A DNA stretch of 61,155 bases, the filler included, from Fonticula-like sp. SCN 57-25 (Eukaryota): NCBI GenBank assembly GCA_001724245.1. It is 4 parts of 4 records of this genome, joined end to end, with 100 filler letters (N's around TTAATTAATTAA, not from the genome) between each part and the next. Parts side by side here need not be neighbours in the genome. Positions count along the whole stretch, not along the records: positions 15,889 to 30,745 come from MEDX01000151.1; 3 more parts are not named here. One strand, written 5' to 3'. A model generated the notes under the pieces. It worked only from the letters and a program-made list of their open reading frames with translations, ran no database searches and was not told the DNA's origin. This document shows positions 1-61,155 of this stretch, one piece after another; position 1 is the first letter of the stretch, and each line of letters starts with the position of its first letter. The translations under genes were made by a program, and so were the position numbers.

Positions 1-350
1 TATGCAGAGGAGAATAACTACAACATTATCAAGGTGTCGCACGCCGACCAGCTCGCGTACGGCTGCAACGCCCTCAACCTCGGAAACGTGCGCTCTTTAA
101 TTTGTGTGCATATTTTGCTTACGCTCGTCTGCAGAGCACCATCATTTCTGTGCACGCAGGCGTTGCGCGTCAGATCGCGCGCTCGCCCCACTTTAGAGGC
201 ACGGTGCAGTACATGGAGTTTAGCGGCATTACGTCAATGTACGGCGCCGTGCACTGCGCGTCGCAGGTCATCTGCAGAACGCCGGGCGAAAAGAAGCGCC
301 AGGACGATTCGGGCATGTCGGCCATCACCGAGCGCACCAGGCGGCTGTAA
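1..350 (+). CDS. Arginine deiminase, C-terminal part (5'-truncated; intron 88-134)
   Basis: Spliced translation ...YGCNALNLGN|STIISVH...ITSMYGAVHCASQV matches the eukaryotic ADI C-terminal motif YGxxHCASQV, which carries the catalytic Cys. Confidence 0.85.
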
Positions 351-654
351 ACCATGTTCCTTTCTTTCTTGCTTTTGACTGTTTTCCCGTCGAGTTTTTG
401 TGAATCATAAATAAAGACCATTGATGAAGAATTGTATGACATTAACAAATCGTTTCGAATGAAAAAGAAGGCCAGAGCAACCAGAGAAAGCAGAGAGCAA
501 ACTAGTGACCACAGTGCGTAGCCAATATCCACAAGGGAAGAGCGTTTGAGAAGAAGAGCATGAAAGAAAATGAATAAAGCAAGAGGATAAGCAAATAATA
601 TGGAGGTTGCCCGCGTGTCTGCAGGCGAGCAACCGTCGAAATGGCGGTACCCTT

Positions 655-2221
655 CTACGCTGTCTGCTTCTGCTGCGCCTGGAACTGCGAGTTTTGCCTG
701 ATGGCGCGGCGCACGTTGCGGTCGACCTGCGAGATCTGGACCATTTCTCCAGTTTCAACGTCGCGGACCATGCGGAGCGCCTGCGGGCCGACGGCGGCGC
801 CGACGCCGCTGTTGCTGCGGCTGTGCGTGCGCACGCTCCCGGTGCCGACGCTGTCCACCTCCATGGCGTCTCCCAGCGGCGACACGGACGGGTTTGGTGA
901 CGTGCCGATGAGCCCGTCCACGTGAGACTGGTGCGCCATGAGGCGGTCGCGGCGCTCGAGCAGCAGGTGGTAGAAGCTGCACATGATGTTGTTGTCGTTC
1001 AAGAGGAGCGCAGCGCGCGCCTCCTCGGCCTCAAAGCCGTACGTGAGCAGCTGCTGGAAGATCTCGCCATCAATGACGACTATCGGCAGGCGCTCGTTCA
1101 TGAAGGACGGCGGCGGGCTGCCGTACTCTTCGCAGATCCACGGGTGCGCGCGGATCTCCTCCATCGACAGACGGTCCTTGGGGGTCGTCCGCAGAATCCG
1201 CTTGATGAGGTCCTTGGCGGCTGTCGGGCAACGTCAGCAACACGCGCGCAAAAAGAAACAAAGGCGGGCGTACAGGGAGAGATAAAGTCGGGGAATTCGT
1301 ACTCGCACGCGATAATCTTATCGTACAGGATCTTCATGTCGGGGTGCTTGAACGGCTGGCGGCCGCAAATCATGACAAAGAGGAGAATACCCAGACTCCA
1401 GATGTCCACCTCGGGACCAGAGTACTTGATGCCGCGCAACAGCTCGGGCGCGGCGTAGTGCGGCGAGCCGATGAACGAGTCGAGCGGGACGTCCGGCTTG
1501 AAATCGCGGCTGAATCCAAAATCAATAATTTTAATGTCGCCGTTGGCGTCGAGAAGAATGTTCTCCGGCTTGATGTCGCGGTGGATCAGCGAGTGCTGGT
1601 GGCAATAGTCCACCGCCGACACGATCTGGCGGAATAGCCGGCGGGACTCGCGCTCAGTGAGGCGGTGCTTCTCGGCGTTGCGGATGTACTGAAGCAGCTC
1701 ACCGCCGCTCGCATGCTCCATGATGAGCACATAGTGATCAGCATCCTCAATGATCTCGTAAAGCGCAGCTGCAAAACCGGTTTAGAACAACTTTACTTTG
1801 CAAAGGGCAGCGCACCGATGTAAGGGTGCGACAAGAGCTTCATGAAACGGATCTCGCGCTGAAGGTGAATGCGGCGCTTTCCTTTTGACAAGTTGCCCTT
1901 GCTGATGATCTTGAGGGCGACCTTGTCGTTGGTAATGAGGTGGCGACCAAGCTTGACCTCGGCAAACGATCCCTTGCCGAGCACGCTCTCTACAACGTAC
2001 GGGCCAATAAGCTCGGCTCCGGGCGGCGCCGTAACGCCGGGCGGAAGACTCGTCAGCGACGATGTGCTGTTGCGCTTCTGCAGATTAAAGTGGGCATCGC
2101 CGGGCGTAACCACCTCGAGGAACTGGCCATGCTGGGGCGGCGGGGCGCTCTGCGACGCCGGGGGGGTCGTCTGCGGGCGGCTAGACGCGCCAGCGCTATG
2201 CCGAGAGTGCTCGTTTCCCAT
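655..2221 (-). CDS. AMPK-related (MARK/KIN1-like) Ser/Thr kinase with UBA-like domain; 2 introns
   Basis: GKGSFAEV, VALK, HRDIKPEN, DFG and GSPHYAAPE motifs; UBA-like segment after the kinase domain; MGNEHS possible N-myristoylation. Confidence 0.92.
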
Positions 2222-2659
2222 ATCTCAAATTCACTGGCAAAATAGATCGCGGTGAGTCTGCAATCACTCCCGCGCGAGCTCGAGCGACACGCACACTCGC
2301 TCGTTTCTGGCCCCCTTGAAAGTGACCAACAAGAAAGGAAGAAATGAGTCCGACGGCAAAAGGCGCTCCTTTAATCAAGCCTGCGTACGCGGTACCTGGC
2401 AAGCATACAAAGTGAGCAAAGACACCGTCAATAGCTCGGTCAACAAAGGCGCACTAGGGTTGATCGCCGTGTGACGCCGCTCCTACCACGCACACAAACA
2501 AGAAAGCGAGCCGAGAAGCGTGGATTATTCGGCTCTCGTGATCCATTTTCGGATGCAATCGCTCCTTTTAAGGAAATTATTTCCCCAATTTAGGCAGTTT
2601 TTACGTCACTGCGAGCTGCAATTTGCATCTCAGTTTGCAGTGGCGGTAGAGTGGCCGCA

Positions 2660-5135
2660 ATGGAGGGGCTGGTAAACGGGCTCCGGGGGCTCAACATGGC
2701 CGAGTCGCCGCTTGCAGTGGAGGACGAGACGCCCGTGGCTTGGTCCCACGCGGTGCTTCCGTCCACAAAGTTCCTCGCCGAGTCCATCGGACTGCCGATC
2801 GGCTTCCTGTGCAGGCCGATGGCCCAGATGCCGGGTGGATCGCCGCTGCTGCGGCGGCCCCTCGCGCGGTGCAGCCGCTGCGATGCTGTCGTTTCGCCGC
2901 TGGACAACTTAACTCTTGGCGCCGGGACGTGGAACTGTGCGATCTGCGGCCAGGGCAACAAGGAAGCGGCCCTCTTTAGCGACTCGGACGCGTCGCTCTA
3001 CCCCGAGCTGCAGTTCTCGGCGGTCGAGCAGGTGTTGGACGTGACGGGCGATGAGCTTGCCGAGGTCGGCGGCGCAGCGCTTCCTGTGTGGCAGCGCCAG
3101 CAACCGTGCATCGTCATTGTTCTAGACGAGTACATGAACCCGGCCGACGCGACGACGCTGCGCACCACAATTCTTCCCATCCTCGAAGCGCTCCCTCCTA
3201 GCGTGCAGATTGCCCTCGTCTCCTACTCGGCCGCCGTGTCCGTCTACGAGTTGAGCGCATTCGCCAGCGCCGGACCTACGGCGCATGTGATCCCCGGTCG
3301 CATTGCGCTGAGCGAGCGGCATCGCGAGTTCATCTCTGAAAAGATCTCGTCTTTGATTACCGTTCGCGAGTATGGTCGCGACGCGATCGCCGACGTCCTC
3401 GCCACATTTTCGCGGTGCAAGCCGCCGGCCGGCGCCGCCGCCGCGTCCCGTCGGAGAACACTCCCCTCTGCGCTTGGCGTTGCGCTGCAGGTCGGCCTGG
3501 CCATCCTGGAGGGCGCGTCGAGCGGTGCGACTGCGCACCCCGACTCGCGCATCCTCTGCCTCTGCTCGTCGGCGCCCACCGTCGGCCCGGGGTGTATCAC
3601 ACGGACGCAGTATGGCCAAGTCAACGACGCCGACAACGCCGACGCCGCAAAGTTTTACAAGGACATGTCCAAGCAGGCGGCCAAGGCAGGCGCTGCCTTT
3701 GACCTCTTTTGCGTCGGCTACGCCAACTACGGTCTCAATATCCTCCAGCATCTCATCGGCACGGCGAGCGGCCGCATCAGCACATACCAAAACTGCGACG
3801 TCGAGCTGGCCGCCGACATTGCCCGCGTCATCGCTACCCGTACGCAATGGAAATTTTTAAATGCGCGAAACTAATGGAGGATGCAGCGGTCGGTCGGCAG
3901 TGCCAAATTACCGTGCGGTGCAGCGACCCCGTGTCGGTCACCCGCATCGTCGGCATGTCGACGCAGCTTGACGAGCGTACGATTGACATTATATTGGCTA
4001 GAAAGGCCCATCTGACTTCATTACCCTTAGGCAACTCGCACCGAAAGTGCAGCTTTGGCCCCTTTACGTCGTCGCGCGTCGAGGTCTCTGACACAGTGGC
4101 AGTCTACCTCGAGCTGCTCGGCGACTGCGCCGGCCCCGTTCGCCTCCAATTAGAAATGTGCTTTGTGTCGCCGCGCCTGGAGCGCGTGACGCGCGTCTTT
4201 ACTGTGCAGCTCTCGGTGCTTCCGAGCACTCGCAAGAGCGAGCTTGTGGAGGGCGTGCGGACGGACGTCATGTCGGTGCTCGCCGCGCGCCTCACCACGC
4301 TGGACGCGATGCAGCGCGGCGCAACAGACGCGGCCGCTTCCCTCGACGACAGGCTCGCGCGAATGATCCGCGTATGCGGCGACCCGGCAAGCAAGGACAT
4401 TACCTTTGGGCTTCCGCGCAACCTGCAGGCATTCATGCGAAGGTATGGCCATCATTTTTGGTATTTTGTGTGCTTATCCAATGCTGTAGCATGTATGACT
4501 TTGGCCGCGGGCCGCTCATGGCGCTCATCCTGCAGCACCCCGACGACATTCTGTGCCGCCGCCTGCAGTTTATCCGCATGCCGCTGGTGGCGAGCGTCAT
4601 CGTCATTGCGCCGTGTCTCTACGACGTCAACTTTTCTGGGCCAGAGGGGCCCTCGCTCGAGCGCGTGCGTGCCTCCTAGTATATGTTTTAACATACCTAA
4701 CATAAAAGCAGCTGCCGCTGGTGGACTTGGCCATGTCGCCCTCGCGCGTCCTCCTGCTGGACGAGTACTCGTGCATCTTTCTCTGGATCGGGCAGCAGGC
4801 GAGCGCGTCTGACGAGCAAATCGCTGCCTTTACCGCAAGTCTGCGCGCCGTTGCGGCCGCGCGCGTCCCCAGCGCCCAATTCATGTCATTCTCTGTACGC
4901 GTTGCCTATCTCTTTTTGTGTCACCAACACTCTGCAGCAAAACCACTCGATGAGTAGGTTCCTAGCGTGCCGTCTCTCGCCACTTCACAAGAATGCCCCC
5001 GCAGTGCAGCGCGCCGAGTTCCCTGCGCTCGCGCAGTTCACTGACCAGCAACTGCTGCAGGCGTCTTCAAAGTTTAGCGCGACGGACGAGCCGTCTTACT
5101 ATGACTATACGCTCCGCGTCTCGCGCGGGCGCTAG
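2660..5135 (+). CDS. Divergent Sec23-like COPII protein, multi-exon
   Basis: CxxC...WxCxxC zinc finger, vWA trunk, beta-sandwich, helical and gelsolin-like (LLLDEYSCIFLWIG) segments across spliced ORFs. Confidence 0.8.
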
Positions 5136-5263
5136 ATTCAATCATAATCATGTGTACTATTATAATGAATGCTGTTTAGTTACAATCATTCGGTTCATAA
5201 ACACGCTGCCGTTGGTCCACTTTAGCACGACATTCATTTATTCTATACTGTTTCACAAAAGAT

Positions 5264-6706
5264 CTAAGCGCCATACTTGATGCAAATGGTCTTTGCCTCG
5301 GTGAAGAACTCTGCAGAGTCGAATCCTCCCTCGCGGCCGACGCCCGACTGCTTCATGCCGCCAAACGGCATGCGGAGGTCGCGCAGCATCCAGCAGTTGC
5401 ACCACACGGTTCCCGCCTGGATCTCGCGCGCGACGCGGTGGAGCCGCCCGGCATTCTCCGACCATACCGACGCCGCCAGGCCGTACGTGACGTCGTTGGC
5501 GAGCGTGATGGCCTCCTCCTCCGTGTCAAACACGACGACGGTGACGACGGGGCCAAAAATCTCCTCCTGGCACACGCTGCTGCTGTGCGGCAGCCCGCTG
5601 ATGACGGTCGGCAGGTAGTAGTAGCCGCCGGCGAGGCGACCCTGGAAGGTCGGGCGCTTGCCGCCGCACTCGATGATGCCGCCCTGCTTGCGAGCGGCGG
5701 CCACGTACCGCTCGATCTTGAGGAGGTGGCCCTCGCAGATGAGCGCCCCGACCTTGGTGTTAGGGTCGCTCGGGTCGCCGACGCGCAGCGCGCGGACGCC
5801 CTCAATGTAGCGCTTCATAAACTCTTCAAAGATGCCGCGCTGGACGAGCAGCCGCGACGTGCACAGGCAGATCTCGCCCTGATTCTGGAACGACGAGCGG
5901 ACAACCGTGGGAACGCACTGCGCGAGGTCGGCGTCGTCAAAGATGATTCCGGCGTTCTTGCCGCCGAGCTCGAGCGAGAGCTTCTTGTAGAAAGGCGCGC
6001 TGGCCTTGATGATGTGCTGCGCAGTCACCGTGCCGCCGGTGAACGAGATGAGCGGCACATCGGGGTGGCTCACGAGAGCATTGCCCGTGCGCGGGCCCGT
6101 GCCAAAGACCATGTTCACAACGCCGGCGGGGAGGCCAGCCGACTGGAAGATGCTGCAAAGGCGGTGGGCGGTCAACGAAGAGAGCTCGCTCGGTTTGCAC
6201 ACGGCGGTGTTGCCAAAGGCAAGGCAGGGGGCGATCTTCCATGTCAAAAGGTAGAGCGGGAGGTTCCACGGAGAAATGAGGCCGGCAACGCCGACGGGCA
6301 TGCGCTGCACGTAGTTCACGGCATTGGCCTGCTCCATGTGCGTCGCATGCTCAACGGGGTTCATGATAACATCGGCAAAGAACCGAAAGTTGGACACACA
6401 GCGGGGGATCTCAATTTCGCGCGCAAGCCACACGGGCTTGCCCTGATCCTGAGACTCGAGCTTGGCAAACTCCTCAAGGTCCTTCTCGAGAAGGTCCGCG
6501 ATGCGGCGAAGCATGCGCGCGCGCTCCTCGCGAGGCGTCCGCGACCACGCAGGGAAGGCGGCGCGGGCGGCCTTCACAGCGGCATCAACCTCGGCGGGGG
6601 TGCTGTCGGGCAGCTGGGCGTTCACCGTTCCATCCGCGGGGCACACGCTATCGATGTGCTCGCTGCTCGGCACAAACTTGTTGTTGATGAAATTTTGCAC
6701 CTTCAT
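5264..6706 (-). CDS. ALDH8A1: Aldehyde dehydrogenase, ALDH8A1 / 2-aminomuconic semialdehyde dehydrogenase type; intronless
   Basis: ISPWNLPLYLLTWKIAP, LELGGKN, NQGEICLC, EEIFGPV and CWMLRDLRMPFGGMKQSG motifs. Confidence 0.92.
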   Translation of the reverse strand: MKVQNFINNKFVPSSEHIDSVCPADGTVNAQLPDSTPAEVDAAVKAARAAFPAWSRTPREERARMLRRIADLLEKDLEEFAKLESQDQGKPVWLAREIEIPRCVSNFRFFADVIMNPVEHATHMEQANAVNYVQRMPVGVAGLISPWNLPLYLLTWKIAPCLAFGNTAVCKPSELSSLTAHRLCSIFQSAGLPAGVVNMVFGTGPRTGNALVSHPDVPLISFTGGTVTAQHIIKASAPFYKKLSLELGGKNAGIIFDDADLAQCVPTVVRSSFQNQGEICLCTSRLLVQRGIFEEFMKRYIEGVRALRVGDPSDPNTKVGALICEGHLLKIERYVAAARKQGGIIECGGKRPTFQGRLAGGYYYLPTVISGLPHSSSVCQEEIFGPVVTVVVFDTEEEAITLANDVTYGLAASVWSENAGRLHRVAREIQAGTVWCNCWMLRDLRMPFGGMKQSGVGREGGFDSAEFFTEAKTICIKYGA

Positions 6707-6852
6707 CGTGACAGACGGAGCGGAGCAGAGTCGATGTCGGCAGGCAGACTCTGAAATCGGATGTGATTATGATAGTCGCATATGATTTTTAGTTGTCACA
6801 TGCGATTCTGGTGTTTTTTGTTTCGCTTTTGCGTGAGCTAGCGGCCGGCGCC

Positions 6853-9326
6853 ATGGAGACCCTCATCGCGACCATCAACAAGCTGCAGGATGTGTTCCAC
6901 TCCATCAACCTGCCCAACTCCATTGACCTTCCGCAGATTGTCGTCATTGGATCGTGCGTCATTCTTCATATGAACTCACTGGGCCTTTCCGTTGCTGACC
7001 GGCGCCCCTTACAGTCAGAGCTCGGGCAAGAGTTCGGTCCTGGAGAACATTGTAGGCCGCGATTTCCTGCCGCGCGGTACTGGTATCGTCACCCGCCGCC
7101 CGCTCGTCCTCCAGCTTGTCAACACACAGCGCAAGGAGAGCGGCGCCAAGCAGGAGACGGAGGAGTACGGCGAGTTCCTCCACCTGCCTGGTCAGGTCTT
7201 CCATGACTTCAAAGCCATCCGCGATGAGATCGTGCGCGACACGGACGCCAAGACGGGCACCAACAAGGGTGCGCATATTATATAGCTTTCTTTTCAAAGC
7301 TGACCGTTCCAAAGGTGTTTCGCCGCTGCCGATCAACTTGAAGGTCTTTTCGCCCCATGTGCTCAACCTGACGCTCGTTGACTTGCCCGGCATGACAAAG
7401 GTGCCTGTCGGCGGTCAGCCCGCGGATATTGAAGTGCAGATCCGCAAGATGTGCTTGCAGTACGTCTCGAAGAAGAACGCCATCATTCTCGCCGTCACCG
7501 CCGCCAACACCGACTTGGCCAACTCTGACGCGCTCAACCTCGCCAAGCAGGTCGATCCCACCGGTACTGCCGATTTTGATGAACGCTGTGGTTTCTAACT
7601 CGCTTCTGAATAGGCGAGCGCACTATTGGTGTGCTTACCAAGATTGACATTATGGACGAAGGCACGCACGTGCTCGACATTCTTGCCGGCCGCGTCATCC
7701 CTCTCCGCCTCGGCTACGTGCCGGTCGTCAACCGCGGCCAAAAGGACATTGACGCCAACAAGGTCATCCGCGACGCGCTCGAGTACGAGAAGAACTTTTT
7801 CGAGAACCACCCCGCGTACGCCACCAAGGCGCAGTACTGCGGCACGCCGTTCCTCGCGCGCAAGCTCAACATGATCCTCATGCACCACATTCGCGAGGTT
7901 CTCCCCGAGCTCAAGATCAAGATCTCGCAGCTGCTCGCAAAGTACCGCCTCGAGCTTTCCGAGCTCGGCGACAACATGGCCGAGAACGAGGCCAGCTGGA
8001 ACAACCTGCTCCTCACGACAATCACCGAGTTCTCCTCAGAGTACCGCACCATCCTCGACGGCTACTCGGAGAACCTCAGCAGCCAGGAGCTCGCCGGAGG
8101 CGCCCGCATCAGTTTTGTCTTTCACGAAATCTTTGCCAACGGTATCAGGGACGTCGACCCCTTTGACCAGATCCAGGACGCCGACATTCGCACCATTTTG
8201 TATAATTCATCCGTACGAAAAAAACGCTAGAATTGTTTTGGCGGCGTTTCTCATGATTTTTCTGCTTTAGGGTTCATCGCCGTCGCTCTTTGTGAGCCCG
8301 CAGTCGTTCGAGGTCCTGATCCGGCAGCAGATCCGCCGCCTCGAGGAGCCGTCGGCGCAATGCGTCATCCTCGTCTTTGACGAACTCATGCGCATCCTCA
8401 CGCAGCTCGAGCAGCGCAAGGTGTTTAAGCGCTTCCCGATCCTCAAGGAGCGCCTGCACGCCGCCGTTGTTGCGTTCCTCCGCAAGCTCCTCGACCCGAC
8501 AAACAAGCTCGTCGGCGACGTACTAAAGTGCGACACTTATTCTTGCGCTACAAATGCTGACTCGCCGTGCGTAGGGCCGAGAGCAATTACATCAATACGG
8601 CGCACCCCGACTTTTTGACCGGTCACCGCGCCATTTCGATGGTGAACGAGCGCCTCTTTGGCAACAGTGCGTCATTTTTTCGCGCCTTTTTCGCCGCCGC
8701 TAACGAATTTTTAAGTGAGCGCGCCTCCGACGCCGCAGCCGCCGCAGACGAAGTCGGGCATGCCTCTGCCGATGGCTCAGGCGCAGCCCGGCGGTGCCCC
8801 CGCGCCCGCTATGGTCGCCGCGGTGCCGAGCTCAGCCGGCCTCTACGTGCCCGCGTCCGCTGCCGACAACTCGGGCTTCTTCAATTCGTTCTTTGGGAGC
8901 GGCAAGGCGCGCCCGAAGCCCGTCAGCGCCCCTAACCCGAACGGGCCCGTCAAGCTCGAGCAGCCGCCGGCCGCACTCCGCGCCACCGGAAACCTCTCCG
9001 AGCGCGAGGTTATGGAGATTGAGGTTATCAGTGCGTCGCCCGTTTCAAACCCACTTTTTTGCTGACCTTTCATTGCAGAGCTTCTTCTCGAGTCGTACTT
9101 TTCGATCGTCAAGCGCACCGTTTCCGACATGGTGCCCAAGGCCATCATGCTTCACCTTGTCAACTACTCCAAGGAGAACCTGCAGCGCGAGCTGCTCAAC
9201 GAGCTGTACAAGGCCAAGTGGGACGACGCCCTCAAGGAGTCGGACCACGTCACGGCAAAGCGCGCAGAGTGCAAGCGCATGATCGAGGTCCTCGCCAGCG
9301 CCGAGACTGCCGTCTCTGCCGTGTGA
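6853..9326 (+). CDS. VPS1: Dynamin-related GTPase Vps1, multi-exon
   Basis: [40 protein letters not shown] and [15 protein letters not shown] are typical of fungal Vps1; C-terminal GED; no PH domain seen. Confidence 0.93.
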
Positions 9327-9481
9327 GAGCATCCGCTAGAGGCTAGTGCGTAGAAGCCAAAAAATGAATCGTTTATCAATAAATCTATTGTCGTGTTTTT
9401 CGCCTTACATTCGCAATCAGAGAGTATTCTATATTGACCACATCAAAACCCAGCGTATGTACAGTGAATCGGCCTTTTCAA

Positions 9482-10841
9482 CTACAAAACGACCGTTGAG
9501 CCGGTCGGGCGATCGCTCGCGTCCGTCTGCTCCACCCGCCACGCCACCAGCTTGTGGTCGTACCCGGCCGAGAATAGCGTCGACGAAGCGGCGTCAAAGA
9601 AGAGGTCGCGGAGAACATTCTCGTGGACACGGAGCACCTGCACGATAGAGCGGCTCTTGATGTTCACCACGGCAATGTGACGCTCCTGGATAAACGTCAA
9701 TTAGAAGCAACCTAAAAGTGCATTTGTGCGTACCAGAGTCGAGGCGAAAATGAACTCGCCCGACGAGTGCCAGCAGTGCCGCGCCTGGCTGTACCCCGAC
9801 GTCTCCAGGCCGTAAATGTTTGCGACCTGCTCGTTCGAGCGCGCGCGCGTCACAATAATGCGCCCGCGGTCAGTGTACGCCGACACGTACTTGCTGCTCG
9901 GGTGGCTGGCCACTGCCGACGCCCGTTAGCGACCATTGACATTTGATCATTGTCGTACCGTCGAGAATGGTAAAGCTGACGAAATCGTCGCCGTTGGCGT
10001 TCATGTTGTACTTTGCTACGGTCCTTGACGGAAGCTCGACGTAGTGCAAGAAGCAGTCGTCACGGCTGGCGATGACGACCGCCGACGCGTCCGCCAAAAA
10101 GGCAATCCCCTCGACGGTGCCCTTCATCTGGTACCGCTCGACCAAGTCGTACGGCGCGTCGGGCCCGTAGAGGCAAGCTGTGTGGTCGTACGACGCCGTC
10201 GCAAAGAAGCGGCCGTCGGGGCTCCACTTTGCGCGCACGACAAACTTGCGGTGGTCCTTGTAGACGCGCACCAGCTCCTCGTCGCTGCCGAGGGCGTCGA
10301 CGTTGAGCAGCGCGTGTGAGCCGTCCATCGACGCGCTCAGCACAAGCGAGGGGCGCTGCGGATGAACGCTCACGCTCAGAACGCCCGCCTTGTGATGAAG
10401 AACAGTGCCAACGCGCTCGCCGGTGCGAGCGTCCGTAAAGGCAACGCACTTGTCGGCGCCGCCCGACACGAGGAGAGGGCCGCCAGAGGGCGACCGCGAG
10501 GGGCGATGAGGAGTCAGCGAAATGGACAGCATGTTGCCGGAATGAATGTTTTCGTGAACGCGCTCCACTTGGACATCGAGACGGCTGGGCGCGCCGCTCA
10601 GCATCTGCTCGTCATCGGCGCGGCGGCGGCGCTCATCTTGAAGCGTCGCACGCGCAAGGCGGCTCGAAACATCGTCATCGACGGCCACAAGGCGGGCAAG
10701 CTCGCCCGACGGAAGCTCTCCGGGCTCGTACGACACGTCGGTCTCGCGCTTGAGAGACTCTAGCGTAGCCTCGTAGCCGCACTCGTACAGGTACTGCGCG
10801 ACCAGCTTGAGCGTCCGGCTCTCGGCCTCCATCGCGTCCAT
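9482..10841 (-). CDS. LisH + WD40 repeat protein; 2 introns
   Basis: LVAQYLYECGYEATLESLKRE LisH motif followed by WD repeats (SGGADK, SASMDG, TASYDH, SAGYDH). Confidence 0.85.
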
Positions 10842-10925
10842 GGCGATGTTGACTGACGACAATCGAAATGCGCAGTCACGATTAACAAAACGCGCAGTCA
10901 TCGTTTCGCACGCGTGTCAGCGACG

Positions 10926-12122
10926 ATGGGGAGCAAACAACGCAAGAAGCGCAAGGTCGCCGATGCCGTCTCAATGATGAACAACATCAAGTGCACGAAT
11001 GGAAAGCTTGCGCGGTTGAGCAGGGTTCTCAAGGAGCAGGCGGTTCAGCACTCAAAGGCCGTGGCGGCCAAGAAGCGTCAAAAGGCTATCGAGGACGGGA
11101 CGCACGCTCGCGCCAAGGAGCGCCGCGCTGCCGCCGCCGCCGCCGAGACAATGCCGTACAAGGAAGGTCAGTGGATCCTCACTGTCGGTGACGGAAACTT
11201 TTCTTTTTCTGCGTCTGTCGCTGCGTCAATGGGCGATGGCGAGCGCATCGTTGCGACCGCGTTCGACTCGGCGGACGATGCGCTCACCAAGTACAGCGAC
11301 TTGCCCGCGCACCTCAAGGCGCTCGAGCAGCTCGGGGCCACCGTCATGTTTGACGTGGATGCGACGCGCCTGAATGAGTACTTTGAGTCAGAGTCGAGAT
11401 CGGCGAAGCGCCGCCGCCGCAACAGGGAGAAGGCGGCCGGAATTGGGGGTGAGGAGGAGGACGACGAGGAGGAGGAGGAAGAGGAAGACGACGAGGAGGA
11501 AGAGGAAGACGAGGAAGAGGAGGAGGAGGACGAGGACGAAGAGGAGGAGGAAGAGGAAGAGGAGGAAGAGCCTGTAGATGATGAAGAGCAAGACGACGAA
11601 GAGCAAGAGGACGAAGATGCCGATGACGAAGAACAAGAGGAGGACGACTCTGACATGCAGGAGAACGAGTCTGACGAGAACGAGGAGGACGACGAGGCAG
11701 GAGACGACGCGTTTGGCGATGCCGACCGCGACATTGTCAAGGAGGGCGAAATTCGCTTTGACTATATCGTGTTTAACTTTCCGCACGTCGGTCTGGGAAT
11801 CAAGGACGTTGACCGCAACATTGCGGCCAACCAGGAGATGCTCGTTGGCTTCTTTGACCGCGCTGGCCGCCTTTTGTCGCGCCAGGGCGAAGTCCACGTC
11901 ACTATCAAGACGGGCGACCCCTACGACCGCTGGAAGATTGTCAAGCTCGCGCACAGGAGCGGCAAGCTCCGCTTCAAGACGACGAAGACGTTTGATCCGA
12001 ATGTTTATCCGGGATATTCGCATAGGAGAACTCTCGGTGCGGTCGATGGACTGTCCAAGTTGGGCAACGAGGAGCTCAAGGGGAAGGAGTGCAAGACGTA
12101 TATCTTTGGCCTCGCGCAATAG
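10926..12122 (+). CDS. BMT5: 25S rRNA uridine-N3 methyltransferase BMT5-like (DUF2431) with long acidic insertion
   Basis: ILTVGDGNFSFS, VDAT, FDYIVFNFPHVG, YPGYSHRRT. Confidence 0.88.
   Translation: MGSKQRKKRKVADAVSMMNNIKCTNGKLARLSRVLKEQAVQHSKAVAAKKRQKAIEDGTHARAKERRAAAAAAETMPYKEGQWILTVGDGNFSFSASVAASMGDGERIVATAFDSADDALTKYSDLPAHLKALEQLGATVMFDVDATRLNEYFESESRSAKRRRRNREKAAGIGGEEEDDEEEEEEEDDEEEEEDEEEEEEDEDEEEEEEEEEEEPVDDEEQDDEEQEDEDADDEEQEEDDSDMQENESDENEEDDEAGDDAFGDADRDIVKEGEIRFDYIVFNFPHVGLGIKDVDRNIAANQEMLVGFFDRAGRLLSRQGEVHVTIKTGDPYDRWKIVKLAHRSGKLRFKTTKTFDPNVYPGYSHRRTLGAVDGLSKLGNEELKGKECKTYIFGLAQ
11451..11700 (+). repeat. GAR/GAC low-complexity tract encoding a poly-Glu/Asp insertion
   Basis: Runs of gaggaggaa and gacgag triplets. 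Confidence 0.9.
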
Positions 12123-12232
12123 GTTCCTATCCCCTTTGTACATAATGCACTGTCACCAAATGATGCTATTGGTTTATTTTCCGCTTTCGTGTTTGTGATT
12201 GGTCCACACAAATTGTGCTTGTGTGTGCCAGG

Positions 12233-14000
12233 ATGTCGGAGGGCGATGCCGGGCCGCCGGCCAAGACGGTGTCCCTGGAGGACATTCTGGACCCGTCCGA
12301 CCGCCGCATCAAAGAGGACATGCTCCGCATGATTCTCAGTTACCTTAATGAGGAGGGACTCCATACAGCGCGCCTCGCGCTCCAGGATGAGGCCAATGTA
12401 AAGGCCGCCACGGCGCGCGAGCGGCACGGCGACCTGCGCGCCGTCCGAAAGTCAATGAAAGGTGCGTGACGCGGTCATCCTGCATGTTTCTCTAACGCTG
12501 AGCTATTCATTTGTAGACGGTGACTGGCCCGAGGTTGAACGTCTTATTCAAAAGTTGAATATCCGCAACAACAAGGCGTTCCTCTACTCTGTGTACAAGC
12601 AGCAGTTCCTCGAGATGGTGGATGCCGGCGAGCTCCAGAAAGCGTTTGCGTTCCTCACCAAGCGCTTGAAGCCGCTCGAGAACATGCAGAGCTCGCCGGA
12701 CGAGTTCCGTGACCTCTGCTACCTGCTCACCTGCAAGTCGGTCCAGGATGCGCCGTCCTTCCGCAACTGGGAAGGGATAGGGCCATCGCGCGAGAGCCTA
12801 TTGGAGCGCTTTCAGAGCATGCTCGAAATTGAGACGCAGGACACGCAACGTACGCCATGCTGATCCCTCTTTGTGTATTAACACGCCATTCGCAGCCACC
12901 GAGCAGCTACCAACGGGCCGCCTTTTGACACTGATGCGCCAGGCGCTCGCGTACCAGCTCGAATTTTCCGCACACCGCCCGAAAGCGCTCCCAAAGATCA
13001 CCACGTACGCCCCGTATTGCTCTTTCGCCGCCTGTTCTAACAGTCGCCCAGTCTTCTCGAGGATTATGCGACGTACGTCGTACCGAACTCGTGCAAGCGC
13101 GTGCTTGAAGGTCACCTTGGCAACGTCAAGTGCGTCGAATTCATTGGCGAGGAAGGCGCGTACCTTGCGTCCGGCTCGAGCGACAATACGATTCGTATCT
13201 GGAAGACGTCCGACGGGACGTGCGGCGCAGTCCTTCAGGGCCACTCGTCGCGCGTGTGGGACCTGTCCTCGAGCCGCGACGGCGCTCACCTTGCGTCTGC
13301 CTCGGCCGACGGCACTGTGCGGCTATGGGACGTGCGCTCGCACCGGCCGAGCAGCATCGCGACGTACGCGCTCGACCAGTCGGACATTTACACCGTGTCG
13401 CACCACCCGCTGCAGCGGCACCTCGTCACGGGCGGGTACGACAAGCTCGTGCGGCTCGTCGATATCGGCACGGGCGAGGTGCTCAAGGCGCTCGCCGGGC
13501 ACCGCGCGCCCGTGTGCTCCACCATCTTTAACCCGTACGGAAACCTCGTCATCTCGAGCAGCAAGGACCACACGGTCCGCTTCTGGGACATGACGTCGGG
13601 CATCTGCGTCAACTCGATTGGCGCGCACCAGCACCTCGGTGAAATTACATCTATTGCCATCAGCAGCAACGGCCAGCAGCTGCTTACGTGCTGCAAGGAC
13701 AATAGCAATCGGCTGTGGGACCTGCGCATGCTCACGTGCAAAAAGAGGTTCAAGGGTCACCAAAACACATCGAAAAACTTTATTCGCGCCGGGTTTGGCG
13801 CCAAGACGACCGTCGTCGGAGGCTCAGAGGACGGCATTGTCTACATTTGGGACACGGAAAAGGGGCAGGTGCTGCAAAAGCTGAGGGGGCACGACGGGAT
13901 CGTGTACGAGACCGCCTGGAATACCAACCAGGCCGTGCTCGCCAGCTGCAGCGAGGACCGCACCGTCAGGCTATGGTCCTACGACGAGAAGAAGACCTAG
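12233..14000 (+). CDS. LisH-CTLH + WD40 repeat protein; 3 introns
   Basis: MLRMILSYLNEEG LisH, CTLH-like segment (GDWPEVE...YKQQFLE), about 7 GH-WD repeats. Confidence 0.88.
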
Positions 14001-14230
14001 ATGGCCCGCGGCGGAGCGGCACCGAAACTGTGTTTGTGTATTACTATGAATATGAATATCCCTTTATTTCATCACCATAACGAGGCTGACGATAGGTTTA
14101 CACGAAAAGAATCGATCGTACATATATGCACCAAGAGCAAAGAGCACAAAGAAAAGAAAGAGACACTTGCACAGCAAAGCAGCAGGAAAGAAAACAGAGA
14201 CAAAAAGGAAAAATGCAACGCTTTAAGCGC

Positions 14231-15762
14231 TTACGCTTCGCAGAACGCCGTGATGGCAGTCCTCAAGGCGGCCGCAAAATCGTCCGGCGAAGCGTCGGCG
14301 GGTACCTGCAGGCGGCACACGCCGACCCACTTGACCTCGGGGCCCTTTGTAAAGGTGAGCAGCTCGCCGCCCTGCAGCGCCAGCCGACGCGTGCAATAGT
14401 ACAAAAACTGCAGGACGCCCGTGTCCGACAGCGAATGAACAAAACTAAGGCACAAAAGTGTTAGTCGTCGAAAGACAGCCAGAAAATTTCGTACGAAACG
14501 AGGTTGCCAAGCAGCTGCTCGTCGTCAGACTCGTTGGCGCCCTCGTCGTTCTGGATCGCAAACCGCTCGAGGATGGTCTCGCGCAGCACCGCCACCGGCT
14601 GGTACTGCCCCGCGAGGCAGAGGAAGAGCGCAAAAGTCGGCGTCCGCTTCATCATCGCCCTCATGTCGTCATCGAAAGCGACGGCGTTCTGTAGCGCCGT
14701 CATGGCGGGATCGTATTGCTTTACCCACAGACGCACCGCCCGCTCGCACTTGGCCACGCCTTCCGCCTCAAATGCCTGCTTGCGCGCACGGAGCGCCGCA
14801 AGCGGGTCAACCGACTGGATCGCATCGATCGACGTCGGCGGGCCGCGCGCCAGCCAGTCAACAAACAGAAGCGGGACTTCGACGCCGAGCGGCGTGCCAA
14901 AGATCAGCGAGCGCGCAATGATACGGCCAAGAGGAAGAAGCGACTCTGCCGACGCGCTGCGCAGAGAACAATAAATCAGCGGCTTGCAAAAGAAAAACAA
15001 AAAGCGTACTCTGGGNTCGGCGCAGATGGCGCGCATGGCGGTGCCGACGACGCTCGCCCAGCTCATCGCCACGCCGTCGACGTAGATCATCCAGTTTGAC
15101 CGGAGCTCGTCGTGGCGCAGCTGCCCGATGGTAGCCAGCAGCGACGCGTGGAGCGACGGCGACGACGACAGCTCGAGGACAACGGCCGAGCGCCTCTGCT
15201 GCGCCGTGCGGCTGTCGTGCAGCTTTGACAGCTGCGTCGCGCCTTGCAGGTCGTCGCTGTGCAGGAACGGGTTCAGGAGCGCCGCAGAGGCCGGCACGCG
15301 CTGACACGGCTGAGCGCGCTGAAATAAAGTCAGCTCAAGCCCACATAAAAATGGCGCGGAATCGTACCAGGAACGAGCTGACAAAGGAGGAAAGGTACTT
15401 TGACGCGAACCGCGGCGCGATCTTTGGCATGACGCAGCGGCGGCCCACGTAGACGACGCCCTCGTTATCGATGCTGAGCATGTCGGCGACGACGCAGCCG
15501 GCGAGGTACATGTCGCTCGCAGGGCTGGCGGGCAGGCTCGCGCGGCGCGTGTCGGCGCGCCCGCGGTCCTGCTTGCCGGTCGCCGAAAAGAACCCGACAA
15601 TGACGGGTACCACCTCGTCCACCTCGCGGCCGGCCGTCATGATAATGTTGCTCGTGGAGAGCGAGCCGTGCGTCACGTTGTGGGACGCGAGTACGGCAAG
15701 CGACTGGAGAATGTCGTGGATAATGCCCTGCATCGTCTTTTGCGACGCCGTCGTCGCATTCC
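14231..15762 (-). CDS. Pseudokinase C-lobe fused to a degenerate HECT-like domain (5' end lost in gap)
   Basis: HGSLSTSNII, SDMYLAGCVV and QRVPASAALLNPFL kinase subdomains, then LGRIIARSLIFGTPL..P, LQFLYYCT and VCRLQVP...S.DDFAAALRTAI HECT-like motifs. Confidence 0.55.
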
Positions 15763-15788
15763 TAAATACAAGCGTGTGAGCAAGGAGA

Positions 15789-15888
15789 NNNNNNNNNNNN
15801 NNNNNNNNNNNNNNNNNNNNNNNNNNNNNNNNTTAATTAATTAANNNNNNNNNNNNNNNNNNNNNNNNNNNNNNNNNNNNNNNNNNNN
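15789..15888. other. Assembly gap with TTAATTAATTAA linker
   Basis: 100-nt N run with a central all-frame-stop spacer. Confidence 0.98.
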
Positions 15889-15894
15889 ACGTAC

Positions 15895-16641
15895 CCATTT
15901 GCTCGGTAAGGTGCTGCCACTTGAACTTTGGAAGGTACTTTACGTTCCAAATGTCGTCGTAGTAATAGTCGCGCTTCTTGCCGCCTATTGTGCACGGTCA
16001 GCGCTCAATTACACTCAAAAAAACATTATAAACACTCTAATAAAGCACAAATTGTATATATTTGTACCGATTGTCTGGTTGTTTAGCATGGCGGCGGTGC
16101 GCTTGGCGATGCGCTTGTCGAGGAATTCGACCCATCCTTCGACGTAAAACTTTTTGCGGTTGCCACCGAGCTTTCTCCTCTTTGCGCGCGCCTTGGCGTC
16201 CTCCTGCTTGAGGTACACGCGGCCGATGGCGCCGTACCGCGACAGCAGGCTGCGCACCTTTTGAGGCTTCATGTACGGCGGGATGCGCGACAGGTAGACG
16301 ACGCCGGTGCTCTCCATGCGCTCCTGGAACTCTTTCAGCTCCTCGGGGCTCAGCGCCTTGACGCCTTTGCGCTTCTTGGGCTGAAGCGTGGGGATGTCAT
16401 TGCCATCATCCTCGCCATCGTCGTCATCATCTTGGTCGTCATCGTCGTCATCATCGTCGTCGTCGTCGTCCTTGTCATCGTCCTCATCGTCCTCAACTTC
16501 ATCATCATCATCAATTTCATCCTCCTCCTGCTCGCTTCCCGAGTATGACTGCTCCTCGTCCTCAAAGCGCTCGTCGTCCTCTTCTTCCTCCTCGACGACA
16601 GGCGCACGAGCGTGCTTCATGATGGCCGCGCCGCGTGGCAT
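15895..16641 (-). CDS. ESF2: Pre-rRNA processing protein ESF2/ABT1 (3'-truncated at gap)
   Basis: Acidic N-terminus, TGVVYLSRIPPYMKP, EGWVEF, GGKKRDYYYDDIWNVKYLPKFKWQHLTEQ. Confidence 0.93.
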
Positions 16642-16711
16642 CCCCGATATGTCCACGTGGATAGTGATTTGGTGTGTCAGCGTAACGACCTTTGATGGCC
16701 AGCAGCCCACG

Positions 16712-17092
16712 ATGATCCTCGGGATCGGCCAGGATGTTGTGAGCCTGGCGCGCTTTGCGGGCGTCGTGGAGCGCGTTGGTGCGCAGCGGCTTGCCAGGCG
16801 GATACTGGCGACGAGCGAGCAAAAGGAATTGGAAATGATCCACGCGCGGGACCGGCAAGTAAGACTGTTGGCCGCGCGGTTCGCCGTCAAGGAGGCATTC
16901 TTCAAGGCGACGGCGGGCATCGGCGAGGCAACATGGAAAGAGGTTCACGTGGAGAAAAGTGACAGGGGAGCGCCGCTTTTGCGTGTTTCTGAGCGCCTTA
17001 CAACGCAGCTCGGCATCGGTCGGTCACACGCGACGATCGCACATGATGGCGACTACCTCGTCGCTTCGGTGATCCTCGAGAGTAAAGAATGA
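16712..17092 (+). CDS. AcpS-type 4'-phosphopantetheinyl transferase (PPT2-like); intronless
   Basis: MILGIGQDVV, AARFAVKEAFFKA, GAP, TIAHDGDYLVASV. Confidence 0.92.
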   Translation: MILGIGQDVVSLARFAGVVERVGAQRLARRILATSEQKELEMIHARDRQVRLLAARFAVKEAFFKATAGIGEATWKEVHVEKSDRGAPLLRVSERLTTQLGIGRSHATIAHDGDYLVASVILESKE

Positions 17093-17722
17093 GGGGATCA
17101 TGTGCGTGTATGGGAAGCGGACGCGGTTTGCGTGTTGTGTGTATTTTTATGTGTTGGTTGTATAGCCAGATGTCCATGCGCGTTGACTTGCGGTGTGGCC
17201 TTTTGTTTTCGTTGTACATTATGATATGAACTACTTTGAGTAAAATACAACATTGAGTGACCTCTTGACATGCCAATGACCCTAGGCTTTCTACTTCTAA
17301 TACTTGGAATGAGAATTAAAAGACGAGCAAAAAAGAACAATACTGAAATAGTGCGTTTCGTTGTCATAAACTGGACTCGTGTGCGACGAGAGGGATTCTG
17401 GCCGCATGCTCCATAATTGGTACACTACGTACCGGCTTCCTATGCATATACATACAAATATATGGATGCTAGACGTAAATAGTACAAAGAGCACTCGTTT
17501 CTGTCTAGTATGATACCGGTATCATACAGTATGATATGATATGTATGAAAGAAACACATTGACCAATGACACTCCAACATTGTACAGTGGGACCAAATGG
17601 ATTATTGCAAGCTAGCCTTGTCGTGAATGTTGCCTATTTCGTGGCCACAACTCCACCTACGCACATGACACAAAAACACAATGTCGTCAAAAAGAGCGGC
17701 GCGATGTCTTCCTGCCATATGA

Positions 17723-17754
17723 TCACGTGCTTTTGTGATTTTGGGTCACGTGAT
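17723..17754 (+). promoter_or_regulatory. Paired CACGTG E-boxes upstream of WD40-SAM copy 1
   Basis: TCACGTG at 17723 and GTCACGTGAT at 17745; the pair is conserved in all three copies. Confidence 0.7.
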
Positions 17755-17849
17755 CATTGGTTTGCGTTCACGGCGCCGGCGCCGCGCATCTGCGGTAGCA
17801 TCTGTCGTTTGACTTGTTTTGGAGAGAAAGCAGAGGTAGTGACGCTGGT

Positions 17850-19928
17850 ATGGCACAGCAGTTGGCCAAAAAGACGAATATTGAGCTTCACGCCAAGGGG
17901 GTGCGTCGACGTTTTGGTGAGCTGCTGGTCTGTTGCTGATTGCGTTCGCAGGTTTTTGGTTGTGCGATTTCCCCCAATGGCACTTTGTTGGCAACTGGGA
18001 GTATTGACAAGTCACTCTGCATCACCAACATCGTCACGCAGGAAAAGGTGTACAAAGTGGAGTGTGATGATGAAGTACGTTCTTGTCTGTCCTTTTTCAT
18101 TCTAACACCATCAAGGTGCGGTTGGTCGCTTGGTCGCCCGACGGGACCCGTCTTGTCGCCGTGACACTTGGTGGCAGCGTCATCCAAGTAACAAAGAACA
18201 ATGCGCACTCGACCGTGTACAAGATCAACGCGGCTGTATGCATCATGCTTGCCGTTCATTCTTTGCTTATATTATGCTCTAGTTATGGGGATGCGCGTTC
18301 AGTCCCAGTGGGATCGTTGCCGTCGGTGGGAATGATCAAGCAGTTACACTCTTGGATCCATCCAACAACTATTCGGTTGTCGAGACATTATCTGGATTGG
18401 CTGAAAAAGTACGCTATTGTATGTTTACTTGCTGATGTTTACCGTGGCATGTGCAGGTGAGGTGTTTTGCCTTTTCACCCGACGGGAATCTTCTTGCCGT
18501 GGGATGTTTTCATGGCCACATGTATATTTATGGACTGACCAATGGCAAGTGGGCGCGAGTGGCTTATAACAAGTATCACTCTAAATGGGTACGGTGTTGC
18601 CTTTTATATTCTCATTATTAATTGTTACAAGGTCATGTCACTCTCCTTTAGTCCCTCTGGCCGCATGCTGTTGGCCACAAGTGATGACATCACTGCCTCC
18701 ATCTGGAATGTTCCATCTGGAACCACATGGCCATCAACTCCTCACGTGACACTTATAGAACACTCGCATCAAGTCAATGGCGGCGCTTTTCTTGGTGATG
18801 AGTCGCATGCCATCACTGGGTCGGCAGATGAATCCCTTAACATTTGGCGCACCTCTGATGGAGAGCAAACTGTAAACTACGAATGTGATAAATCGGTGCG
18901 TCACTTGTGCATCTCTATTTTGCTCACTATTTTCTTTCTCTTCAGGCATGGTCACTATCATATCATGCTGCATCTGGAGTCATTGCCGTTGGTACTAGTA
19001 AGGGTCATGTTGAAATATGGCAAACAGCGGCATGTGATCCGCGTAGTATTTCTGCCGCTCTTAAATCGCATGCTTGCATCCGTACTAGATTGAGCGTTGC
19101 GCAGGCACAAGCCAATGATATCCAAGCATCATTAAAGAAAGCAGATGATAAATTACGTCAGAAGATGTCACGTGAACAAGAACTGAAGCGCTCAATTGCC
19201 GACCTAGAGGAAAAACGTGCGCACTTTCTCCTTTATAAGCAGCATACTGATTGTGTCTAGTGGCGAGTGAGAAAGAGGCATTAAAGAAATTGCAAACCGG
19301 TGACTATATTGCACAGTCACGTGTGTATAGTGAGCTGAATGAGCGCCACAGTGAACTACTTGGCATCATCAATGTTTGCACGCAGACACTTGACAGCTTG
19401 ACAGACTGTCTGTCTGTTTCCGGATTGGAGGATCTCCGCGGCGACACCTTCAAGGAGTGGTTGTGCGACATTGGCATGAGCAAACTGCAAACTTCATTAA
19501 AAGATATTGACGGTGTTTCCCTGACGATGCTAAATGTGGGTGACGTCACGGAGTATGACGTCACCTTCAATGATGCCGCTACCCTTCACTTGCGCGGCTA
19601 TATTGCGCAATACAAGCTGAGTGATGACAGCGCATTTGCGCCGCCCAATGAGACTGTCCTGTCATGGGACGAAGTGCAAACTGCAAACTGGATCAAGACA
19701 CTTGGTGCCCCATATGAGTCTCTTTCCTCTGCTGGCTGGCATGGTGCTGCACTGTGTTCTCTTTCGCCGCCACGTGTCATTGAAGCCGGCAAGGGATCGC
19801 TCAAGGCACCAGACGCAGTAAGGTTCATTGGACTTGTGCGTGCAAAGCGGAGAGAACTTGACGGCGAAAAGGACGATTGGGTGTCAAAGTGGACCGGCAC
19901 GGCAACAATTGAATTACAGGCTGTATAG
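17850..19928 (+). CDS. WD40(x7)-coiled coil-tandem SAM-like protein, copy 1 (exons 17850-17900, 17952-18074, 18116-18235, 18283-18408, 18457-18588, 18632-18895, 18946-19216, 19261-19928)
   Basis: GT-AG splicing gives an open frame; WD repeats (CAISPNG, AWSPDG, AFSPSG, TGSAD); heptad region; SAM-like FKEWLCDIGM..IDGVSLTML and VLSWDEVQTANWI..WHGAALCSL. Confidence 0.85.
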
Positions 19929-20634
19929 TTTTCCTGTCTCTTTCAGTTCAGCCAAGCCTCTTTTCCCTCCATTATTTTCTTTTTCCACCATTTCTCTTGT
20001 TTTATTTACTTACAATTTTCTGATTGGACTGTGAGACAATTTTTCCCTTTTCGCCCACATTCCCTCTCTATTTATCCATCTTCTTCCACCCTCGTGAATC
20101 AACCATAATCACAAACAGAAGAGATCCGATGCTGAACTGCGCTGTGAGGGATGCCCGGCCACCCGCAAAACTGAATCACATGTTCAATTATGTCGTCCAA
20201 TCCTATTGAGCGTGTGGGCTGCGACGCGCGACAGGCATGCCTCTAGGGTAACATGTGGGCTATCAAGGTGGGTCGCTCCGCACGCGGACGGCGGCCAGCT
20301 GGCAGGCACAATAAGCGGACGGCATCAGATAAAGACATGTATACACTCGCGGGCATTGGCTGGAATTCTCTGCAGGCAGGGTGGTAGGGCGATGGACGAT
20401 GCGTGGTTGATCTTGCTTGATCACACAGTACTCGTTAGAGCCAACTTAGGAGGGCGATGAGGGAGGATGGATGGCGATGAGGAAGAGTAAACGGACTAAG
20501 GGGATGCAATTGCGTGACAGGCACATTATTGTTGAATATTGTTTATCTTTTGCACGGCACTGAAAAGATACCGCAAAGAGAGGCACGAAAACGTGCACTT
20601 GCATTTTTGCAACCTGTCCTGTGTGAGCAGTGAG

Positions 20635-20664
20635 CACGTGATGATGAAAGTTTAGTCACGTGAT
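20635..20664 (+). promoter_or_regulatory. Paired CACGTG E-boxes upstream of copy 2
   Basis: CACGTG at 20635 and GTCACGTGAT at 20655. Confidence 0.7.
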
Positions 20665-20741
20665 TTTTGCTTTGCGCGCCAACGACCACCACGGCGGCCA
20701 GCCGCGGCCTCAAGGAACCGTAGAGCGAGTGACGCTTAGCA

Positions 20742-22837
20742 ATGTCGCATCCGTTGGCCACAAGGGCGAATATTGAGCTGCACACGGATGGGGTGCGTTT
20801 ATTTTGTGTGATAAGCTGCTGATCTGATGGTGATCGTGTTTTCAGATTCAAGGGTGCGCGATTTCCCCCGACGGCACGTGGGTGGCATCTGGTAGTGACG
20901 ACAAGTCGCTCTGCATCACCAATATTACCACGCAGGAAAAGGTGTACACTGCAGAGTGTGATAGTCAAGTGCGTGCTTTTTTGCCCTGTCTTGTTTTGAC
21001 ACTTCATCAAGGTGTGGGGCGTCGCTTGGTCATCCGACAGAAAGACTCTGATCGCTGTGACAACCGGTGGCAGTGTCTTCCAAGTCACGAACAACAATGC
21101 GCACTCGTCCGTGTACAAAATCGACAAGGCTGTATGTATCATGTTCGCCGCTCGTTCTTTGCTCATCCCTTGTTTAGTTGGGTGGATGCGCGTTCAGTCC
21201 CAGTGGGATCGTTGCAGTCGGTGGAGTTGATAGAGCAGTCACGCTCTTGGACCCAACCAACAACTATTCGGTTATTGAAACATTATCTGGATTGGCTGAT
21301 GAAGTATGATATTGGATGTTTGTTGCTGATGTTTACCGTGGCCTGTGCAGGTGAGATGTCTCGCGTTTTCTCCTGATGGGAATCTGCTTGCCGCGGGATG
21401 TGATGGTGGTCACATGTATATTTATGGACTTTCCGATGACAAGTGGGCACAAGTATTTTACAAAAATAATCATTCTAAATGGGTACGATATTGGCTTTTA
21501 TATTCTCTCCATGGCAAATTAACTATTACTAGATATGGTCACTTTGCTTCAGCCCCTCTGGGCGCATGCTATTGGCCTTGAGTGATGACTACACAGCTTC
21601 CATCTGGAATGTTCCATCTGAAACCACGTGGCCAGAGGATCCTCACGTGATACTCGAGGGACACACGCGTCAAGTTAATGGCGGCGCTTTTCTCGGTGAT
21701 GAGTCACATGTCATTACTGGGTCTGCCGATCGATCCCTTCGCATTTGGCGCACTTCTGATGGAGTGCAAACTGCAAAATACGAATGTGATAAATCGGTGC
21801 GCCACGTGTGCGCCTTTTATTTGCTCATTCTTTAATGCTATTTAGGTGTGGTCGCTGTCATATCATGCTGCATCTGGCGTCATTGCAGTTGGCCTTGCCG
21901 ATGGTCACATTGATTTATGGCAAACAGCCGAATATGATTCGTTTGATATTTCTGCAGCACTTCAATCGCATGCTTGCTTTCGTACTCGATTGAGTGTTGC
22001 GCAGTCACGAGCCAATGATATCCAATCATTAATTGAAAAGGCGGATAGTGAATTACGTCAGCAGATGTCACGTGAGCAAGAACTGATACGTTCGATCGCC
22101 GACCTCGAGGAAAAATGTGCGCACTTTCTATTTTATAAGCATCCTACTGATTGTATCTAGTGGCGATCGAGAAAAAGGCCCTAAACGAACTGCAAACTGC
22201 CGACTATATTGCACAGTCAAGTGCTTTAAAAAACCTAACGGAGCGCCACAATGCTCTTCTGGGTGTTATTCATGGCTGCACACAGATACTAGACAGCTTG
22301 ACAGATTGCCTATCTGTTTCCGGATTGGAAGATGTTCGCGGCGACGCCTTTAACGAATGGCTCTGTGACATTGGCATGAGCAAACTGCAAACTTCTTTAA
22401 AAGATATTGACGGTGTTTCCCTGACGATGCTTAATGTGGGCGACGTCATGGAGTATGACGTCACCTTCAACGATGCCACTGCCCTTCAACTGCGCGGCTA
22501 CATGGCGCACTACAAGCTGAGTGATGACAGCGCATTTGCCCCGCCAATTGGGAGTGTATTGTCATGGGACGAAGCGCAAACTGCAAACTGGATTGCTTCA
22601 CTTGGTGACTCTTATGCTTGTTTGTCTGATGCTGGCTGGCATGGTGCTGCACTTTGCTCTCTTTCACCGCCACGTGTTGTTGAAGCCGGCAAAGGAGCAC
22701 TCAAGGTACCAGATGCTGTAAAGTTTATAGGACTGTTACGCGCAAAGCGATCCGAAACAGACGGCGATAAGGCCACGTGGGTGTCAAAGTGGACCGGCAC
22801 AAGCGCCATTGACAATCAAGCTGTACTTTTTTTATAG
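20742..22837 (+). CDS. WD40-coiled coil-tandem SAM-like protein, copy 2
   Basis: Same 8-exon structure as copy 1, starting MSHPLATRANIELHTDG|IQGCAISPDG; frame appears intact. Confidence 0.85.
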
Positions 22838-23240
22838 TGTTTCTTACCATTCTCATTAATCGTCTTTGTTGATACCGGATATCATGCTCTTGTGGTTACA
22901 CTTTTCAACAAGCTATGATTATTAATTTATAATTTTGATATGTTACCGGTATTGTATGTATCATATTCAAACGGCAAAACAACAAGAATTAGATGTGAAT
23001 TTGAGTTTGAATTTTAGTTGAACCACCAGTACCGGGTACGGCATCTGACCGGACAGACGAGACGTTCAGATGATGCTTGCGCAATGCTGCCGACGCTAAG
23101 AAAGAGATGCAGCTTGGCCACAGCCGTACCGCCCGCGTTATGCGCAGAATGATCGAGGTAGTGCAACCCGCCGGCTTACTTTCAGCTGGGCAGCACACGC
23201 CATCCTTAGAAGATCATTATTGTGCTGATCGCCATATGAT

Positions 23241-23270
23241 CACGTGATGAAATAAATTTAGTCACGTGAT
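23241..23270 (+). promoter_or_regulatory. Paired CACGTG E-boxes upstream of copy 3
   Basis: CACGTG at 23241 and GTCACGTGAT at 23261. Confidence 0.7.
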
Positions 23271-23349
23271 CTTTGCTTTGCGCCAACGACTGGCGACCGC
23301 CCACATCCACGGCGGCCTCGAGCAAAAGTATAGGAAGTGGCGCTTAGCA

Positions 23350-25410
23350 ATGGCGCATCCATTGGCCAAAAAGGCTACTATTGAGTTGCACACGAAGGGG
23401 GTGCGTGAAGGTTTTGGTGAGCTGCTGATCTGACGCTGCTTGTGTTCGCAGGCGGACGGGTGTGCGATTTCCCCCAATGGCACTTGGGTCGCAACTGGCA
23501 GTCAAGACAAATCGATCTGCATCACCGACATTGCCACGCAGGAAAAGGTGTACACTGTAGAGTGTGATAATCAAGTGCGTGCTTGTGTGTCCTTCTTTGT
23601 TCTGACGCCTTTTCAAGGTGCGTGGTATCGCTTGGTCGCCCGACGGAACCCATCTGATCGCCGTGACGACTAGTGGCAGTGCCATCCAAGTCACAAACAA
23701 CGACGCGCACTCGACCGTGTACAAGATTGATAAGCCTGTATGAATTATGTTTGCCGCTCGTTCGTTGCTCACCCCTTGTCTAGTTGTGGGGGTGCGCGTT
23801 CAGCCCCAGTGGGATCCTTGCCGTCGGTGGAAATGATCAAGAAGTTACACTATTGGACCCATCCAACAACTATTCAGTTATTGAGATACTATCTGGATTT
23901 GCTGATAAAGTATGCTATTGTATGTTTACTTGTTGATGTTTACCGTGTATGTGCAGGTCAGGTGTCTCGCGTTTTCTCCTGATGGGAATCTTCTTGCCGC
24001 GGGATGTTATGATGGCCACATGTACATCTATGGACTGACCAATGGCAAGTGGGCACGAGTATTAACTAACATGTATCATTCTAAATGGGTACGATATCCA
24101 TATTGCTTTTTATATTCTCATTGCTAATTATTACTAGGTCATGTCACTTTGCTTCAGTCCCTCTGGTCGCATGCTACTGGTCACAAGTGAAGACATGACT
24201 GCATCCATCTGGAATGTTCCAAATGGAACCACGTGGCCATCCACTCCTCACGTGACTCTTAAGGGGCACACGAATCAAGTCAATCGCGGCGCCTTTCTCG
24301 GCGACGAATCGCATGTCATCACTGGGTCGGCTGATAAATCACTACGCATTTGGAGCACTTCTGATGGAGTGCAAACTGTAAACCACGAATGCAAACCGGT
24401 GCGTCACTTGTGGTCTTTTTTTTTTGCTTATTTCTTTGATGCTATTTAGGCATGGTCACTGTCTTACCATGCTGCATCTGGTATCATTGCCACTGGTACG
24501 AATACGGGTCAAGTTGGAATATGGCAAACAGCCGCATATGATCCATGTGATGTTTCTGCGGAACTTCCGTCACACGCATGCGTCCGTACTAGATTGAGAA
24601 TCGCACAGCTTCAATCAAATGCTGCCGAAACAACGCTCAGCAAGGTAGACAATGGATTACATCTGCGGATGTCACGTGTACAGGAACTGAAGCGATCGAT
24701 TGCCGACCTCGAGGCCAAACGTACGCATTTAAGGATCACGTAGTTATACAACTAACATGTGTACAGTAACGGGCGAGAAGAAGGAGCTAGCGGAACTGCA
24801 AACTGACGAATTGCGTCATTTCAGTAATGTGACGGAGCGCCATAATGCTCTGCTTGGCATCATCAATGTCTGCACGCAGACCCTTGACAGCTTGACAGAT
24901 TGCCTGAAGACTTACGGATTGGAGGATCTTCGAGGAGACGCCTTTAAGGAATGGCTATGTGACATTGGCATGAGCAAACTGCAAACTTCATTGAAAGATT
25001 TTGATGGCAGCACTCTGACAATGCTTAACGTGGGTGACGTCATGGATAATGACGTTACCTTTAACGATGCCGCTGCTCTTCACTTGCACGGCTACATTGC
25101 GCACCACAAGCTAAGTGATGACAGCGCATTTGCCCCGCCCAGTGAGACTGTCCTATCATGGGACGAAGTGCAAACTGCAAACTGGATAGCTTCCCTTGAT
25201 GACCAATATGATTGTCTTGTTGATGCTGGCTGGCATGGCGCTGCTCTATGCTCACTTTCGCCGCCACGTGTGGTCGAGGCGGGCAAGGGCGCACTCAAGG
25301 CAACCGAAGCGGCAAAGTTCATTGGACTTGTGCGTGCAAAGCGGAGAGAAATTGACGGCGAAAAGGACGAATGGGTGTCAAAGTGGAGCGGGGCAAACGT
25401 CATTGCTTGA
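23350..25410 (+). CDS. WD40-coiled coil-tandem SAM-like protein, copy 3
   Basis: Same 8-exon structure, starting MAHPLAKKATIELHTKG|ADGCAISPNG; only small in-frame deletions seen. Confidence 0.85.
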
Positions 25411-25685
25411 CAATTATACCTTTTTTATCTGATATGTATTCTGCTCCCTTGAAATGAACAATACAACAAAGCACTTCTCAAAAATCTACCCTGGAATCTG
25501 CCCCGTATCCGCTGCTCGTCCAATCACGTCGCGTTTCCCCTGTCGACGCGTCGGAGGCGGTGATCGAGTCCAAGTCGCCTTCGTGCTTGCGCCACCTACA
25601 CGAGCGACGACTACGGCGAAGAGCAACGTGGTGTCACAAGCACACAACACTTTTAAAAACTTTTATTATTTGTTTCTTTTTCGCG

Positions 25686-26745
25686 ATGCCAATGGACGAT
25701 CTGAGCGATGCCGAATCGGTGTCGGCCTTTTTTGATGCCGAGCCTCGCCCCGACTCACTCACGGCATCGCTCGCCTCTGTGCAGCACTTTATCGATGTCC
25801 ACTCTGTAAGCGACCGTCGTTTTGTCCTTGTGACCGTGCGCCTTTCCCGATCCCCTTTTCATCATGCTCATGTTCACCTTTGCGTATCATTGGCAGTCTG
25901 GCGGCACGACTGTGGCCATGGAGCGCAACACGGTGCGCTTCATCGACAATTTCAGCGCCGGCACGCGCGGCTCCGCCTCTGTCGAGTACTTTCTTCAGGC
26001 CGGCTACGTCGTGATCTTTCTTCACCGCCGCGGCAGCCTTCTCCCCTACCTGCGCAACATCAATCCCCACGAGCTGCTGAATCAGCTTTCCGTCGCGCCC
26101 GATGACTCTGTTTCGCGTACGCCGCATCTCTATTTCAATATGAATATTATTAACAAATTTCATTCTAAACGTACAGTAAAGGGCGATGCGCGCCGCACGA
26201 TGGCGCATGCACTTCGCGATTACGAAATGTACCGCTCTCGCCTTTCCTTCATCCCCTTTGGCACTGTCACCGAGTACCTCTACCTCCTCCGCGGCATCTC
26301 CCAGCTCCTCTCCCCCCTCGGCCCCCGCGCCATGCTTTACCTCGCCGCGGCCGTGTCCGACTTTTACATCCCCTTTGCCGACATGAACGAGCACAAGATC
26401 CAGTCGCGCGATGGCGGCCTGCTAATGTCGCTCAAGCAGGTGCCAAAGATGCTGGCGGCGCTCACCGCCGAATGGTCGCCAAGCGCGTTCATAGTCACGT
26501 TCAAGCTCGAGACGGACGAGAATCTTTTATTGGCAAAGTGCCGCGCGGCGCTCGACAGGTACAGGCATCAGGTGACCATTGGCAATATTCTTCATACGAG
26601 AAAGGATTGCGTCATTGTTGTGCATAAGGAGGAGAGCGAGCCGGTCGAGCGCATCGTGAGGGACCCGGCGCTAAGTGATATTGAGGATGCGCTCATTTTG
26701 AGGCTTGAGAGACTTCATACGGCATTCATCGAGCACAACGCCTAA
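25686..26745 (+). CDS. PPCS: Phosphopantothenate--cysteine ligase; 2 introns
   Basis: [58 protein letters not shown]. Confidence 0.95.
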
Positions 26746-27023
26746 TTTGTAAATATACGTCTCATTATTACATGGTTGTATCTTATGTATGGCTGAGGTA
26801 TGGTTACATAGTATCTATAGAAAAATAATGTGACTCTTTTTGTGTCAATTCTATGAGAATATATGGCTAATGTTTCACAATATTCCATAATACTTCTTGT
26901 ATCAATGCCATAAAGTAAACTTTCTATTTCCATAAAAAGGCAAAGGCGCATTACAATTGAGCATAAACATTCGGAATTTACAAACTATCATCAGACTATC
27001 TAAATAAATAATAAATAAACATA

Positions 27024-29258
27024 TTAATGAGGCAGCGACGTCTCAATTGTATGAAGCGTCTTTAATATCCTCTGCATCCTCTTATCATCATCGCTCGGCC
27101 CCGCCGCCGACGCCGCCTCGCCAAACAGCATAATCTTATTGACGTACTTTACGCAGAAAATAAGCCACATGGCCACCTCGTGCGACCCCGACGGGCTCGC
27201 CACGCGCTGCGCCACGTGGGGCGTCGAAATGTACTCGCACAGACGCAGGCACGAATCCACGAGCGCATCAGAAAACGTCTCAAGGCACCGAATAAACCTC
27301 AGAGACGATTCGCTTTCTTGCTCGCCGTCGGCCAGGGGCGACGCAATCCACGCGCCGGCGACGGCCTTTGTGACCTCGAGCAGCTTGATAATCTGCTCAA
27401 AGTGCGCCATGACGCGCGCCTTTGACATGGACTGCGTGCTCGCCTCAAACTCGGCCATCGCGACCGAAATGTACTGCGACGCAAGACGAAGGCCGTGCTC
27501 GGCAAGCTCGCGCGAGGGCAGTCCGCCCCCGACTCCGCCTCCGACAATGCCGACGGCGGCCCGCGCGAGCGCCATGGTCTGCATGGCAAAGGCGAGCGAC
27601 TCTTGCGTGCGCTTGCTCTTGCCCTTGGCGATCACCTGCACCGCCGTGACGCGCTCGAGGGCGTCCATGGCGGACATCGTGCGCGACACGACCGCGCACG
27701 CGCGGCCGCACACCCACGCGCCAGCGGCGGCGAGCAGCGCCTCGTCGACGGGCAGGCCGCGCGCGCGCCAGCGCTTGGCGTCGCTGCTGAGCGTGTCGCC
27801 CCAGATGTGCGCCTTGGACTGCAGCACTTCGCCCTGTTTTTTGAGGTCGGCGGCAAGGTCGTCAAGCGGGACAAAGGTGTCGGCGGGGCCAGAGGCGAGC
27901 GTCGCGCGCATGCTCGCGCTCACCATCACAAAGTGGGAAAGGTCCTCGAGGCGCGACTCGACATTGCGCCAGTTAGGGACGCTCTGCGCCATCTCCTTGC
28001 TGCCGCCGGGGTACCACTGGGGGGCGCTCTGAAGGGCCTCAACAATGCGCGTGATCTCGTCCGGCGTCGTAGGGATGCTCAACAAGAGCGACGCAGCGAC
28101 GACGAGGGTTTCTTCGCGGCCGCGCTCGGCAAGGGCTTCAAACTCATCGGCGGTGATGCGGCGGCCGCGGCTCTGCACCTCGACCCACGTGCGGTTCTTG
28201 CTCGCAGCAGAGGAGGCATTGGCGTCAGTGTCGTTGCCGCGAAGGCGCTTGGCGAGGCGCGTGTTGAGGCGGCGCTGAAGAATCTGCACGGCTTCGGTCG
28301 ACGTCACAGAGTCAATGTCCTCAATAGAGGTCGGCGCGCGCTTCACGCCAAGCATCGGCGGAGGCGGCGGCGGGGGGGGAGGCGGGCCGCCGGCGCTCAT
28401 CATTGGCGGAGGCGGCGGGGGGGCGATCGGCGGGCACGATAGGTCGACGAGCAATGGCTGCTGCTGCTGCCTCAAGGCGGACCGGGTGGGCGTGGCAATT
28501 TTCCTCGCGGGCGACGCGGCAAAGGCGAGCGGCGAGAGGGCGGCGACCGGGAGCGAGCGGTAGAGCGGCGAGTTGGCGGGGCTCGCGCTGCGCAGCGTGC
28601 TGCGGCGGTCAGAGAGCGGCGAGCCGAGGCCGCCGAGCGAGTCGCTCACGGGCACGAGCGGGGCAGGCTCATAGTCGTCCGCCATGGGCCGCGACGGGCT
28701 TAGGCTGTAAAACTCGCGAAGAATGTCGCGGCGGATGCGCGCCTGGCGAGCGCGTGTGTTCTCAGGGGCGTTCTCGTTGGTCTCGCAGGCGCGCTTGGCG
28801 GCGGCGGCATCGAGCGACTCGTCGGCGCTCGAGTTGGTGCGCTTCAGGCCGCGGCGCAGCGTCGACAGCTCGGCAAAGATGCGCTTGGAGATGGGCTTGC
28901 GCGTGGCGACCGACGGCGTCACGAGCGAGTCGCCCTGCGGCATCTCCTTCTCGACAACGCTCTCGAGCGCAGTCATCAGCGTGCCCATGACATTGCGCCA
29001 CATCGCAGACACGGTCGGGTTCTTTCCCTCAGCAGGGGTCGCCTCGGCGCGGCGCTTTGCCGACATCAAAGGCTCATCGGCGGGATCCGCCTGCTTGCTG
29101 CGGCGGAACAGATTGCGAGCGGACGACTGGGGGGTCCGCACGGGCAGTGGGGGAGGAACCGCAAAAGAGATGTCATCCATCGATTCCGAGAAAGAGTGCA
29201 TTCTCCCACTCGTGCTCCTGAGCTGGCGCTGCTGCGGCAGCGGCGTGGCGGTCATCAT
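27024..29258 (-). CDS. 744-aa intronless protein: disordered N-terminus, polyproline tract, helical C-terminus (possibly CHUP1-C-like)
   Basis: Long GC3-rich ORF; PPPPPPMMSAGGPPPPPPPPPP; KRWRARGLPVD and CVKYVNKIMLFG motifs. Confidence 0.8.
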   Translation of the reverse strand: MMTATPLPQQRQLRSTSGRMHSFSESMDDISFAVPPPLPVRTPQSSARNLFRRSKQADPADEPLMSAKRRAEATPAEGKNPTVSAMWRNVMGTLMTALESVVEKEMPQGDSLVTPSVATRKPISKRIFAELSTLRRGLKRTNSSADESLDAAAAKRACETNENAPENTRARQARIRRDILREFYSLSPSRPMADDYEPAPLVPVSDSLGGLGSPLSDRRSTLRSASPANSPLYRSLPVAALSPLAFAASPARKIATPTRSALRQQQQPLLVDLSCPPIAPPPPPPMMSAGGPPPPPPPPPPMLGVKRAPTSIEDIDSVTSTEAVQILQRRLNTRLAKRLRGNDTDANASSAASKNRTWVEVQSRGRRITADEFEALAERGREETLVVAASLLLSIPTTPDEITRIVEALQSAPQWYPGGSKEMAQSVPNWRNVESRLEDLSHFVMVSASMRATLASGPADTFVPLDDLAADLKKQGEVLQSKAHIWGDTLSSDAKRWRARGLPVDEALLAAAGAWVCGRACAVVSRTMSAMDALERVTAVQVIAKGKSKRTQESLAFAMQTMALARAAVGIVGGGVGGGLPSRELAEHGLRLASQYISVAMAEFEASTQSMSKARVMAHFEQIIKLLEVTKAVAGAWIASPLADGEQESESSLRFIRCLETFSDALVDSCLRLCEYISTPHVAQRVASPSGSHEVAMWLIFCVKYVNKIMLFGEAASAAGPSDDDKRMQRILKTLHTIETSLPH

Positions 29259-29339
29259 GGTGCGCTCGCTCGCACCGTCAGGAGATCACCTAAAACAAGG
29301 ATTTTCAAATCGTTGCAACGCTTGTAACGGGCGCGAATC

Positions 29340-29371
29340 TGACGTCATCATCTACGTCATCAGTGACGTCA
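29340..29371. promoter_or_regulatory. Two CRE palindromes (TGACGTCA) in a bidirectional promoter
   Basis: TGACGTCA at 29340 and 29364, between divergent start codons at 29258 and 29406. Confidence 0.55.
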
Positions 29372-29405
29372 CGAGCAGTGTTTGCGACGCATCAACTCGA
29401 GGGAA

Positions 29406-30278
29406 ATGGATCGCGCGAGGTACGCGAGCATGCGCGGGGATGCCGGCCGCTGACCCGTGTTCTTTGCGCAGTGACAGCCCCATGGACGGCAAGGTCGCTG
29501 GACGCGGGCGCAGCCGCAGCCGCAGCCGCGGGCGCAGTCGCAGCCGCAGTTTTAGCAGCCGCCGGCGGAGCCTGAGCAGCAGCCGTAGCCGCAGCCGCAG
29601 TTTCAGTCGGAGCCGCAGCCGTAGCCGCGGGAGGAGAAGAAACCGCTCGTCGTCGAGCCGCAGCTGGTCGCGCAGCCGCAGCCGCGGGAGGCGCTACAGC
29701 CGCAGCTTCAGCCGCAGTCGCAGCCGCAGCCGCAGCCGCAGCCGTACCCCGCCGCCCAAGACGAGGATCCATGTGACGAAACTGACCCGCAACGTGCGCG
29801 TGGATCACTTGCGCGAAATTTTCGGTCAGTACGGCAAGATCACCGAGCTTGTTCTTCCAATCGACCGCAAAAGTGCGCCTTTCCCCTTTTACATCCTCTA
29901 TGATCGCGCTACTTTTTTTTGTTTGCTGACCGCTTGCCATTCTTCCCAGTTCACCGCCACCGCGGCGCGGCGTTCATTCAGTATGAGGACCACGACATGG
30001 CGACGAAAGCGATGGAGCACATGGGCGGCGGCATGCTCGACGGCGAGACGCTCGAGATCGCATGGGCCGCTCCGCGCCCGCCGCAGCAGCGTCGCCGGAA
30101 CGACCGCAGATCGCCTGCCAGGTTTGGCGGCGGCGGTCGCCGCGGGCGCAACAACAACCGCTTTGGCGGTAACAGGCGGTACTCGCCGCGCCGCAGGTCG
30201 GCGTCCCCGCGCCGCAGATCCGCCTCGCCTCGGCGCAGATCATACTCGCCGCGCCGCCGATCCCGCTCGCGCTCGTGA
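29406..30278 (+). CDS. RNPS1: RNPS1-like RS/RRM splicing and EJC factor; 2 introns
   Basis: RS repeats ((cgcagc)n), IHVTKLTRNV..HLREIFGQYG, HMGGGMLDG, C-terminal RSP repeats. Confidence 0.88.
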
Positions 30279-30414
30279 TCTGCAACATTATTTCCCCCTT
30301 TGTATTCCCTCTGTTTTCAATATCAAAACTATGTCTTTATTATTTACGGCGCGCTCATGCGCGATACCCGAATGTATTGACAACAAAGCATTGAACTAAA
30401 CATCATAAATAAGC

Positions 30415-30745
30415 CTAGCCGTGGTGCGAGTCGAGCAGCGGCGACGCCTCCCCCACGTCATCCGGGTGCACGTTCGAGTGGTGCCCGTCCGCAGACGTCG
30501 TCAGCACGCGGTGCAGCACCTCGCGGTCAAAGTTTTCAAAGCGCTCTGCCAGCGACAGCGACTTTGACGACAGCCTCGGAAGATCCTCCGACGGCGGGTC
30601 CTTTGACGGATCGTCGTTGATCTTGATCTTGAGCGAGCGCAGGACCGGCACCGTGCTGGCACCAATGATGACGGTCGTGGCGAGCACGATGACAAACGTG
30701 GTCGTAATGATGGTCGACCGCGTCGCGATGGTCTCGGGCAGCAGG
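30415..30745 (-). CDS. Na+/H+ exchanger (NHX1/NHE type), C-terminal fragment
   Basis: IITTTFVIVLATTVIIGASTVPVLRSLKI followed by FENFDREVL. Confidence 0.75.
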
Positions 30746-30845
30746 NNNNNNNNNNNNNNNNNNNNNNNNNNNNNNNNNNNNNNNNNNNNTTAATTAATTA
30801 ANNNNNNNNNNNNNNNNNNNNNNNNNNNNNNNNNNNNNNNNNNNN
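30746..30845. other. Assembly gap with TTAATTAATTAA linker
   Basis: 100-nt N run. Confidence 0.98.
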
Positions 30846-30907
30846 TCTACAGGACTGTGACAACACTGCCAGTCGAAAGTGGTCGCGTCAGCCGCGGTGT
30901 ATCAGCA

Positions 30908-31741
30908 TGAACGTCCGGCTTCCGCTGACGCTGGTACGCTCTCCAGCGGTGTACACACTGATAAAAGGGCGACTGACACTGTTGCATTGCTTGCTAGACG
31001 GTAACAAAGCGTAATTTATTAGCGGTCGCCCGAGGTGCGCCACTGATGGCCGCGAGCATGTGATGCTGACCCAGGCGGTTTTGCGCCATTGTTTAGCCGT
31101 TGTCCACACAATCATCTTCCACCGAGCGGTTAAGGAGCGAAAGGTCGTTGACGTCCACCTCGACTTTGTAGATGTCACATATGTGCGCCTCTCTCTTTGG
31201 CTGACGCGCCGACTGATCGCTCACATTTGCATGTTAGCCGCGCGTGGTTGACGCGTCGGTCGAGCAGGAGGTCAACAGTGTCCTGCGGAACTTTGTGCGC
31301 GACCTGGAGGCGTCTTCAGAAACGACAGGAAAGGTGCGCCTCTTTGTTTCCTTTGCTTGTGTCTAATTTTTTCCCAGGTAATAATTTACTTTGCTCCCGA
31401 GCAGGGGTGGCGCGGGCAGGTCTCGGCGTGGGAGACGTGGACGATCACATTCAATGTTGTTCCCGGTACGCTTTTCCTGCTCTTCTTTGGCCACCCGCTG
31501 ACCTTTGCGTGCCCTGCCAGAGAGCCCGCTCATAAACCGCGCAATGGAGCGCGACTTGATAGCGGCCATGCACTCGATCGTCGCCAACATTTGCGCGGCC
31601 CCCGACGTCATGCCGCACGTCAAGGACTCGCCGCCCTTCCCGTTCCCATACAAGATTACGTTTGAGACGCAGCAGCGGTTACTGAACAAGCTGTCGAGCC
31701 TGCGCAGCCTTTTCTCTGCGGGGCCGCCCAACATAGCTTAA
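30908..31741 (+). CDS. ATG101: Autophagy protein ATG101 (HORMA), multi-exon; 5' exons tentative
   Basis: AVVHTIIFHRA, DFVDVTY, WETWTI, PFPYKI. Confidence 0.8.
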
Positions 31742-32007
31742 GCTCGCGGACTGCCGCCCAATTTTCCCCAATGTGTGCTATGATCCTGTCTGTAATTATG
31801 CATTTGCCCCGTTTACCCGTTTATTGAATAAGAGTATCGTGAAAGGAACCACTTTTCTATCGTAAAAGGAACACCAAAGTATTATGGAGCCCCAAAGGGA
31901 TGTGGGCAGACCGCCTTGCCACTTTTCCCAGCCCTGCCCAACAATTCACGAATGCTTTTCCCCGGTATTTATTGCATGATAAAATAGTACACAACCCGCG
32001 CGCAAAC

Positions 32008-33464
32008 TTACTTGTAAAAGTCAAACTCGATATCCGAGCGCTTGACCTGCGACTTGTAGGCCTTTTCAAAGTCCTTCTGGAGGATGATGTAGCGGTTCTT
32101 CCTGACGGCCTGCATGCCCGCCTCCTGGCAGATGGCGGTGATGTCGGCGTTGCTGATCTTGTCGGGGCGCGAGACAAAGTCCTCGAGGTCGACCTCCTCC
32201 GAGAGGTTCATTTTGGAGGTGACGGTCGAGAAGACGAGGCGCTTCTGGCGGCGGTCGGGCGTCGGGAACTCGATCTTGCGGTCGAGGCGGCCCGGGCGCA
32301 GCAGCGCGGGGTCCAGCGTGTCGGCGCGGTTCGTCGCCATGATCACCTTGACGTTGACCGTCTGGTCAAAGCCGTCCATCTGATTCAGCAGCTCGAGCAG
32401 GATGCGCTGCACCTCGCGATCAGCGCCAGTCTGCGCGTCGAAACGCTTCGTCGCGATCGCGTCGATCTCGTCAATGAAAATGATAGCGGGCGCGTTCTCC
32501 TTGGCAAGGCGGAACACGTCGCGCACCATCCGCGGGCCTTCGCCGAGGTACTTTTGGACAAACTCGGAGCCGACGACGCGGATGAACGACGCCGTCGTGT
32601 GATTCGCGACGGCCTTGACAAGCATCGTCTTGCCAGTGCCGGGAGGGCCGTACAGCAAAACACCGCTGCAAACACAAAAATAAGCAGAAAGTCGCGAACA
32701 ATACGCCAAAAACATGCGAATATGGGCCGTACCGAGGGGGATCGATACCGATCTGCTTGTACAGGTCGGCGTGCGTGAGCGGCAGCTCAACGGCCTCCCT
32801 GATCTCCTGCTTCTGAATATCAAGACCACCGACGTCGGCGTACGTCTCCTGCGGCTTCTCGTGCGCAGCGAGGAGCGAAATGGAGCTGTCCGCCTCCGGC
32901 GGCAGCACGTCGACCAGCGAGTTGGAGTGCTTGTGAAGCGCGACAGACGACGAAGGCTTGAGCAGCTCGCTATTAAAAGGAGATGCGTCAGGAAATAGCG
33001 GTACTCAAAGCAGAGCGTACCGGTCAATGATGCTCAAAACACGGACATAGTAATTGTTTCCCGTCGTGGCGCCGACGATGGCGTGATGCTCGTCGATGGC
33101 CTCCAGGAACTGGCCAATCACCAACGGCACCGACTGGATGCGCTTCACCTCGGCCTGCGCGACAAATAATTGAGCCGGCGACCGAAACAGCAAAAGGCAC
33201 CGCGTACCTGAGCACGCAGCAATTCGCGCTTAAGGTTCTTCTGTTCATCCTTGATGTACTCTTCCTGCACCTCGAGCAGCTCCAGCTGACGTTGCAGCGT
33301 CTTGAGCTTGCGGTACAAATCCTCGGAATTCGAGTCCTGCAGGAAAGCATCAAGCGTGTTAACAAACAATCCCAATGGACAAAAACAAAGCAAGCATGTT
33401 GCAGCCCGGCGCAGTCGCGTACCTCAGTCGACGAGGCCGCCGGCTGCGGGCGCGCTACCTCCAT
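32008..33464 (-). CDS. RPT3: 26S proteasome ATPase RPT3/PSMC4, multi-exon
   Basis: [47 protein letters not shown]-terminal FDFYK. Confidence 0.97.
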
Positions 33465-33727
33465 CCTGGCTGACGGGTCCCTAGAGGAAACAACGCTTTT
33501 GATGTGCGTCAGAAAATATCGCATGCGATTTTTACACCGGACTTTTGATTTTGGACCAAGATCAGGGGAGGATTTTGGTTGTGGGCTTTAGCAGCGGCCA
33601 GTGTGCCTGAAGTGCGCTTTTCTACCAAAATGACAGTGTTTCTATGCTGGGCGCGGGTTCCACATGGCCAAAGAAAATGCAAAAGAACAATTGATTGAAA
33701 AAGAGGCACAAAGAAACGGCCGCGCTT

Positions 33728-35245
33728 TCAGATACGGTACTGGCACGAGCCGGCCTTGGTAATGTAGCGGACCCACTTGACGGTCTGGTAGTTGCTCTTT
33801 TCAAACACGCGGAGGAACTTGACGTGGAGACCCGACGCGGCAAACATGGGGACCTGGAAGTCGAGCGAAATGGGCGGGCGCGACCATACCTTCTTGACGG
33901 TCTAAAGTGGCACAGTGTGAGCACATTGTGAGTATGTTTAATAGATCGTACGGTGGACGTCAGGTCGGCCTCGGCCGTGAGGGAAAGCTCCATCTGGCCC
34001 TGGAAGCGACCGATGCGCCAGATGATACCGCTGTCTCCGGGCTTGAACTTGGCCTTGCCGGACATGACGCGGATGCGCACGGCGGCAGTGTTGGTCGGCG
34101 TCGGGATGTGCACCTTGACGTCGGTGGCCGCGAGCGTGGCACTGAACGACGCCTAAATGGAGCAAAAACAAAACAATTGTTAGAATCATCCGCAGGGTGC
34201 GCAGGAAACGGTACCTTGACAAGAATCTTAAACTCGACGCGGGTCTTGCCGATTTCGTTGACGATTGCGTGAACTCGGAAAGGCAGGTTGATGTGCTCGG
34301 TGGTGCGGTACTTCATGAGCTCAAACTCGCCATCCGGCGGGATGAACGCGATGGTGCGGTCGACGTCAAAGCGGCCAAGACGCACGCACTGGTGGAACTG
34401 GCAATCGTCCAGCTCGACGCCGGCGGCGCCCTTGCGGCGGCTCGAGCTGGACGAGCTGGCGCCGTCCTTGCGCTGCGCGTCCATGAGCACCTTGTCGTTC
34501 AGGCCGAGCTTGCACTCGGGCATGCCCGAAAGGAACGCCTTCACCATGATGGCACCCGACACGTCCACCTTCAGGATCGAACCCTTGTTGGACATGATCA
34601 GATTGAGGCCCTCAACAACGTCAATAAAGCATTCGTTGCGGCGATAGCGCAGGTCAGCCTTGCGCCACGGGATGGCACCGGTCGTCATCATGGTGATCTT
34701 TTGGCTCTCGCGAGTCAGGCGCTCCGTGCTGATTCCGCCCTGCGAAATGTACATCTTGAGCGACTCAATCTCAGTGTTCTGGGGGTAGCCGTAGTCAATA
34801 AGCTCTGTGGAATACGCAGTAAGTAAAACGCATTAGTAAAAAAACAAGGCGAACCGTCAAGGAGCTCGTAGAGAAGAGTGTAGTTGCTCTTGACCGTCGA
34901 CTCGTTGAGCTTGCCAAAGTAGGCGAGCCCAATGTTTACGAGCTTGTACAAAAACTCAAAGACGAGGGCGGCGTGCACGTTCTGCTTGGTGACGGCAACG
35001 AAATACACGTCCTCATTGCGGATGTGGAAAAAGGTCGTCGAGCCAAAGGTCATCACCGGCGACCGCACGTTGGGGTTGGCCACAACATGGATGCGGAAGA
35101 GGTCCGAAATCGACCGACTGCGGAGCGGATACCGCGTTAGAAGGTGAAGAGACCCCAAAACCAAAGCGTACCGAATGTCGTCGCGGTAAAGGCGATAGAG
35201 CATAACATCGCCCTTGTGGCTGTAAATAAAAAGCCCACTGAGCAT
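33728..35245 (-). CDS. AP2M1: AP-2 complex mu subunit, multi-exon
   Basis: MLSGLFIYSHKG, TGAIPWRK, FLSGMPECKLGLND, LDDCQFHQCVRL, WSRPPISLDFQV, VFEKSNYQTVKWVRY. Confidence 0.93.
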
Positions 35246-35767
35246 GGTGCCGCGTCGCTGGGATCCTCGGCCCTGAAAAGAGGAAAACAAATCAGGAGGA
35301 AATAAGCAACAATCAGATAAATCAGGCGGTAAAATCCTGGGCGGAGTCAGGCGCGATATGGAACGTCAAACATGCGACCTCTTTGAGGACGCCTGCGCTC
35401 GCTCTTTGGCTGTTATGCTCTAAATCGCCGGCACGACCGCAGCTTCCGCACTCGATCGTTTCAGCGTGCCACATCCCTTATGTGTTTATGTGTGACGGGG
35501 TCCTTGTGCGCCTCCTTTCGTGAGTCCTTATTAAATTTTGTTTCAAAAAAAGTAGGCTTGCGTCACTGTTTCGAAACGCACCAATCAGGATCGAGCATTC
35601 GTCAAATTGAAGTCTGTGGGGAGCGACCCGATTTCTAGGTAGGGCCGACAGCGCGACATTCCCGGATCGGCGTCTAGTTTAAGAGCTTGTTACCGTTTGT
35701 GTAAAAGAGGGCTTCTTTGCGCTCCTCTCCCTTGGTCCGTTCTGCTGCATCTTCTCCTTCTTCTCCA

Positions 35768-36620
35768 ATGGACTGGAGCCAGCCGTCTCTATACCGGGCC
35801 ATTGCGGCGTCCGTCGCCAGCTCCTTGTTTGCGAGCTTTGCCGCACGCGTAGAGTATAATACAAAGAGCCTCACCAAGGCTTTCGGCCACCCGCTGGACG
35901 CCATGCGTGTGTTTGGCGTCATTATCGTCTTGATGGCCCTCTGGCGGGATGCTAGGTTCGTCCCGATTGCTTGTTCTTCCCCTTTGCTAAATATAGCCAT
36001 TGCAGCTTTATCGAAGCGATTCTCGACCAACCGACCAGTCCTTGGCTCCACAACGGGACCGTATTCACGTCGGCAATTGTTTTGCTCGTCGTCGGATGTG
36101 TTCTCTTTTACACGGCGGTGTACAGGCTGGGCATGCGCGGCTGCTTTTATGGTCCGCAGGTTGTTTCTGTCATCGAGCTCGGCTGACTTTTGGCCTCTCA
36201 CTGTTTAGGCGATTATTTCGGCTTGCCGCTAGAGAAGCGCATTATGAGCTTTCCGTTCGACACGCTGGACCACCCGATGCACGTTGGCTCGACCATGATC
36301 AGCCTCTGCATCGCCCTGTTGTGCGTTTGGCCTTTTTCTTTGCAATGCCATTAACGGGCGTCTAGGTACGGAAGCTGGGCCGGCGTGCTGCTCTCCGCCA
36401 TCACATGGTGCTCGTACAGGGTCATCACGGCTGCTGAAGCGTACGCGCACCCCGCTTCATTGTGCTCATCTCACACACCTCGCGCAGGCGCCACACGACG
36501 GCCATCTACGGTCCGTACATCCCGCCGGTCAACGGGTCCGTCTTTAAGATTCTGGCGCTCAAGACGGTCATGGCGCCGGCCAGTTTGGCGCCGTCGAGCC
36601 CAAAGAGCCCGCGGTATTAG
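35768..36620 (+). CDS. PEMT: Phospholipid N-methyltransferase (PEMT/OPI3-like); 4 introns
   Basis: ARVEYNTKSLTK, LGMRGCFYG|DYFG, FPFDTLDHPMHVGST. Confidence 0.85.
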
Positions 36621-36786
36621 TAGCACAGCATCCCGTGGGTTCCCGTGCTTCCGCGGCGTGGCTTTGTCAGCGCCGTCGGGTCCTTTCGTGTGACATAGTT
36701 TGAAACATACTAGAGAATATATTATTGTACATTGCACCATAATGAAGAAATCGTCCAGAGGCGACCGAGCACGTCCACGTATCCAA

Positions 36787-37017
36787 CTAGGCATTGAATC
36801 CGTGGCTGCGCATGCACGCCTTGTGCGCCTCGATGAGGTCGCCGCACTTGGCCTCGCCGTTCTCCATGACGCACACGTCGCGCGCTTTCTGCACACATCA
36901 CAGGTTACCACCATGCTGCAGGTTCAGACCTGCGCGTACCTTGGTCTCGGGGCAAGCACAGCACGGCTTGAGCTTCTTCTCGCCGGCGGGCGCAGCCGCA
37001 GTGTCACCTCCCGACAT
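36787..37017 (-). CDS. COX17: Cytochrome c oxidase copper chaperone; 1 intron
   Basis: [19 protein letters not shown]...[17 protein letters not shown]. Confidence 0.96.
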
Positions 37018-37260
37018 GTTGGGTCGCTTGGTCAAATGGCGAAACGTGACAGGTCGGTTTGAAACCTAATACAACTTTACCGTAACTTTTCGCCCAATTA
37101 GGAAGTCATGACGGCAGGCCGTGTCTTGTTTGGTTTTGAGCGTGACGCGAGCGCCGACTGGGTACGCGGACGGTCGCGCGCAGTGTTGATCGGGCGGGTT
37201 GCTGACGCCTTATTCCGCGACGTATAGTTCTTTCGGACGCTTGAATAACGTAGCTGAACC

Positions 37261-38518
37261 ATGGCTGACGCTGCAAAGGTGCGGTTCGCCTTGGTGGCTG
37301 CAATTCGTTACTCATGCCGACGGCGCATGCCCGACGTAGGCCGAGGAGCTGATCCAGCTCGCTCAGAAGAAGCTCAAGGGGAACTGGCTTTTCGGTGGCG
37401 GAAGCAGCCGCTTTGAGGATGCCTCTGATCTCTACATCAAGGCGGGCAACATGCTCAAGATGGCCAAGAAGTGTCCGTTTCTTTCCCTTTCCCTTGCTTT
37501 TCTGATGCATGACGACAGGGAAGGAGGCCGGCGATGCGTTCGTGCAGAGCGCTGACTGCCTCACCAAGGCCCAGAGCCGCCACGAGGCCGCGACGAATTT
37601 TGTGCAGGCCGCGAACTGCTACCGCAAGGTGAACGCGCGCGATGCCGTCGAGAAGCTGCAGGAGGCCGTGAGCATCTTTACCGAGCTCGGCCGCTTCAGC
37701 ATCGCCGCCAAGCACCAGAAGGAGATTGCCGAGATTTACGAGAGGTGCGTATCATTGAGCGTTGTCTCTTTTTTGCGTCGACGCCTTTGCTCATAATGCG
37801 ATGCTTGCAGCGAGCTTGTCGACCTCGAGTCCGCCATCACCGCATACCAATTGGCCGCTGACTGGTACCTCGGCGAGGAATCCAAGAGGTGCGCATTTTG
37901 TGCAAAAGTCGCTGTTATTCGCAGTTGTATGTGTTTTTTGTTGCGTTTACCAGGCATTTATTACTCTATTTTTCATGTAGCTCTTGGTTCTGCTTGACGC
38001 TCTTGTTTGTATTGTTTGCACTTTTTCATTTCTCTGCGTTTTTGCTCACGCCTTGCCTACAGCTCTGCCAGCACCTGCCTGCTCAAGGTTGCCCTTTTCA
38101 GCGCCCAGCTCGAAAAGTACGACGCTGCCATCCGCATCTACGAGGACATTGCGAGCCAGTCGGTGGACAACCAGCTGCTCCGCTGGTCGGTCAAGGAGTA
38201 CTTTTTGCGCGCTGGCATGTGCCACTTGTGTGCTGTGCGTTGCTTTTTATTTTCCTTATTCATTTACTGACTTTTATTCAGGATGTAATCAACGCCAAGA
38301 ACGCGATCCGCCGCTACGAGGACATGGACCCGACCTTTGGCTCGTCGCGCGAGGCGCAGTTCCTCAACGCCCTCGCCGATGCCGCCGGCAACAACGACGT
38401 CGAAGAGTTCACCAACCAGGTCGTCGAGTTTGACTCTTTCAGCAAGCTGGATAACTGGAAGACCACCATGCTTCTGCGCGTCAAGCGCAGCATCCGCGAC
38501 GAGTCGTCGCTCACGTAA
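37261..38518 (+). CDS. SEC17: Alpha-SNAP (Sec17/NAPA), multi-exon
   Basis: GRFSIAAKHQKEIAEIYE, LLRWSVKEYFL, DPTFGSSRE, KLDNWKTTMLLRVK. Confidence 0.96.
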
Positions 38519-38707
38519 TCGTTTGCAGCCTAGGTTTTTGTACCGCCCCAGAAAAATACAAAGCAGATAGTTTAAGGCATGGCTGGGCATACAGACGAGT
38601 AAACGGAATCGCTGGTCCACTAGTCAGATCGGGTGACATTTCAGCGCTGCAAGATTGCCAGCGTTCAAAATCTGAACCGATATCGCAGTTTTGGCGGGAA
38701 ACCGACC

Positions 38708-41598
38708 ATGAAGCGACAGCGAAGCGATTCGGCGGCATCGACGCCCGGCGGATCGCCGTCCATTATGGACGCCTTTGTTGTTCGTCGAAACTCGTCCGGA
38801 GAGCGAATAGTGTCTTCGCCACAGTCTGTGCCGCAGACGCCGAGCAGATCATCACGAGGCGGAGGAACTCCCTCGCGGTGGCGCACCGGGCGGCCCTCCT
38901 CGGCACCGTCGACACCAGCAGCGCTCCCCTGGACGGGCAGCGCGCGGGATGCGCTGGGGCGCCTGCTGGACGTTGTCTCTCCGCGGCTTCTTTCGTTCAG
39001 CGAGCTGGCAGCTCAGACAGACGCGAGTCTGCGGCAGCTCACCGAGACCGAGCGCGACATCGTCCGCCTCATGGTGCGAACGGCTGTTGTTGTGCCTAGC
39101 GGCATCTGACGCCGCGCTAGTACGAGGAGAGCAGCCCGTGGGTGACCACCTTGCGCGCCGAGCGGCGTTTTCCGCGCGTTCCCCGTGACGAGCTTGTTCG
39201 CGCGCTCGACTCGCTCGAGTCGCAGGGCCTCGTCGAGCGCGCGCAGCCACCCCCGCCACTGCCCTTTCTGCTGCAGACACTGACCGTGGAGATGCTCCTA
39301 GAGCTCATCGGCCAGGTGGGCGCGGTGGTGGCGTCGGCGCGCGCCGAAAAGGCGTCTCTCGTTGAGGCGCTGGTGCAGTGCGACCGGGCGCAGAGCGGTG
39401 GCGCGCTGTCAGACCGCCTCGGCGCACTGCTCGGCGGCTGCTACGTGCTCACCAAGGCCGTCTCGCAGACCGTCGGCGTCCTCGTTACCGTCGCATTTCT
39501 CGACGAGGCCGACGCGGACGCGGCGTCCACCGCAGAGGCCCTCGTCGCGAGGGAAGACCGCTTTGTGCGCAACCTGTACGCGGCGCAGCGATTTGTCCAG
39601 CGCGGCGGCGAAGCGGCCCTCTCGCGCCTCATGAGGTGCGCTTGTTTTTTCTCGTATTGCCGCTAGTTTACTGAATTGTCGATGGCTTGCTAGGCCTTAC
39701 GTGCACACGTCGGCGTACCCGATCCTCACGGCGAATGATGAGGACCGCACAGTGTTCCCCGACGCGTTCCGCGTGCGAAACTTTGCACTCGCGCTCGCTC
39801 TGAACCGCCACTTTGACGTTCTGAGCGCGTTCCTGTCTGTTTCGCGGCGGTGGGAGGCCGCGGCGCCGACAGCCGACCACGCTACATCGGTCATCGAATG
39901 CTGGCGCCAAGGTGCGCCAATCACTCTTTCCTTTTAATCTATCTCACATTTCCACTACCAGCGATTGCGCTCCTGCACAAGGCCGCCTCGCGCCTCGAAG
40001 AGCTCAAGCGGTGTAGCTCCCCTCTCACGGCCGACCCCATGTCGATCCCAGCCGTACTCGGCGACGCGTACGCGAGCGGCGCCCCCGTCTGGATGCCGCG
40101 CACGGACGCGCCTCCCTCTGCTAGCGACACCGCCGACACTGATTCGCCACCGTTGCTTGAGCCGACCGAGTGGCGCCGCGTCCCCGTCATGGCCGCTGAC
40201 GCCCCATCCATCTTCACCATCCCGCTCATTCACGTGGACACCACCGATCCCGCCGCGCGCCCCGCCGACCTGAGCGCGAGCTACCTGGACGACCTGAGCG
40301 AGGGCGGCCTGCTCGCGCGCACGCTGTGGCACGGCGTGTCGCTCATTGATCGCATGCGGGTGCCCGCCGAGGTCGCACAGGACGTTGACGCAGCGCAGGT
40401 GCGCGACTGGCTGCAGCTGCTTCTCTACCTGCCCTTCCACAAGGGCCGCCGCGGTAAATGGTGGGTACGGCTTGTAGGCGTTTTGAAAAAGCTCTCGCCA
40501 AAGTACGCCCTCGAGGGATGCATCCAGGGTACGATGACACACTGGGGTATATATTTTTTGCTTATTCGTGTCGGCAGCCCTGAATGACCCGCTGTGCTGC
40601 GCCGGGCAGCGTATCGCGGTCGAGGCGCGCGTCCAGCAGCTGCTAAAAATCAGGCCGCCGCTCACGACGCGGTCTTTCCCGCCGTCACCCATGCTTGGCG
40701 TGTCCGACGTCGACACCATCGAGGCCATACGAGGTGCGCTAATGGTTAAAAATGCGGCTGGGCTGACAGTGGGAACAGCGCCGATAAAGGGCGCGCGGCC
40801 CATGTGGTTTCTGCCAGGCGACACCGATGCGCCCGAAGCCATCTCGAGCGCCGTCCATGTCGAGACGTTTGCCATGGCGCACTACACGGACTCGGGGCGC
40901 AACGGGCTCGCGGCGCAGCACTGCGAGGGGTCGCTCTGGCGCGCACTTTTTTACCTCCTACTCGCTGACGAGATCTACGCGGCACCGCAGTGCGGCGGTA
41001 CGTCTCTTTCAGTCTTTTTTATTATCTGCTCATTTTGCTGGCCAGTGGCGGGGATATTTAGGCATCGGTACCAGTTTGGCCCGCTCGACCTGCATGCGAT
41101 GAATGACTTTTACATGAACCGCGTACTTGAGATTGAGTCTAAGCTGGAGGTGCGCATTGGCCTCACTGACACGCCTTTCTCACTCTACTGCAGCGTATCG
41201 AGCAGGGCGCCGGGCCGGCGATTGTGGCCGCCGCGCTGGACCGCCTCCATGCACAGGACAACCAGTCGCGCGCCATGTGGCTCGGCTCGTACACGTCGGA
41301 CGTTCTCGTGTCTGTCGCGCGCGCGTCGCCGCCGAAAGCGCTGGCCGCCATCGTGCGTGCCCTTTCCCGCAACCTGAGCGGCCTGGCGGCGGGGATGCCC
41401 GACCTCGTCGTGTGGGACCCGTCCGAAGCGGCTGCCGCGGTGCCGTCGCTCAGGCTAGTCGAGGTCAAGGGGCCGAACGACCGGCTGTCGGACGAGCAGC
41501 GGCACTGGATCCATGTGCTTGTCGAGAGCGGCGCGCGCGTCACGCTCTGCCACGTGCGCGCGGCGGGCGAGCCGGTCCAGGAAGACGACCTCGCGTGA
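38708..41598 (+). CDS. FAN1: FAN1-like nuclease (VRR-NUC), multi-exon
   Basis: RRGKWWVRL, HCEGSLW, GPLDL, GMPDLVVW...VEVKGPNDRLSDEQRHWI. Confidence 0.88.
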
Positions 41599-41771
41599 AC
41601 TACCTAGTGATTTGTGTTGTATTACTAGTTTGATCTGCATTCATTCTGTTTCATAATACAATTTTGATTCGTTATCCTATGCGCCACTTGTCCAGCTGTG
41701 CTTCCCAGGCCCAATTGAAAGTTTTGTTGCTGTTTTGTTGCAATCTTGCCATATTCTCCAGTACTCCTATG

Positions 41772-42776
41772 CTAGTCCAGAGCAAGCACGATCTTGCCCG
41801 CTTTGGCGTTTGCGATGACGGCTTCATGGGCGCGCGGCGCATCGTTCATCGCAAACGTCTCACCGACGACCGGCGCGACGTTTGATGTCGCAAAGATGTC
41901 CTCGAGGTCCCTTGCCGAGTCGGCGAGCTCCTGCACGGTCGCCGCAAACAGCATGACGCCGACTACCATCGCCTCCTTGCGCATTAGATTGCGCGGGTCA
42001 ATTGATACTTCGCCCCTGCTGCCGACCACGACAATGCGCCCATTCTGGGCGACCATCGCGGCATCGGCGCCCAGGTTGATGTGCGCAGCGTTCTCCACGA
42101 TAATGTCGACACCCTTGTTGTCCGTAGCGCGCATAATCTCGTCCGTGTAGCCGGGCTTGCTGTGGTCAAACACCCGGTGTGCCCCAAGACGGGTCACGAG
42201 GTCGCGCCCCTCGCTCGTGCTCGCCGTGCCAAGCACCGTCATGCCCCGAAGGCGGGCCAGCTGGACGGCGGCCGTGCCCACGCCGCCACTCGCGCCGTGG
42301 ACAAGCACGGTCTTGCCGGCAGCACCAGCGCCCTTGACAAAAAGCGCGCGGTACGCGGTCGTGTATGGGATCCCGACGCTCGCGCCCTGCTCAAAAGACA
42401 TGCTGTCGGGGATCTTGATGACGGTCGACTCGTCGCTCACGCCGTACTGCGCGTACGATCCCGTCAGCGACCCAAACGTCGCGACGCGATCGCCAGGCTT
42501 GACATGCGTCACGTCGGCGCCGACAGACTCTACGACGCCCCCGCCGTCCTTGCCGGGCGTGTACGGAAGTGAGGGCAGAGCGGCGTACACGCCTGACCGC
42601 TGGTAGGTCTCAACCGGATTCACGCCCGCCGCCCGGTACCGGATCAAAACATGCTTTGCGCCCAGTTGATCAAATGGAAGTGAGACACTGTCCTCGACCT
42701 TGAGCACGCTGGGCGCGCCGAATTCGTGGACGCGAACCGCGCGGAATCGCATCGCAAGCTGGCGGCCGGACGCCAT
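41772..42776 (-). CDS. CRYZ: NADPH:quinone oxidoreductase (zeta-crystallin); intronless
   Basis: GVNPVETYQRSG, PYTPGKD, GIPYTTAYRAL, HGASGGVG. Confidence 0.93.
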   Translation of the reverse strand: MASGRQLAMRFRAVRVHEFGAPSVLKVEDSVSLPFDQLGAKHVLIRYRAAGVNPVETYQRSGVYAALPSLPYTPGKDGGGVVESVGADVTHVKPGDRVATFGSLTGSYAQYGVSDESTVIKIPDSMSFEQGASVGIPYTTAYRALFVKGAGAAGKTVLVHGASGGVGTAAVQLARLRGMTVLGTASTSEGRDLVTRLGAHRVFDHSKPGYTDEIMRATDNKGVDIIVENAAHINLGADAAMVAQNGRIVVVGSRGEVSIDPRNLMRKEAMVVGVMLFAATVQELADSARDLEDIFATSNVAPVVGETFAMNDAPRAHEAVIANAKAGKIVLALD

Positions 42777-42833
42777 ATCAGGGGGTCGCTTGGATGACTC
42801 AGCAACTACTTGCCCACGTGGGCGCTGCTGCTG

Positions 42834-44083
42834 ATGCCAACCGTGCTGGTGGGGCCAGAGGCAGGCGACCGCCGCCCGGCCGACCAGACTGCGTTCGCCG
42901 CACAGTGTACGGAAAAGAGAGTTATTGTATCATATCTAACTGATGGAGTATAGTGGAAGCTCAATGTAGCTCGCGAATCAGCGACATTGCAAAGGTCACT
43001 CGGGTGCCGTCGCAGCAAGGCTGGGGTGAAGCCGTGTCGGAAGCATGCACATACCTGAATAGCACATATGGCGAGTCGGAGGGCCTGCAGGTGTTGCTTA
43101 TCATTCCGTCGTCAGATACGGTCGAGCGCCTCTCGTTTCGCGAGATTCCTTCGAATATTCGTATGAACGCCCTCCAAGTGTGCGTCAAGGGCGATGATGG
43201 GGCGCTCGCCGCCCCCTGCTCCTCCCTGTCATCCTTTTGCGGGCGCACCGGCGGCCTTGCCCAGAGCGTCGGCATGTCGTGGGACGCGGCCTTTGCCTCC
43301 CCGCAGATCGACGTCCTCATCAAGACGTTTTACGACAGTTCTCCCTTGACGCTCCGTGTCGGAGCGCTCTCCGCCGCAGTGCGCCTCGACCCTCACCCGT
43401 CGCAATGCACGCCCTCACCTCCCATCTCCTCTCTGGACATTGTGGGATTTGTGCCGGCCGACCGCACATACGTCGCCGGCGCCTCTGTGCGCTTGGCAGT
43501 GCTCGGCGCCACCTCGGCCGCATCCTCGATTTTTGCCGCGCTTCTGGCCGCGCTGCAGTCGCAGCAGGTCCTCGCCGTGGTCTCTCTTGGCGGCGACCAG
43601 TGGGCGTGCATCGGCGCCAACCCGCAGTCGCCCGGCGCGGCCGTCCTGATGCTGTGGCCGGACGGGCTCGCCAGCACGTGGGCCGCCATGCTGGCCGGCC
43701 GCGCACCGCTCTCCAGCGCGCCCGCGTACGCAGCGGCCAAGGACGGCATCATGGTGTCGGCGAGCGTTGTGCCGGCGCGCGTGCGGCGGCTTGCGAGGAT
43801 GTGCAAGGCGCTTCCGGCCGAGGCGCCTGATCTCGTCAGCGAGATCAACGGCATCTTTGGGGCCGCCAGGTTGCTCGCGCTGGAGGATCCTCGCGGCGCC
43901 ATTCTAGAGCAGCTCGGCAAAGCAAAGACGCCGTCAGAAGAAGCCGCGGCTATTGTTGCACATATCGTCAAGCAGGTTCGCGAGGCTAAAGTCGGGGACA
44001 AGATCGAGCTCGAGGCGAAAAAGGCGCCGCCATCAAGGAAGCGTTCGAGCATCGCGGCTCTCCTCAACGACAAGGACGAATGA
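42834..44083 (+). CDS. Integrator subunit 14 (VWA9)-like protein; 1 intron near the 5' end
   Basis: MPTVLV start, LDIVGFV, FAALLAALQSQQVLAVVSLG..W and RRLARMCKALP...SEIN resemble INTS14 segments in the same order. Confidence 0.6.
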
Positions 44084-44245
44084 TCGCGACGCCTTTTTCA
44101 GTGAGCATGGCGACAGATTCGATTCAACGTAATTATTCCTATATGATTCAGTGTGTATTATATGTGTATTTTTATTGCAAAACATGTATATTGGGACGAC
44201 AATGTAGTGGTACAGACTCGCTCGCGGCAAGTGGCAGGGCCGTCG

Positions 44246-44724
44246 TTAGCCGGGGCCAATCTGCAGGCAAATATGTCAGTATGCACAGACCATAAAACGC
44301 GTGAATGAGATGGCGTACGCGGGGAATGTCGTTGTGCTCGCTGAGCTTCTCGAGGTACTCGTTGTACTGCTTCACATTGTCCTTGTGCGACTTTGATGCC
44401 ATCTCGACCACCCGCGCCTCGAGCTACCCAAACGTCAGAACAATGAACTGCAAAGGACAAGAGTCAAGGGACAATAGTCGTACACGCTCCCGAAGCTTCG
44501 CCTCGTTGGCAAGCTCCGCTTTCGTCTTTGTCACCTGCGGCTGCGGGGGTGTTTGCTCCTTGGTGCTCTTTTGGCCGGCCGAAGAAGGCTTGTCACTGCG
44601 GCCTCCCTGAGCATTGACAACACACAAGAGCGTCCGCGTACCTCGTCGACTGCTTCTTGACGCTGCCGGGCTTGGTCACCTTGCCGCCCTTGAGCTTGAG
44701 CTTGCCCTTCACGACGGTGTCCAT
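44246..44724 (-). CDS. FAM32A: FAM32A-like protein; 3 introns
   Basis: KGKLKLKG, TKAE, SHKDNVKQYNEYLEKLSEHNDIPR|IGPG. Confidence 0.88.
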
Positions 44725-45256
44725 CGTTGCTGGCAGGGTTCGGTCACCCAAACGAAATCTGGGGCAGACTCTTGGGATGGAATGTCAAAAGGACTGTGCA
44801 AGGTGGTGGACTGTGAACGGCTTATGGACTGACGGAGCCTTTGAGCGAAGCGAGAAGAAACGCATTAAAGCCAACCAAAAAAAAACACCCGCATTCTGTA
44901 AGCCTGTGGGCATAGGTTGTACGCGTCGTGATGTGCAATTCATATCGTGAACAGCTATGGATGACTTTTCAAACGAAAGACTTTTGACATCGGTAGGTTC
45001 GCAAGGAAGGAACGCATAGCAGGCAAAACAAGAATGCGCGCAACCCATTCGCCGTTCGACATAGGTTAAATGAGTATCGAATATGCTCAGGGTCTAACCC
45101 AATCTCCATCTCTCCATCTCTGTCCACTCAAAGCCGATGCGAAAAAAAGGATTCCATCTCGTCTCCCATCGCAACCCACCCCACTGCCCATGCTGCAAAA
45201 TATCAAAAAGCATATTATATATTCACCTACCCTAGTTTTCCACAAAAGCGATTTGT

Positions 45257-45636
45257 TTAGTGGTACTTGCGGTTGACGTCGTGCTTCTCTGTTAATGCCG
45301 TCGTGGTCAGATTCGGAAAACAAGCCACGACAAAAATGCGTACTGAGGTGGGGGTACTCAATAGTGTAGCCAATGAGGCCAACCAAAAGCATTACGTGAA
45401 TAACCGGGCGCGCGCGGCCGGCCTTGCCAAAGTACTTTGACGTGTACCGCGAGGCAAAGTTGGTCCAGTTGGTGCGCATCGTCTCGCTACAGAAAACAAA
45501 AAAAAAGAGAAGAAAACGTCAATACACGGTTCAACACAACACCAAAAATTAAAGACAAAGCGTACCCGCGGAGGTTCTCACCGACAAAGGCCGGGAGCTC
45601 CTTAACCTTGACATCCATAAAGCTCTTGTCCGCCAT
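45257..45636 (-). CDS. ATP5MF: Mitochondrial ATP synthase subunit f; 2 introns
   Basis: MDVKVKELP, RYTSKY, single TM helix, YPHL|KHDVNRKYH. Confidence 0.8.
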
Positions 45637-45847
45637 GGTCGTCCACGCACGCTCGGAGGTAAAAAGAGTATGTTGGTTTGAATCCGACTTGCTGATTGCA
45701 AACATCAACTTTTTGCTGCTTGCCGTATACGTGCTCGGCTGCCAAAACGTGTGGCTTTCCCTTAAACTCAATAGTGCACTCTCAAATAGGTCGCTTTTAA
45801 TGGCATGAATTAATATATTCATCTGTACACAAAAGTCATAAGCCGCC

Positions 45848-46253
45848 TCACCACATTCCCTCAAGAACGGTGGAAAGTGCGAGTGGCTGCGGTAGCTGGA
45901 ACACTTCTCCGCGGTCGGCCTCTGAACCAATGCCGCCCAGCGTGGCCCGCAGCATTGTGTTGGAGTAGACTGCGGATGTATCCCCGTTCAGCGCGAGTGT
46001 AATATGCGGCACGTGAGACGGATCTGGCCGCCGGAGCTCGCCGGGAATCTGGACGACCGCGGCGCACGCCGACGCGTTCTGAACCACGTGCGTCACCGTG
46101 ATTGTGAACCCGCGGCGGAGATTCTTGCTCGCGTACTCCATCAGCGGCACGTCGGCAGGGTTCTCGGGCTCCTTTGACCGCCCGAAAAAGACAATTGTGA
46201 CATGCGGGCCGCTCGGCTTGTCCACCGGCGTCGTGTTGGAGTAGTCTGAAATG
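45848..46253 (-). CDS. C-terminal 2H cyclic phosphodiesterase domain, Trl1-type tRNA ligase-like (5' end lost in gap)
   Basis: Two HxT motifs (HVTI, HITL) followed by AVYSNTML. Confidence 0.6.
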
Positions 46254-46353
46254 NNNNNNNNNNNNNNNNNNNNNNNNNNNNNNNNNNNNNNNNNNNNTTA
46301 ATTAATTAANNNNNNNNNNNNNNNNNNNNNNNNNNNNNNNNNNNNNNNNNNNN
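46254..46353. other. Assembly gap with TTAATTAATTAA linker
   Basis: 100-nt N run. Confidence 0.98.
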
Positions 46354-47919
46354 TGCTCCAGAGCTCTGGAGCACCTCGAGCGCCCGCGCGTGCGTTCCCA
46401 TGGCCTCGTAGAGCCTGGCTAGCGTAATGCGAACTTGCATGCGGTGCGGCTCGTGCTCGAGCACGCGCGCATACAGCTCGGCCGCCTTGTCCAGCTCTTG
46501 CAGGCGAGCATGGCATTGGGCCTGAAGTAGCCACCGCTGGGGATTGTCAAACTCGGCGTGCCCGCTGAGCTTGTCCAGCCAAGAGAGCGCGCTCTTCCAG
46601 TGCTGCATCTGCGCAAAGACCTGGCCAATATCCATGCACGTTTCGGGGCCTATTGTCGAAAGATTGTCTGCAAAAGAAACAGGTGTCAGCTCGAGCAACG
46701 TCAGCCGGTAGTGCGAGCGAACCGGCATCGTCGGCGCCGGCGCTCGTCGGCATGGCGGACAGCGGCGCCAGGATGAGCTGCGCGTCGTCCATGTTGCCGA
46801 GATGAATATGCGCAATGGCAACCTTTGCGTGGAGCGAAGGAGGAACAGGGGTGCGCGTGGCGGAGAAGAGCTCCATGGCCGCCTCACTTACCGTTGTGAT
46901 AAGCGCTTCATAATTTGGTTGCAAGAGGAGCAGATCGGCGAGCAGCTCGAGGTCCGCCATTGACACTCGCTCCGTGCTCTCCTGCTGCTGCTGCGGTGGC
47001 TGGTGCTGCTGGAAAAGCGACCTTATATGGTGGCGAACGATGGGCATGAAAATAGCAATGGCTGTCGCGACCTCATTGTTCGCCTTGTGAATCGCAACGA
47101 GGGAGCGAGCGGCGTCAAGGTCGTTTGGTAGCGACGAAAGAACGGCGCGGAATCCATCTGCGGCGCGGCGCAAATCGTCGCTGTCTTGGTACAAATGAGA
47201 GCGGGCGCGAAGCGTGTCCAGATCCGACGGCTGCAGCTGGAGCGCCTTGCTAAAACAGTACGTTGCCTGCTCGCGCAGGTTGAGCTGACAGCTCAGGTAG
47301 CCGGTGCGCCTCCAAAGGTCCGCGTCCCCTCGGCTGAGGTGCGCGGCAATAAGATAGTACTGAAGCGCGCGCGCAATGTCACCCGACTCTTCAAAAATAA
47401 GACCAATGGTGTTGTACGAGGATGGCACGGTCGGCGCCTGGCGAATCACCTCGCTCAACAGGCGGACGGCCTTTGGAAAATCGCGCATCACATAAGCCAT
47501 ATTCGCCTCGCCCACCAAGGAGGTCAAGTGAGGCGGGACCTCATCGAGACGCCGCCGCTGCCAAATGAACATGCGTCAGCAACAGATGACAAGGAGCGAA
47601 CGAGGCGCACCCCAAGACGACCCTTTTGGCGCTTGTGCTTGGTCAGATTCGCCGCATTGATAATGTCATCCAAGTCGCCGAGGCGCTCCGTCTGAGGGAG
47701 GTCCAGCGACTTGATCTGCCGGATCGCTCGCAGCATATCTAGCCCGCTGTGCGTGCGCGCCCCCTGTAGTGCCGGCAGGGTGGACGAGCTCGCCTTCGCG
47801 GATGGCGCCTGAGCCTCGTCCTCTTCATCGTCATCCTCAAAGCTACCATCCGAAATCTCCTCCTCCTCCTCCCCTACGTCGTCGTCGTCTGTGTATTCGT
47901 CGGCACTCTTGCTCGCCAT
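46354..47919 (-). CDS. GTF3C3: TFIIIC TPR subunit (Tfc4/GTF3C3), 3'-truncated
   Basis: Acidic N-terminus, GEANMAYV, EVIRQAP, LIAAHL, TPR array. Confidence 0.88.
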
Positions 47920-47987
47920 GCTTGCCGCGTCAAAGGGGCAACGGTCCACTCGCGAGCGCTGGCGCGCAAATTGTTTGCCGTCACGTG

Positions 47988-49085
47988 ATGTCGACGGAGG
48001 CGCGGGAACTGGAGGTGGTCGCCGAGTACCTTGCAGAGACGCGATGCTATGAGCCTCTCGCGCGTACGCCCCGCGCGCTCTTTTTTTCGTTGTCTACTTG
48101 CTAACCTATACTGTCTTGACCAGTGTTATCTGTAAAGCCCGCTCTAGCTTCGTGGTTCGCGGCCAGCACGAATGCTCATCTTACGTCGATCCATGCCGCG
48201 ATAATGCGGCAACAGGTTCTGTCGGCCCTTGAGCTGCTGCAAGAGCTGGTTCATATTGTGGGAAGCCAGAGCAGTGTGTTTGACCATGCGGTTTCTCGCC
48301 TCACCACGCTGCTTCGCGCACTACACGTCCTCCAGCAGCTCTCGAGCGGATCGTTTGACTTTGGCCATTCGCTTTGCACCATCAACCGCTTCTTCCCTCA
48401 CGGGTGCGTTCATACGTTCTAGCGACTGGGTACTGTCTTTTCTGACATGTTACTGTGCAGATCGACCACGTCCGGCTCGCCGCTGCAGCGAGAACTCCTC
48501 CTTCGCGCGTTGGATGAAGCGACGGACGCGACGGGCGACGCCGAGCGCCCCACGACCCGGCGCCTCGAGTCGTATCTCACAGCGCCCGTCATCTGGGCGG
48601 CATTTGACGACCTATGCAGGGTGCTGCGTCCGCGCACGCCGATCTCGACCGTGATGTCGGCCGCTCGAGCGAACCCGCCAAATCTCTCTGGCTCCGATGT
48701 GCGGATCGCCGACACGCCGAGCTCAGGCGAAACGTCGACACAATCGCGCACGCCGCTACGCATGAATGCAATGATGTTGCCGTCGTCGCAGGGGTCGCAG
48801 GAGGTGAGCATGAGCGGCCCGCGGCAATCGCCGGCGGATAGAGCCACCGCCGTGCCCCGAGCGTTCGCCACCTCCGACTCTAGCAAACATGTCGATAGTA
48901 GCGAGGAGATCATCATCGGCGGGAGACCGGGGAGGCGCGTGCTCTCGCTCGCATTGGAGAGTGATGCGGGTAGCCAGTCGCAAGCGCGCACTGACGAGAG
49001 CGATGCCGATGCAACGCCGCCTCGTTCGCGCCGAAAGCTAGAAGAACCAGCAGACTGCATCGTTCTTATTCCAGCGATGCGCTAG
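47988..49085 (+). CDS. Hypothetical protein with helical N-terminus and disordered C-terminus; 2 introns
   Basis: ORFs joined by GTACGC..CAG and GTGCGT..CAG introns; no family recognised. Confidence 0.6.
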
Positions 49086-49221
49086 CTCGACTTTTATTTT
49101 GCATGCTCTCTGTATATTTTGTATAGTAAATTTGCTGTTTATCTATTTATTTTTCTGGCCCACCCTTCAGCATGCCAATATTCAACGCTTCCAGCTGATC
49201 ATTATGGCCACGTGGTGAGCC

Positions 49222-50298
49222 ATGGCTCACGGATGGGTGGAGGCCATCCCGGCTCGATGGGCGCGCCCGGCCGGGATCGCCGGACTATTGTGCGGCCTTT
49301 TATCCTGGTCGACCCTTGTACGCCCTATAATACATTCGCGGCCCTAGTGATGCTAACGTGGGGTCTAGGGAGGAATGTTGCTGCTGCTTGATTGCGTCGC
49401 CCCGCTGACGCGGGCGGCTTGGCGCGCACAGGCTGCGGCGATCCCGTTCCTCGTCTTCTTTATCCTGCAATGGTCCTTTGGCTCTAATCCGCCCCTTTCG
49501 TCTCTCTCGCCCCGGTCCTTTTACCCGGCACTGCTGGGCGCGGCGGTGGCGTTTGCTGGCGTCGGCACATTGTGGATCTGGTCTCTGTCCAACACGACCC
49601 TCGCCCAGAGCTATTTGCTGAGCAACGTTCACGGGCTTCTCATTGTCCTGCTTGACCTTGTCCTTCGCCAGCCTGTTTCATGGCTTGAAGGCATTGGCAC
49701 GCTAGTGGGCTTTGCAGGCGCCGGCCTCACGCTCCTGGACGACACGGGCGGGTCGGACTCTGAGGCCTCGTGGAAGGGCAGCCTTGCCGCGTTCCTCTCC
49801 GCCGTGTGCCTCGTCGCGTACTTCAAGTGCCTGCGCATTTCGACGTCCCAGGCGCCCATGCTGCTTGTCATGATGCCTGTGACCTTTGTCAATGCGTTTA
49901 TCGCCTCGCTGGTCGCGGTGATCGGCGAGGGCGCCACCATCGACGCAGACCCGTGCACCGGCCTCTTTGGGTGGGCCACCGACACCTGGTGGTGGATGGC
50001 GCTGTACCTGACGCTCCCCGTCGGCGCGTTCGGCATTCTCGGGTACACGCTCGCGCTGCAGGTGCTCCCGGCGCTGCTAGTGTCCATTTTCATGCTGCTC
50101 GAGCCCATCATCGGCGTCGCGTTCGGGCTCATCATCGGAGTCAACGGGCCGCCGGGCACGTGGACCTACGTCGGAGGCGCAATCCTGCTGGCGGGAACGG
50201 CCGCCGTCACCTACGGGGCGCACAAGAGCTCGCAAAAGGTCATTTCAGAGTCGACCGACGCAACCCCTCTCCTCGACGATGCCGCCATCAACACTTAA
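49222..50298 (+). CDS. EamA/DMT-superfamily transporter; 1 intron
   Basis: About 10 hydrophobic helices; AAWRAQ, WSLSNTTLAQSYL, SIFMLLEPIIG. Confidence 0.85.
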
Positions 50299-50476
50299 GA
50301 CACATACCACTTCCCTTTTTAGAGCTTTTTAACCTTGTGTACATACATTTTGTTAATGTGATATTTTGATGCGACATAAATACACTCTCCATTTTCGAGC
50401 CGCAAAGTGATCCTATGCTACTATATTCTTTATGCCCATAAAACAAAAGGGAAGTGCCAATATGCCAATATTTAAA

Positions 50477-51652
50477 CTACACGGTAACATACTTGATCAA
50501 CACGCCTGCGACGGTTGTGGACGACCGGTCCATCGTCTCGCTCTCCGCGAGCACGACCAGTAGGACTCCGCCCTTGCGCACCATCAGCGCCAGCTCGTTG
50601 ATGGAGCGCCCACCCGCGTATGCATGCGCCACGACGACCAAGTCGTAGTTGTCGCCCTCTGGTACGCCCTGCTCGAGCACGTGCATGTGCGCAACCCCCC
50701 CAATTCCCCTGTGCACCTGAATGCGCTCCTTTAGCCGCGCGAGAACAACCTCGGATACGGCGAGCGCCTTGACCGACGACGCCCCGCTCGCGGCCAGTTC
50801 AAGCGCGACCAGCCCTCGCTCGCACGACGACATGTCTAGTACTGACGCGGTGCTGGTCAGCTGGACCGTCTCCCGGACAGCGCTCACGATGCGCCTGGCG
50901 CGCTGGACCGCCTCGTCGGGGTCGCTCCAGGCCGCGGCAATGAGGTCGAGCGGCCACAGCCGCTCGAGATCGTCGCTTACGTCGACGATTTCCTGCCATC
51001 CCGACACGCGCCGCACGCCACCGGACGCAAAGACGCTGTCGTTCGCGGCGCACTGGTTCCACGGGTACGTCCCGTCGAGGTCAAAAAGGAACACGCGGAC
51101 GCCGCGGGCGGCGCAGTCGCGAGCTGTCGACAAACTGTCGTCCACGAGCGCCACGGCGCCAAGCTCGTGGCACACTTCAGACTTGCGGCGCGCTTTGAGG
51201 TCACCAGAGCTCGCCTCCTCGGGTGTCAGGTAATGGTTACACATGAAGAGCGCGTCAATCAGCCCGGCAAAGTGGCGCTCTAGAAATGCTGACGTGTCGG
51301 CGCGCAGGGAATCTTGCCGCGCAGTCACAACCGCGATGCGGAAGCGAGGATAAAGCTGTTTAATGGCCTCCACCGAGCCTTTGATGCTAACAAGGTTGTG
51401 CGCAACGTCGGAAGCATAAAAGTTGCGAACTTTTTCCACGGCCTCCTGCGGCGTGCCGCCCCAGACCTTCTCGTACTCGTACGAAGTAAAGTCTGAGAGA
51501 TGGAGATTGGTCTTGTAGAGATCATTGTGAAAACGAATTAGCGCCGGGGTTGTCTCGCAGAGGACTTCGTCAAGGTCAACCGCCAGGAGCGGCAGCATGG
51601 CACGCTCGGGCGCGGTAAATGCTGCCTGCAGCATCGCATTCGTCGCCAGCAT
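50477..51652 (-). CDS. HAD 5'(3')-nucleotidase (NT5C-like) with a C-terminal methyltransferase-like domain
   Basis: AVDLDEVL, VVTAR, KSEVC, LVDDS, YPWN, then VLDMSSCERGLVALELA..YDLVV..RKGGVLLV. Confidence 0.78.
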   Translation of the reverse strand: MLATNAMLQAAFTAPERAMLPLLAVDLDEVLCETTPALIRFHNDLYKTNLHLSDFTSYEYEKVWGGTPQEAVEKVRNFYASDVAHNLVSIKGSVEAIKQLYPRFRIAVVTARQDSLRADTSAFLERHFAGLIDALFMCNHYLTPEEASSGDLKARRKSEVCHELGAVALVDDSLSTARDCAARGVRVFLFDLDGTYPWNQCAANDSVFASGGVRRVSGWQEIVDVSDDLERLWPLDLIAAAWSDPDEAVQRARRIVSAVRETVQLTSTASVLDMSSCERGLVALELAASGASSVKALAVSEVVLARLKERIQVHRGIGGVAHMHVLEQGVPEGDNYDLVVVAHAYAGGRSINELALMVRKGGVLLVVLAESETMDRSSTTVAGVLIKYVTV

Positions 51653-52245
51653 CGTTGTTCAGAAATCGGCGGGAAAACTGAACAGAAAGTGACCAATCAG
51701 CTTGCATTGCTGACGATATGAAGCGCAACACGGCGCCAGAATCTTTCCATAATGTGATACTAGGCACAAGGCCACAGATACCCTTGAATAGACGCATTCC
51801 AAATACAACCCCGCATCTGTTATTTTGGGAGAGTGTATAAACGGGATTACGCCAGCGACGAATGTGTACTAAATAGAAATTTCGGGACAGAGGCGCGTTT
51901 TAAAACGATCCTCCACACTTACCTGCCCTTGGAATGGCAACAAAACATCTCTATTGCAAAGCGATAGTGGTATATGCTTCTTTGCCAGTGGACCACAACT
52001 TACCTTGACACCAAGAGAGTGGCTACTGTATGACTGTAATTATGCAGTATTTATTCCGTGATAGGCGGATTCTTTTGACGAGCTTGAAATGCTGTGGAAT
52101 GATGAGCCAAGTTCGTCAAGTTCGCCATTCAAAGAGAAAATTGGACGGGTAAGCACGCCGAGTATTCAACGAAAAGTTTTCAACGGGGAATTTATTTGCA
52201 CTGGCGGCACCCGTATGCCGTCAGAGCCGATACACAGAAACAGCT

Positions 52246-53028
52246 TTAAGCGCGCTCCTGGCGCTCGGCACGGTCACCGCGGGGGCGGCGCTCGCCCTTG
52301 GCGGGGGCAGCAGAGGGCTGGGCAATGGAAACGTTGGGGATACCGCCAAAGTCGATCGACTTGAGCATAGCCATGGTGTCAGCATCAACCTCAATCGAGT
52401 CAGTGTTGAGGGCCGAGGTCTCGGGGACCCAGTTGTCACGGCGCTCGCGCTCCTCCTCCTGAAGCTTGAACGAGATGCCGCGGACGGGGCCGCGCTGGAT
52501 ACGCTTCATAAGGTGTGTGGTGAAGCCGGCAATCTTGTTGCGGAGGGGCTTCGACGCAATGATGGCGACCTCATCGCAGATGCGCTTGTTGGTCTGGAAG
52601 TCGAGCGTAAGGCGAGGGTAGTACTTCTCGACAATAACGCGCGAGGCCTTCTTGACCGTCTTCGTGCGGACGCGACCCTACAGAGGAAAACGCGCGTCAA
52701 TCACCATGCCCAAAACGCGATGATCACAGGGTCATATCCCAGCAAACCACAGCTCACAAGGTCAAAAGTGCAACAAACGACACCAAAAACATCCGCGGGC
52801 ACAGCATAAGCACAGATGCGCAGAAAACGCAGCTGGATGCGCGGCTGGATGCACCGATGCACCGGCACAGCCACGCCCGGATCCATCGTGCATCCGCCAG
52901 CGCATCCATCAGTACAGCGGCAATCTACCGAACCCAGCGCTCCTCGCGGGCCATCCGCCGACAAACCCTCCTCCCACGCCCTTCACTGCTCCCACAAAAC
53001 GCCTACGATGAGCTCCCCGACGTACCAT
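52246..53028 (-). CDS. RPS17: 40S ribosomal protein S17 (ATG-only first exon; intron 52678-53025)
   Basis: [49 protein letters not shown]. Confidence 0.98.
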
Positions 53029-53108
53029 GGTGTCTGGCTACTTGCAGGACCTGGTGAAGGTGAGAGAGAGAGACTCGCACACTCCTGCAATCCAGAAAAG
53101 AACGATCC

Positions 53109-53139
53109 AAAATCGCATGCGATTTTCAGTCGCATGCGA
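53109..53139. promoter_or_regulatory. Tandem TCGCATGCGA palindromes upstream of RPS17
   Basis: 18-bp perfect palindrome AAAATCGCATGCGATTTT plus a second core; same core upstream of RPT3 (33519). Confidence 0.55.
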
Positions 53140-53704
53140 TTTTGACCAGATTTTGACGATATGCGCTGTCAGCAAAGTGGACGGCTACAGGCTGGCGAGA
53201 GGCGTCGAGAGGTGCGAGAGGCAGGCGAGAAGGAGCTAAAGGGGCGAGTTGCCGCTGCACCTGATGCGCATCCGCTTGCCAGTTTGCGAAGGCAAAAGCT
53301 ACGCTTGTGTCGATTTTGATGTATTTGGTAGTATTTTGTGAGATGGCGGCACAGATGCCCAACCTACAATTCAGTGTCCTCAAAAGTGTGGAAAGGAATG
53401 TGACGGCATCGGTCAAGTTGTGCGGGTTTGCTTCACACCGACGTGTGTTTGGTTATTTTGTTGGGTAATCTAAGCTGGGTGGCTCAATCATCACCGGTGA
53501 AGAGCGCTTGGTTTCGAGAACACTCGTTTCCCGCCAAAATATCTCGTATACCATTTTGCCCGCTGAGTAGCTTTACCACGCTCGCGTGTTGTCCAAAATG
53601 AGTGTATGTTTGCGTAATGCATCATTTTGAATTTTGTAATGCAACTACATAATGATTCGTACAAGTACAGCATAAAATGACAAATTTGTACACAAATATC
53701 CACG

Positions 53705-55402
53705 TTATGGCGCTTGCTGCGGCAAGACGAGCTCGTGGTCAGGCGCCAAAACTCCGAGCACGTCCCGCGCCAGCTCAAACATCTGGTCCGATGATGGCAG
53801 CGCCACGACCATTCGCGCTACGAGCTGTTAGCAAACACGCGCACAAGGTGGCGCTACCAGCGCACCCATTGAGGCAATAATAGTGGTTCGGAATGGCCGC
53901 ATGCTCGTCTGCGCCGCCTCCTTCTTGGCCGGCTCCTGCGCAATCGTGAGGTGGAGCACCGCTGCTCCCTCCTGCATTGCGAGTCCCGCCACATCATCCG
54001 ACTCGGCCATCGCCCGAACCACGCATTCCAGCGCGGCCTCTGGCAGACCGCCCTTGAGCCGGACGATGGCAGCGCTCAGCAGCGCGTACACGGCCGCCCT
54101 CGGCGCGTCCTTGTAAAGAAAAGGGTCGAGCAGGCGGGCGGCGCCAACCACGGCCGCCGATACCCGCCGGTCTTCGCCGTCCACATCGCCGCCGCCGTGG
54201 CGCAATATGAGTAGCAGTATACGAATGGCGGCCTGCTGCGCGCAAACAGGAAGAGTAATAATGTCAGCGTCGAGAACGCCGTCCGGCGCCCAAACATCGG
54301 CCAGCACTGACAAAGAAGCGTCGCTGGTCGTCGTTGATTGGGCCATAAACATCTCTGCGAGGTCCGCGAGCTCGCCCAGCAGGCGCGCGGCCGTCTCCCG
54401 GTGCGCCACTGTCGCGCCTACGTGTCGAGGAGTTGTTCCCAGTGCAGCAGAAGCGCCGACACTGTGCTTGAGCGCTAGCCGGATCAACGCGCTGATCGAT
54501 GCGTCCGACGTGCGCAGCGACCGGTCAGCGCAGCGGGCAAACGTGTCGGACGAGGCGCAGCCTTGCCGCAGCAACGAAACCACCAAGTATATATCCAGAA
54601 GGGACTCTGCGGCAAAAAACTCTGCAATAAACAACACAATGGCATCGACAACATCGCCCGGCCAGGGCGATGACGACGGTGCGTCGCCGGACCCGCGGGC
54701 AAGCGCCACGCAGGCACGAAAGAGGCGTCGCGAGAGAGGGGCGTTCTGCGCGTCGTCATCTGAGCGTAATAACAAAAAGAGAGGCGCTACTAGTGCGTCA
54801 GAGTCTTGCATTGGTACTGCGACGAGGCAGTCGCTCAACGCCAAAAAGGTCGAGTATGATCGATGAAGCGATGCATCAAGGATCAAAGGAGCGGCCGTGG
54901 CCGAACCATCTTCCTTGGCCGGAGGCGACGCAGCGCGCGAAGCTACCGCATCGTACTCTCGTTTACTTGGCGACGTGCGCTGCTTCTTTCGTGAGCTGAC
55001 GGCAAAGGCATCCGGGTCGGGAACAGACACTGTCGGTGTGTCAGCGCCACCACCCAGCTCTCGCTTGGGAAACACGCGATCAGGCTCGTGCATCTGCAGC
55101 TGTGAGCGAAGATCGTTTATTTCGCGCTTAAACGTCGCCTCCCGCTCCATTGCCTGCATCATTTGCTGTTCTATCCTCCTTTGGCCGTCCTCTGATGCGC
55201 GCCGCGCATTCTCCTCGAGCACCCGGATTTGATCCCGCAAGTTTGCGACTTCGCCCAAGCGAGAGTAGTGAGCCGCGTCATCGCGCGACGGCGGCACCGA
55301 CGCAGGCAGCGGCTGAGAACTCAACTCAACTAAGTGGCGCAGGTTCTCTGGGTCCTGGAACAGATCATCGCCATTGAACTCGTCGTCATCGTCGATGTTC
55401 AT
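53705..55402 (-). CDS. ATRIP/Rad26-like checkpoint protein; 1 intron near the 3' end
   Basis: Acidic DDEFNGDDLF N-terminus, GEVANLR coiled coil, HEAT-like body, spliced tail IIASMARMVV..FELARDVL. Confidence 0.62.
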
Positions 55403-55628
55403 GCCGCGCAGCAATGCTGACGTCACGGTTGTGATTGCGCGCCAAACCGGCCTGGCCTATTCAAGCTTTATAGCCACAAAAGAGAAATGGACAACACAAT
55501 AAAATAAATAGGCGCCCATGACGTATAGACGTGAGAATGCTCGTGGAACAAAAAAGTTTTTTTAAGTATATGAACCGCGCATATCTGCCCTGTCCGTTTT
55601 ACAACCTGGTTTATTGATGAACGAAACA

Positions 55629-58212
55629 TTACTTTGAAGCGAAAGAGACTTCCGGGACAACACCCAGCGCCACTGCCGACACCATTGTGTGCAAGGTGGC
55701 GCCGACACTTCCCCTCCTGCCCATCTTTTGTGCATTCTCGCGCTCCTTGCTGCGATCCCCCATTGGTCAGCCCCACGAAAAAGACAGCAATAAACGCACG
55801 CTGCGGCCATGGCGTTCTTCTCCTCCGCCAGCGTCGCCTTGCGGTACTCTCTTCTCAGCCACGGGACATTCGTCTTTTGCATCTCTTCCATGTACCTTGC
55901 CGCCGTCTCTGCCGGGCTCTCGTCATGCGCGGCCGGCGCTACCACGACCAAATTAGCACAAACCAACCACCTTTATGTCGCGTACCGGCGGCCGCATCGC
56001 CGTCGCACCCGTCCCCGACCCAGTACCGCTTGATGCACTTTTCCCAGCCGCTTCCCCTGACGCTCGCCGCCGCAAGCTCGCACATGTCGACGCCGCTGAG
56101 CCGCCAGATCTGCGCGGCGATGCTGTACTCTTCCATCAGCGGCTCGCGCGTGTAGTGGAACTGGAGCGGGTCGTCCGTCGACAGCGACACATTCAGCCCG
56201 CGCCGAAAGTAGGTCGGGAAGGGGTTCCGGTCAAACGACAAAAAGAGCGCATTGTTCGAAAGCGGCGACACATACAGCGGAACCTGCGCAATATAATAGC
56301 TTGAAAAACACAAAAAGTCGTCAGTCACATTGCACTCTTTGCCGCTATATGGCATTAGTATGCGCGCGTACAGATATTGGAGCGCCGGCACCTTGCGAAG
56401 CAGAATTCCGTGCGCGATTCCCTTGGCCACCAAAAATGCGACGGCGAGGTTCTCGAGGGCCTCGTTGCCCGCCTCGCCGCAGTGCGGCCGCAGCTGAAAC
56501 GTATTGAGGCCCCGCGACGCGCGCAGCTGATTCAGCGTCGCCAGATTGGACGCCATGTAGTGCAGGTAGTACGAGTACGGCGGGTCCTCGGGCCCGTCCC
56601 ACTGCGCAGGGACAACAACTGTGCAAGGGTGAGCCAAAAATAGCGCGAGAGCAGCAAAATAAATACCTTTGCCCGACCCGCCGAGCTTGCCTGTAGGCCG
56701 GCTCTCGTCGTCCACAGAGTCAAACCCGACGACATGCTGCAGAAACTGGCTCAGCTCGGGGTGGCGCGAAGGCTCCACGGTCGCTTCGAAAAGCGGCTGG
56801 AAAAAGTCTATCGAGTGTGTCAGAAAGGGCGCTGGGCAGCGGGCAGCGCACTGTCGAGGAGCTCTCCAAAGTTGCTGACGTCGCCGTTGCGCTTGTAGAT
56901 GCTGTAGAGGCGCGGCATCTGGATGAGCCAGCGGACATTCGGCGAAAATACCCTGTGCGAGACAATCCACTTTGCGAGCTTGGTCCATTCGGCGCGCGAC
57001 CTGCCGTAGATCGATACGCGGTACTCGGCCATCTGGTACTTGCTGTCTTCCAGGTCCTTCATCACCTCTGTACAAAATGAAATTCGACAACAATGGTAAG
57101 CAAATGCAATGTTAATTTATTTGGCGCACCTTTGATGAGCTCGGCAAAGTACCGACCGCCAATGTAATTGTCCGTCTTCAAAAAGATCTCGCGCAGGCGG
57201 CTGCTTCCCATTGGGTTGTACTTTAGGTTAAACTTGTCAAAGCGGTGAAAGGCCTCCTGGTGCGCGTGCATGTCGAGCGTGTCGATGGAGAGGCTCTGCG
57301 CCGTGATGCCGAGCGACTCAAAGACCTGCTCCAGCGTCAGGTGCTGGTTGTCGCGAAAGATGACAATGTCCTGTCAAACAAAAGAAATTGAGAATGCTGC
57401 CGCTAAACAAGCCAGTTAAGCGCACATTGCCGCTCTTGCGCAGCTTTGCCTTGATAAACCGCAAAAGATGCTTTTGGTTCATGCAGGACGCGAGGTGGAC
57501 GTGCGTGTCCACCTTGCGCACATTGTAAAAGTCGCGGTGCGGCACCTTTTTGTTGCACAGCTTTTCCGCTGCATCGTTCAGCAGGCGGTGCATCCTAATA
57601 CAAAACAATTAGTAGCTGATCACAGGGCGATAGGCATGCGTACTCAAATTTGGACTCGAGCAGAGCCAGGCGGCGGAACGCAAACGACTTGACGGGGCCG
57701 TCGCTGACGATCGAGACCACCTTGCGCAAGTCATGGTAAAACTCGTCGACCGAAGGAGGCCTGTGCATGACCTCGTCGTCGTCCTGCTCGGCGCCCTCGG
57801 CGCGCCGCTTGAACACGAGGAACACGCCGTCGACCTGCTTAAAGTGGAGCTTGTCAGCGGCATCCGCCGGCATGGGCTCCTCAAAGGGGCTGAACGGCGG
57901 CGTCTGCCCATCGATCACCGCCGAGACCCGGTGGTCCATGGGGTTCTGGCCGGGACCCTGAAACGTCACTTGCTCATATTTGTGGCGAAGCGACGTGCAG
58001 TCGTCAAGCCGGCAGAGCACATCGTCCAGGTCCTCAGAATCATCGGCGACCGCTGTAATCGCAACGCGCCGAAATGGGACTTCAGATTCGGCGGCAAGGA
58101 CCGGGTTCTTTTGCAGATTCTGCGCGACGACCTTGAGCACCTGCTGCTCAAGCTGCTTCTCCGCGCGGTAGGTATAGGTGGGGTCGGCCTCCGCCGCGGC
58201 CGGTGCCTGCAT
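55629..58212 (-). CDS. AMD1: AMP deaminase, multi-exon
   Basis: [49 protein letters not shown]. Confidence 0.96.
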
Positions 58213-58998
58213 TGTGTAAACAGGATTTGACACATTATTGACCAATGAAAACGCGTTAAGCTTTTATCTGACCAATCAGGGTATAGTTATGCGTCAATTA
58301 AACGCGGATTAGCATTGCAACAGCCAGGAGTAGCACAGAGCAATAAAATTGATATGCCCGTCATTATCTCGCTGCGTACAACATGAAAATGTACAAGCTA
58401 TGCGCCTACCTTGATTTTTTCAAAATGCAAATCTTGGATCAAGTGGAATCACTGGTTTGATCTTTAGTTGAACGTATAGTATAAAGTAAAGTTACCGTAT
58501 ATTTCAAAAAAAGAGGCGCCTTTTTTCAGCATTCTACTATGCAAAACTATGTTTCACGTCTCACTGTGACTCGGCTCACACAATATCGTATTGATTAGAT
58601 TCACTTTGAAAGACCTCCCCTATGATGGAGGTCGAATGTGCATATGCACCGCCAGCGCAGCATCGCGTTGGCCCCTTTCTAGCCACTGTACGTCACACAG
58701 CATCCACAATTGGGCTATTCACACTGTATAGAAAGACTCTTAAACACATTATTTGACTCGTTCTTTCGTAATTGTCTTTTGTAATTGGATGTATGGGACA
58801 GAGAGTTTTGCTTTTTGGTTGTTTATAGTTTTCCGACAGTGCTACAAAGTACACCTTTGGAATGTGCAGGCCAAAACCAAGCCCGGGGCTTGATCGTTTC
58901 AGCCAAACATTGCACATCTGAAACTGCAACGACGAACAAAGATAAGAACAAAAAGGGTTGAACAACAATTATGAACAGCAGCCATGAAAATAAACGGC

Positions 58999-60056
58999 TT
59001 AGATCAAATTGTGCACCATCACGCTCTGAACGGCGACGATGATAAAGTTGACAGCGCCGGCGATCGAGGAGGCGGCCTCGAGGCTCGACGAGTACTGGGT
59101 GAGGAGCTGGACGGCGATGATCGCGACAGTGGCTGTTCAACCGTGCGTAAGTAAAAGCCACGCTAAAAATAGTGTCAGTTCGTACTGCGGAAGATGGAGC
59201 GGGCGACCGAGTAGTCGCTGCCGACGAGCTTGGCATCAATGCTGCGGGAGAAGGTGTTGGCGATGAGGAGGGCAACGGCGCCGTAGACAAAGGTCTTCTC
59301 GTCCTCGCGGTCGAGGACAATCGGGAGCAGGATAGCCTTGATGGCGGTGATGATGGTGAAGAGGGTAAAGTGGCTCGTCACGTACGAGGCGCGGGGGTGC
59401 GTCACAAACATGGAGAGAGTGTCGACCCAGTGGACGAACGAGAGGAGGGAGAAAAGAGTCACGAGGTTGCACGCTCCCTTGGGCGCGTCGACGGCGTCAA
59501 AGAGCGCGTCGGGGGTGAAGCCGGCCTTGGAGTTGTAGACCTGGATCAGGGCGCAGACGGTGAACACCATGGCGTAGATGCGGCGCTCGAGCACGACGCT
59601 CGTGAGCTGCACGAGCATCGTGATGAAGCGCTCCCACGGGTTGGGGTGCGAGCGGACGGCGCCGGGGGCGGCCTCCTCGTGGGAGTGGTGCGAGTGGCCG
59701 TGATCGTGCGAGTGGCCGTGATCCTCCTCGGAAGCGGCAGCAGCCTCGTACTCGGCCTCAACCTCGGCCTCCGACTTGGCAGCGGGCGAGCTGCTGATCG
59801 CGCTCATGAGCGAGACGCCCTTGGAGCCGCTGCGGCGGGGCGACGGCGAGGAGCTCGCGGGCGACGACGACGCGGGCGAGGCCACGGTGACGTTCAAAAA
59901 CTCGCTGGCGCGGCCAATCAGCTCCTCAGAGGTGCCGTACGAGACGAGGCCATTGTCGCGGCAGAACGCCTGGAGCTCGCGGACGGACCACAGCCAGGGC
60001 TCATTGGGCGCTTCAACGCGCGTCTTCTTCTTGCGGGGGGACACGTTCGGGGCCAT
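58999..60056 (-). CDS. NLS + SAP-like domain + His-rich linker + multipass membrane protein; 1 intron
   Basis: PRKKKTR; WSVRELQAFCRDNGLVSYGTSEELIGRA; HGHSHDHGHSHHSH; about 5-6 TM helices. Confidence 0.75.
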
Positions 60057-60174
60057 GGCGATTGCGATGGAGGCGGGTGGGTGGTTACTCCTTACCGAGA
60101 GAGGAAAGGAAAATGGCGCAAACTGGCCATAACGGCCGACCGTTGCATTTTCTTGGACGCGGAATTTCTACGTG

Positions 60175-60215
60175 GACCAATCAGATCGCTTAGACGAACC
60201 AATGATCCAATCAGG
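60175..60215. promoter_or_regulatory. Cluster of three CCAAT boxes upstream of the SAP-TM gene
   Basis: ACCAATCAG, ACCAATG and TCCAATCAG within about 40 bp; ACCAATCAG also occurs upstream of AMPD, NT5C and PEMT. Confidence 0.55.
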
Positions 60216-60591
60216 ACGCAGATAGCATCGAATCAACCGCCAACGGCCATCGCGATCCGTGTTGCTGACCACTCTACAAAACCTGGCTATAAACTGGCTA
60301 TAAAATTAGACACAAAAAGACAGCACTAAAATAAGTGCGGCATAGCTGTGGCGGTATATAAACTAGGTAGCAATTTAAACTGTCCACCTAGCACATGGCC
60401 AAGTATAGTGTCCTGCCCCGGCAGTGTACATTGCATAGGACTTTGCACAGCCCTTTTCTTGTCGACGCGTCACGAAAGAAGCCATAATTTTATTCACATT
60501 CTACTTGAAAAAGGACAGCGGATGGTCTCAGATTGTGCATCCGGCCTTGCTAGTGTACAAAACTACAAATAAAGGCGTGCGCCTTGCTATA

Positions 60592-61155
60592 CTACATTGG
60601 CCTGAGCACGAGAGCCCCCTCGTGGGCGTCAAAGACAATCCCCTTTAGCTCAAGCTTGTTCATAACGGCCGACCGAATCCGCGGCTGCTTATCAATGCTG
60701 TGACGCCCCGCCCCCGTAATGATCGTCAGCGTCGGCGTGGTGCGCCCGTGCGTCGCGCGCCAAATAGGCAGCGCGCCCTCTACGACGGCGAGCGCCTGCG
60801 ACACGGTCAAACCGTGCAGGTCCAGCTCACCGCCGTGCACATTATGTCTATACTGCGCAAGTCTATAAGGCAGTGAGTATAAAGCAGAGCGACAAGGAAA
60901 AAAGTGATAAAAAAGGTGCCGCACGTTGCCTGGACGGCCTTGTCGTTGGCCTCGCGGACGGTGCGGTGCAATTTTTCGGTTAGTTCCCTCGCGCGCTCCG
61001 AGTAGTACCTCGCTGCCTGCGGGTTCTTTCCATTAAACTCGCGCGCTGCTCTGCGGCGCATCTCGTCTCGCTCTGCGGCGAGCTCGCATGCGCGGTCCAT
61101 GAGCGGCGCGGTGAGCTCGCGGCCGACCGAGCGCGACGGCGGCAACGGCGACTGG
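60592..61155 (-). CDS. DUF1771 + Smr domain endonuclease (CUE2/N4BP2-like), 5'-truncated
   Basis: AARYYSERAR, ELDLHGLTVSQAL, IITGAGRHS. Confidence 0.88.

Follow-up and report, generated by a model that had tools for sequence, protein, structure and literature searches.

Three intact, neighbouring genes with the same orientation, located in a block of low GC content, encode proteins in which a predicted WD40 propeller is followed by a coiled coil and two SAM-fold domains. These genes belong, with a probability of roughly 0.55, to a large and lineage-specific family of a microbial eukaryote, made up of scaffold proteins that are not enzymes, and the block arose by local triplication, in tandem, of one family member. 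The best reading is that the family consists of co-regulated proteins which are predicted to act as oligomerising adaptors. By analogy, the coil and the SAM pair would mediate self-association, or association with other SAM proteins, and the propeller, which evolves faster, may bind a partner that differs between copies; proteins that work in this way would be adaptors, not enzymes. The family would descend from a WDSUB1-like group (WD40/SAM/U-box) from which the ligase domain has been lost. The window referred to below is the whole stretch of 61,155 nucleotides that was analysed.

Gene models and domain architecture

The coordinates of the gene models were taken from a three-way alignment of the DNA (Table 1), and the model of gene 2 was reproduced independently, with the same introns, by a separate spliced aligner. 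Each gene has eight exons and seven introns of 41-53 nt, the predicted splicing gives GT..AG borders in all 21 introns, and none of the three spliced models has an in-frame stop. The proteins of 584, 587 and 575 amino acids are 72-75% identical in pairwise comparison, with gene 3 as the sister of gene 1 in the family tree. The original prediction of three intact, co-oriented paralogues holds, with the ATGs at exactly the positions it gave (17850, 20742 and 23350).

Table 1. Coordinates in the window of the three genes, their domains, their promoter boxes and the surrounding block
Feature	Position	Strand	Details
Low-GC3 block: three genes and spacers	17093..25833	.	between phosphopantetheinyl-transferase-like ORF and PPCS-like ORF
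Promoter box GTCACGTGAT, gene 1	17745..17754	+	105 nt before ATG; second CACGTG at -126
Gene 1	17850..19928	+	584 aa, 8 exons, 7 introns of 41-51 nt; frame intact; stop TAG 19926-19928
Gene 1 exons	17850-17900, 17952-18074, 18116-18235, 18283-18408, 18457-18588, 18632-18895, 18946-19216, 19261-19928	+	
Gene 1 WD40 propeller, residues 12-306, seven blades (inferred from sequence)	17883..19047	+	Pfam WD40 and repeat pattern in translation
Gene 1 heptad/coiled-coil region, residues about 318-415	19081..19418	+	interrupted by intron 7 (19217-19260)
Gene 1 SAM domain 1, residues 419-485	19428..19628	+	tankyrase-1 SAM Z 8.9 (rmsd 1.2 over 60), DGK-delta SAM Z 8.4, Ste50 SAM Z 8.1
Gene 1 SAM domain 2, residues 492-569	19647..19880	+	CNK2/HYP SAM Z 9.9 (rmsd 1.9 over 71), PHC3 SAM Z 9.0, SARM1 SAM Z 8.5
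Gene 1 C-terminal tail, W-x3-W-x-G, the family's most conserved motif	19881..19925	+	alignment of 35 rows
Promoter box, gene 2	20655..20664	+	87 nt before ATG; second CACGTG at -107
Gene 2	20742..22837	+	587 aa, 8 exons, 7 introns of 43-53 nt
Gene 2 last exon: coil end, both SAM domains, tail	22161..22837	+	77% identical to gene 1 exon
Promoter box, gene 3	23261..23270	+	89 nt before ATG; second CACGTG at -109
Gene 3	23350..25410	+	575 aa, 8 exons, 7 introns of 43-51 nt
Gene 3 last exon: coil end, both SAM domains, tail	24767..25410	+	75% identical to gene 1 exon

Seven units of a WD40-like repeat are visible in the sequence of each protein, and this count suggests a seven-bladed propeller in each, in agreement with what had been predicted. 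To exemplify, in gene 1 exons 2 to 5 encode one blade each, exon 6 encodes two, and exon 7 begins with the seventh; the first blade starts at residue 12, with no Pfam match upstream of it. The Pfam WD40 family is matched at E<=1e-3 by exons 2, 5 and 6, the last with two stretches; exon 6 is the sole exon that exceeds the WD40 gathering score (39 bits vs 27), and exons 3, 4 and 7 give weak propeller matches only.

Between the propeller and the SAM pair lies a coil of about 95 residues, which had been described as a heptad region. Over residues 310-365, hydrophobic residues occupy 6-7 of 8 a/d positions and 41% of the residues are charged or Gln, and a structure model places a helix at residues 13-52 of exon 8 with pLDDT above 90; both are in accordance with the description.

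The C-terminal module, previously described as two SAM-like domains, is confirmed by modelling and by family-level profile matches as two domains of SAM fold. A fold check of the kind that had been proposed for the spliced proteins was run on the last exon, and the AF2 model of this 221-residue fragment (pLDDT 95.8, pTM 0.86) consists of a long helix and two SAM domains. Each of these superposes on solved SAM domains, as expected of the compact five-helix bundle, some 65-70 residues long, that defines the superfamily. When the model was compared with 48,161 chains by VIA-align, SAM or PNT domains filled nearly all of the top 50 rows, with best Z values of 8.9 and 9.9 for the two domains; a Z of 8-10 can be ordinary for helical proteins, but each match here spans a whole SAM domain. 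The top Foldseek rows are the tandem SAMs of SARM1, liprin and caskin, with no match at E<=1e-3 for the SAM exon of the window. This exon has no Pfam match at E<=1 and, in a phmmer search of PDB sequences, nothing below E 0.4, and an Atlas feature search with it gives SAM clusters at ranks 2-3 with a score of at most 0.76, which serves as a lead only. At the level of the family, the profile matches liprin-beta-1 SAM123 with E 1.9e-6, Pfam SAM_1 is matched by 7 of 35 members (best 1.8e-5), and SAM_2 by 3 of 35. A homo-dimer prediction for the last exon, run without controls, scored 0.01, a value that speaks neither for nor against self-association.

The tandem SAMs of SARM1 (SAM1-2), liprin (SAM123) and caskin (SAM1-2) are packed as one unit, as the rigid SAM pair is here, but the relative orientation of the domains differs, with an rmsd of 9-12 A over both. 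In contrast to these scaffolds, the present family has a short, Trp-rich tail of its own, W-x3-W-x-G, in which W206 is invariant in 35 of 35 alignment rows, at least 90% of which also have W210. The protein ends 15 residues after SAM2; a U-box is absent from all exons, and no further domain was found in the spacers. Apart from the propeller matches on the exons, neither the exons nor nine intergenic or antisense ORFs of the block match a catalytic or any other Pfam family, as expected from the earlier claim that a catalytic domain is lacking, and the TIR NADase and ARM domains of SARM1 are likewise absent from all exons by Pfam. None of the other domains known in caskin is present in the trio proteins.

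The family outside the window and its U-box relatives

Relatives of the double SAM module are few: a search of 1.84 billion representative proteins gave only 35, and none reaches the length of the full spliced protein. Of the longer relatives listed with their sources, none carries a name. A wider search for copies was made in two metagenome assemblies, with a nine-row alignment as query; it gave 29 family loci at 42-78% identity, with tandem arrays again, at least four co-oriented copies being located on one contig. The summed depth of the contigs with family loci is used qualitatively only, and not as a copy number. The family is multi-copy and lineage-specific, which does not fit a conserved single-copy housekeeping gene. 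In a quick tree, the trio of the window and the L018 array form separate clades with SH-aLRT values of 92 and 100.

The complete metagenome copies are stop-free and have mostly seven introns (one has six, and one is modelled with nine), and the intron positions of the trio are kept in the family members of the related organism. Spliced models of the related loci are free of stops, except for one stop in each of three partial copies, which is read as an alignment edge effect. An alternative genetic code and pseudogenes were considered for these loci and rejected; nearly all stops in the tblastn matches lie where the query has a gap, i.e., they belong to in-frame introns.

In two of the 35 module relatives, P0026 and P0034, the double SAM is followed by a U-box, matched in Pfam at 1e-7 and 2.2e-9. 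They are distant, with E values over the whole library of 6.5e-10 and 5e-6 and an identity to the window module of 24-26%, and they may come from other organisms; a word-seeded search with P0034 retrieved P0034 alone. Because the U-box follows the double SAM in these two proteins, the closest known kind of protein is probably the WDSUB1-like group, here in a form without the U-box. WDSUB1 was originally set apart from the trio on account of its terminal U-box. The absence of the U-box from the trio stands, but WDSUB1 is probably closer than had been held, since two double SAM relatives do end in one. WDSUB1 has seven WD40 repeats followed by SAM, as is predicted for the trio, but it has one SAM domain where the trio has two with a coiled coil in front, and it ends in the U-box. 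The Atlas structure rows that name WDSUB1, with TM values no higher than 0.23-0.32, offer at best a lead. The trio family is amplified in tandem arrays, whereas bona fide WDSUB1 is, according to Marin (2010, PMC3087547), confined to animals, with several independent losses; in the choanoflagellate Monosiga, a gene that the same study describes as WDSUB1-like combines two SAM domains with a U-box.

The relation to U-box proteins also allows a different role for the family. The copies without a U-box could supply a split U-box ligase with exchangeable receptors for its substrates: the SAM pair would attach each of them to a SAM-SAM-U-box paralogue, and each would bring its own propeller-bound substrate, as expanded F-box and BTB families do for cullin ligases. 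Relatives with the same double SAM module and a following U-box exist, constraint is strongest in the SAM domains and weakest in the propeller, tandem amplification has enlarged the family, and WDSUB1 itself is, according to PMC10238197, a working E3 recruited by a scaffold. Yet none of the family members in the window or among the 29 related loci was seen to carry a U-box, and the low identity and possibly different origin of the two U-box relatives also speak against a split ligase, which is judged unlikely.

Selection on the trio and comparison with recognition systems

All three genes are under purifying selection. The pairwise dN/dS of the trio is 0.28-0.31 at a dS of about 0.5, it never exceeds 0.75 in windows of 25 codons, and no domain has a value above 1. 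In a parsimony count over 21 family members, which is a low-power test, 139 of 581 sites are negative and one is nominally positive, fewer than expected by chance. The constraint is unevenly distributed: the ratio is 0.51-0.70 for the propeller vs 0.31 for SAM1, which makes the propeller about half as constrained, and in many pairs the propeller dN/dS is 2-5 times that of SAM1 (0.86 vs 0.25 in the closest pair, L004/L027). The entropy of the blades, 1.13-1.55 bits, is modestly above that of the SAM domains, 0.93-1.09 bits. The blades are ordinary, divergent WD40 units with a mean identity between them of 24% (range 12-38%), and neither a DNA tandem repeat of blade length nor repeat homogenisation was found in the trio block.

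These results bear on the proposal that the trio belongs to a diversifying system of sensors and oligomerising adaptors for recognition of non-self, prey or pathogens, similar to the fungal HNWD NLRs (Podospora HET-E/D/R) or to SARM1. The family is amplified in tandem with many diverged copies, its propeller evolves faster than SAM1, its predicted tandem SAM fold resembles that of SARM1, and its low GC3 is what conditionally expressed genes would have. HNWD proteins form multi-copy families with a WD40 propeller, as is predicted for the trio, but their central NACHT NTPase and N-terminal HET domain are absent from the trio proteins, and their WD repeats are highly similar with hypervariable, positively selected positions, whereas the low-power test detected no such positions in the trio family and the blades are far from near-identical. 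With blade entropy that exceeds that of SAM only modestly, and with no NACHT, HET, TIR or other effector domain on the exons or the ORFs of the block, a diversifying receptor is quite improbable, and the analogy to HNWD is not supported; what remains of the idea is the tandem amplification and a propeller less constrained than SAM1, but not positive selection.

Base composition, promoters and meaning

The original prediction of an AT-richer block with codon usage different from that of its flanks reflects a real contrast in composition. Windows of 1 kb between 17 and 27 kb have GC contents of 0.45-0.53, compared with mostly 0.54-0.69 elsewhere, the spacers in the block have 0.44-0.50, and GC3 is 0.47-0.51 in the trio vs 0.67-0.83 in every one of 18 neighbouring ORFs, the PPCS-like ORF at 25834 among them. 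From this contrast in GC3 follows the extent of the block, about 17.1-25.8 kb. The GC3 of the trio is close to the GC of non-coding DNA in the window, and we read it as weak codon adaptation, i.e., as a probable sign of low or conditional expression and not of foreign origin; alternatively, it could reflect a different history of these genes. RIP was considered as a source of the low GC and rejected, with TpA/ApT at 0.55-0.59, ts/tv at 1.1 and indices that are not RIP-like.

Acquisition of the block from another organism, a virus or a mobile element would account for the abrupt step in GC3 at both edges, but the introns match those of the neighbours in length and donor style (the introns of the neighbouring dynamin gene are 50 and 58 nt with GTAC donors, the native style), the family members of the related organism have the same intron positions, no relatives turned up in viral contigs or prokaryote genomes when pattern scans were followed up by tblastn, and no transposase or repeat flanks the block, so that a foreign island is very improbable. 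That the genes are redundant duplicates drifting towards pseudogenes is hardly credible, for in spite of weak codon bias and an overall dN/dS of about 0.3, above that of typical core genes, three frames and 21 splice sites are intact at a dS of about 0.5, 139 sites are under significant purifying selection and the promoter box is conserved. This box, TCACGTGA, is common to all three promoters and to most of the related promoters for which upstream DNA is available; GTCACGTGAT has four matches in the window vs 0.11 expected.

Among the other features of the window are an ALDH8A1-like neighbour, the named matches of which are only 56-61% identical and come from animals, Amoebozoa, early fungi and a few bacteria, and a Pfam match to fungal-type ATP synthase subunit f, which is a hint, and no more, of a fungus-like organism; no Rfam families were found in the window.

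WD40, coiled-coil and SAM domains are familiar singly, and the architecture had not been recognised as that of a described family. In line with this, no published description of a WD40-coiled coil-double SAM architecture was found in open-access text and preprints, and within this literature the combination of a propeller, a coil and two SAM domains, without a U-box and amplified in tandem, is undescribed. It is conceivable, at rather long odds, that the proteins are receptor subunits which carry a propeller and can replace one another, and which use coil and double SAM to assemble with a SAM-SAM-U-box paralogue or with some other effector that has a SAM domain. If true, this would be a split signalling or ubiquitylation machine derived from WDSUB1, the target range of which grows by tandem duplication, and a new route to a variable recognition system built on SAM polymerisation. 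In the preferred reading, that of a scaffold and adaptor family, the poorly understood WDSUB1-like group would have an expanded branch without U-box outside animals, and the 221-residue fragment, with its very confident model, would be a tractable case for a signalling polymer of tandem SAM and coil in a microbial eukaryote.

Gene models and the composition of their surroundings

The DNA of the window is eukaryotic, with very short spliceosomal introns. In a three-way DNA alignment, one exon and intron register is common to all three stretches of the trio, i.e., the neighbouring genes 1, 2, and 3 for WD40–coiled-coil–double-SAM proteins. The original prediction of three intact, co-oriented paralogues is confirmed by the eight-exon models, which are free of in-frame stops, start at the codons then named, and have GT..AG borders at 21 of 21 introns, each 41–53 nt long. 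The identical seven introns of gene 2 were recovered by a spliced aligner with the gene 1 protein as sole guide. In pairwise comparison, the three proteins are 72–75% identical. Introns are in phase 0 up to intron 6 and in phase 1 at intron 7 only, and this exon-per-blade, phase-0 layout would allow shuffling of blades.

The low GC of the region, which the original prediction had pointed out, is real. Between 17 and 27 kb, GC per 1-kb window is 0.45–0.53, compared with 0.54–0.69 in most other windows, and the contrast is one of codon choice: GC3 is 0.47–0.51 in the trio versus 0.67–0.83 in 18 of 18 neighbouring ORFs. Since the ORF directly downstream already has high GC3, the step in GC3 places the block at about 17.1–25.8 kb. 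The GC3 of the trio is near the local non-coding level, i.e., a GC of 0.41–0.42 in its own introns and 0.44–0.50 in its spacers; two dynamin introns have GC 0.44 and 0.38. Outside the block, GC is lowest at spots that appear intergenic, which shows the non-coding DNA of the genome to be generally richer in AT than its genes. Introns of the neighbours match those of the trio in size and in their GTAC-type donors. We take the block to consist of native genes whose codon adaptation is weak; a different evolutionary history is a possible alternative. Repeat-induced point mutation as the cause of the low GC was rejected at a TpA/ApT of 0.55–0.59, a (CpA+TpG)/(ApC+GpT) of 1.38–1.43, and a transition/transversion ratio between copies of 1.1.

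The neighbours in the window are ordinary eukaryotic genes (kinase, Sec24, ALDH, dynamin, PRP19-type WD40, AP-mu, SNAP, AMP deaminase, and others). Corals, Balamuthia, Basidiobolus, and Mortierella supply the best named matches of the ALDH8A1-like gene, at 56–61% identity. From its sequence, the host seems to be without a close sequenced relative; our guess is a fungus-like or other amorphean protist. The window's only taxon-flavoured clue is the ORF for ATP synthase subunit f.

The sequence GTCACGTGAT occurs four times in the window, with 0.11 occurrences expected, and three of the four are found 87–105 nt upstream of the three start codons of the trio. Among nine related copies with upstream DNA, a TCACGTGA-type box occurs at −61 to −109 in six and at −250 in a seventh, and it is missing from two short upstream stretches. 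The density of CACGTG is 2.65 per kb in the 29 related loci found on metagenome contigs versus 0.62 per kb in the window, i.e., about four times higher. The TCACGTGA-type palindrome is a kind of site to which bHLH-zipper factors bind, fungal Cbf1 among them, and is putative as such here.

Positions of the trio and of other features, in the window unless contig L018 is named
Feature	Positions	Strand	Description
Gene 1	17850–19928	+	584 aa, 8 exons, coordinate-built model
Gene 2	20742–22837	+	587 aa, 8 exons, coordinate-built model
Gene 3	23350–25410	+	575 aa, 8 exons, coordinate-built model
Gene 1, introns 1–5	17901–18631		Blades 1–4, one exon per blade; genes 2 and 3 alike
CACGTG pair before gene 1	17724–17754		About 22 nt apart; proximal = GTCACGTGAT
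CACGTG pair before gene 2	20635–20664		About 22 nt apart; proximal = GTCACGTGAT
CACGTG pair before gene 3	23241–23270		About 22 nt apart; proximal = GTCACGTGAT
Fourth GTCACGTGAT 10-mer	47980–47989		Near TPR gene
ALDH8A1-like gene	5267–6766	−	Single exon
PRP19-type WD40 ORF	9873–10916	−	Pfam WD40_Prp19, E 1.5e-21; 7 kb upstream
Low-GC spots outside block	15751–16250, 26501–27250, 58251–59000		GC 0.40–0.42, apparently intergenic
Acidic low-complexity run	16384–16767		Asp/Glu codons, minus-strand gene upstream; summed depth 1208 in public run X1
ATP synthase subunit f ORF	45090–45518	−	Pfam PF10791, fungal-type, mitochondrial, E 1.6e-6
MFS transporter ORF (L018)	2137–3699		Between array copies 1 and 2
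Rhomboid-like gene (L018)	11719–13200		After the array; DNA GC only 0.33–0.42

Domain architecture and relation to WDSUB1

The N-terminal 306 residues of the trio proteins consist of seven WD40-like units, visible in the sequence and predicted to form a propeller. Exons 2–5 hold one blade each, exon 6 holds two, and exon 7 the last. Pfam WD40 is matched at E ≤ 1e-3 by exons 2, 5, and 6, with the curated score passed by exon 6 only, and the propeller matches of exons 3, 4, and 7 are weak. Blades of the same protein are 12–38% identical (mean 24%), and a DNA repeat of blade length is absent from the trio. Over residues ~310–365, the heptad a/d positions are hydrophobic in 6–7 of 8 cases.

The last exon, or module, has no match in Pfam and no sequence match in the PDB. 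A fold prediction for it, based on 35 aligned family sequences, gave a very confident model with pLDDT 95.8 and pTM 0.86, in which a helix (exon residues 13–52) is followed by five-helix bundles at 56–122 and 129–206. When this model was compared with 48,161 chains by VIA-align, SAM or PNT domains made up nearly all of the best 50 rows. The first bundle matched the SAM domains of tankyrase (Z 8.9, rmsd 1.2 over 60), DGK-delta (Z 8.4), and Ste50 (Z 8.1), and the second those of CNK2/HYP (Z 9.9, rmsd 1.9 over 71) and PHC3 (Z 9.0). Foldseek returned no match at E ≤ 1e-3 for the last-exon model; its top rows, all short of that threshold, came from tandem SAMs in SARM1, liprin, and caskin. The family profile matched liprin-beta-1 SAM123 at E 1.9e-6, and Pfam found SAM_1 in 7 and SAM_2 in 3 of the 35 family members. 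Because the confident model, VIA-align, and the family profile all give SAM, the SAM fold foreseen for the C-terminus is borne out. The most conserved motif of the family is in the 15-residue C-terminal tail, where W206 is shared by all 35 rows. No further domains were found on the exons, spacers, or opposite strand of the trio, and no Rfam matches.

In P0026 and P0034, both distant relatives of the module, a U-box follows, which Pfam detects at 1e-7 and 2.2e-9 and for which the best PDB match is plant PUB12. P0034, P0023, and P0030 start with an apparent last WD blade. Marin (2010, PMC3087547) defines WDSUB1 by seven WD40 repeats together with SAM_2 and U-box domains, places its bona fide members in animals only, and describes from Monosiga a relative that lacks WD40 but has a U-box and two SAM domains. 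Guan et al. (2023, PMC10238197) show that WDSUB1 works as an E3 brought in by the scaffold WHRN. Since relatives of the module carry a U-box and the Monosiga gene has two SAMs, the WDSUB1-like group is the closest known kind; since the defining U-box is absent, the trio genes fall outside it. With animal WDSUB1 compared by description, the trio would be a U-box-less variant of the WDSUB1-like kind that has two SAM domains as well as a coiled coil. Atlas rows that name WDSUB1 have a TM of only 0.23–0.32. A search of open-access text and preprints for WD40–SAM proteins, or for tandem SAM with WD40 and U-box, found no paper.

PRP19 is a U-box, coiled-coil, and WD40 protein; the PRP19-type ORF near the trio is taken as a coincidence, outside the family.

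Family size, arrays, and selection

A full HMMER scan of the last exon against 1.84 billion representative proteins gave 35 proteins at E ≤ 1e-3 and 25 at E ≤ 1e-10, of 61–422 residues. A properly spliced full-length relative is absent from the record, as the inspected entries resemble exon-level ORF calls. The alignment took 28 of the 35, leaving out short fragments (P0003, P0010, P0013, and P0019), very short ones (P0032 and P0035), and P0033, which is repetitive, covers only query residues 102–153, and looks unrelated. Five longer relatives from a word-seeded search are all from metagenome assemblies, and none is named. A scan of metagenome contigs found 29 loci, all in two assemblies, at 42–78% identity, and spliced alignment gave complete stop-free copies at L004, L011, L014, L015, and L018. 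Their intron positions are largely kept: the identical seven occur in five copies, L014 has six introns, and L015 is modelled with nine. Relatives of the family were absent from the viral contigs and prokaryote genomes searched.

The 14-kb contig L018 carries at least four co-oriented copies, additional arrays appear at L011 and L026, and L017 is an exact duplicate of three of the L018 copies. A quick maximum-likelihood tree groups the trio in a single clade (SH-aLRT 92), in which genes 1 and 3 are sisters (96), and the four L018 copies in a separate one (100); most deeper forks lack resolution. The trio and the L018 copies cluster by array, and from this follows that arrays grow through local duplication. 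With 29 loci, arrays, and multiple copies, the family is no conserved single-copy housekeeping orthologue. In the public sequencing run X1, summed contig depth (≥90% likeness) is 100–550 on the coding bins of the trio versus 7–15 on its flanks, which gives no copy number, yet shows that many related sequences are present; the other three of the four public runs repeat this pattern. Exact pieces of the trio are present in X1, X3, and X4. The acidic low-complexity run draws many false joints in the placement of metagenome contigs, which is an artefact.

Pairwise dN/dS within the trio is 0.28–0.31 overall, with 0.28–0.37 for WD40, 0.09–0.19 for SAM1, and 0.18–0.33 for SAM2, and none of its 25-codon windows exceeds 0.75. 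Among 112 family pairs with dS < 0.9, dN/dS is mostly 0.3–0.9 in the propeller and mostly 0.02–0.39 in SAM1; in the closest pair, L004/L027, the values are 0.86 versus 0.25. Over 21 sequences, the blades have column entropies of 1.13–1.55 bits; the values for linker and coil are 1.67 and 1.30, and those for SAM1 and SAM2 are 0.93 and 1.09. When synonymous and non-synonymous changes were counted by parsimony on a tree, 139 of 581 sites came out as negative and 1 as nominally positive, with domain ratios of 0.51–0.70 for blades, 0.50 for the coil, 0.31 for SAM1, and 0.44 for SAM2. Purifying selection acts on the whole protein, with roughly half as much constraint on the propeller as on SAM1. Pairwise dN/dS, windows, and parsimony sites give no sign of diversifying selection, with the proviso that the parsimony method is low in power and could have overlooked a few sites under selection.

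The original prediction of a diversifying receptor for non-self or prey was half right: its lineage-specific new architecture with real SAM domains stands, while purifying selection and divergent blades leave the diversifying receptor without evidence. The best-supported mechanism predicted for the trio is that of a candidate oligomerising adaptor, which would be derived from the WDSUB1-like group. As a WD40–coiled-coil–double-SAM protein without a U-box, it represents a new, lineage-specific architecture.

What the first reader, a model, noticed from the sequence alone, without database searches (positions are those of the whole stretch)
17952..24500. Amino-acid differences recur at predicted top-face binding positions of the propellers
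Seen (copy 1/2/3). Blade starts: VFG/IQG/ADG, VRL/VWG/VRG, LWG/LGG/LWG, VMS/IWS/VMS. b-c loops: GSID/GSDD/GSQD, TLG/TTG/TTS, GNDQ/GVDR/GNDQ, CFHG/CDGG/CYDG, SDDI/SDDY/SEDM, ADE/ADR/ADK, GTSK/GLAD/GTNT. By contrast, the SAM-like cores (EWLCDIGMSKLQTSLKD, AGWHGAALCSLSPPRV) are invariant. Known: these loops form the ligand-binding top face of WD40 propellers, and positive selection on one propeller face is described for HET-E-type WD repeats. Inference: diversifying selection on ligand specificity.
Basis: partly seen in the sequence, partly recalled or inferred. Interest (0 to 1): 0.75.

Follow-up and report, generated by a model that had tools for sequence, protein, structure and literature searches.

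The report
Fast-evolving WD40 receptor-like gene family
Three neighbouring genes of an unidentified microbial eukaryote encode propeller-shaped binding proteins whose predicted binding face has been reshaped again and again by natural selection while the rest stays fixed, the pattern expected of a repertoire of receptors for changing targets.

Summary
The window holds three intact tandem paralogues (584, 587 and 575 aa; 8 exons; introns of 41-53 nt). Each has a 7-blade WD40 propeller, a coiled coil and a tandem SAM fold.

In the three copies alone, differences are enriched at top-face positions: 29 of 55 codons against 72 of 244 elsewhere (p 0.0015). However, dN/dS at those positions is only about 0.6-1.1, so selection cannot be shown from the window alone.

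I added paralogues rebuilt from 22 metagenome contigs, and codon site models then give strong positive selection. For M2a against M1a, 2dlnL is 43 (p 4e-10) with omega about 4 on 8% of codons. Of the 14 selected sites, 13 lie in D-A loops, at R1 or in b-c turns. None of the 67 bottom-loop codons is selected, and neither is any codon of the SAM module (2dlnL 0.0). The signal survives five of five sensitivity runs and a tree-free pairwise test.

The selected positions match those reported for fungal HET-E/HNWD repeats. These genes nevertheless lack a NACHT domain and lack internally conserved repeats.

Main caveats: top-face mapping rests on sequence register, paralogues recombine, ligand and organism are unknown.

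The parts
17850..19928 (+). Copy 1 gene, 584 aa. Exons: 17850-17900, 17952-18074, 18116-18235, 18283-18408, 18457-18588, 18632-18895, 18946-19216, 19261-19928.
   Evidence: open frame after splicing, and 7 of 7 introns are GT-AG, 41-51 nt long. The same intron positions occur in copies 2 and 3 and in the metagenome relatives.
20742..22837 (+). Copy 2 gene, 587 aa. Exons: 20742-20792, 20846-20968, 21012-21131, 21178-21303, 21351-21482, 21533-21796, 21846-22116, 22161-22837.
23350..25410 (+). Copy 3 gene, 575 aa. Exons: 23350-23400, 23452-23574, 23618-23737, 23784-23909, 23957-24088, 24138-24398, 24450-24720, 24767-25410.
17850..19029 (+). Copy 1 seven-blade WD40 propeller, residues 1-300. Blades 1-4 are one exon each, exon 6 holds blades 5 and 6, and the start of exon 7 holds blade 7. 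Copy 2 equivalent: 20742-21929. Copy 3 equivalent: 23350-24533.
   Evidence: Pfam PF00400 hits exon 6 at E 9.9e-10 (39 bits, cut-off 27), with weaker hits on exons 2 and 5. The blade stack is shown. The AlphaFold2 model of exon 6 has pLDDT 92.4 and eight strands in the expected register.
17895..18951 (+). Copy 1 codons of the 14 family-wide selected sites (residue: first base): K16 17895, F19 17955, I35 18003, E58 18072, L76 18167, W100 18286, Q117 18337, K140 18406, F158 18508, A176 18562, W184 18586, H230 18767, K271 18890, W274 18949. The homologous codons of copies 2 and 3 are listed.
   Evidence: M8 posterior >=0.9 (naive empirical Bayes). Structural classes: R1 x3, R1-2 x3, D-1 x3, D+1 x1, position v-2 of the D-A loop x3, strand d x1.
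19030..19406 (+). Copy 1 linker and coiled coil, about residues 301-411. This is the most divergent part of the three copies (55 of 116 columns vary). Relatives carry P/A/Q-rich inserts of variable length at its start.
   Evidence: A long helix spans residues 13-52 of the exon 8 model. Variability is and the inserts. The exon 7 part of the coil was judged by eye only.
19407..19616 (+). Copy 1 SAM-like domain 1, which contains the invariant EWLCDIGMSKLQTSLKD. Copy 2: 22307-22516. Copy 3: 24901-25110.
   Evidence: Model residues 49-118 match SAM domains at Z 8.4-8.7, rmsd 1.4-1.9 A over 63-65 residues. Pfam gives no SAM hit at E<=1.
19644..19889 (+). Copy 1 SAM-like domain 2, which contains the invariant AGWHGAALCSLSPPRV. 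Copy 2: 22544-22789. Copy 3: 25138-25383.
   Evidence: Model residues 128-209 match SAM domains at Z up to 9.2, rmsd 1.8 A over 65 of 69 residues. The top Foldseek rows are the SARM1 tandem SAM domains at E 0.02.
17724..17752 (+). Two CACGTG palindromes 126 and 103 bases upstream of the copy 1 ATG. The same pair lies at 20635-20662 before copy 2 and at 23241-23268 before copy 3. This is probably a shared promoter element.
   Evidence: A CACGTG also lies upstream of the ATG in 3 of the 4 relatives whose 5' flank is held (L012, the second gene of L003, L020; none in L019).
19480..19689 (+). The 14-nt direct heptamer repeat GCAAACTGCAAACT occurs at 19480 and 19676. The same pair lies at 22380/22576 and 24974/25170. 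One-mismatch copies lie in blade 6 at 18865 and 21766.
   Evidence: 8 matches with at most 1 mismatch, all in the array, against 0.05 expected; codons under the motif show almost no synonymous change across paralogues.

Best explanation
The three genes belong to a lineage-restricted, tandemly expanding family of receptor- or adaptor-like proteins. Each protein has three parts: a 7-blade WD40 propeller, a coiled coil and two SAM-fold domains.

Shown here:
- The scaffold of the propeller (strands and bottom loops) and the SAM module are under purifying selection.
- A small set of codons has been replaced repeatedly at rates 3-4 times the synonymous rate. These are R1-2 and R1, which flank the conserved Val at the start of strand a, the residue before them in the D-A loop, and D-1 and D+1, which flank the Asp of the b-c turn.
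- In solved WD40 complexes these are the residues that contact partners on the top face (Wu et al. 2012).

Inferred:
- Each paralogue binds a different partner, or a fast-changing one, through its top face. The constant coiled-coil and tandem-SAM end plugs all paralogues into one shared assembly or effector.
- Distant relatives carry a U-box directly after the same SAM pair. One concrete version is therefore a set of interchangeable substrate or target receptors for a ubiquitin-ligase-type output.

New copies arise by tandem duplication, and neighbouring copies exchange segments.
For: Gene models:
- Three intact copies with conserved splice sites. Overall omega is 0.28-0.31 at dS about 0.5, so all three are under constraint.

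Family:
- 22 of 251 candidate metagenome stretches encode relatives. They share the intron positions. Two contigs also show tandem genes.

Site models on the full propeller (7 sequences, 299 codons), using my own code whose M0 lnL of -4581.588 matches IQ-TREE's -4581.587:
- M2a-M1a 2dlnL 43.1 (p 4e-10), M8-M7 57.1, M8-M8a 45.8.
- 13 of 14 selected sites are on the predicted top face, and 0 of 67 bottom-loop codons are selected.

Independent sets:
- Blades 5-7, 14 sequences: 2dlnL 27.7, and 8 of 9 sites with posterior >=0.8 are top-face.
- Internal control, the SAM module with 15 sequences and 221 codons: 2dlnL 0.00.

Sensitivity:
- F61 codon frequencies 49.4; without L012 23.5; indel-adjacent columns removed 21.8; first half with its own tree 41.9; second half 12.4; exon-edge codons removed 20.5.

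Tree-free test:
- Hotspot-triad dN exceeds whole-propeller dS in 19 of 21 pairs.
- In the closest pair, L004-L019 (dS 0.12), there are 21.5 nonsynonymous differences in 49.5 sites against 23.7 synonymous in 210.3 (Fisher p 7e-7). 14 of 20 hotspot residues differ against 43 of 279 elsewhere.

Structure and literature:
- Fold. Strand register.
- Hotspot definitions: Wu et al. 2012, passages read.
- U-box relatives: PF04564 at E 1e-7 and 2e-9.
Against: - Within the window the hotspot rate is about neutral: dN/dS of 1.10, 0.59 and 0.95, with Fisher p 0.43-0.95.
- The whole a-priori top-face class averages omega 1.40 in set A, not significantly above 1 (p 0.094), and 0.97 in set B. The signal is therefore carried by a subset of sites.
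- The paralogues recombine. A breakpoint lies in exon 7 (0 of 1000 permutations reach the observed statistic), and copies 1 and 2 share intron 7. Recombination can inflate site-model tests.
- Branch lengths were held proportional to the M0 tree, and posteriors are naive empirical Bayes.
- Relatives are low-coverage metagenome contigs whose gene models I built by homology. One has an in-frame stop (L005) and one lacks a splice donor (L012).
- No whole-propeller 3D model could be made.
- SAM is supported by fold only. Pfam finds no SAM in 3 of 3 copies.
Confidence: 0.72

Rival explanations
1. Relaxed constraint only. The top-face loops are simply free to drift in paralogues that no longer need a specific partner. 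The apparent omega>1 is then an artefact of recombination, loop misalignment, exon-edge errors or the codon-frequency model.
For: - In the three window copies, the hotspot dN is about equal to dS.
- The class-average omega is not significantly above 1.
- A recombination mosaic is real.
- Five of the 14 selected sites lie in the last two codons of an exon.
Against: - Drift cannot give omega of 3-4.
- The likelihood-ratio tests stay significant under F61 frequencies, without the long branch, without indel-adjacent columns, without exon-edge codons, and in each half with its own tree.
- The tree-free closest pair gives hotspot dN/dS of 5.3 (p 7e-7).
- Exposed bottom loops have 0 of 67 codons selected and omega 0.10-0.64.
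- The SAM control gives 2dlnL 0.00 with the same code.
Confidence: 0.1
2. Old, finished specialisation. Positive selection acted in bursts just after each duplication, as neofunctionalisation towards fixed cellular partners. Each paralogue is now conserved, so this is an ordinary adaptor family, not a repertoire in an ongoing conflict or recognition race.
For: - The window copies are old (dS about 0.5; intron divergence 0.33) and show no excess at hotspots among themselves.
- In the exon 8 tree, copy 2 pairs with metagenome locus L001, not with its neighbours. This suggests that some duplications predate the split from the relative.
- Site models on paralogues cannot separate episodic from continuing selection.
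Against: - The youngest pair available, L004-L019 at dS 0.12, shows the strongest excess: 14 of 20 hotspot residues are already different.
- The family is large, with at least 18 distinct loci in one assembly, and is tandemly arranged in both sources. It includes apparent pseudogenes. Together these are the profile of birth-and-death turnover.
Confidence: 0.15

Closest known systems
HNWD / HET-E, HET-D NACHT-WD repeat genes of Podospora anserina (Paoletti, Saupe and Clave 2007, PMC1805685; passages read)
   Same: - Positive selection falls on two pairs of codons, each pair flanking a conserved residue. One pair is in the d-a loop and the other in the b-c turn.
- Both pairs lie on the top interaction platform of a WD40 propeller.
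- Both are multigene families that include pseudogenes.
- 10 of the 14 sites selected here are at those four positions.
   Different: - There is no NACHT and no HET domain. The protein starts 17 residues before blade 1.
- Repeats are not internally conserved. Blade-to-blade identity averages 22-23% with a maximum of 42%, against up to 100% in HNWD genes. Diversity therefore arises between whole paralogues, not by repeat shuffling within a concerted pool.
- The C-terminus is a coiled coil plus tandem SAM.
- Blades 1-4 are each a separate exon.
Top-face hotspot residues R1-2, R1 and D-1 of WD40 proteins (Wu et al. 2012, PMC3419727; passages read)
   Same: The selected codons are the ones this paper defines from sequence as partner-contacting. 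R1 and R1-2 surround the first bulky residue of strand a, and D-1 precedes the tetrad Asp.
   Different: That work concerns conserved binding sites of housekeeping WD40 proteins. Here the same positions are the fastest-evolving in the protein, at 1.8-2.2 bits of entropy against 0.3-0.6 for strands a-c and a-b loops.
Tandem SAM domains of SARM1, liprin and caskin (PDB 6o0s, 6qwv, 3tad, 3sei; fold-search rows only)
   Same: There are two consecutive SAM folds. The SARM1 SAM1-2 tandem is the top Foldseek row (E 0.02). Single SAM domains align at Z 8-9.2 and rmsd 1.4-2.0 A over nearly their whole length.
   Different: - There are no ARM or TIR domains.
- Sequence similarity is too low for Pfam.
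- Oligomeric state is unknown.
- The E-values are weak, and Z of 8-9 is in the range the tool warns can be common for helical folds. Against that, all 50 rows listed are SAM-containing entries (single SAM domains, SAM tandems or full-length SARM1/TIR-1).
WD40 substrate receptors of ubiquitin ligases (F-box/WD40 such as FBXW7, DCAF proteins; recalled, not tested)
   Same: A WD40 top face picks the target and a constant module docks to the ligase. Relatives of the SAM module here are fused to a U-box.
   Different: No F-box, DDB1-binding helix or U-box was found in the three window genes. The link to ubiquitination rests only on distant relatives.
Exon-per-repeat candidate immune receptors of brown algae (Zambounis et al. 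2012, PMC3341825; title and start of abstract in the search listing only)
   Same: A repeat-domain receptor-like family of a non-animal, non-plant eukaryote in which single repeats are single exons.
   Different: Those are LRR/TPR repeats attached to NB-ARC or ROCO domains. I found no evidence here of recent exon shuffling between blades.

Membership tests
WD40 repeat beta-propeller (Pfam PF00400 / clan) | Repeats matching the WD40 profile above the curated cut-off | tested here: met
   Exon 6 of copy 1 scores E 9.9e-10 and 39 bits (cut-off 27) with 2 stretches. Exons 2 and 5 match below the cut-off, and exons 3 and 4 match only other propeller models weakly. Only copy 1 exons were scanned.
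WD40 repeat beta-propeller (Pfam PF00400 / clan) | Four-stranded blades, seven closing a ring | tested here: inconclusive
   Seven units stack in register. The AlphaFold2 model of blades 5-6 has 8 strands at pLDDT 92.4. The whole spliced protein could not be folded with the tools, so ring closure is inferred.
SAM domain (PF00536 / PF07647) | Match to the SAM sequence profiles | tested here: not met
   No families at E<=1 for exon 8 of 3 of 3 copies. A distant relative, P0030, scores SAM_2 at E 0.0017 and 18.9 bits, below the 20.5 cut-off.
SAM domain (PF00536 / PF07647) | Five-helix SAM fold | tested here: met
   The model has pLDDT 94.1. Residues 49-118 and 128-209 each align to solved SAM domains at Z 8-9.2, rmsd 1.4-2.0 A, covering 60-66 of 63-70 residues. 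All 50 listed rows are SAM-containing entries.
HET-E / HNWD type fungal NLR | Central NACHT NTPase domain, with an N-terminal HET or other effector domain | tested here: not met
   The ATG lies 17 codons before blade 1 in 3 of 3 copies. The spaces between the copies' coding regions are only 813 and 512 bp (stop to next ATG). Pfam on the exons found only propeller families.
HET-E / HNWD type fungal NLR | Highly internally conserved WD repeats evolving in concert | tested here: not met
   Blade-to-blade identity within a protein averages 0.22-0.23 with a maximum of 0.42, over 26 anchored positions.
HET-E / HNWD type fungal NLR | Positive selection on codon pairs in the d-a loop and b-c turn of the top face | tested here: met
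   compared with the passages of PMC1805685 read.
SARM1-like SAM-tandem assemblies | Ring oligomer formed by the SAM tandem, with a TIR effector | not testable with these tools
   No TIR or ARM domain is encoded. Oligomeric state cannot be read from the sequence. The fold match is weak (E 0.02).

The most novel reading that the evidence does not exclude
This is a recognition repertoire of a new architecture in a microbial eukaryote. Dozens of WD40 'sensors' with hypervariable top faces all feed, through an invariant coiled-coil and tandem-SAM plug, into one SAM-based assembly. That assembly might include the related SAM-SAM-U-box proteins. The system would be an NLR-independent analogue of fungal HET-E/NWD or SARM1-type immune or allorecognition systems. 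A conserved nucleotide element inside the coding sequence (the GCAAACT heptamer repeats) might guide exchange between family members or their regulation.
Probability: 0.15. Interest if true: 0.85.

Novelty: new variant of a known kind. Interest (0 to 1): 0.62.

Why it matters
In two full-text searches, the only family that surfaced with positive selection focused on the WD40 top face was the fungal HNWD/NLR family. There it is tied to a NACHT domain and to concerted evolution of near-identical repeats.

Here the same four positions per blade are selected in a quite different setting:
- ordinary, mutually divergent blades;
- no NTPase domain;
- a coiled-coil and tandem-SAM tail;
- diversity generated by tandem gene duplication.

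If this holds, two things follow. First, a propeller face can serve as a variable recognition surface outside NLRs. Second, it points to an unstudied recognition or targeting system in a poorly sampled eukaryote lineage. The SAM module has only 35 relatives among 1.84 billion representative proteins, and none of them is a full-length annotated protein.

The finding also gives a concrete, testable list of 14 specificity-determining residues.

Tried and rejected
- **Whole genome.** None is held for this window, so the full paralogue set could not be collected.
- **RNA evidence.** No RNA holder was listed for 17800-25500, so splicing and expression are unverified.
- **Whole-propeller model.** The spliced proteins exist only as exon joins made inside scripts, and the folding tool takes unspliced window translations only. 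I therefore folded exon 8 and exon 6 instead. The tool returns no coordinates, so no distances could be measured.
- **Complex prediction.** Two copies of the exon 8 module gave 'no answer' (score 0.01, controls not run). This says nothing either way.
- **Protein atlas.** For exon 8 the best scores were 0.76, below the level the tool calls a lead. Two of the four rows shown were SAM clusters.
- **Database proteins.** Those found are intron read-through ORF calls, not real full-length proteins. I used them only for the exon 8 alignment.
- **The search for related loci.** The first attempt, with the wide alignment, failed for lack of a conserved stretch. It was repeated with 8 close sequences.
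- **Rfam.** Nothing over 17000-26000 at gathering scores.
- **Earlier findings of this scan.** Nothing by place, sequence or words.
- **Partition model.** The whole 55-codon top class gives omega 1.40 (p 0.094 against 1) in set A and 0.97 in set B. I do not use this as evidence of omega>1, only as evidence of a difference from the rest (p 2.5e-8 and 1.8e-6).
- **HET-E-type repeat shuffling.** Rejected, because the blades are not similar to each other.
- **Dropped rows.** L005's stop codon was masked as a gap. L017 (blade 7 only) was left out of set B. L008's exon 8 (early stop), the partial exon 8s of L019, L020 and L021, and seven exon 8 fragments (L011, L013, L015, L016, L018, L022 and the first gene of L020) were left out of set C.
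- **Organism.** Its identity was not pursued.

Full report
**What is there**

The region reads as broken ORFs under a bacterial code because it is eukaryotic. Three direct DNA copies lie head to tail at spacings of about 2,900 and 2,600 bp and are 64-90% identical (alignment A1).

Transferring GT-AG boundaries across the alignment gives three open genes on the + strand. Each has 8 exons and 7 introns of 41-53 nt. They encode 584, 587 and 575 aa. tblastn with these proteins finds no further copy in the window, only a weak unrelated WD40 match at 13422-13868.

The flanking genes look like housekeeping genes: a 4'-phosphopantetheinyl transferase, an RRM protein and a DFP-family enzyme. No whole genome is held.

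**Architecture**

Pfam finds WD40 in the exons: exon 6 scores E 9.9e-10, above the cut-off, and exons 2 and 5 score below it. Seven blades stack in register. Blades 1-4 are one exon each, and all six introns inside the propeller are phase 0. Each sits exactly between the R1-2 codon and the conserved Val that opens strand a.

Exon 8 (221 aa) has no Pfam match at E<=1 in any of the three copies. An AlphaFold2 model built from a 24-row alignment is nevertheless confident (pLDDT 94.1) and all-helical.

- Foldseek's best rows are the SARM1 tandem SAM domains (E 0.02).
- On re-alignment, model residues 49-118 and 128-209 each superpose on solved SAM domains at Z 8-9.2 and rmsd 1.4-2.0 A over nearly the whole domain. 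All 50 listed rows are SAM-containing entries (single SAM domains, SAM tandems or full-length SARM1/TIR-1).

The protein is propeller, coiled coil, SAM, SAM.

**Checking the observation**

I fixed a structural register before counting:

- Val position of strand a, and Asp position of the b-c turn;
- R1 = Val+1, R1-2 = Val-1, D-1 = Asp-1.

This follows Wu et al. 2012, whose definitions I read in passages. The strand boundaries agree with the DSSP strands of an AlphaFold2 model of exon 6, which covers blades 5-6 (pLDDT 92.4).

| Measure in the three copies | Top-face class | Comparison | Fisher p |
|---|---|---|---|
| Variable codons | 29 of 55 | 72 of 244 elsewhere | 0.0015 |
| Variable codons | 29 of 55 | 17 of 67 bottom loops | 0.0026 |
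| Columns where all three copies differ | 10 of 55 | 7 of 244 elsewhere | 0.00014 |

D-1 varies in 6 of 7 blades.

**Selection in the window alone**

Overall the genes are constrained, with Nei-Gojobori omega of 0.28-0.31 at dS about 0.5. Intron divergence is 0.33.

By structural element, omega is 0.78 for b-c turns and 0.69 for D-A loops, against 0.10-0.16 for a-b loops and strands a and c. At the literature-defined hotspot triad, dN over whole-propeller dS is 1.10, 0.59 and 0.95 for the three pairs. None is significantly above 1 (Fisher p 0.43-0.95). M2a against M1a on the three copies gives 2dlnL 6.8 (p 0.033) with a degenerate estimate.

From the window alone, one can say only that these positions evolve at about the neutral rate while the rest is constrained.

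**Bringing in relatives**

The exon 8 module is rare. It has 35 hits at E<=0.001 among 1.84 billion representative proteins, and none is a full-length annotated protein. The closest database proteins are ORF calls that read through introns.

A scan of metagenome contigs returned 22 loci, 51-78% identical in exon 8, from two assemblies. They share the intron positions, and two contigs carry two genes in tandem. I rebuilt exons by homology and checked each splice site.

- Four loci cover the whole propeller.
- Seven more cover all or part of blades 5-7.
- Twelve have a complete exon 8.
- One locus has an in-frame stop, and one lacks the intron 7 donor.

In the family alignment, the strands and the bottom loops are nearly constant, while R1, R1-2, D-1, D+1 and the residue before R1-2 take many states. 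Mean entropy is 1.8-2.2 bits at D-1, v-2, R1-2 and R1, against 0.3-0.6 bits for a-b loops and strands a-c.

**Codon models**

PAML and HyPhy were not available, so I wrote a GY94/F3x4 likelihood. Its M0 lnL equals IQ-TREE's to 0.001 units. Branch lengths were kept proportional to the IQ-TREE codon tree.

| Set | Content | Test | 2dlnL | p |
|---|---|---|---|---|
| A | Full propeller, 7 sequences, 299 codons | M2a-M1a | 43.1 | 4e-10 |
| A | as above | M8-M7 | 57.1 | 4e-13 |
| A | as above | M8-M8a | 45.8 | 6.5e-12 |
| B | Blades 5-7, 14 sequences, 116 codons | M2a-M1a | 27.7 | 1e-6 |
| C | Exon 8 (end of coiled coil + tandem SAM), 15 sequences, 221 codons | M2a-M1a | 0.00 | 1 |

For set A, M2a gives omega2 of 4.06 on 8.4% of codons.

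Fourteen codons in set A have posterior >=0.9 under M8:

- R1: residues 19, 100, 274
- R1-2: residues 58, 140, 184
- D-1: residues 35, 76, 158
- D+1: residue 117
- D-A loop position v-2: residues 16, 230, 271
- Strand d: residue 176

That is 13 of 55 top-face codons against 1 of 244 others (Fisher p 9e-10), and 0 of 67 bottom-loop codons. In set B, 8 of the 9 sites with posterior >=0.8 are top-face. Set C serves as an internal control for both the method and the data.

**Robustness**

The set A test (M2a-M1a) stays significant in every variant tried.

| Variant | 2dlnL | Note |
|---|---|---|
| F61 codon frequencies | 49.4 | |
| Without the long L012 branch | 23.5 | 8 of 9 sites top-face |
| Columns within 2 of an indel removed | 21.8 | 4 of 4 sites top-face |
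| First half, own tree | 41.9 | |
| Second half, own tree | 12.4 | |
| Last three and first codon of each exon removed | 20.5 | 3 of 4 sites top-face |

The exon-edge variant guards against splice-site errors at the D-A loops.

Recombination is real. Informative sites switch from favouring copy 1 with copy 3 to favouring copy 1 with copy 2 at a point in exon 7 (0 of 1000 permutations reach the observed statistic). Copies 1 and 2 share intron 7, with 17 informative sites against 1 and 2 for the other pairings.

I therefore added a tree-free test. Hotspot-triad dN exceeds whole-propeller dS in 19 of 21 pairs. In the youngest pair, L004-L019, there are 21.5 nonsynonymous differences in 49.5 sites against 23.7 synonymous in 210.3 (p 7e-7). 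Fourteen of 20 hotspot residues differ against 43 of 279 elsewhere.

One result counts against a simple reading. The whole a-priori top class has omega 1.40 (p 0.094 against 1) in set A and 0.97 in set B. It does differ strongly from the rest, which has omega 0.42 and 0.33 (p 2.5e-8 and 1.8e-6).

**Reading**

Shown:
- a constrained scaffold and tail;
- a handful of top-face codons per propeller turning over faster than synonymous sites;
- tandem duplication, segment exchange and apparent pseudogenes.

Inferred:
- The top face is the ligand site, as in solved WD40 complexes (Wu et al. 2012).
- The paralogues have been selected for different or changing partners.
- The invariant coiled-coil and SAM pair connects them to a shared assembly.

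Two distant relatives of the SAM module end in a U-box (PF04564, E 1e-7 and 2e-9). This suggests, but does not show, a ubiquitin-ligase output. A self-association prediction gave no verdict and is not used.

**Comparison with what is known**

The closest case is the Podospora HNWD family. There, codons 7/9 (d-a loop) and 25/27 (b-c turn) flank conserved residues and are positively selected on the top platform (Paoletti et al. 2007, passages read). Ten of my 14 sites are at the equivalent four positions.

Membership fails on two defining features: there is no NACHT or HET domain, and the repeats are not internally conserved (mean 22-23% identity). Two full-text searches found no paper describing a WD40-SAM family, or any non-NLR WD40 family, with such selection. 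I saw listings and abstract starts only, and subscription journals are largely outside that library.

I rate this a new variant of a known kind.

**Side observation**

The heptamer repeat GCAAACTGCAAACT occurs at fixed places in SAM1 and SAM2, in two different reading frames. It also occurs, with one mismatch, in blade 6. There are 8 matches in the window against 0.05 expected. It is kept in most relatives.

The codons beneath it show almost no synonymous change. The mean major-codon share is 0.98 for 14 codons, against 0.75 for 221 other codons whose amino acid is conserved. Leu438 is CTG in 18 of 18 sequences. This suggests constraint at the nucleotide level, and I cannot explain it.

Noticed in passing
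window 19480, 19676, 22380, 22576, 24974, 25170 (exact); 18865, 21766 (one mismatch); also most of L001-L020: The direct heptamer repeat GCAAACTGCAAACT sits at three fixed places per gene (blade 6, SAM1, SAM2) in two different reading frames. There are 8 matches against 0.05 expected. Codons under it show almost no synonymous variation across 13-18 paralogues: share 0.98 against a 0.75 baseline. This suggests a DNA- or RNA-level element inside the coding sequence. It remains unexplained.
   Followed up: partly
window 17724-17752, 20635-20662, 23241-23268; L012, L003 (second gene), L020 upstream regions: A pair of CACGTG palindromes (mostly TCACGTGA) lies 85-126 bases upstream of each of the three start codons. 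A CACGTG also lies upstream of the start codon in 3 of the 4 relatives whose 5' flank is held (none in L019). This is probably a shared promoter element.
   Followed up: partly
window about 19040-19260 (exon 7 tail and intron 7 of copy 1) and 21940-22160 (copy 2): There is a mosaic relationship among the copies. Copy 1 is nearer to copy 3 in the propeller and nearer to copy 2 from mid exon 7 onward. Intron 7 is shared by copies 1 and 2, with 17 informative sites against 1 and 2 for the other pairings. The max chi-square breakpoint is reached by 0 of 1000 permutations. This points to gene conversion or crossover between neighbours.
   Followed up: yes
window introns 1-6 of each copy (e.g. 17901-17951, 18075-18115, 18236-18282, 18409-18456, 18589-18631, 18896-18945): All six introns inside the propeller are phase 0 and lie exactly between the R1-2 codon and the Val that opens strand a. 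Blades 1-4 are therefore symmetric single exons of 120-132 nt. This layout would allow blade swapping, but blades are only 22-23% identical to each other, so no recent shuffling is seen.
   Followed up: partly
window 18001-26000 versus flanks: The gene array has G+C of 0.48-0.50, while the flanks are mostly 0.55-0.66.
   Followed up: no
L006 about 390-650; L003, L009, L021, L017 after blade 7: Relatives carry Pro/Ala/Gln-rich inserts of very different lengths between blade 7 and the coiled coil. In L006 the insert is a repeated AAPQ-type unit of about 85 residues. The window copies have none.
   Followed up: no
L005 exon 6; L012 1743-1777; L008 exon 8: Some family members are possible pseudogenes or carry assembly errors. 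L005 has an in-frame stop. L012 has no GT donor at intron 7 and reads through in frame. L008 has an early stop in exon 8.
   Followed up: no
P0030, P0038 (database proteins): Distant relatives of the coiled-coil and SAM-SAM module end in a U-box (PF04564, E 1e-7 and 2e-9). P0027 has a WD40-like blade ahead of the module.
   Followed up: partly
window 13422-13868 (+): An unrelated WD40-like stretch lies here, 24% identical to copy 1 (E 8e-5). It is probably another intron-bearing WD40 gene.
   Followed up: no
window 15016, 15789-15888, 30746-30845, 46254-46353: Runs of N occur here: pairs of 44-base blocks plus one single N, 265 bases in all. These are masked or unresolved stretches outside the finding.
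   Followed up: no
window 16404-16521: A TCG/TCA trinucleotide array encodes an Asp/Glu-rich run on the minus strand, within the RRM-protein ORF.
   Followed up: no

Follow-up and report, generated by a model that had tools for sequence, protein, structure and literature searches.

Blade-wise exons joined by phase-0 introns in a predicted tandem triplet of WD40 propeller genes from Fonticula-like sp. SCN 57-25

Three tandem paralogues of Fonticula-like sp. SCN 57-25 share a gene structure in which a phase-0 intron precedes six of the seven blade starts of a predicted WD40 propeller. The window analyzed, a stretch of 61,155 nucleotides, consists of four assembly pieces joined by N44-TTAATTAATTAA-N44 linkers, and the three genes lie one after the other on its plus strand. 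A common exon series of 51/123/120/126/132/264 nt recurs at aligned positions in all three copies (exon 6 of copy 3 measures 261 nt), and the six propeller introns of each copy are all of phase 0, carry GT-AG borders, and fall at position 13/14 of the WD40 profile. Since the 264-nt exon holds two blades, blades 5 and 6, the introns mark 6/7 and not 7/7 blade starts in each copy. With a probability of about 55%, this layout would be the frozen fossil of a propeller built by amplification of a blade exon, followed by intron losses.

Each gene comprises eight exons and seven introns. The 21 introns of the triplet measure 41-53 nt, and the seventh intron of each gene is of phase 1 and lies in the part encoding the coiled coil. 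The predicted spliced reading frames are intact in all copies. The features are as follows.

17850..19928, plus strand: copy 1 gene, 584 aa; predicted WD40 propeller, coiled coil, and tandem SAM-like C-terminus; dN/dS of 0.28-0.31 against copies 2 and 3
17850..17900, plus strand: exon 1, 51 nt, 17 codons; start codon and short N-terminal segment
17901..17951, plus strand: intron 1, 51 nt, phase 0, GTGCGT...GCAG; in-frame stop if retained
17952..18074, plus strand: exon 2, 123 nt; blade 1; WD40 E = 5.7e-5, residue 1 at profile position 14
18075..18115, plus strand: intron 2, 41 nt, phase 0
18116..18235, plus strand: exon 3, 120 nt; blade 2; weak Pfam signal when taken singly
18236..18282, plus strand: intron 3, 47 nt, phase 0
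18283..18408, plus strand: exon 4, 126 nt; blade 3
18409..18456, plus strand: intron 4, 48 nt, phase 0; precisely absent from one relative (L019)
18457..18588, plus strand: exon 5, 132 nt; blade 4; WD40 E = 9.8e-4, residue 2 at profile position 15
18589..18631, plus strand: intron 5, 43 nt, phase 0
18632..18895, plus strand: exon 6, 264 nt; blades 5 and 6; WD40 39 bits, two matched stretches
18896..18945, plus strand: intron 6, 50 nt, phase 0
18946..19216, plus strand: exon 7, 271 nt; blade 7 strands a-c, then start of the coiled coil
19217..19260, plus strand: intron 7, 44 nt, phase 1; outside the propeller
19261..19928, plus strand: exon 8; long helix, then two SAM-like domains
20742..22837, plus strand: copy 2 gene, 587 aa; exons 20742-20792, 20846-20968, 21012-21131, 21178-21303, 21351-21482, 21533-21796, 21846-22116, and 22161-22837
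23350..25410, plus strand: copy 3 gene, 575 aa; exons 23350-23400, 23452-23574, 23618-23737, 23784-23909, 23957-24088, 24138-24398, 24450-24720, and 24767-25410
17746..17753, no strand assigned: palindrome TCACGTGA, 104 nt upstream of the copy 1 ATG

A sequence-only reading of this locus had proposed the exon lengths of copy 1, and these are borne out, each exon being bounded by GT...AG. Its assignment of phase 0 to all six propeller introns, with the following exons opening on VFGC, VRLV, LWGC, VRCF, VMSL, and AWSL, is exactly correct. The claim that copies 2 and 3 have the same layout stands for positions and lengths apart from the shorter exon 6 of copy 3. Placement of the introns just before strand a also agrees with the Pfam alignments, in which exons 2, 5, and 6 start at profile position 14 or 15 of 39. 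These positions are presumably the start of strand a, if the standard description of the WD40 repeat (Smith et al. 1999) is assumed.

Exon 6 scores 39 bits against PF00400, compared to a gathering score of 27, while exons 2 and 5 individually stay under the gathering score and exons 3, 4, and 7 give only weak matches to propeller families in Pfam. The 21 blades of the three copies align as seven classes, and the start of an exon is the start of a class in every case except blade 6. Each copy is thus predicted to encode a seven-bladed WD40 propeller. An intron separating blades 5 and 6 is found in none of the copies seen. Random placement of six introns would put all of them at 6/7 blade starts with P = 8.9e-15, or 1.1e-12 if any common offset within the repeat is permitted. 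In a simulation, a uniform phase combined with offsets within 2 codons arose in none of 2,000,000 random placements.

Judged by its position alone, exon 1 probably encodes the outer strand (strand d) of blade 7 and hence the velcro closure of the propeller. Blade 7 would then draw its strands a-c from exon 7 and its strand d from exon 1. The exon is kept in copies 2 and 3 and in the relatives L003, L004, L014, and L022, and all six related loci with upstream sequence have a similar segment ahead of a GT donor. Recognition of exon 1 as a strand d by its sequence was rejected: compared with the strand-d tails of blade exons, it shows no significant similarity, shuffled sequences matching the score in 211, 712, and 48 of 1,000 cases for copies 1, 2, and 3, respectively.

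Two other WD40 genes, both situated on another assembly piece than the triplet, were said to lack this layout, and they do: their blades are uncut or their introns lie elsewhere in the repeat. The WDR5-like gene at 13041-13997 (plus strand) encodes seven blades in a single open reading frame (ORF). The minus-strand gene at 9482-10916 contains several repeats inside one 348-aa ORF, and its two introns, at 9958-9913 (phase 1) and 9733-9686 (phase 0), share size and donor type with those of the triplet and occupy other repeat positions.

The introns of the triplet look real and are predicted to be of the spliceosomal GT-AG type. All 21 have GT...AG borders, and a branch-like YTRAY motif is present at -35 to -10 in 17 of them, compared to 231 of 2,000 exon control windows. 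Retention of a propeller intron shifts or stops the frame in 18 of 18 cases. Between copies, intron lengths differ by non-multiples of 3 at 7/7 positions, whereas exons are equal in length or differ by multiples of 3. Substitutions between copies 1 and 2 are distributed over codon positions 1, 2, and 3 as 95/78/171, and the spliced ORFs show dN/dS values of 0.28-0.31. It is conceivable in principle that the supposed introns are unspliced and that the copies are decaying pseudogenes with coincident frame breaks, and the GC3 of the triplet genes (0.47-0.51), far under the 0.77-0.85 of four neighboring genes, would fit such an artefact. This is nevertheless hardly credible in view of the GT-AG borders at the same codons in three copies and in relatives, the intact ORFs that splicing gives back in 3/3 copies, the excess of third-position substitutions with a dN/dS of ∼0.3, and the limitation of frame-changing indels to introns. 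The full-length spliced protein occurs in neither of two protein libraries, the longest match covering 422 aa; library matches to the family are ORF calls running through the introns.

The palindrome TCACGTGA upstream of copy 1 has one equivalent for copy 2, at 20656, and two for copy 3, at 23240 and 23262. Nine of its 10 sites in the window lie within the triplet region, making it a candidate promoter element, putatively common to the three genes. Within 17891-25424, none of six further ORFs (five on the minus strand and an intergenic one on the plus strand) matched a Pfam family, and no Rfam match was obtained in 17000-26000. An aldehyde dehydrogenase gene neighbors the triplet; its best named relative is ∼60% identical, and its relatives come from scattered phyla.

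The family includes 25 related loci, with a tandem arrangement in L003 and L023, and the layout could be compared in 13 metagenomic loci with at least two propeller exons. As far as these sequences allow the structure to be predicted, the layout of one blade per exon is conserved among the relatives. Forty sites of introns 2-6 are testable in the 13 loci; GT and AG stand exactly at the homologous codon in 29 of these, and 9/40 are displaced by up to 3 codons, with phase 0 assumed for these nine because the search ran in whole-codon steps only. Both remaining sites belong to L019, which precisely lacks intron 4 and has an intron 5 of ∼245 nt. No skipped, duplicated, or reordered blade exon was found in the 3 window copies and the 13 loci. 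The only rearrangement seen is in L013, where a segment resembling blade 7 is fused, inside an exon, to a segment resembling exon 1.

These observations bear on the further proposal of the sequence-only reading that symmetric blade cassettes could be skipped or swapped between paralogues. Because exons 2-6 are flanked by phase 0 at either end, the reading frame would survive their skipping or exchange, and to this extent the proposal holds; active swapping is unsupported, with exon order fixed and blades in one-to-one correspondence. The order is identical in every copy examined, which counts against the cassette inference. The outcome for exon trees is divided: they are not congruent and the copies are mosaic, but the exchanged tracts cross exon/intron borders. 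The mosaic structure has a max chi-square of 23.2, attained in 0 of 500 permutations. Affinities were taken from a sliding-window comparison; nearest neighbors per exon, which suggested alternating affinities, were set aside as partly an artefact of partial alignments. One conversion tract extends from the middle of exon 7 across intron 7 to exon 8; another lies entirely within exon 8. Tracts that span exon/intron borders point to ordinary gene conversion among tandem duplicates and not to cassette exchange. A propeller dN/dS of ∼0.3 likewise indicates constraint and not diversifying selection. The diversity among the copies is due to point substitution under purifying selection together with ordinary gene conversion.

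An active system, in which alternative splicing would leave out blade exons or paralogues would trade them so that the propeller surface is diversified, is therefore improbable. The symmetry of exons 2-6, the expansion of the family with its tandem loci, the mosaic copies, and the fusion in L013, as a sign that larger rearrangements happen, would all suit it. They are outweighed by an invariant exon order and number, by the pairing of every blade exon with a single counterpart in the other copies while blades inside one protein share only 9-34% identity, and by unequal exon lengths, in addition to the course of the conversion tracts and the constraint on the propeller. Present-day exon symmetry, judged at the sequence level, has no demonstrated function.

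In the favored scenario of blade-exon amplification, a blade-sized exon would have been tandemly duplicated through recombination in its flanking phase-0 introns, each exon representing one structural blade, strands a to d, between short spliceosomal introns. The blades would then have diverged over a long time, and introns would have been lost precisely now and then: the one between blades 5 and 6 in the ancestor of the family and intron 4 in L019. The blades themselves give this origin no direct sequence support, as those of copy 1 are no closer to each other than to the blades of the WDR5-like gene (mean local score of 29.8 versus 28.5; one-sided Mann-Whitney p = 0.19). Recent blade amplification was rejected on the same grounds, given the low identity and the missing excess over WDR5-like blades.

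The main competitor is parallel gain, in which independent events would have placed introns at the same codon of every repeat in a complete intronless propeller. This might have come about by reverse splicing or intron transposition into a common repeat context, or by intragenic gene conversion that carried one intron to sister blades. The genome is intron-poor and introns are scarce or missing in the propellers of its other WD40 genes, so that the triplet family looks intron-enriched, and no excess similarity is left over between the blades. Furthermore, a Val codon (GTN) opens most blade exons, which gives them a common G|GT-like context. An AG|G proto-splice context, on the other hand, is found at 0/18 propeller junctions, and unless some mechanism directs introns to these codons, six exact placements in the same phase at 6/7 equivalent codons would be extremely unlikely. 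Introns from different positions within one gene resemble each other no more than expected by chance (maximum score of 10, compared to a shuffle mean of 10.4), and the short introns show none of the signs of mobile introners; a recent spread of introners was rejected for this reason. The variation seen in the family is moreover a loss, that of intron 4 in L019, and not a gain. Parallel gain is thus rather unlikely, though it deserves to be kept in mind as an account of the layout.

A bolder version of the amplification reading, which is tentative, holds that the introns record assembly of the propeller from a whole a-d blade exon and not from the d+abc unit of the profile. The velcro would stem from partial terminal exons, and the record would have outlived all similarity between blades. 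Exon symmetry may then serve occasionally, in rare isoforms with a skipped blade or in fused double propellers such as that of L013.

The C-terminal region places the propeller in a larger protein. The predicted architecture, a WD40 propeller followed by a coiled coil and tandem SAM-like domains, appears to define a rare, lineage-restricted family. By profile comparison, the C-terminus matches the liprin-beta tandem SAM structure 3tad_C (E = 2.4e-4), and Pfam SAM_1 is detected in 4 of 18 family members (best E of 9.2e-4), copy 1 being without a Pfam SAM hit. More distant members of the family are ∼45-50% identical in the C-terminus. The C-terminal 170 residues are modeled at a pLDDT of 92.7, and the top Foldseek rows are tandem SAM domains, all with E values of at least 0.016; Protein Atlas scores for this region reach at most 0.76 and serve as a lead only. 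Tandem-SAM scaffolds (SARM1, liprins, and caskins) are the best structural and profile matches, although these matches are weak by both measures and identities are 14-20%. Unlike the triplet, the SARM1, liprin, and caskin families are not characterized by an N-terminal WD40 propeller. The combination of WD40 and SAM domains occurs in animal WDSUB1. On balance, the triplet may be regarded as functional paralogues of a lineage-restricted scaffold protein, which forms part of the best explanation.

The precedents named in the sequence-only reading for exon-per-repeat genes exist: exon arrays of leucine-rich repeats (LRR) in Tetrahymena (PMC6564038) and shuffling of LRR and TPR exons in Ectocarpus (PMC3341825). 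The Tetrahymena report describes arrays of 90-bp exons with >98% phase-2 introns. The triplet resembles these genes in carrying one repeat per exon, in its extreme bias to a single phase, and in its tandem lineage-specific paralogues. The Tetrahymena genes, according to the same text, combine identical exon lengths and phase 2 with clonal expansion and a variable number of repeats, whereas the triplet has exons of 120-132 nt plus a double exon of 264 nt, phase 0, and a fixed number and order. Its units are also old and divergent and are predicted to form a closed propeller instead of an open solenoid. For the ROCO-LRR and NB-ARC-TPR genes of Ectocarpus, exon shuffling is described (PMC3341825; see also PMC11378527). 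Successive symmetric exons with one repeat each, an expanded family, and a protist-grade eukaryotic host are common to both cases. Exon gain, loss, and reshuffling among paralogues, as reported for Ectocarpus, are seen in none of the 3 window copies or 13 loci. Compared with shuffled exon-per-repeat genes as a class, the triplet shows one repeat per exon and a uniform phase but not equal exon lengths, variable number or order, or high similarity within the gene.

Exons of repeat proteins often cover whole repeat units, as summarized in PMC3995336 (citing Street et al. 2006 and Bjorklund et al. 2010). The triplet follows this general rule, its exon borders keeping the repeat register, a pattern read as a trace of exon duplication. 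Its register is that of the structural blade (strands a-d), in contrast to the Pfam sequence repeat, which consists of strand d plus a-c. A limited literature search found no description of an exon-per-blade layout of a WD40 propeller. Single blades are considered the starting point from which propellers arose by amplification (PMC9218822; PMC6805158; PMC3797127), and in a Bombyx gene of the DPPIV family, a blade is described as duplicated as a single exon (PMC9218822). Those studies rely on high identity between blades and hence on recent events; blade identity in the triplet is at background level, and the intron pattern alone would keep the record.

As it stands, the layout is a static example of the known exon-per-repeat phenomenon. 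For annotation, the family with WD40, coiled-coil, and tandem-SAM regions requires eight-exon models; public protein libraries now list it as fragments, in the form of prokaryote-style ORF calls that read across introns. Models of blade amplification rest on cases in which the blades are still nearly identical. If the amplification reading is true, a diverged propeller with intron-marked blade boundaries would provide independent evidence, from gene structure, of how large the amplified unit was and in which register it lay, and the family would offer a natural system for testing the removal or addition of single blades.

The window sequence is eukaryotic and contains three identical N44-TTAATTAATTAA-N44 linkers, about 15 kb apart (15789-15888, 30746-30845, and 46254-46353), so it consists of four separate pieces whose adjacency across the linkers is not biological. 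One piece carries three tandem WD40-SAM paralogues on the + strand (17850-25410), spaced about 2.6 to 2.9 kb apart and sharing 72 to 91% nucleotide identity across the gene body, with predicted spliced products of 584 (copy 1), 587 (copy 2), and 575 (copy 3) amino acids. In copy 1, the exons of 51, 123, 120, 126, 132, and 264 nt are followed by GT and, where an intron comes before them, preceded by AG. All of these junctions fall between codons, and the exon starts after the six introns read, in order, VFGC, VRLV, LWGC, VRCF, VMSL, and AWSL. At aligned positions, exon lengths are equal in copies 2 and 3 except for exon 6 of copy 3 (261 nt). The exon lengths, phase-0 junctions, and exon-start peptides of the sequence-only reading are borne out by the copy 1 coordinates and splice dinucleotides and by the alignment of copies 2 and 3.

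Predicted gene structure of copy 1
17850-17900, + strand: exon 1, 51 nt
17952-18074, + strand: exon 2, 123 nt
18116-18235, + strand: exon 3, 120 nt
18283-18408, + strand: exon 4, 126 nt
18457-18588, + strand: exon 5, 132 nt
18632-18895, + strand: exon 6, 264 nt
18946-19216, + strand: exon 7
19217-19260, + strand: intron 7, phase 1
19261-19928, + strand: exon 8

Comparative evidence supports the predicted introns. All 21 introns of the three copies are GT-AG and 41 to 53 nt long, and a YTRAY motif lies at -35 to -10 in 17 of them, compared to 231 of 2,000 exon windows. Retention of any of the 18 propeller introns would break the reading frame by a shift or a stop. Intron lengths differ between copies by nonmultiples of three at all seven positions, in contrast to exon lengths, which are equal or differ by multiples of three. 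The predicted spliced frames show a third-position excess of differences between copies 1 and 2 (95/78/171 by codon position) and dN/dS values of 0.28 to 0.31. In the same assembly, an unrelated WD40 gene (9482-10916, - strand) has two introns alike in size and donor type (46 to 48 nt, GTACG donors, CTAAC/CTAAT branch-like motifs), which provide a within-assembly reference for intron style. Two protein libraries yielded no spliced full-length family member, with matches of at most 422 amino acids; the inspected entries are open reading frame (ORF) calls that continue, unspliced, across introns 6 and 7 where these are predicted.

Exons were scanned singly against the WD40 profile (39 positions). 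Exon 6, matched over two stretches, exceeds the gathering score at 39 bits, and exons 2 and 5 match with E values of 5.7e-5 and 9.8e-4. In these three exons, residue 1 or 2 is aligned to profile position 14 or 15. In the standard repeat description, reportedly that of Smith et al. 1999, this position is the first residue of strand a, and profile positions 1 to 13 hold strand d of the previous blade and the GH loop. Because the exon starts with strand a, it comprises strands a-b-c-d, the structural blade and not the sequence repeat. Across the three copies, 21 blade units align into seven classes. Since exon 6 carries blades 5 and 6 and exon 7 opens with strands a to c of blade 7, an intron precedes six of the seven blade starts. 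The probability of six random introns at these starts is about 9e-15, or about 1e-12 if any common offset is allowed, and none of 2,000,000 random placements gave one phase with offsets within two codons. Strand d of the last blade is supplied by the N-terminal segment in most WD40 propellers, and the 17 residues of exon 1 probably form strand d of blade 7 here; their similarity to the strand-d tails of other exons is not significant (211, 712, and 48 of 1,000 shuffles reaching at least the observed value).

Both comparison WD40 genes lie on a different assembly piece from the triplet and, as claimed earlier, lack the layout. The WDR5-like gene (13041-13997) contains seven blades within one ORF, and the minus-strand gene contains several repeats within one 348-amino-acid ORF, its two introns lying elsewhere in the repeat. 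The N terminus of the latter appears LisH-like by eye; Pfam gave only WD40-type families for the ORF.

Introns of the minus-strand WD40 gene
9958-9913, - strand: phase 1, strand a/a-b turn region
9733-9686, - strand: phase 0, between strands b and c

The layout extends to relatives. Of 1.84 billion representative proteins, a search with the C-terminal exon matched only 35, and a pattern scan of metagenome contigs gave 25 related loci with 51 to 78% identity. With copy 1 exon peptides, tblastn places exons 2 to 8 in one order with intron-sized gaps at every locus with enough sequence; two loci, L003 and L023, also hold tandem copies. Intron 2 to 6 sites are testable at 40 positions in 13 loci: GT and AG occur at the exact homologous codon in 29 and within three codons of it in 9, for which phase 0 is assumed because the search stepped by whole codons. 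The last two are both in L019 (L019:387-906), where exons 4 and 5 form one continuous frame with intron 4 precisely absent and intron 5 is about 245 nt and T-rich, compared to the usual length of about 45 nt. At this locus the propeller has diverged far more (54 to 66%, exons 2 to 7) than the C-terminal exon has (79%). All six loci with upstream sequence carry an exon-1-like segment with a GT following it, and blades 5 and 6 are not separated by an intron in any copy examined. In L003, L007, L013, and L024, the exon 7 region carries variable in-frame low-complexity inserts, rich in Pro/Ala/Gln, after blade 7 and before the coiled coil.

Such regular intron placement requires a process acting on the repeat unit, the simplest being duplication of a blade-sized phase-0/0 exon. 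This exon would have been duplicated via recombination in flanking introns, the blades then diverging over a long time with precise intron loss now and then. PMC3995336 describes exon borders in register with repeats as a known trace of exon-duplication histories, and PMC9218822 describes a Bombyx gene whose propeller blade was duplicated as a single exon. Copy 1 blades are no more similar to one another than to WDR5-like blades (mean local score, 29.8 versus 28.5; p = 0.19). Because no sequence signal of such an amplification survives, targeted parallel intron gain at equivalent codons keeps some probability, although we consider it rather unlikely. Introns at differing positions of one gene share no sequence above chance.

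The sequence-only reading also proposed that blade cassettes could be skipped or swapped between paralogues. The frame-keeping symmetry holds; active swapping is not supported, since blade-exon number and order are constant over the three copies and 13 loci and conversion tracts disregard exon borders. Within-protein blade identity is 9 to 34%, and blades correspond clearly one to one between copies. The copies are mosaics (557 informative sites, split 166/198/193), with a breakpoint at 19048 (maximum chi-square of 23.2, a value that none of 500 permutations reached). Copies 1 and 2 group together at 17 of the 20 informative sites of intron 7. One tract spans mid-exon 7 and intron 7 into exon 8, and another (19468-19587; 94% identity between copies 1 and 2) is confined to exon 8. 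This mosaicism stems from ordinary gene conversion among tandemly duplicated genes. Identical exon order and congruent exon histories had been named as speaking against exchange; the former is found in all copies and loci compared, whereas the mosaics contradict the latter. The only larger rearrangement found, at L013:6-390, joins, within one exon and frame, a segment like blade 7 to a segment like exon 1 through a short linker; a complete copy continues directly 3' with intron 1 and exon 2. The contig starts there, and the arrangement may represent a double propeller or two neighboring copies fused together.

Downstream of the propeller lies a helical segment. An 18-member family profile matches the liprin-beta tandem SAM (3tad_C; E = 2.4e-4), and Pfam SAM_1 is detected in 4 of the 18 members. 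The AlphaFold model of exon 8 (mean pLDDT, 92.7) shows a long helix and then two helical bundles; its best Foldseek matches are tandem SAM domains of SARM1, liprins, and caskins, with weak E values of at least 0.016. The product may be an oligomerizing scaffold presenting a propeller.

The triplet is a marked codon-usage outlier, possibly because the family is weakly expressed, young or fast evolving, or of foreign origin: GC3 is 0.47 to 0.51, compared to 0.77 to 0.85 in four neighbors (5267-6706, 9873-10901, 13101-13997, and 27027-29258), and local GC is about 0.48, versus 0.57 to 0.66 around it. The palindrome TCACGTGA is a candidate shared promoter element. Nine of its 10 sites in the window lie in the triplet region, with one or two per copy 86 to 110 nt 5' of the ATG (17746, 20656, 23240, and 23262) and others within exons (18742/21643/24248 and 19168/22068). 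TCACGTGATC occurs in the intergenic stretch 3' of the exon 8 match in L018 and L023, in the latter preceding the next tandem copy. Elsewhere, a BMT5-like methyltransferase ORF (10857-12119) contains a long acidic Glu/Asp-rich low-complexity tract of GAG/GAC repeats (11406-11720).

The exon-per-repeat precedents cited earlier from Tetrahymena and Ectocarpus are real (PMC6564038 and PMC3341825). Repeat exons in those systems are uniform in length, have expanded clonally in recent times, and vary in number. The present locus shows none of these features and is a static, not a dynamic, exon-per-repeat gene. A literature search of limited scope found no printed example of an exon-per-blade layout for a WD40 propeller. 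With this locus, the exon-per-repeat kind of gene gains an example in the WD40 propeller fold.
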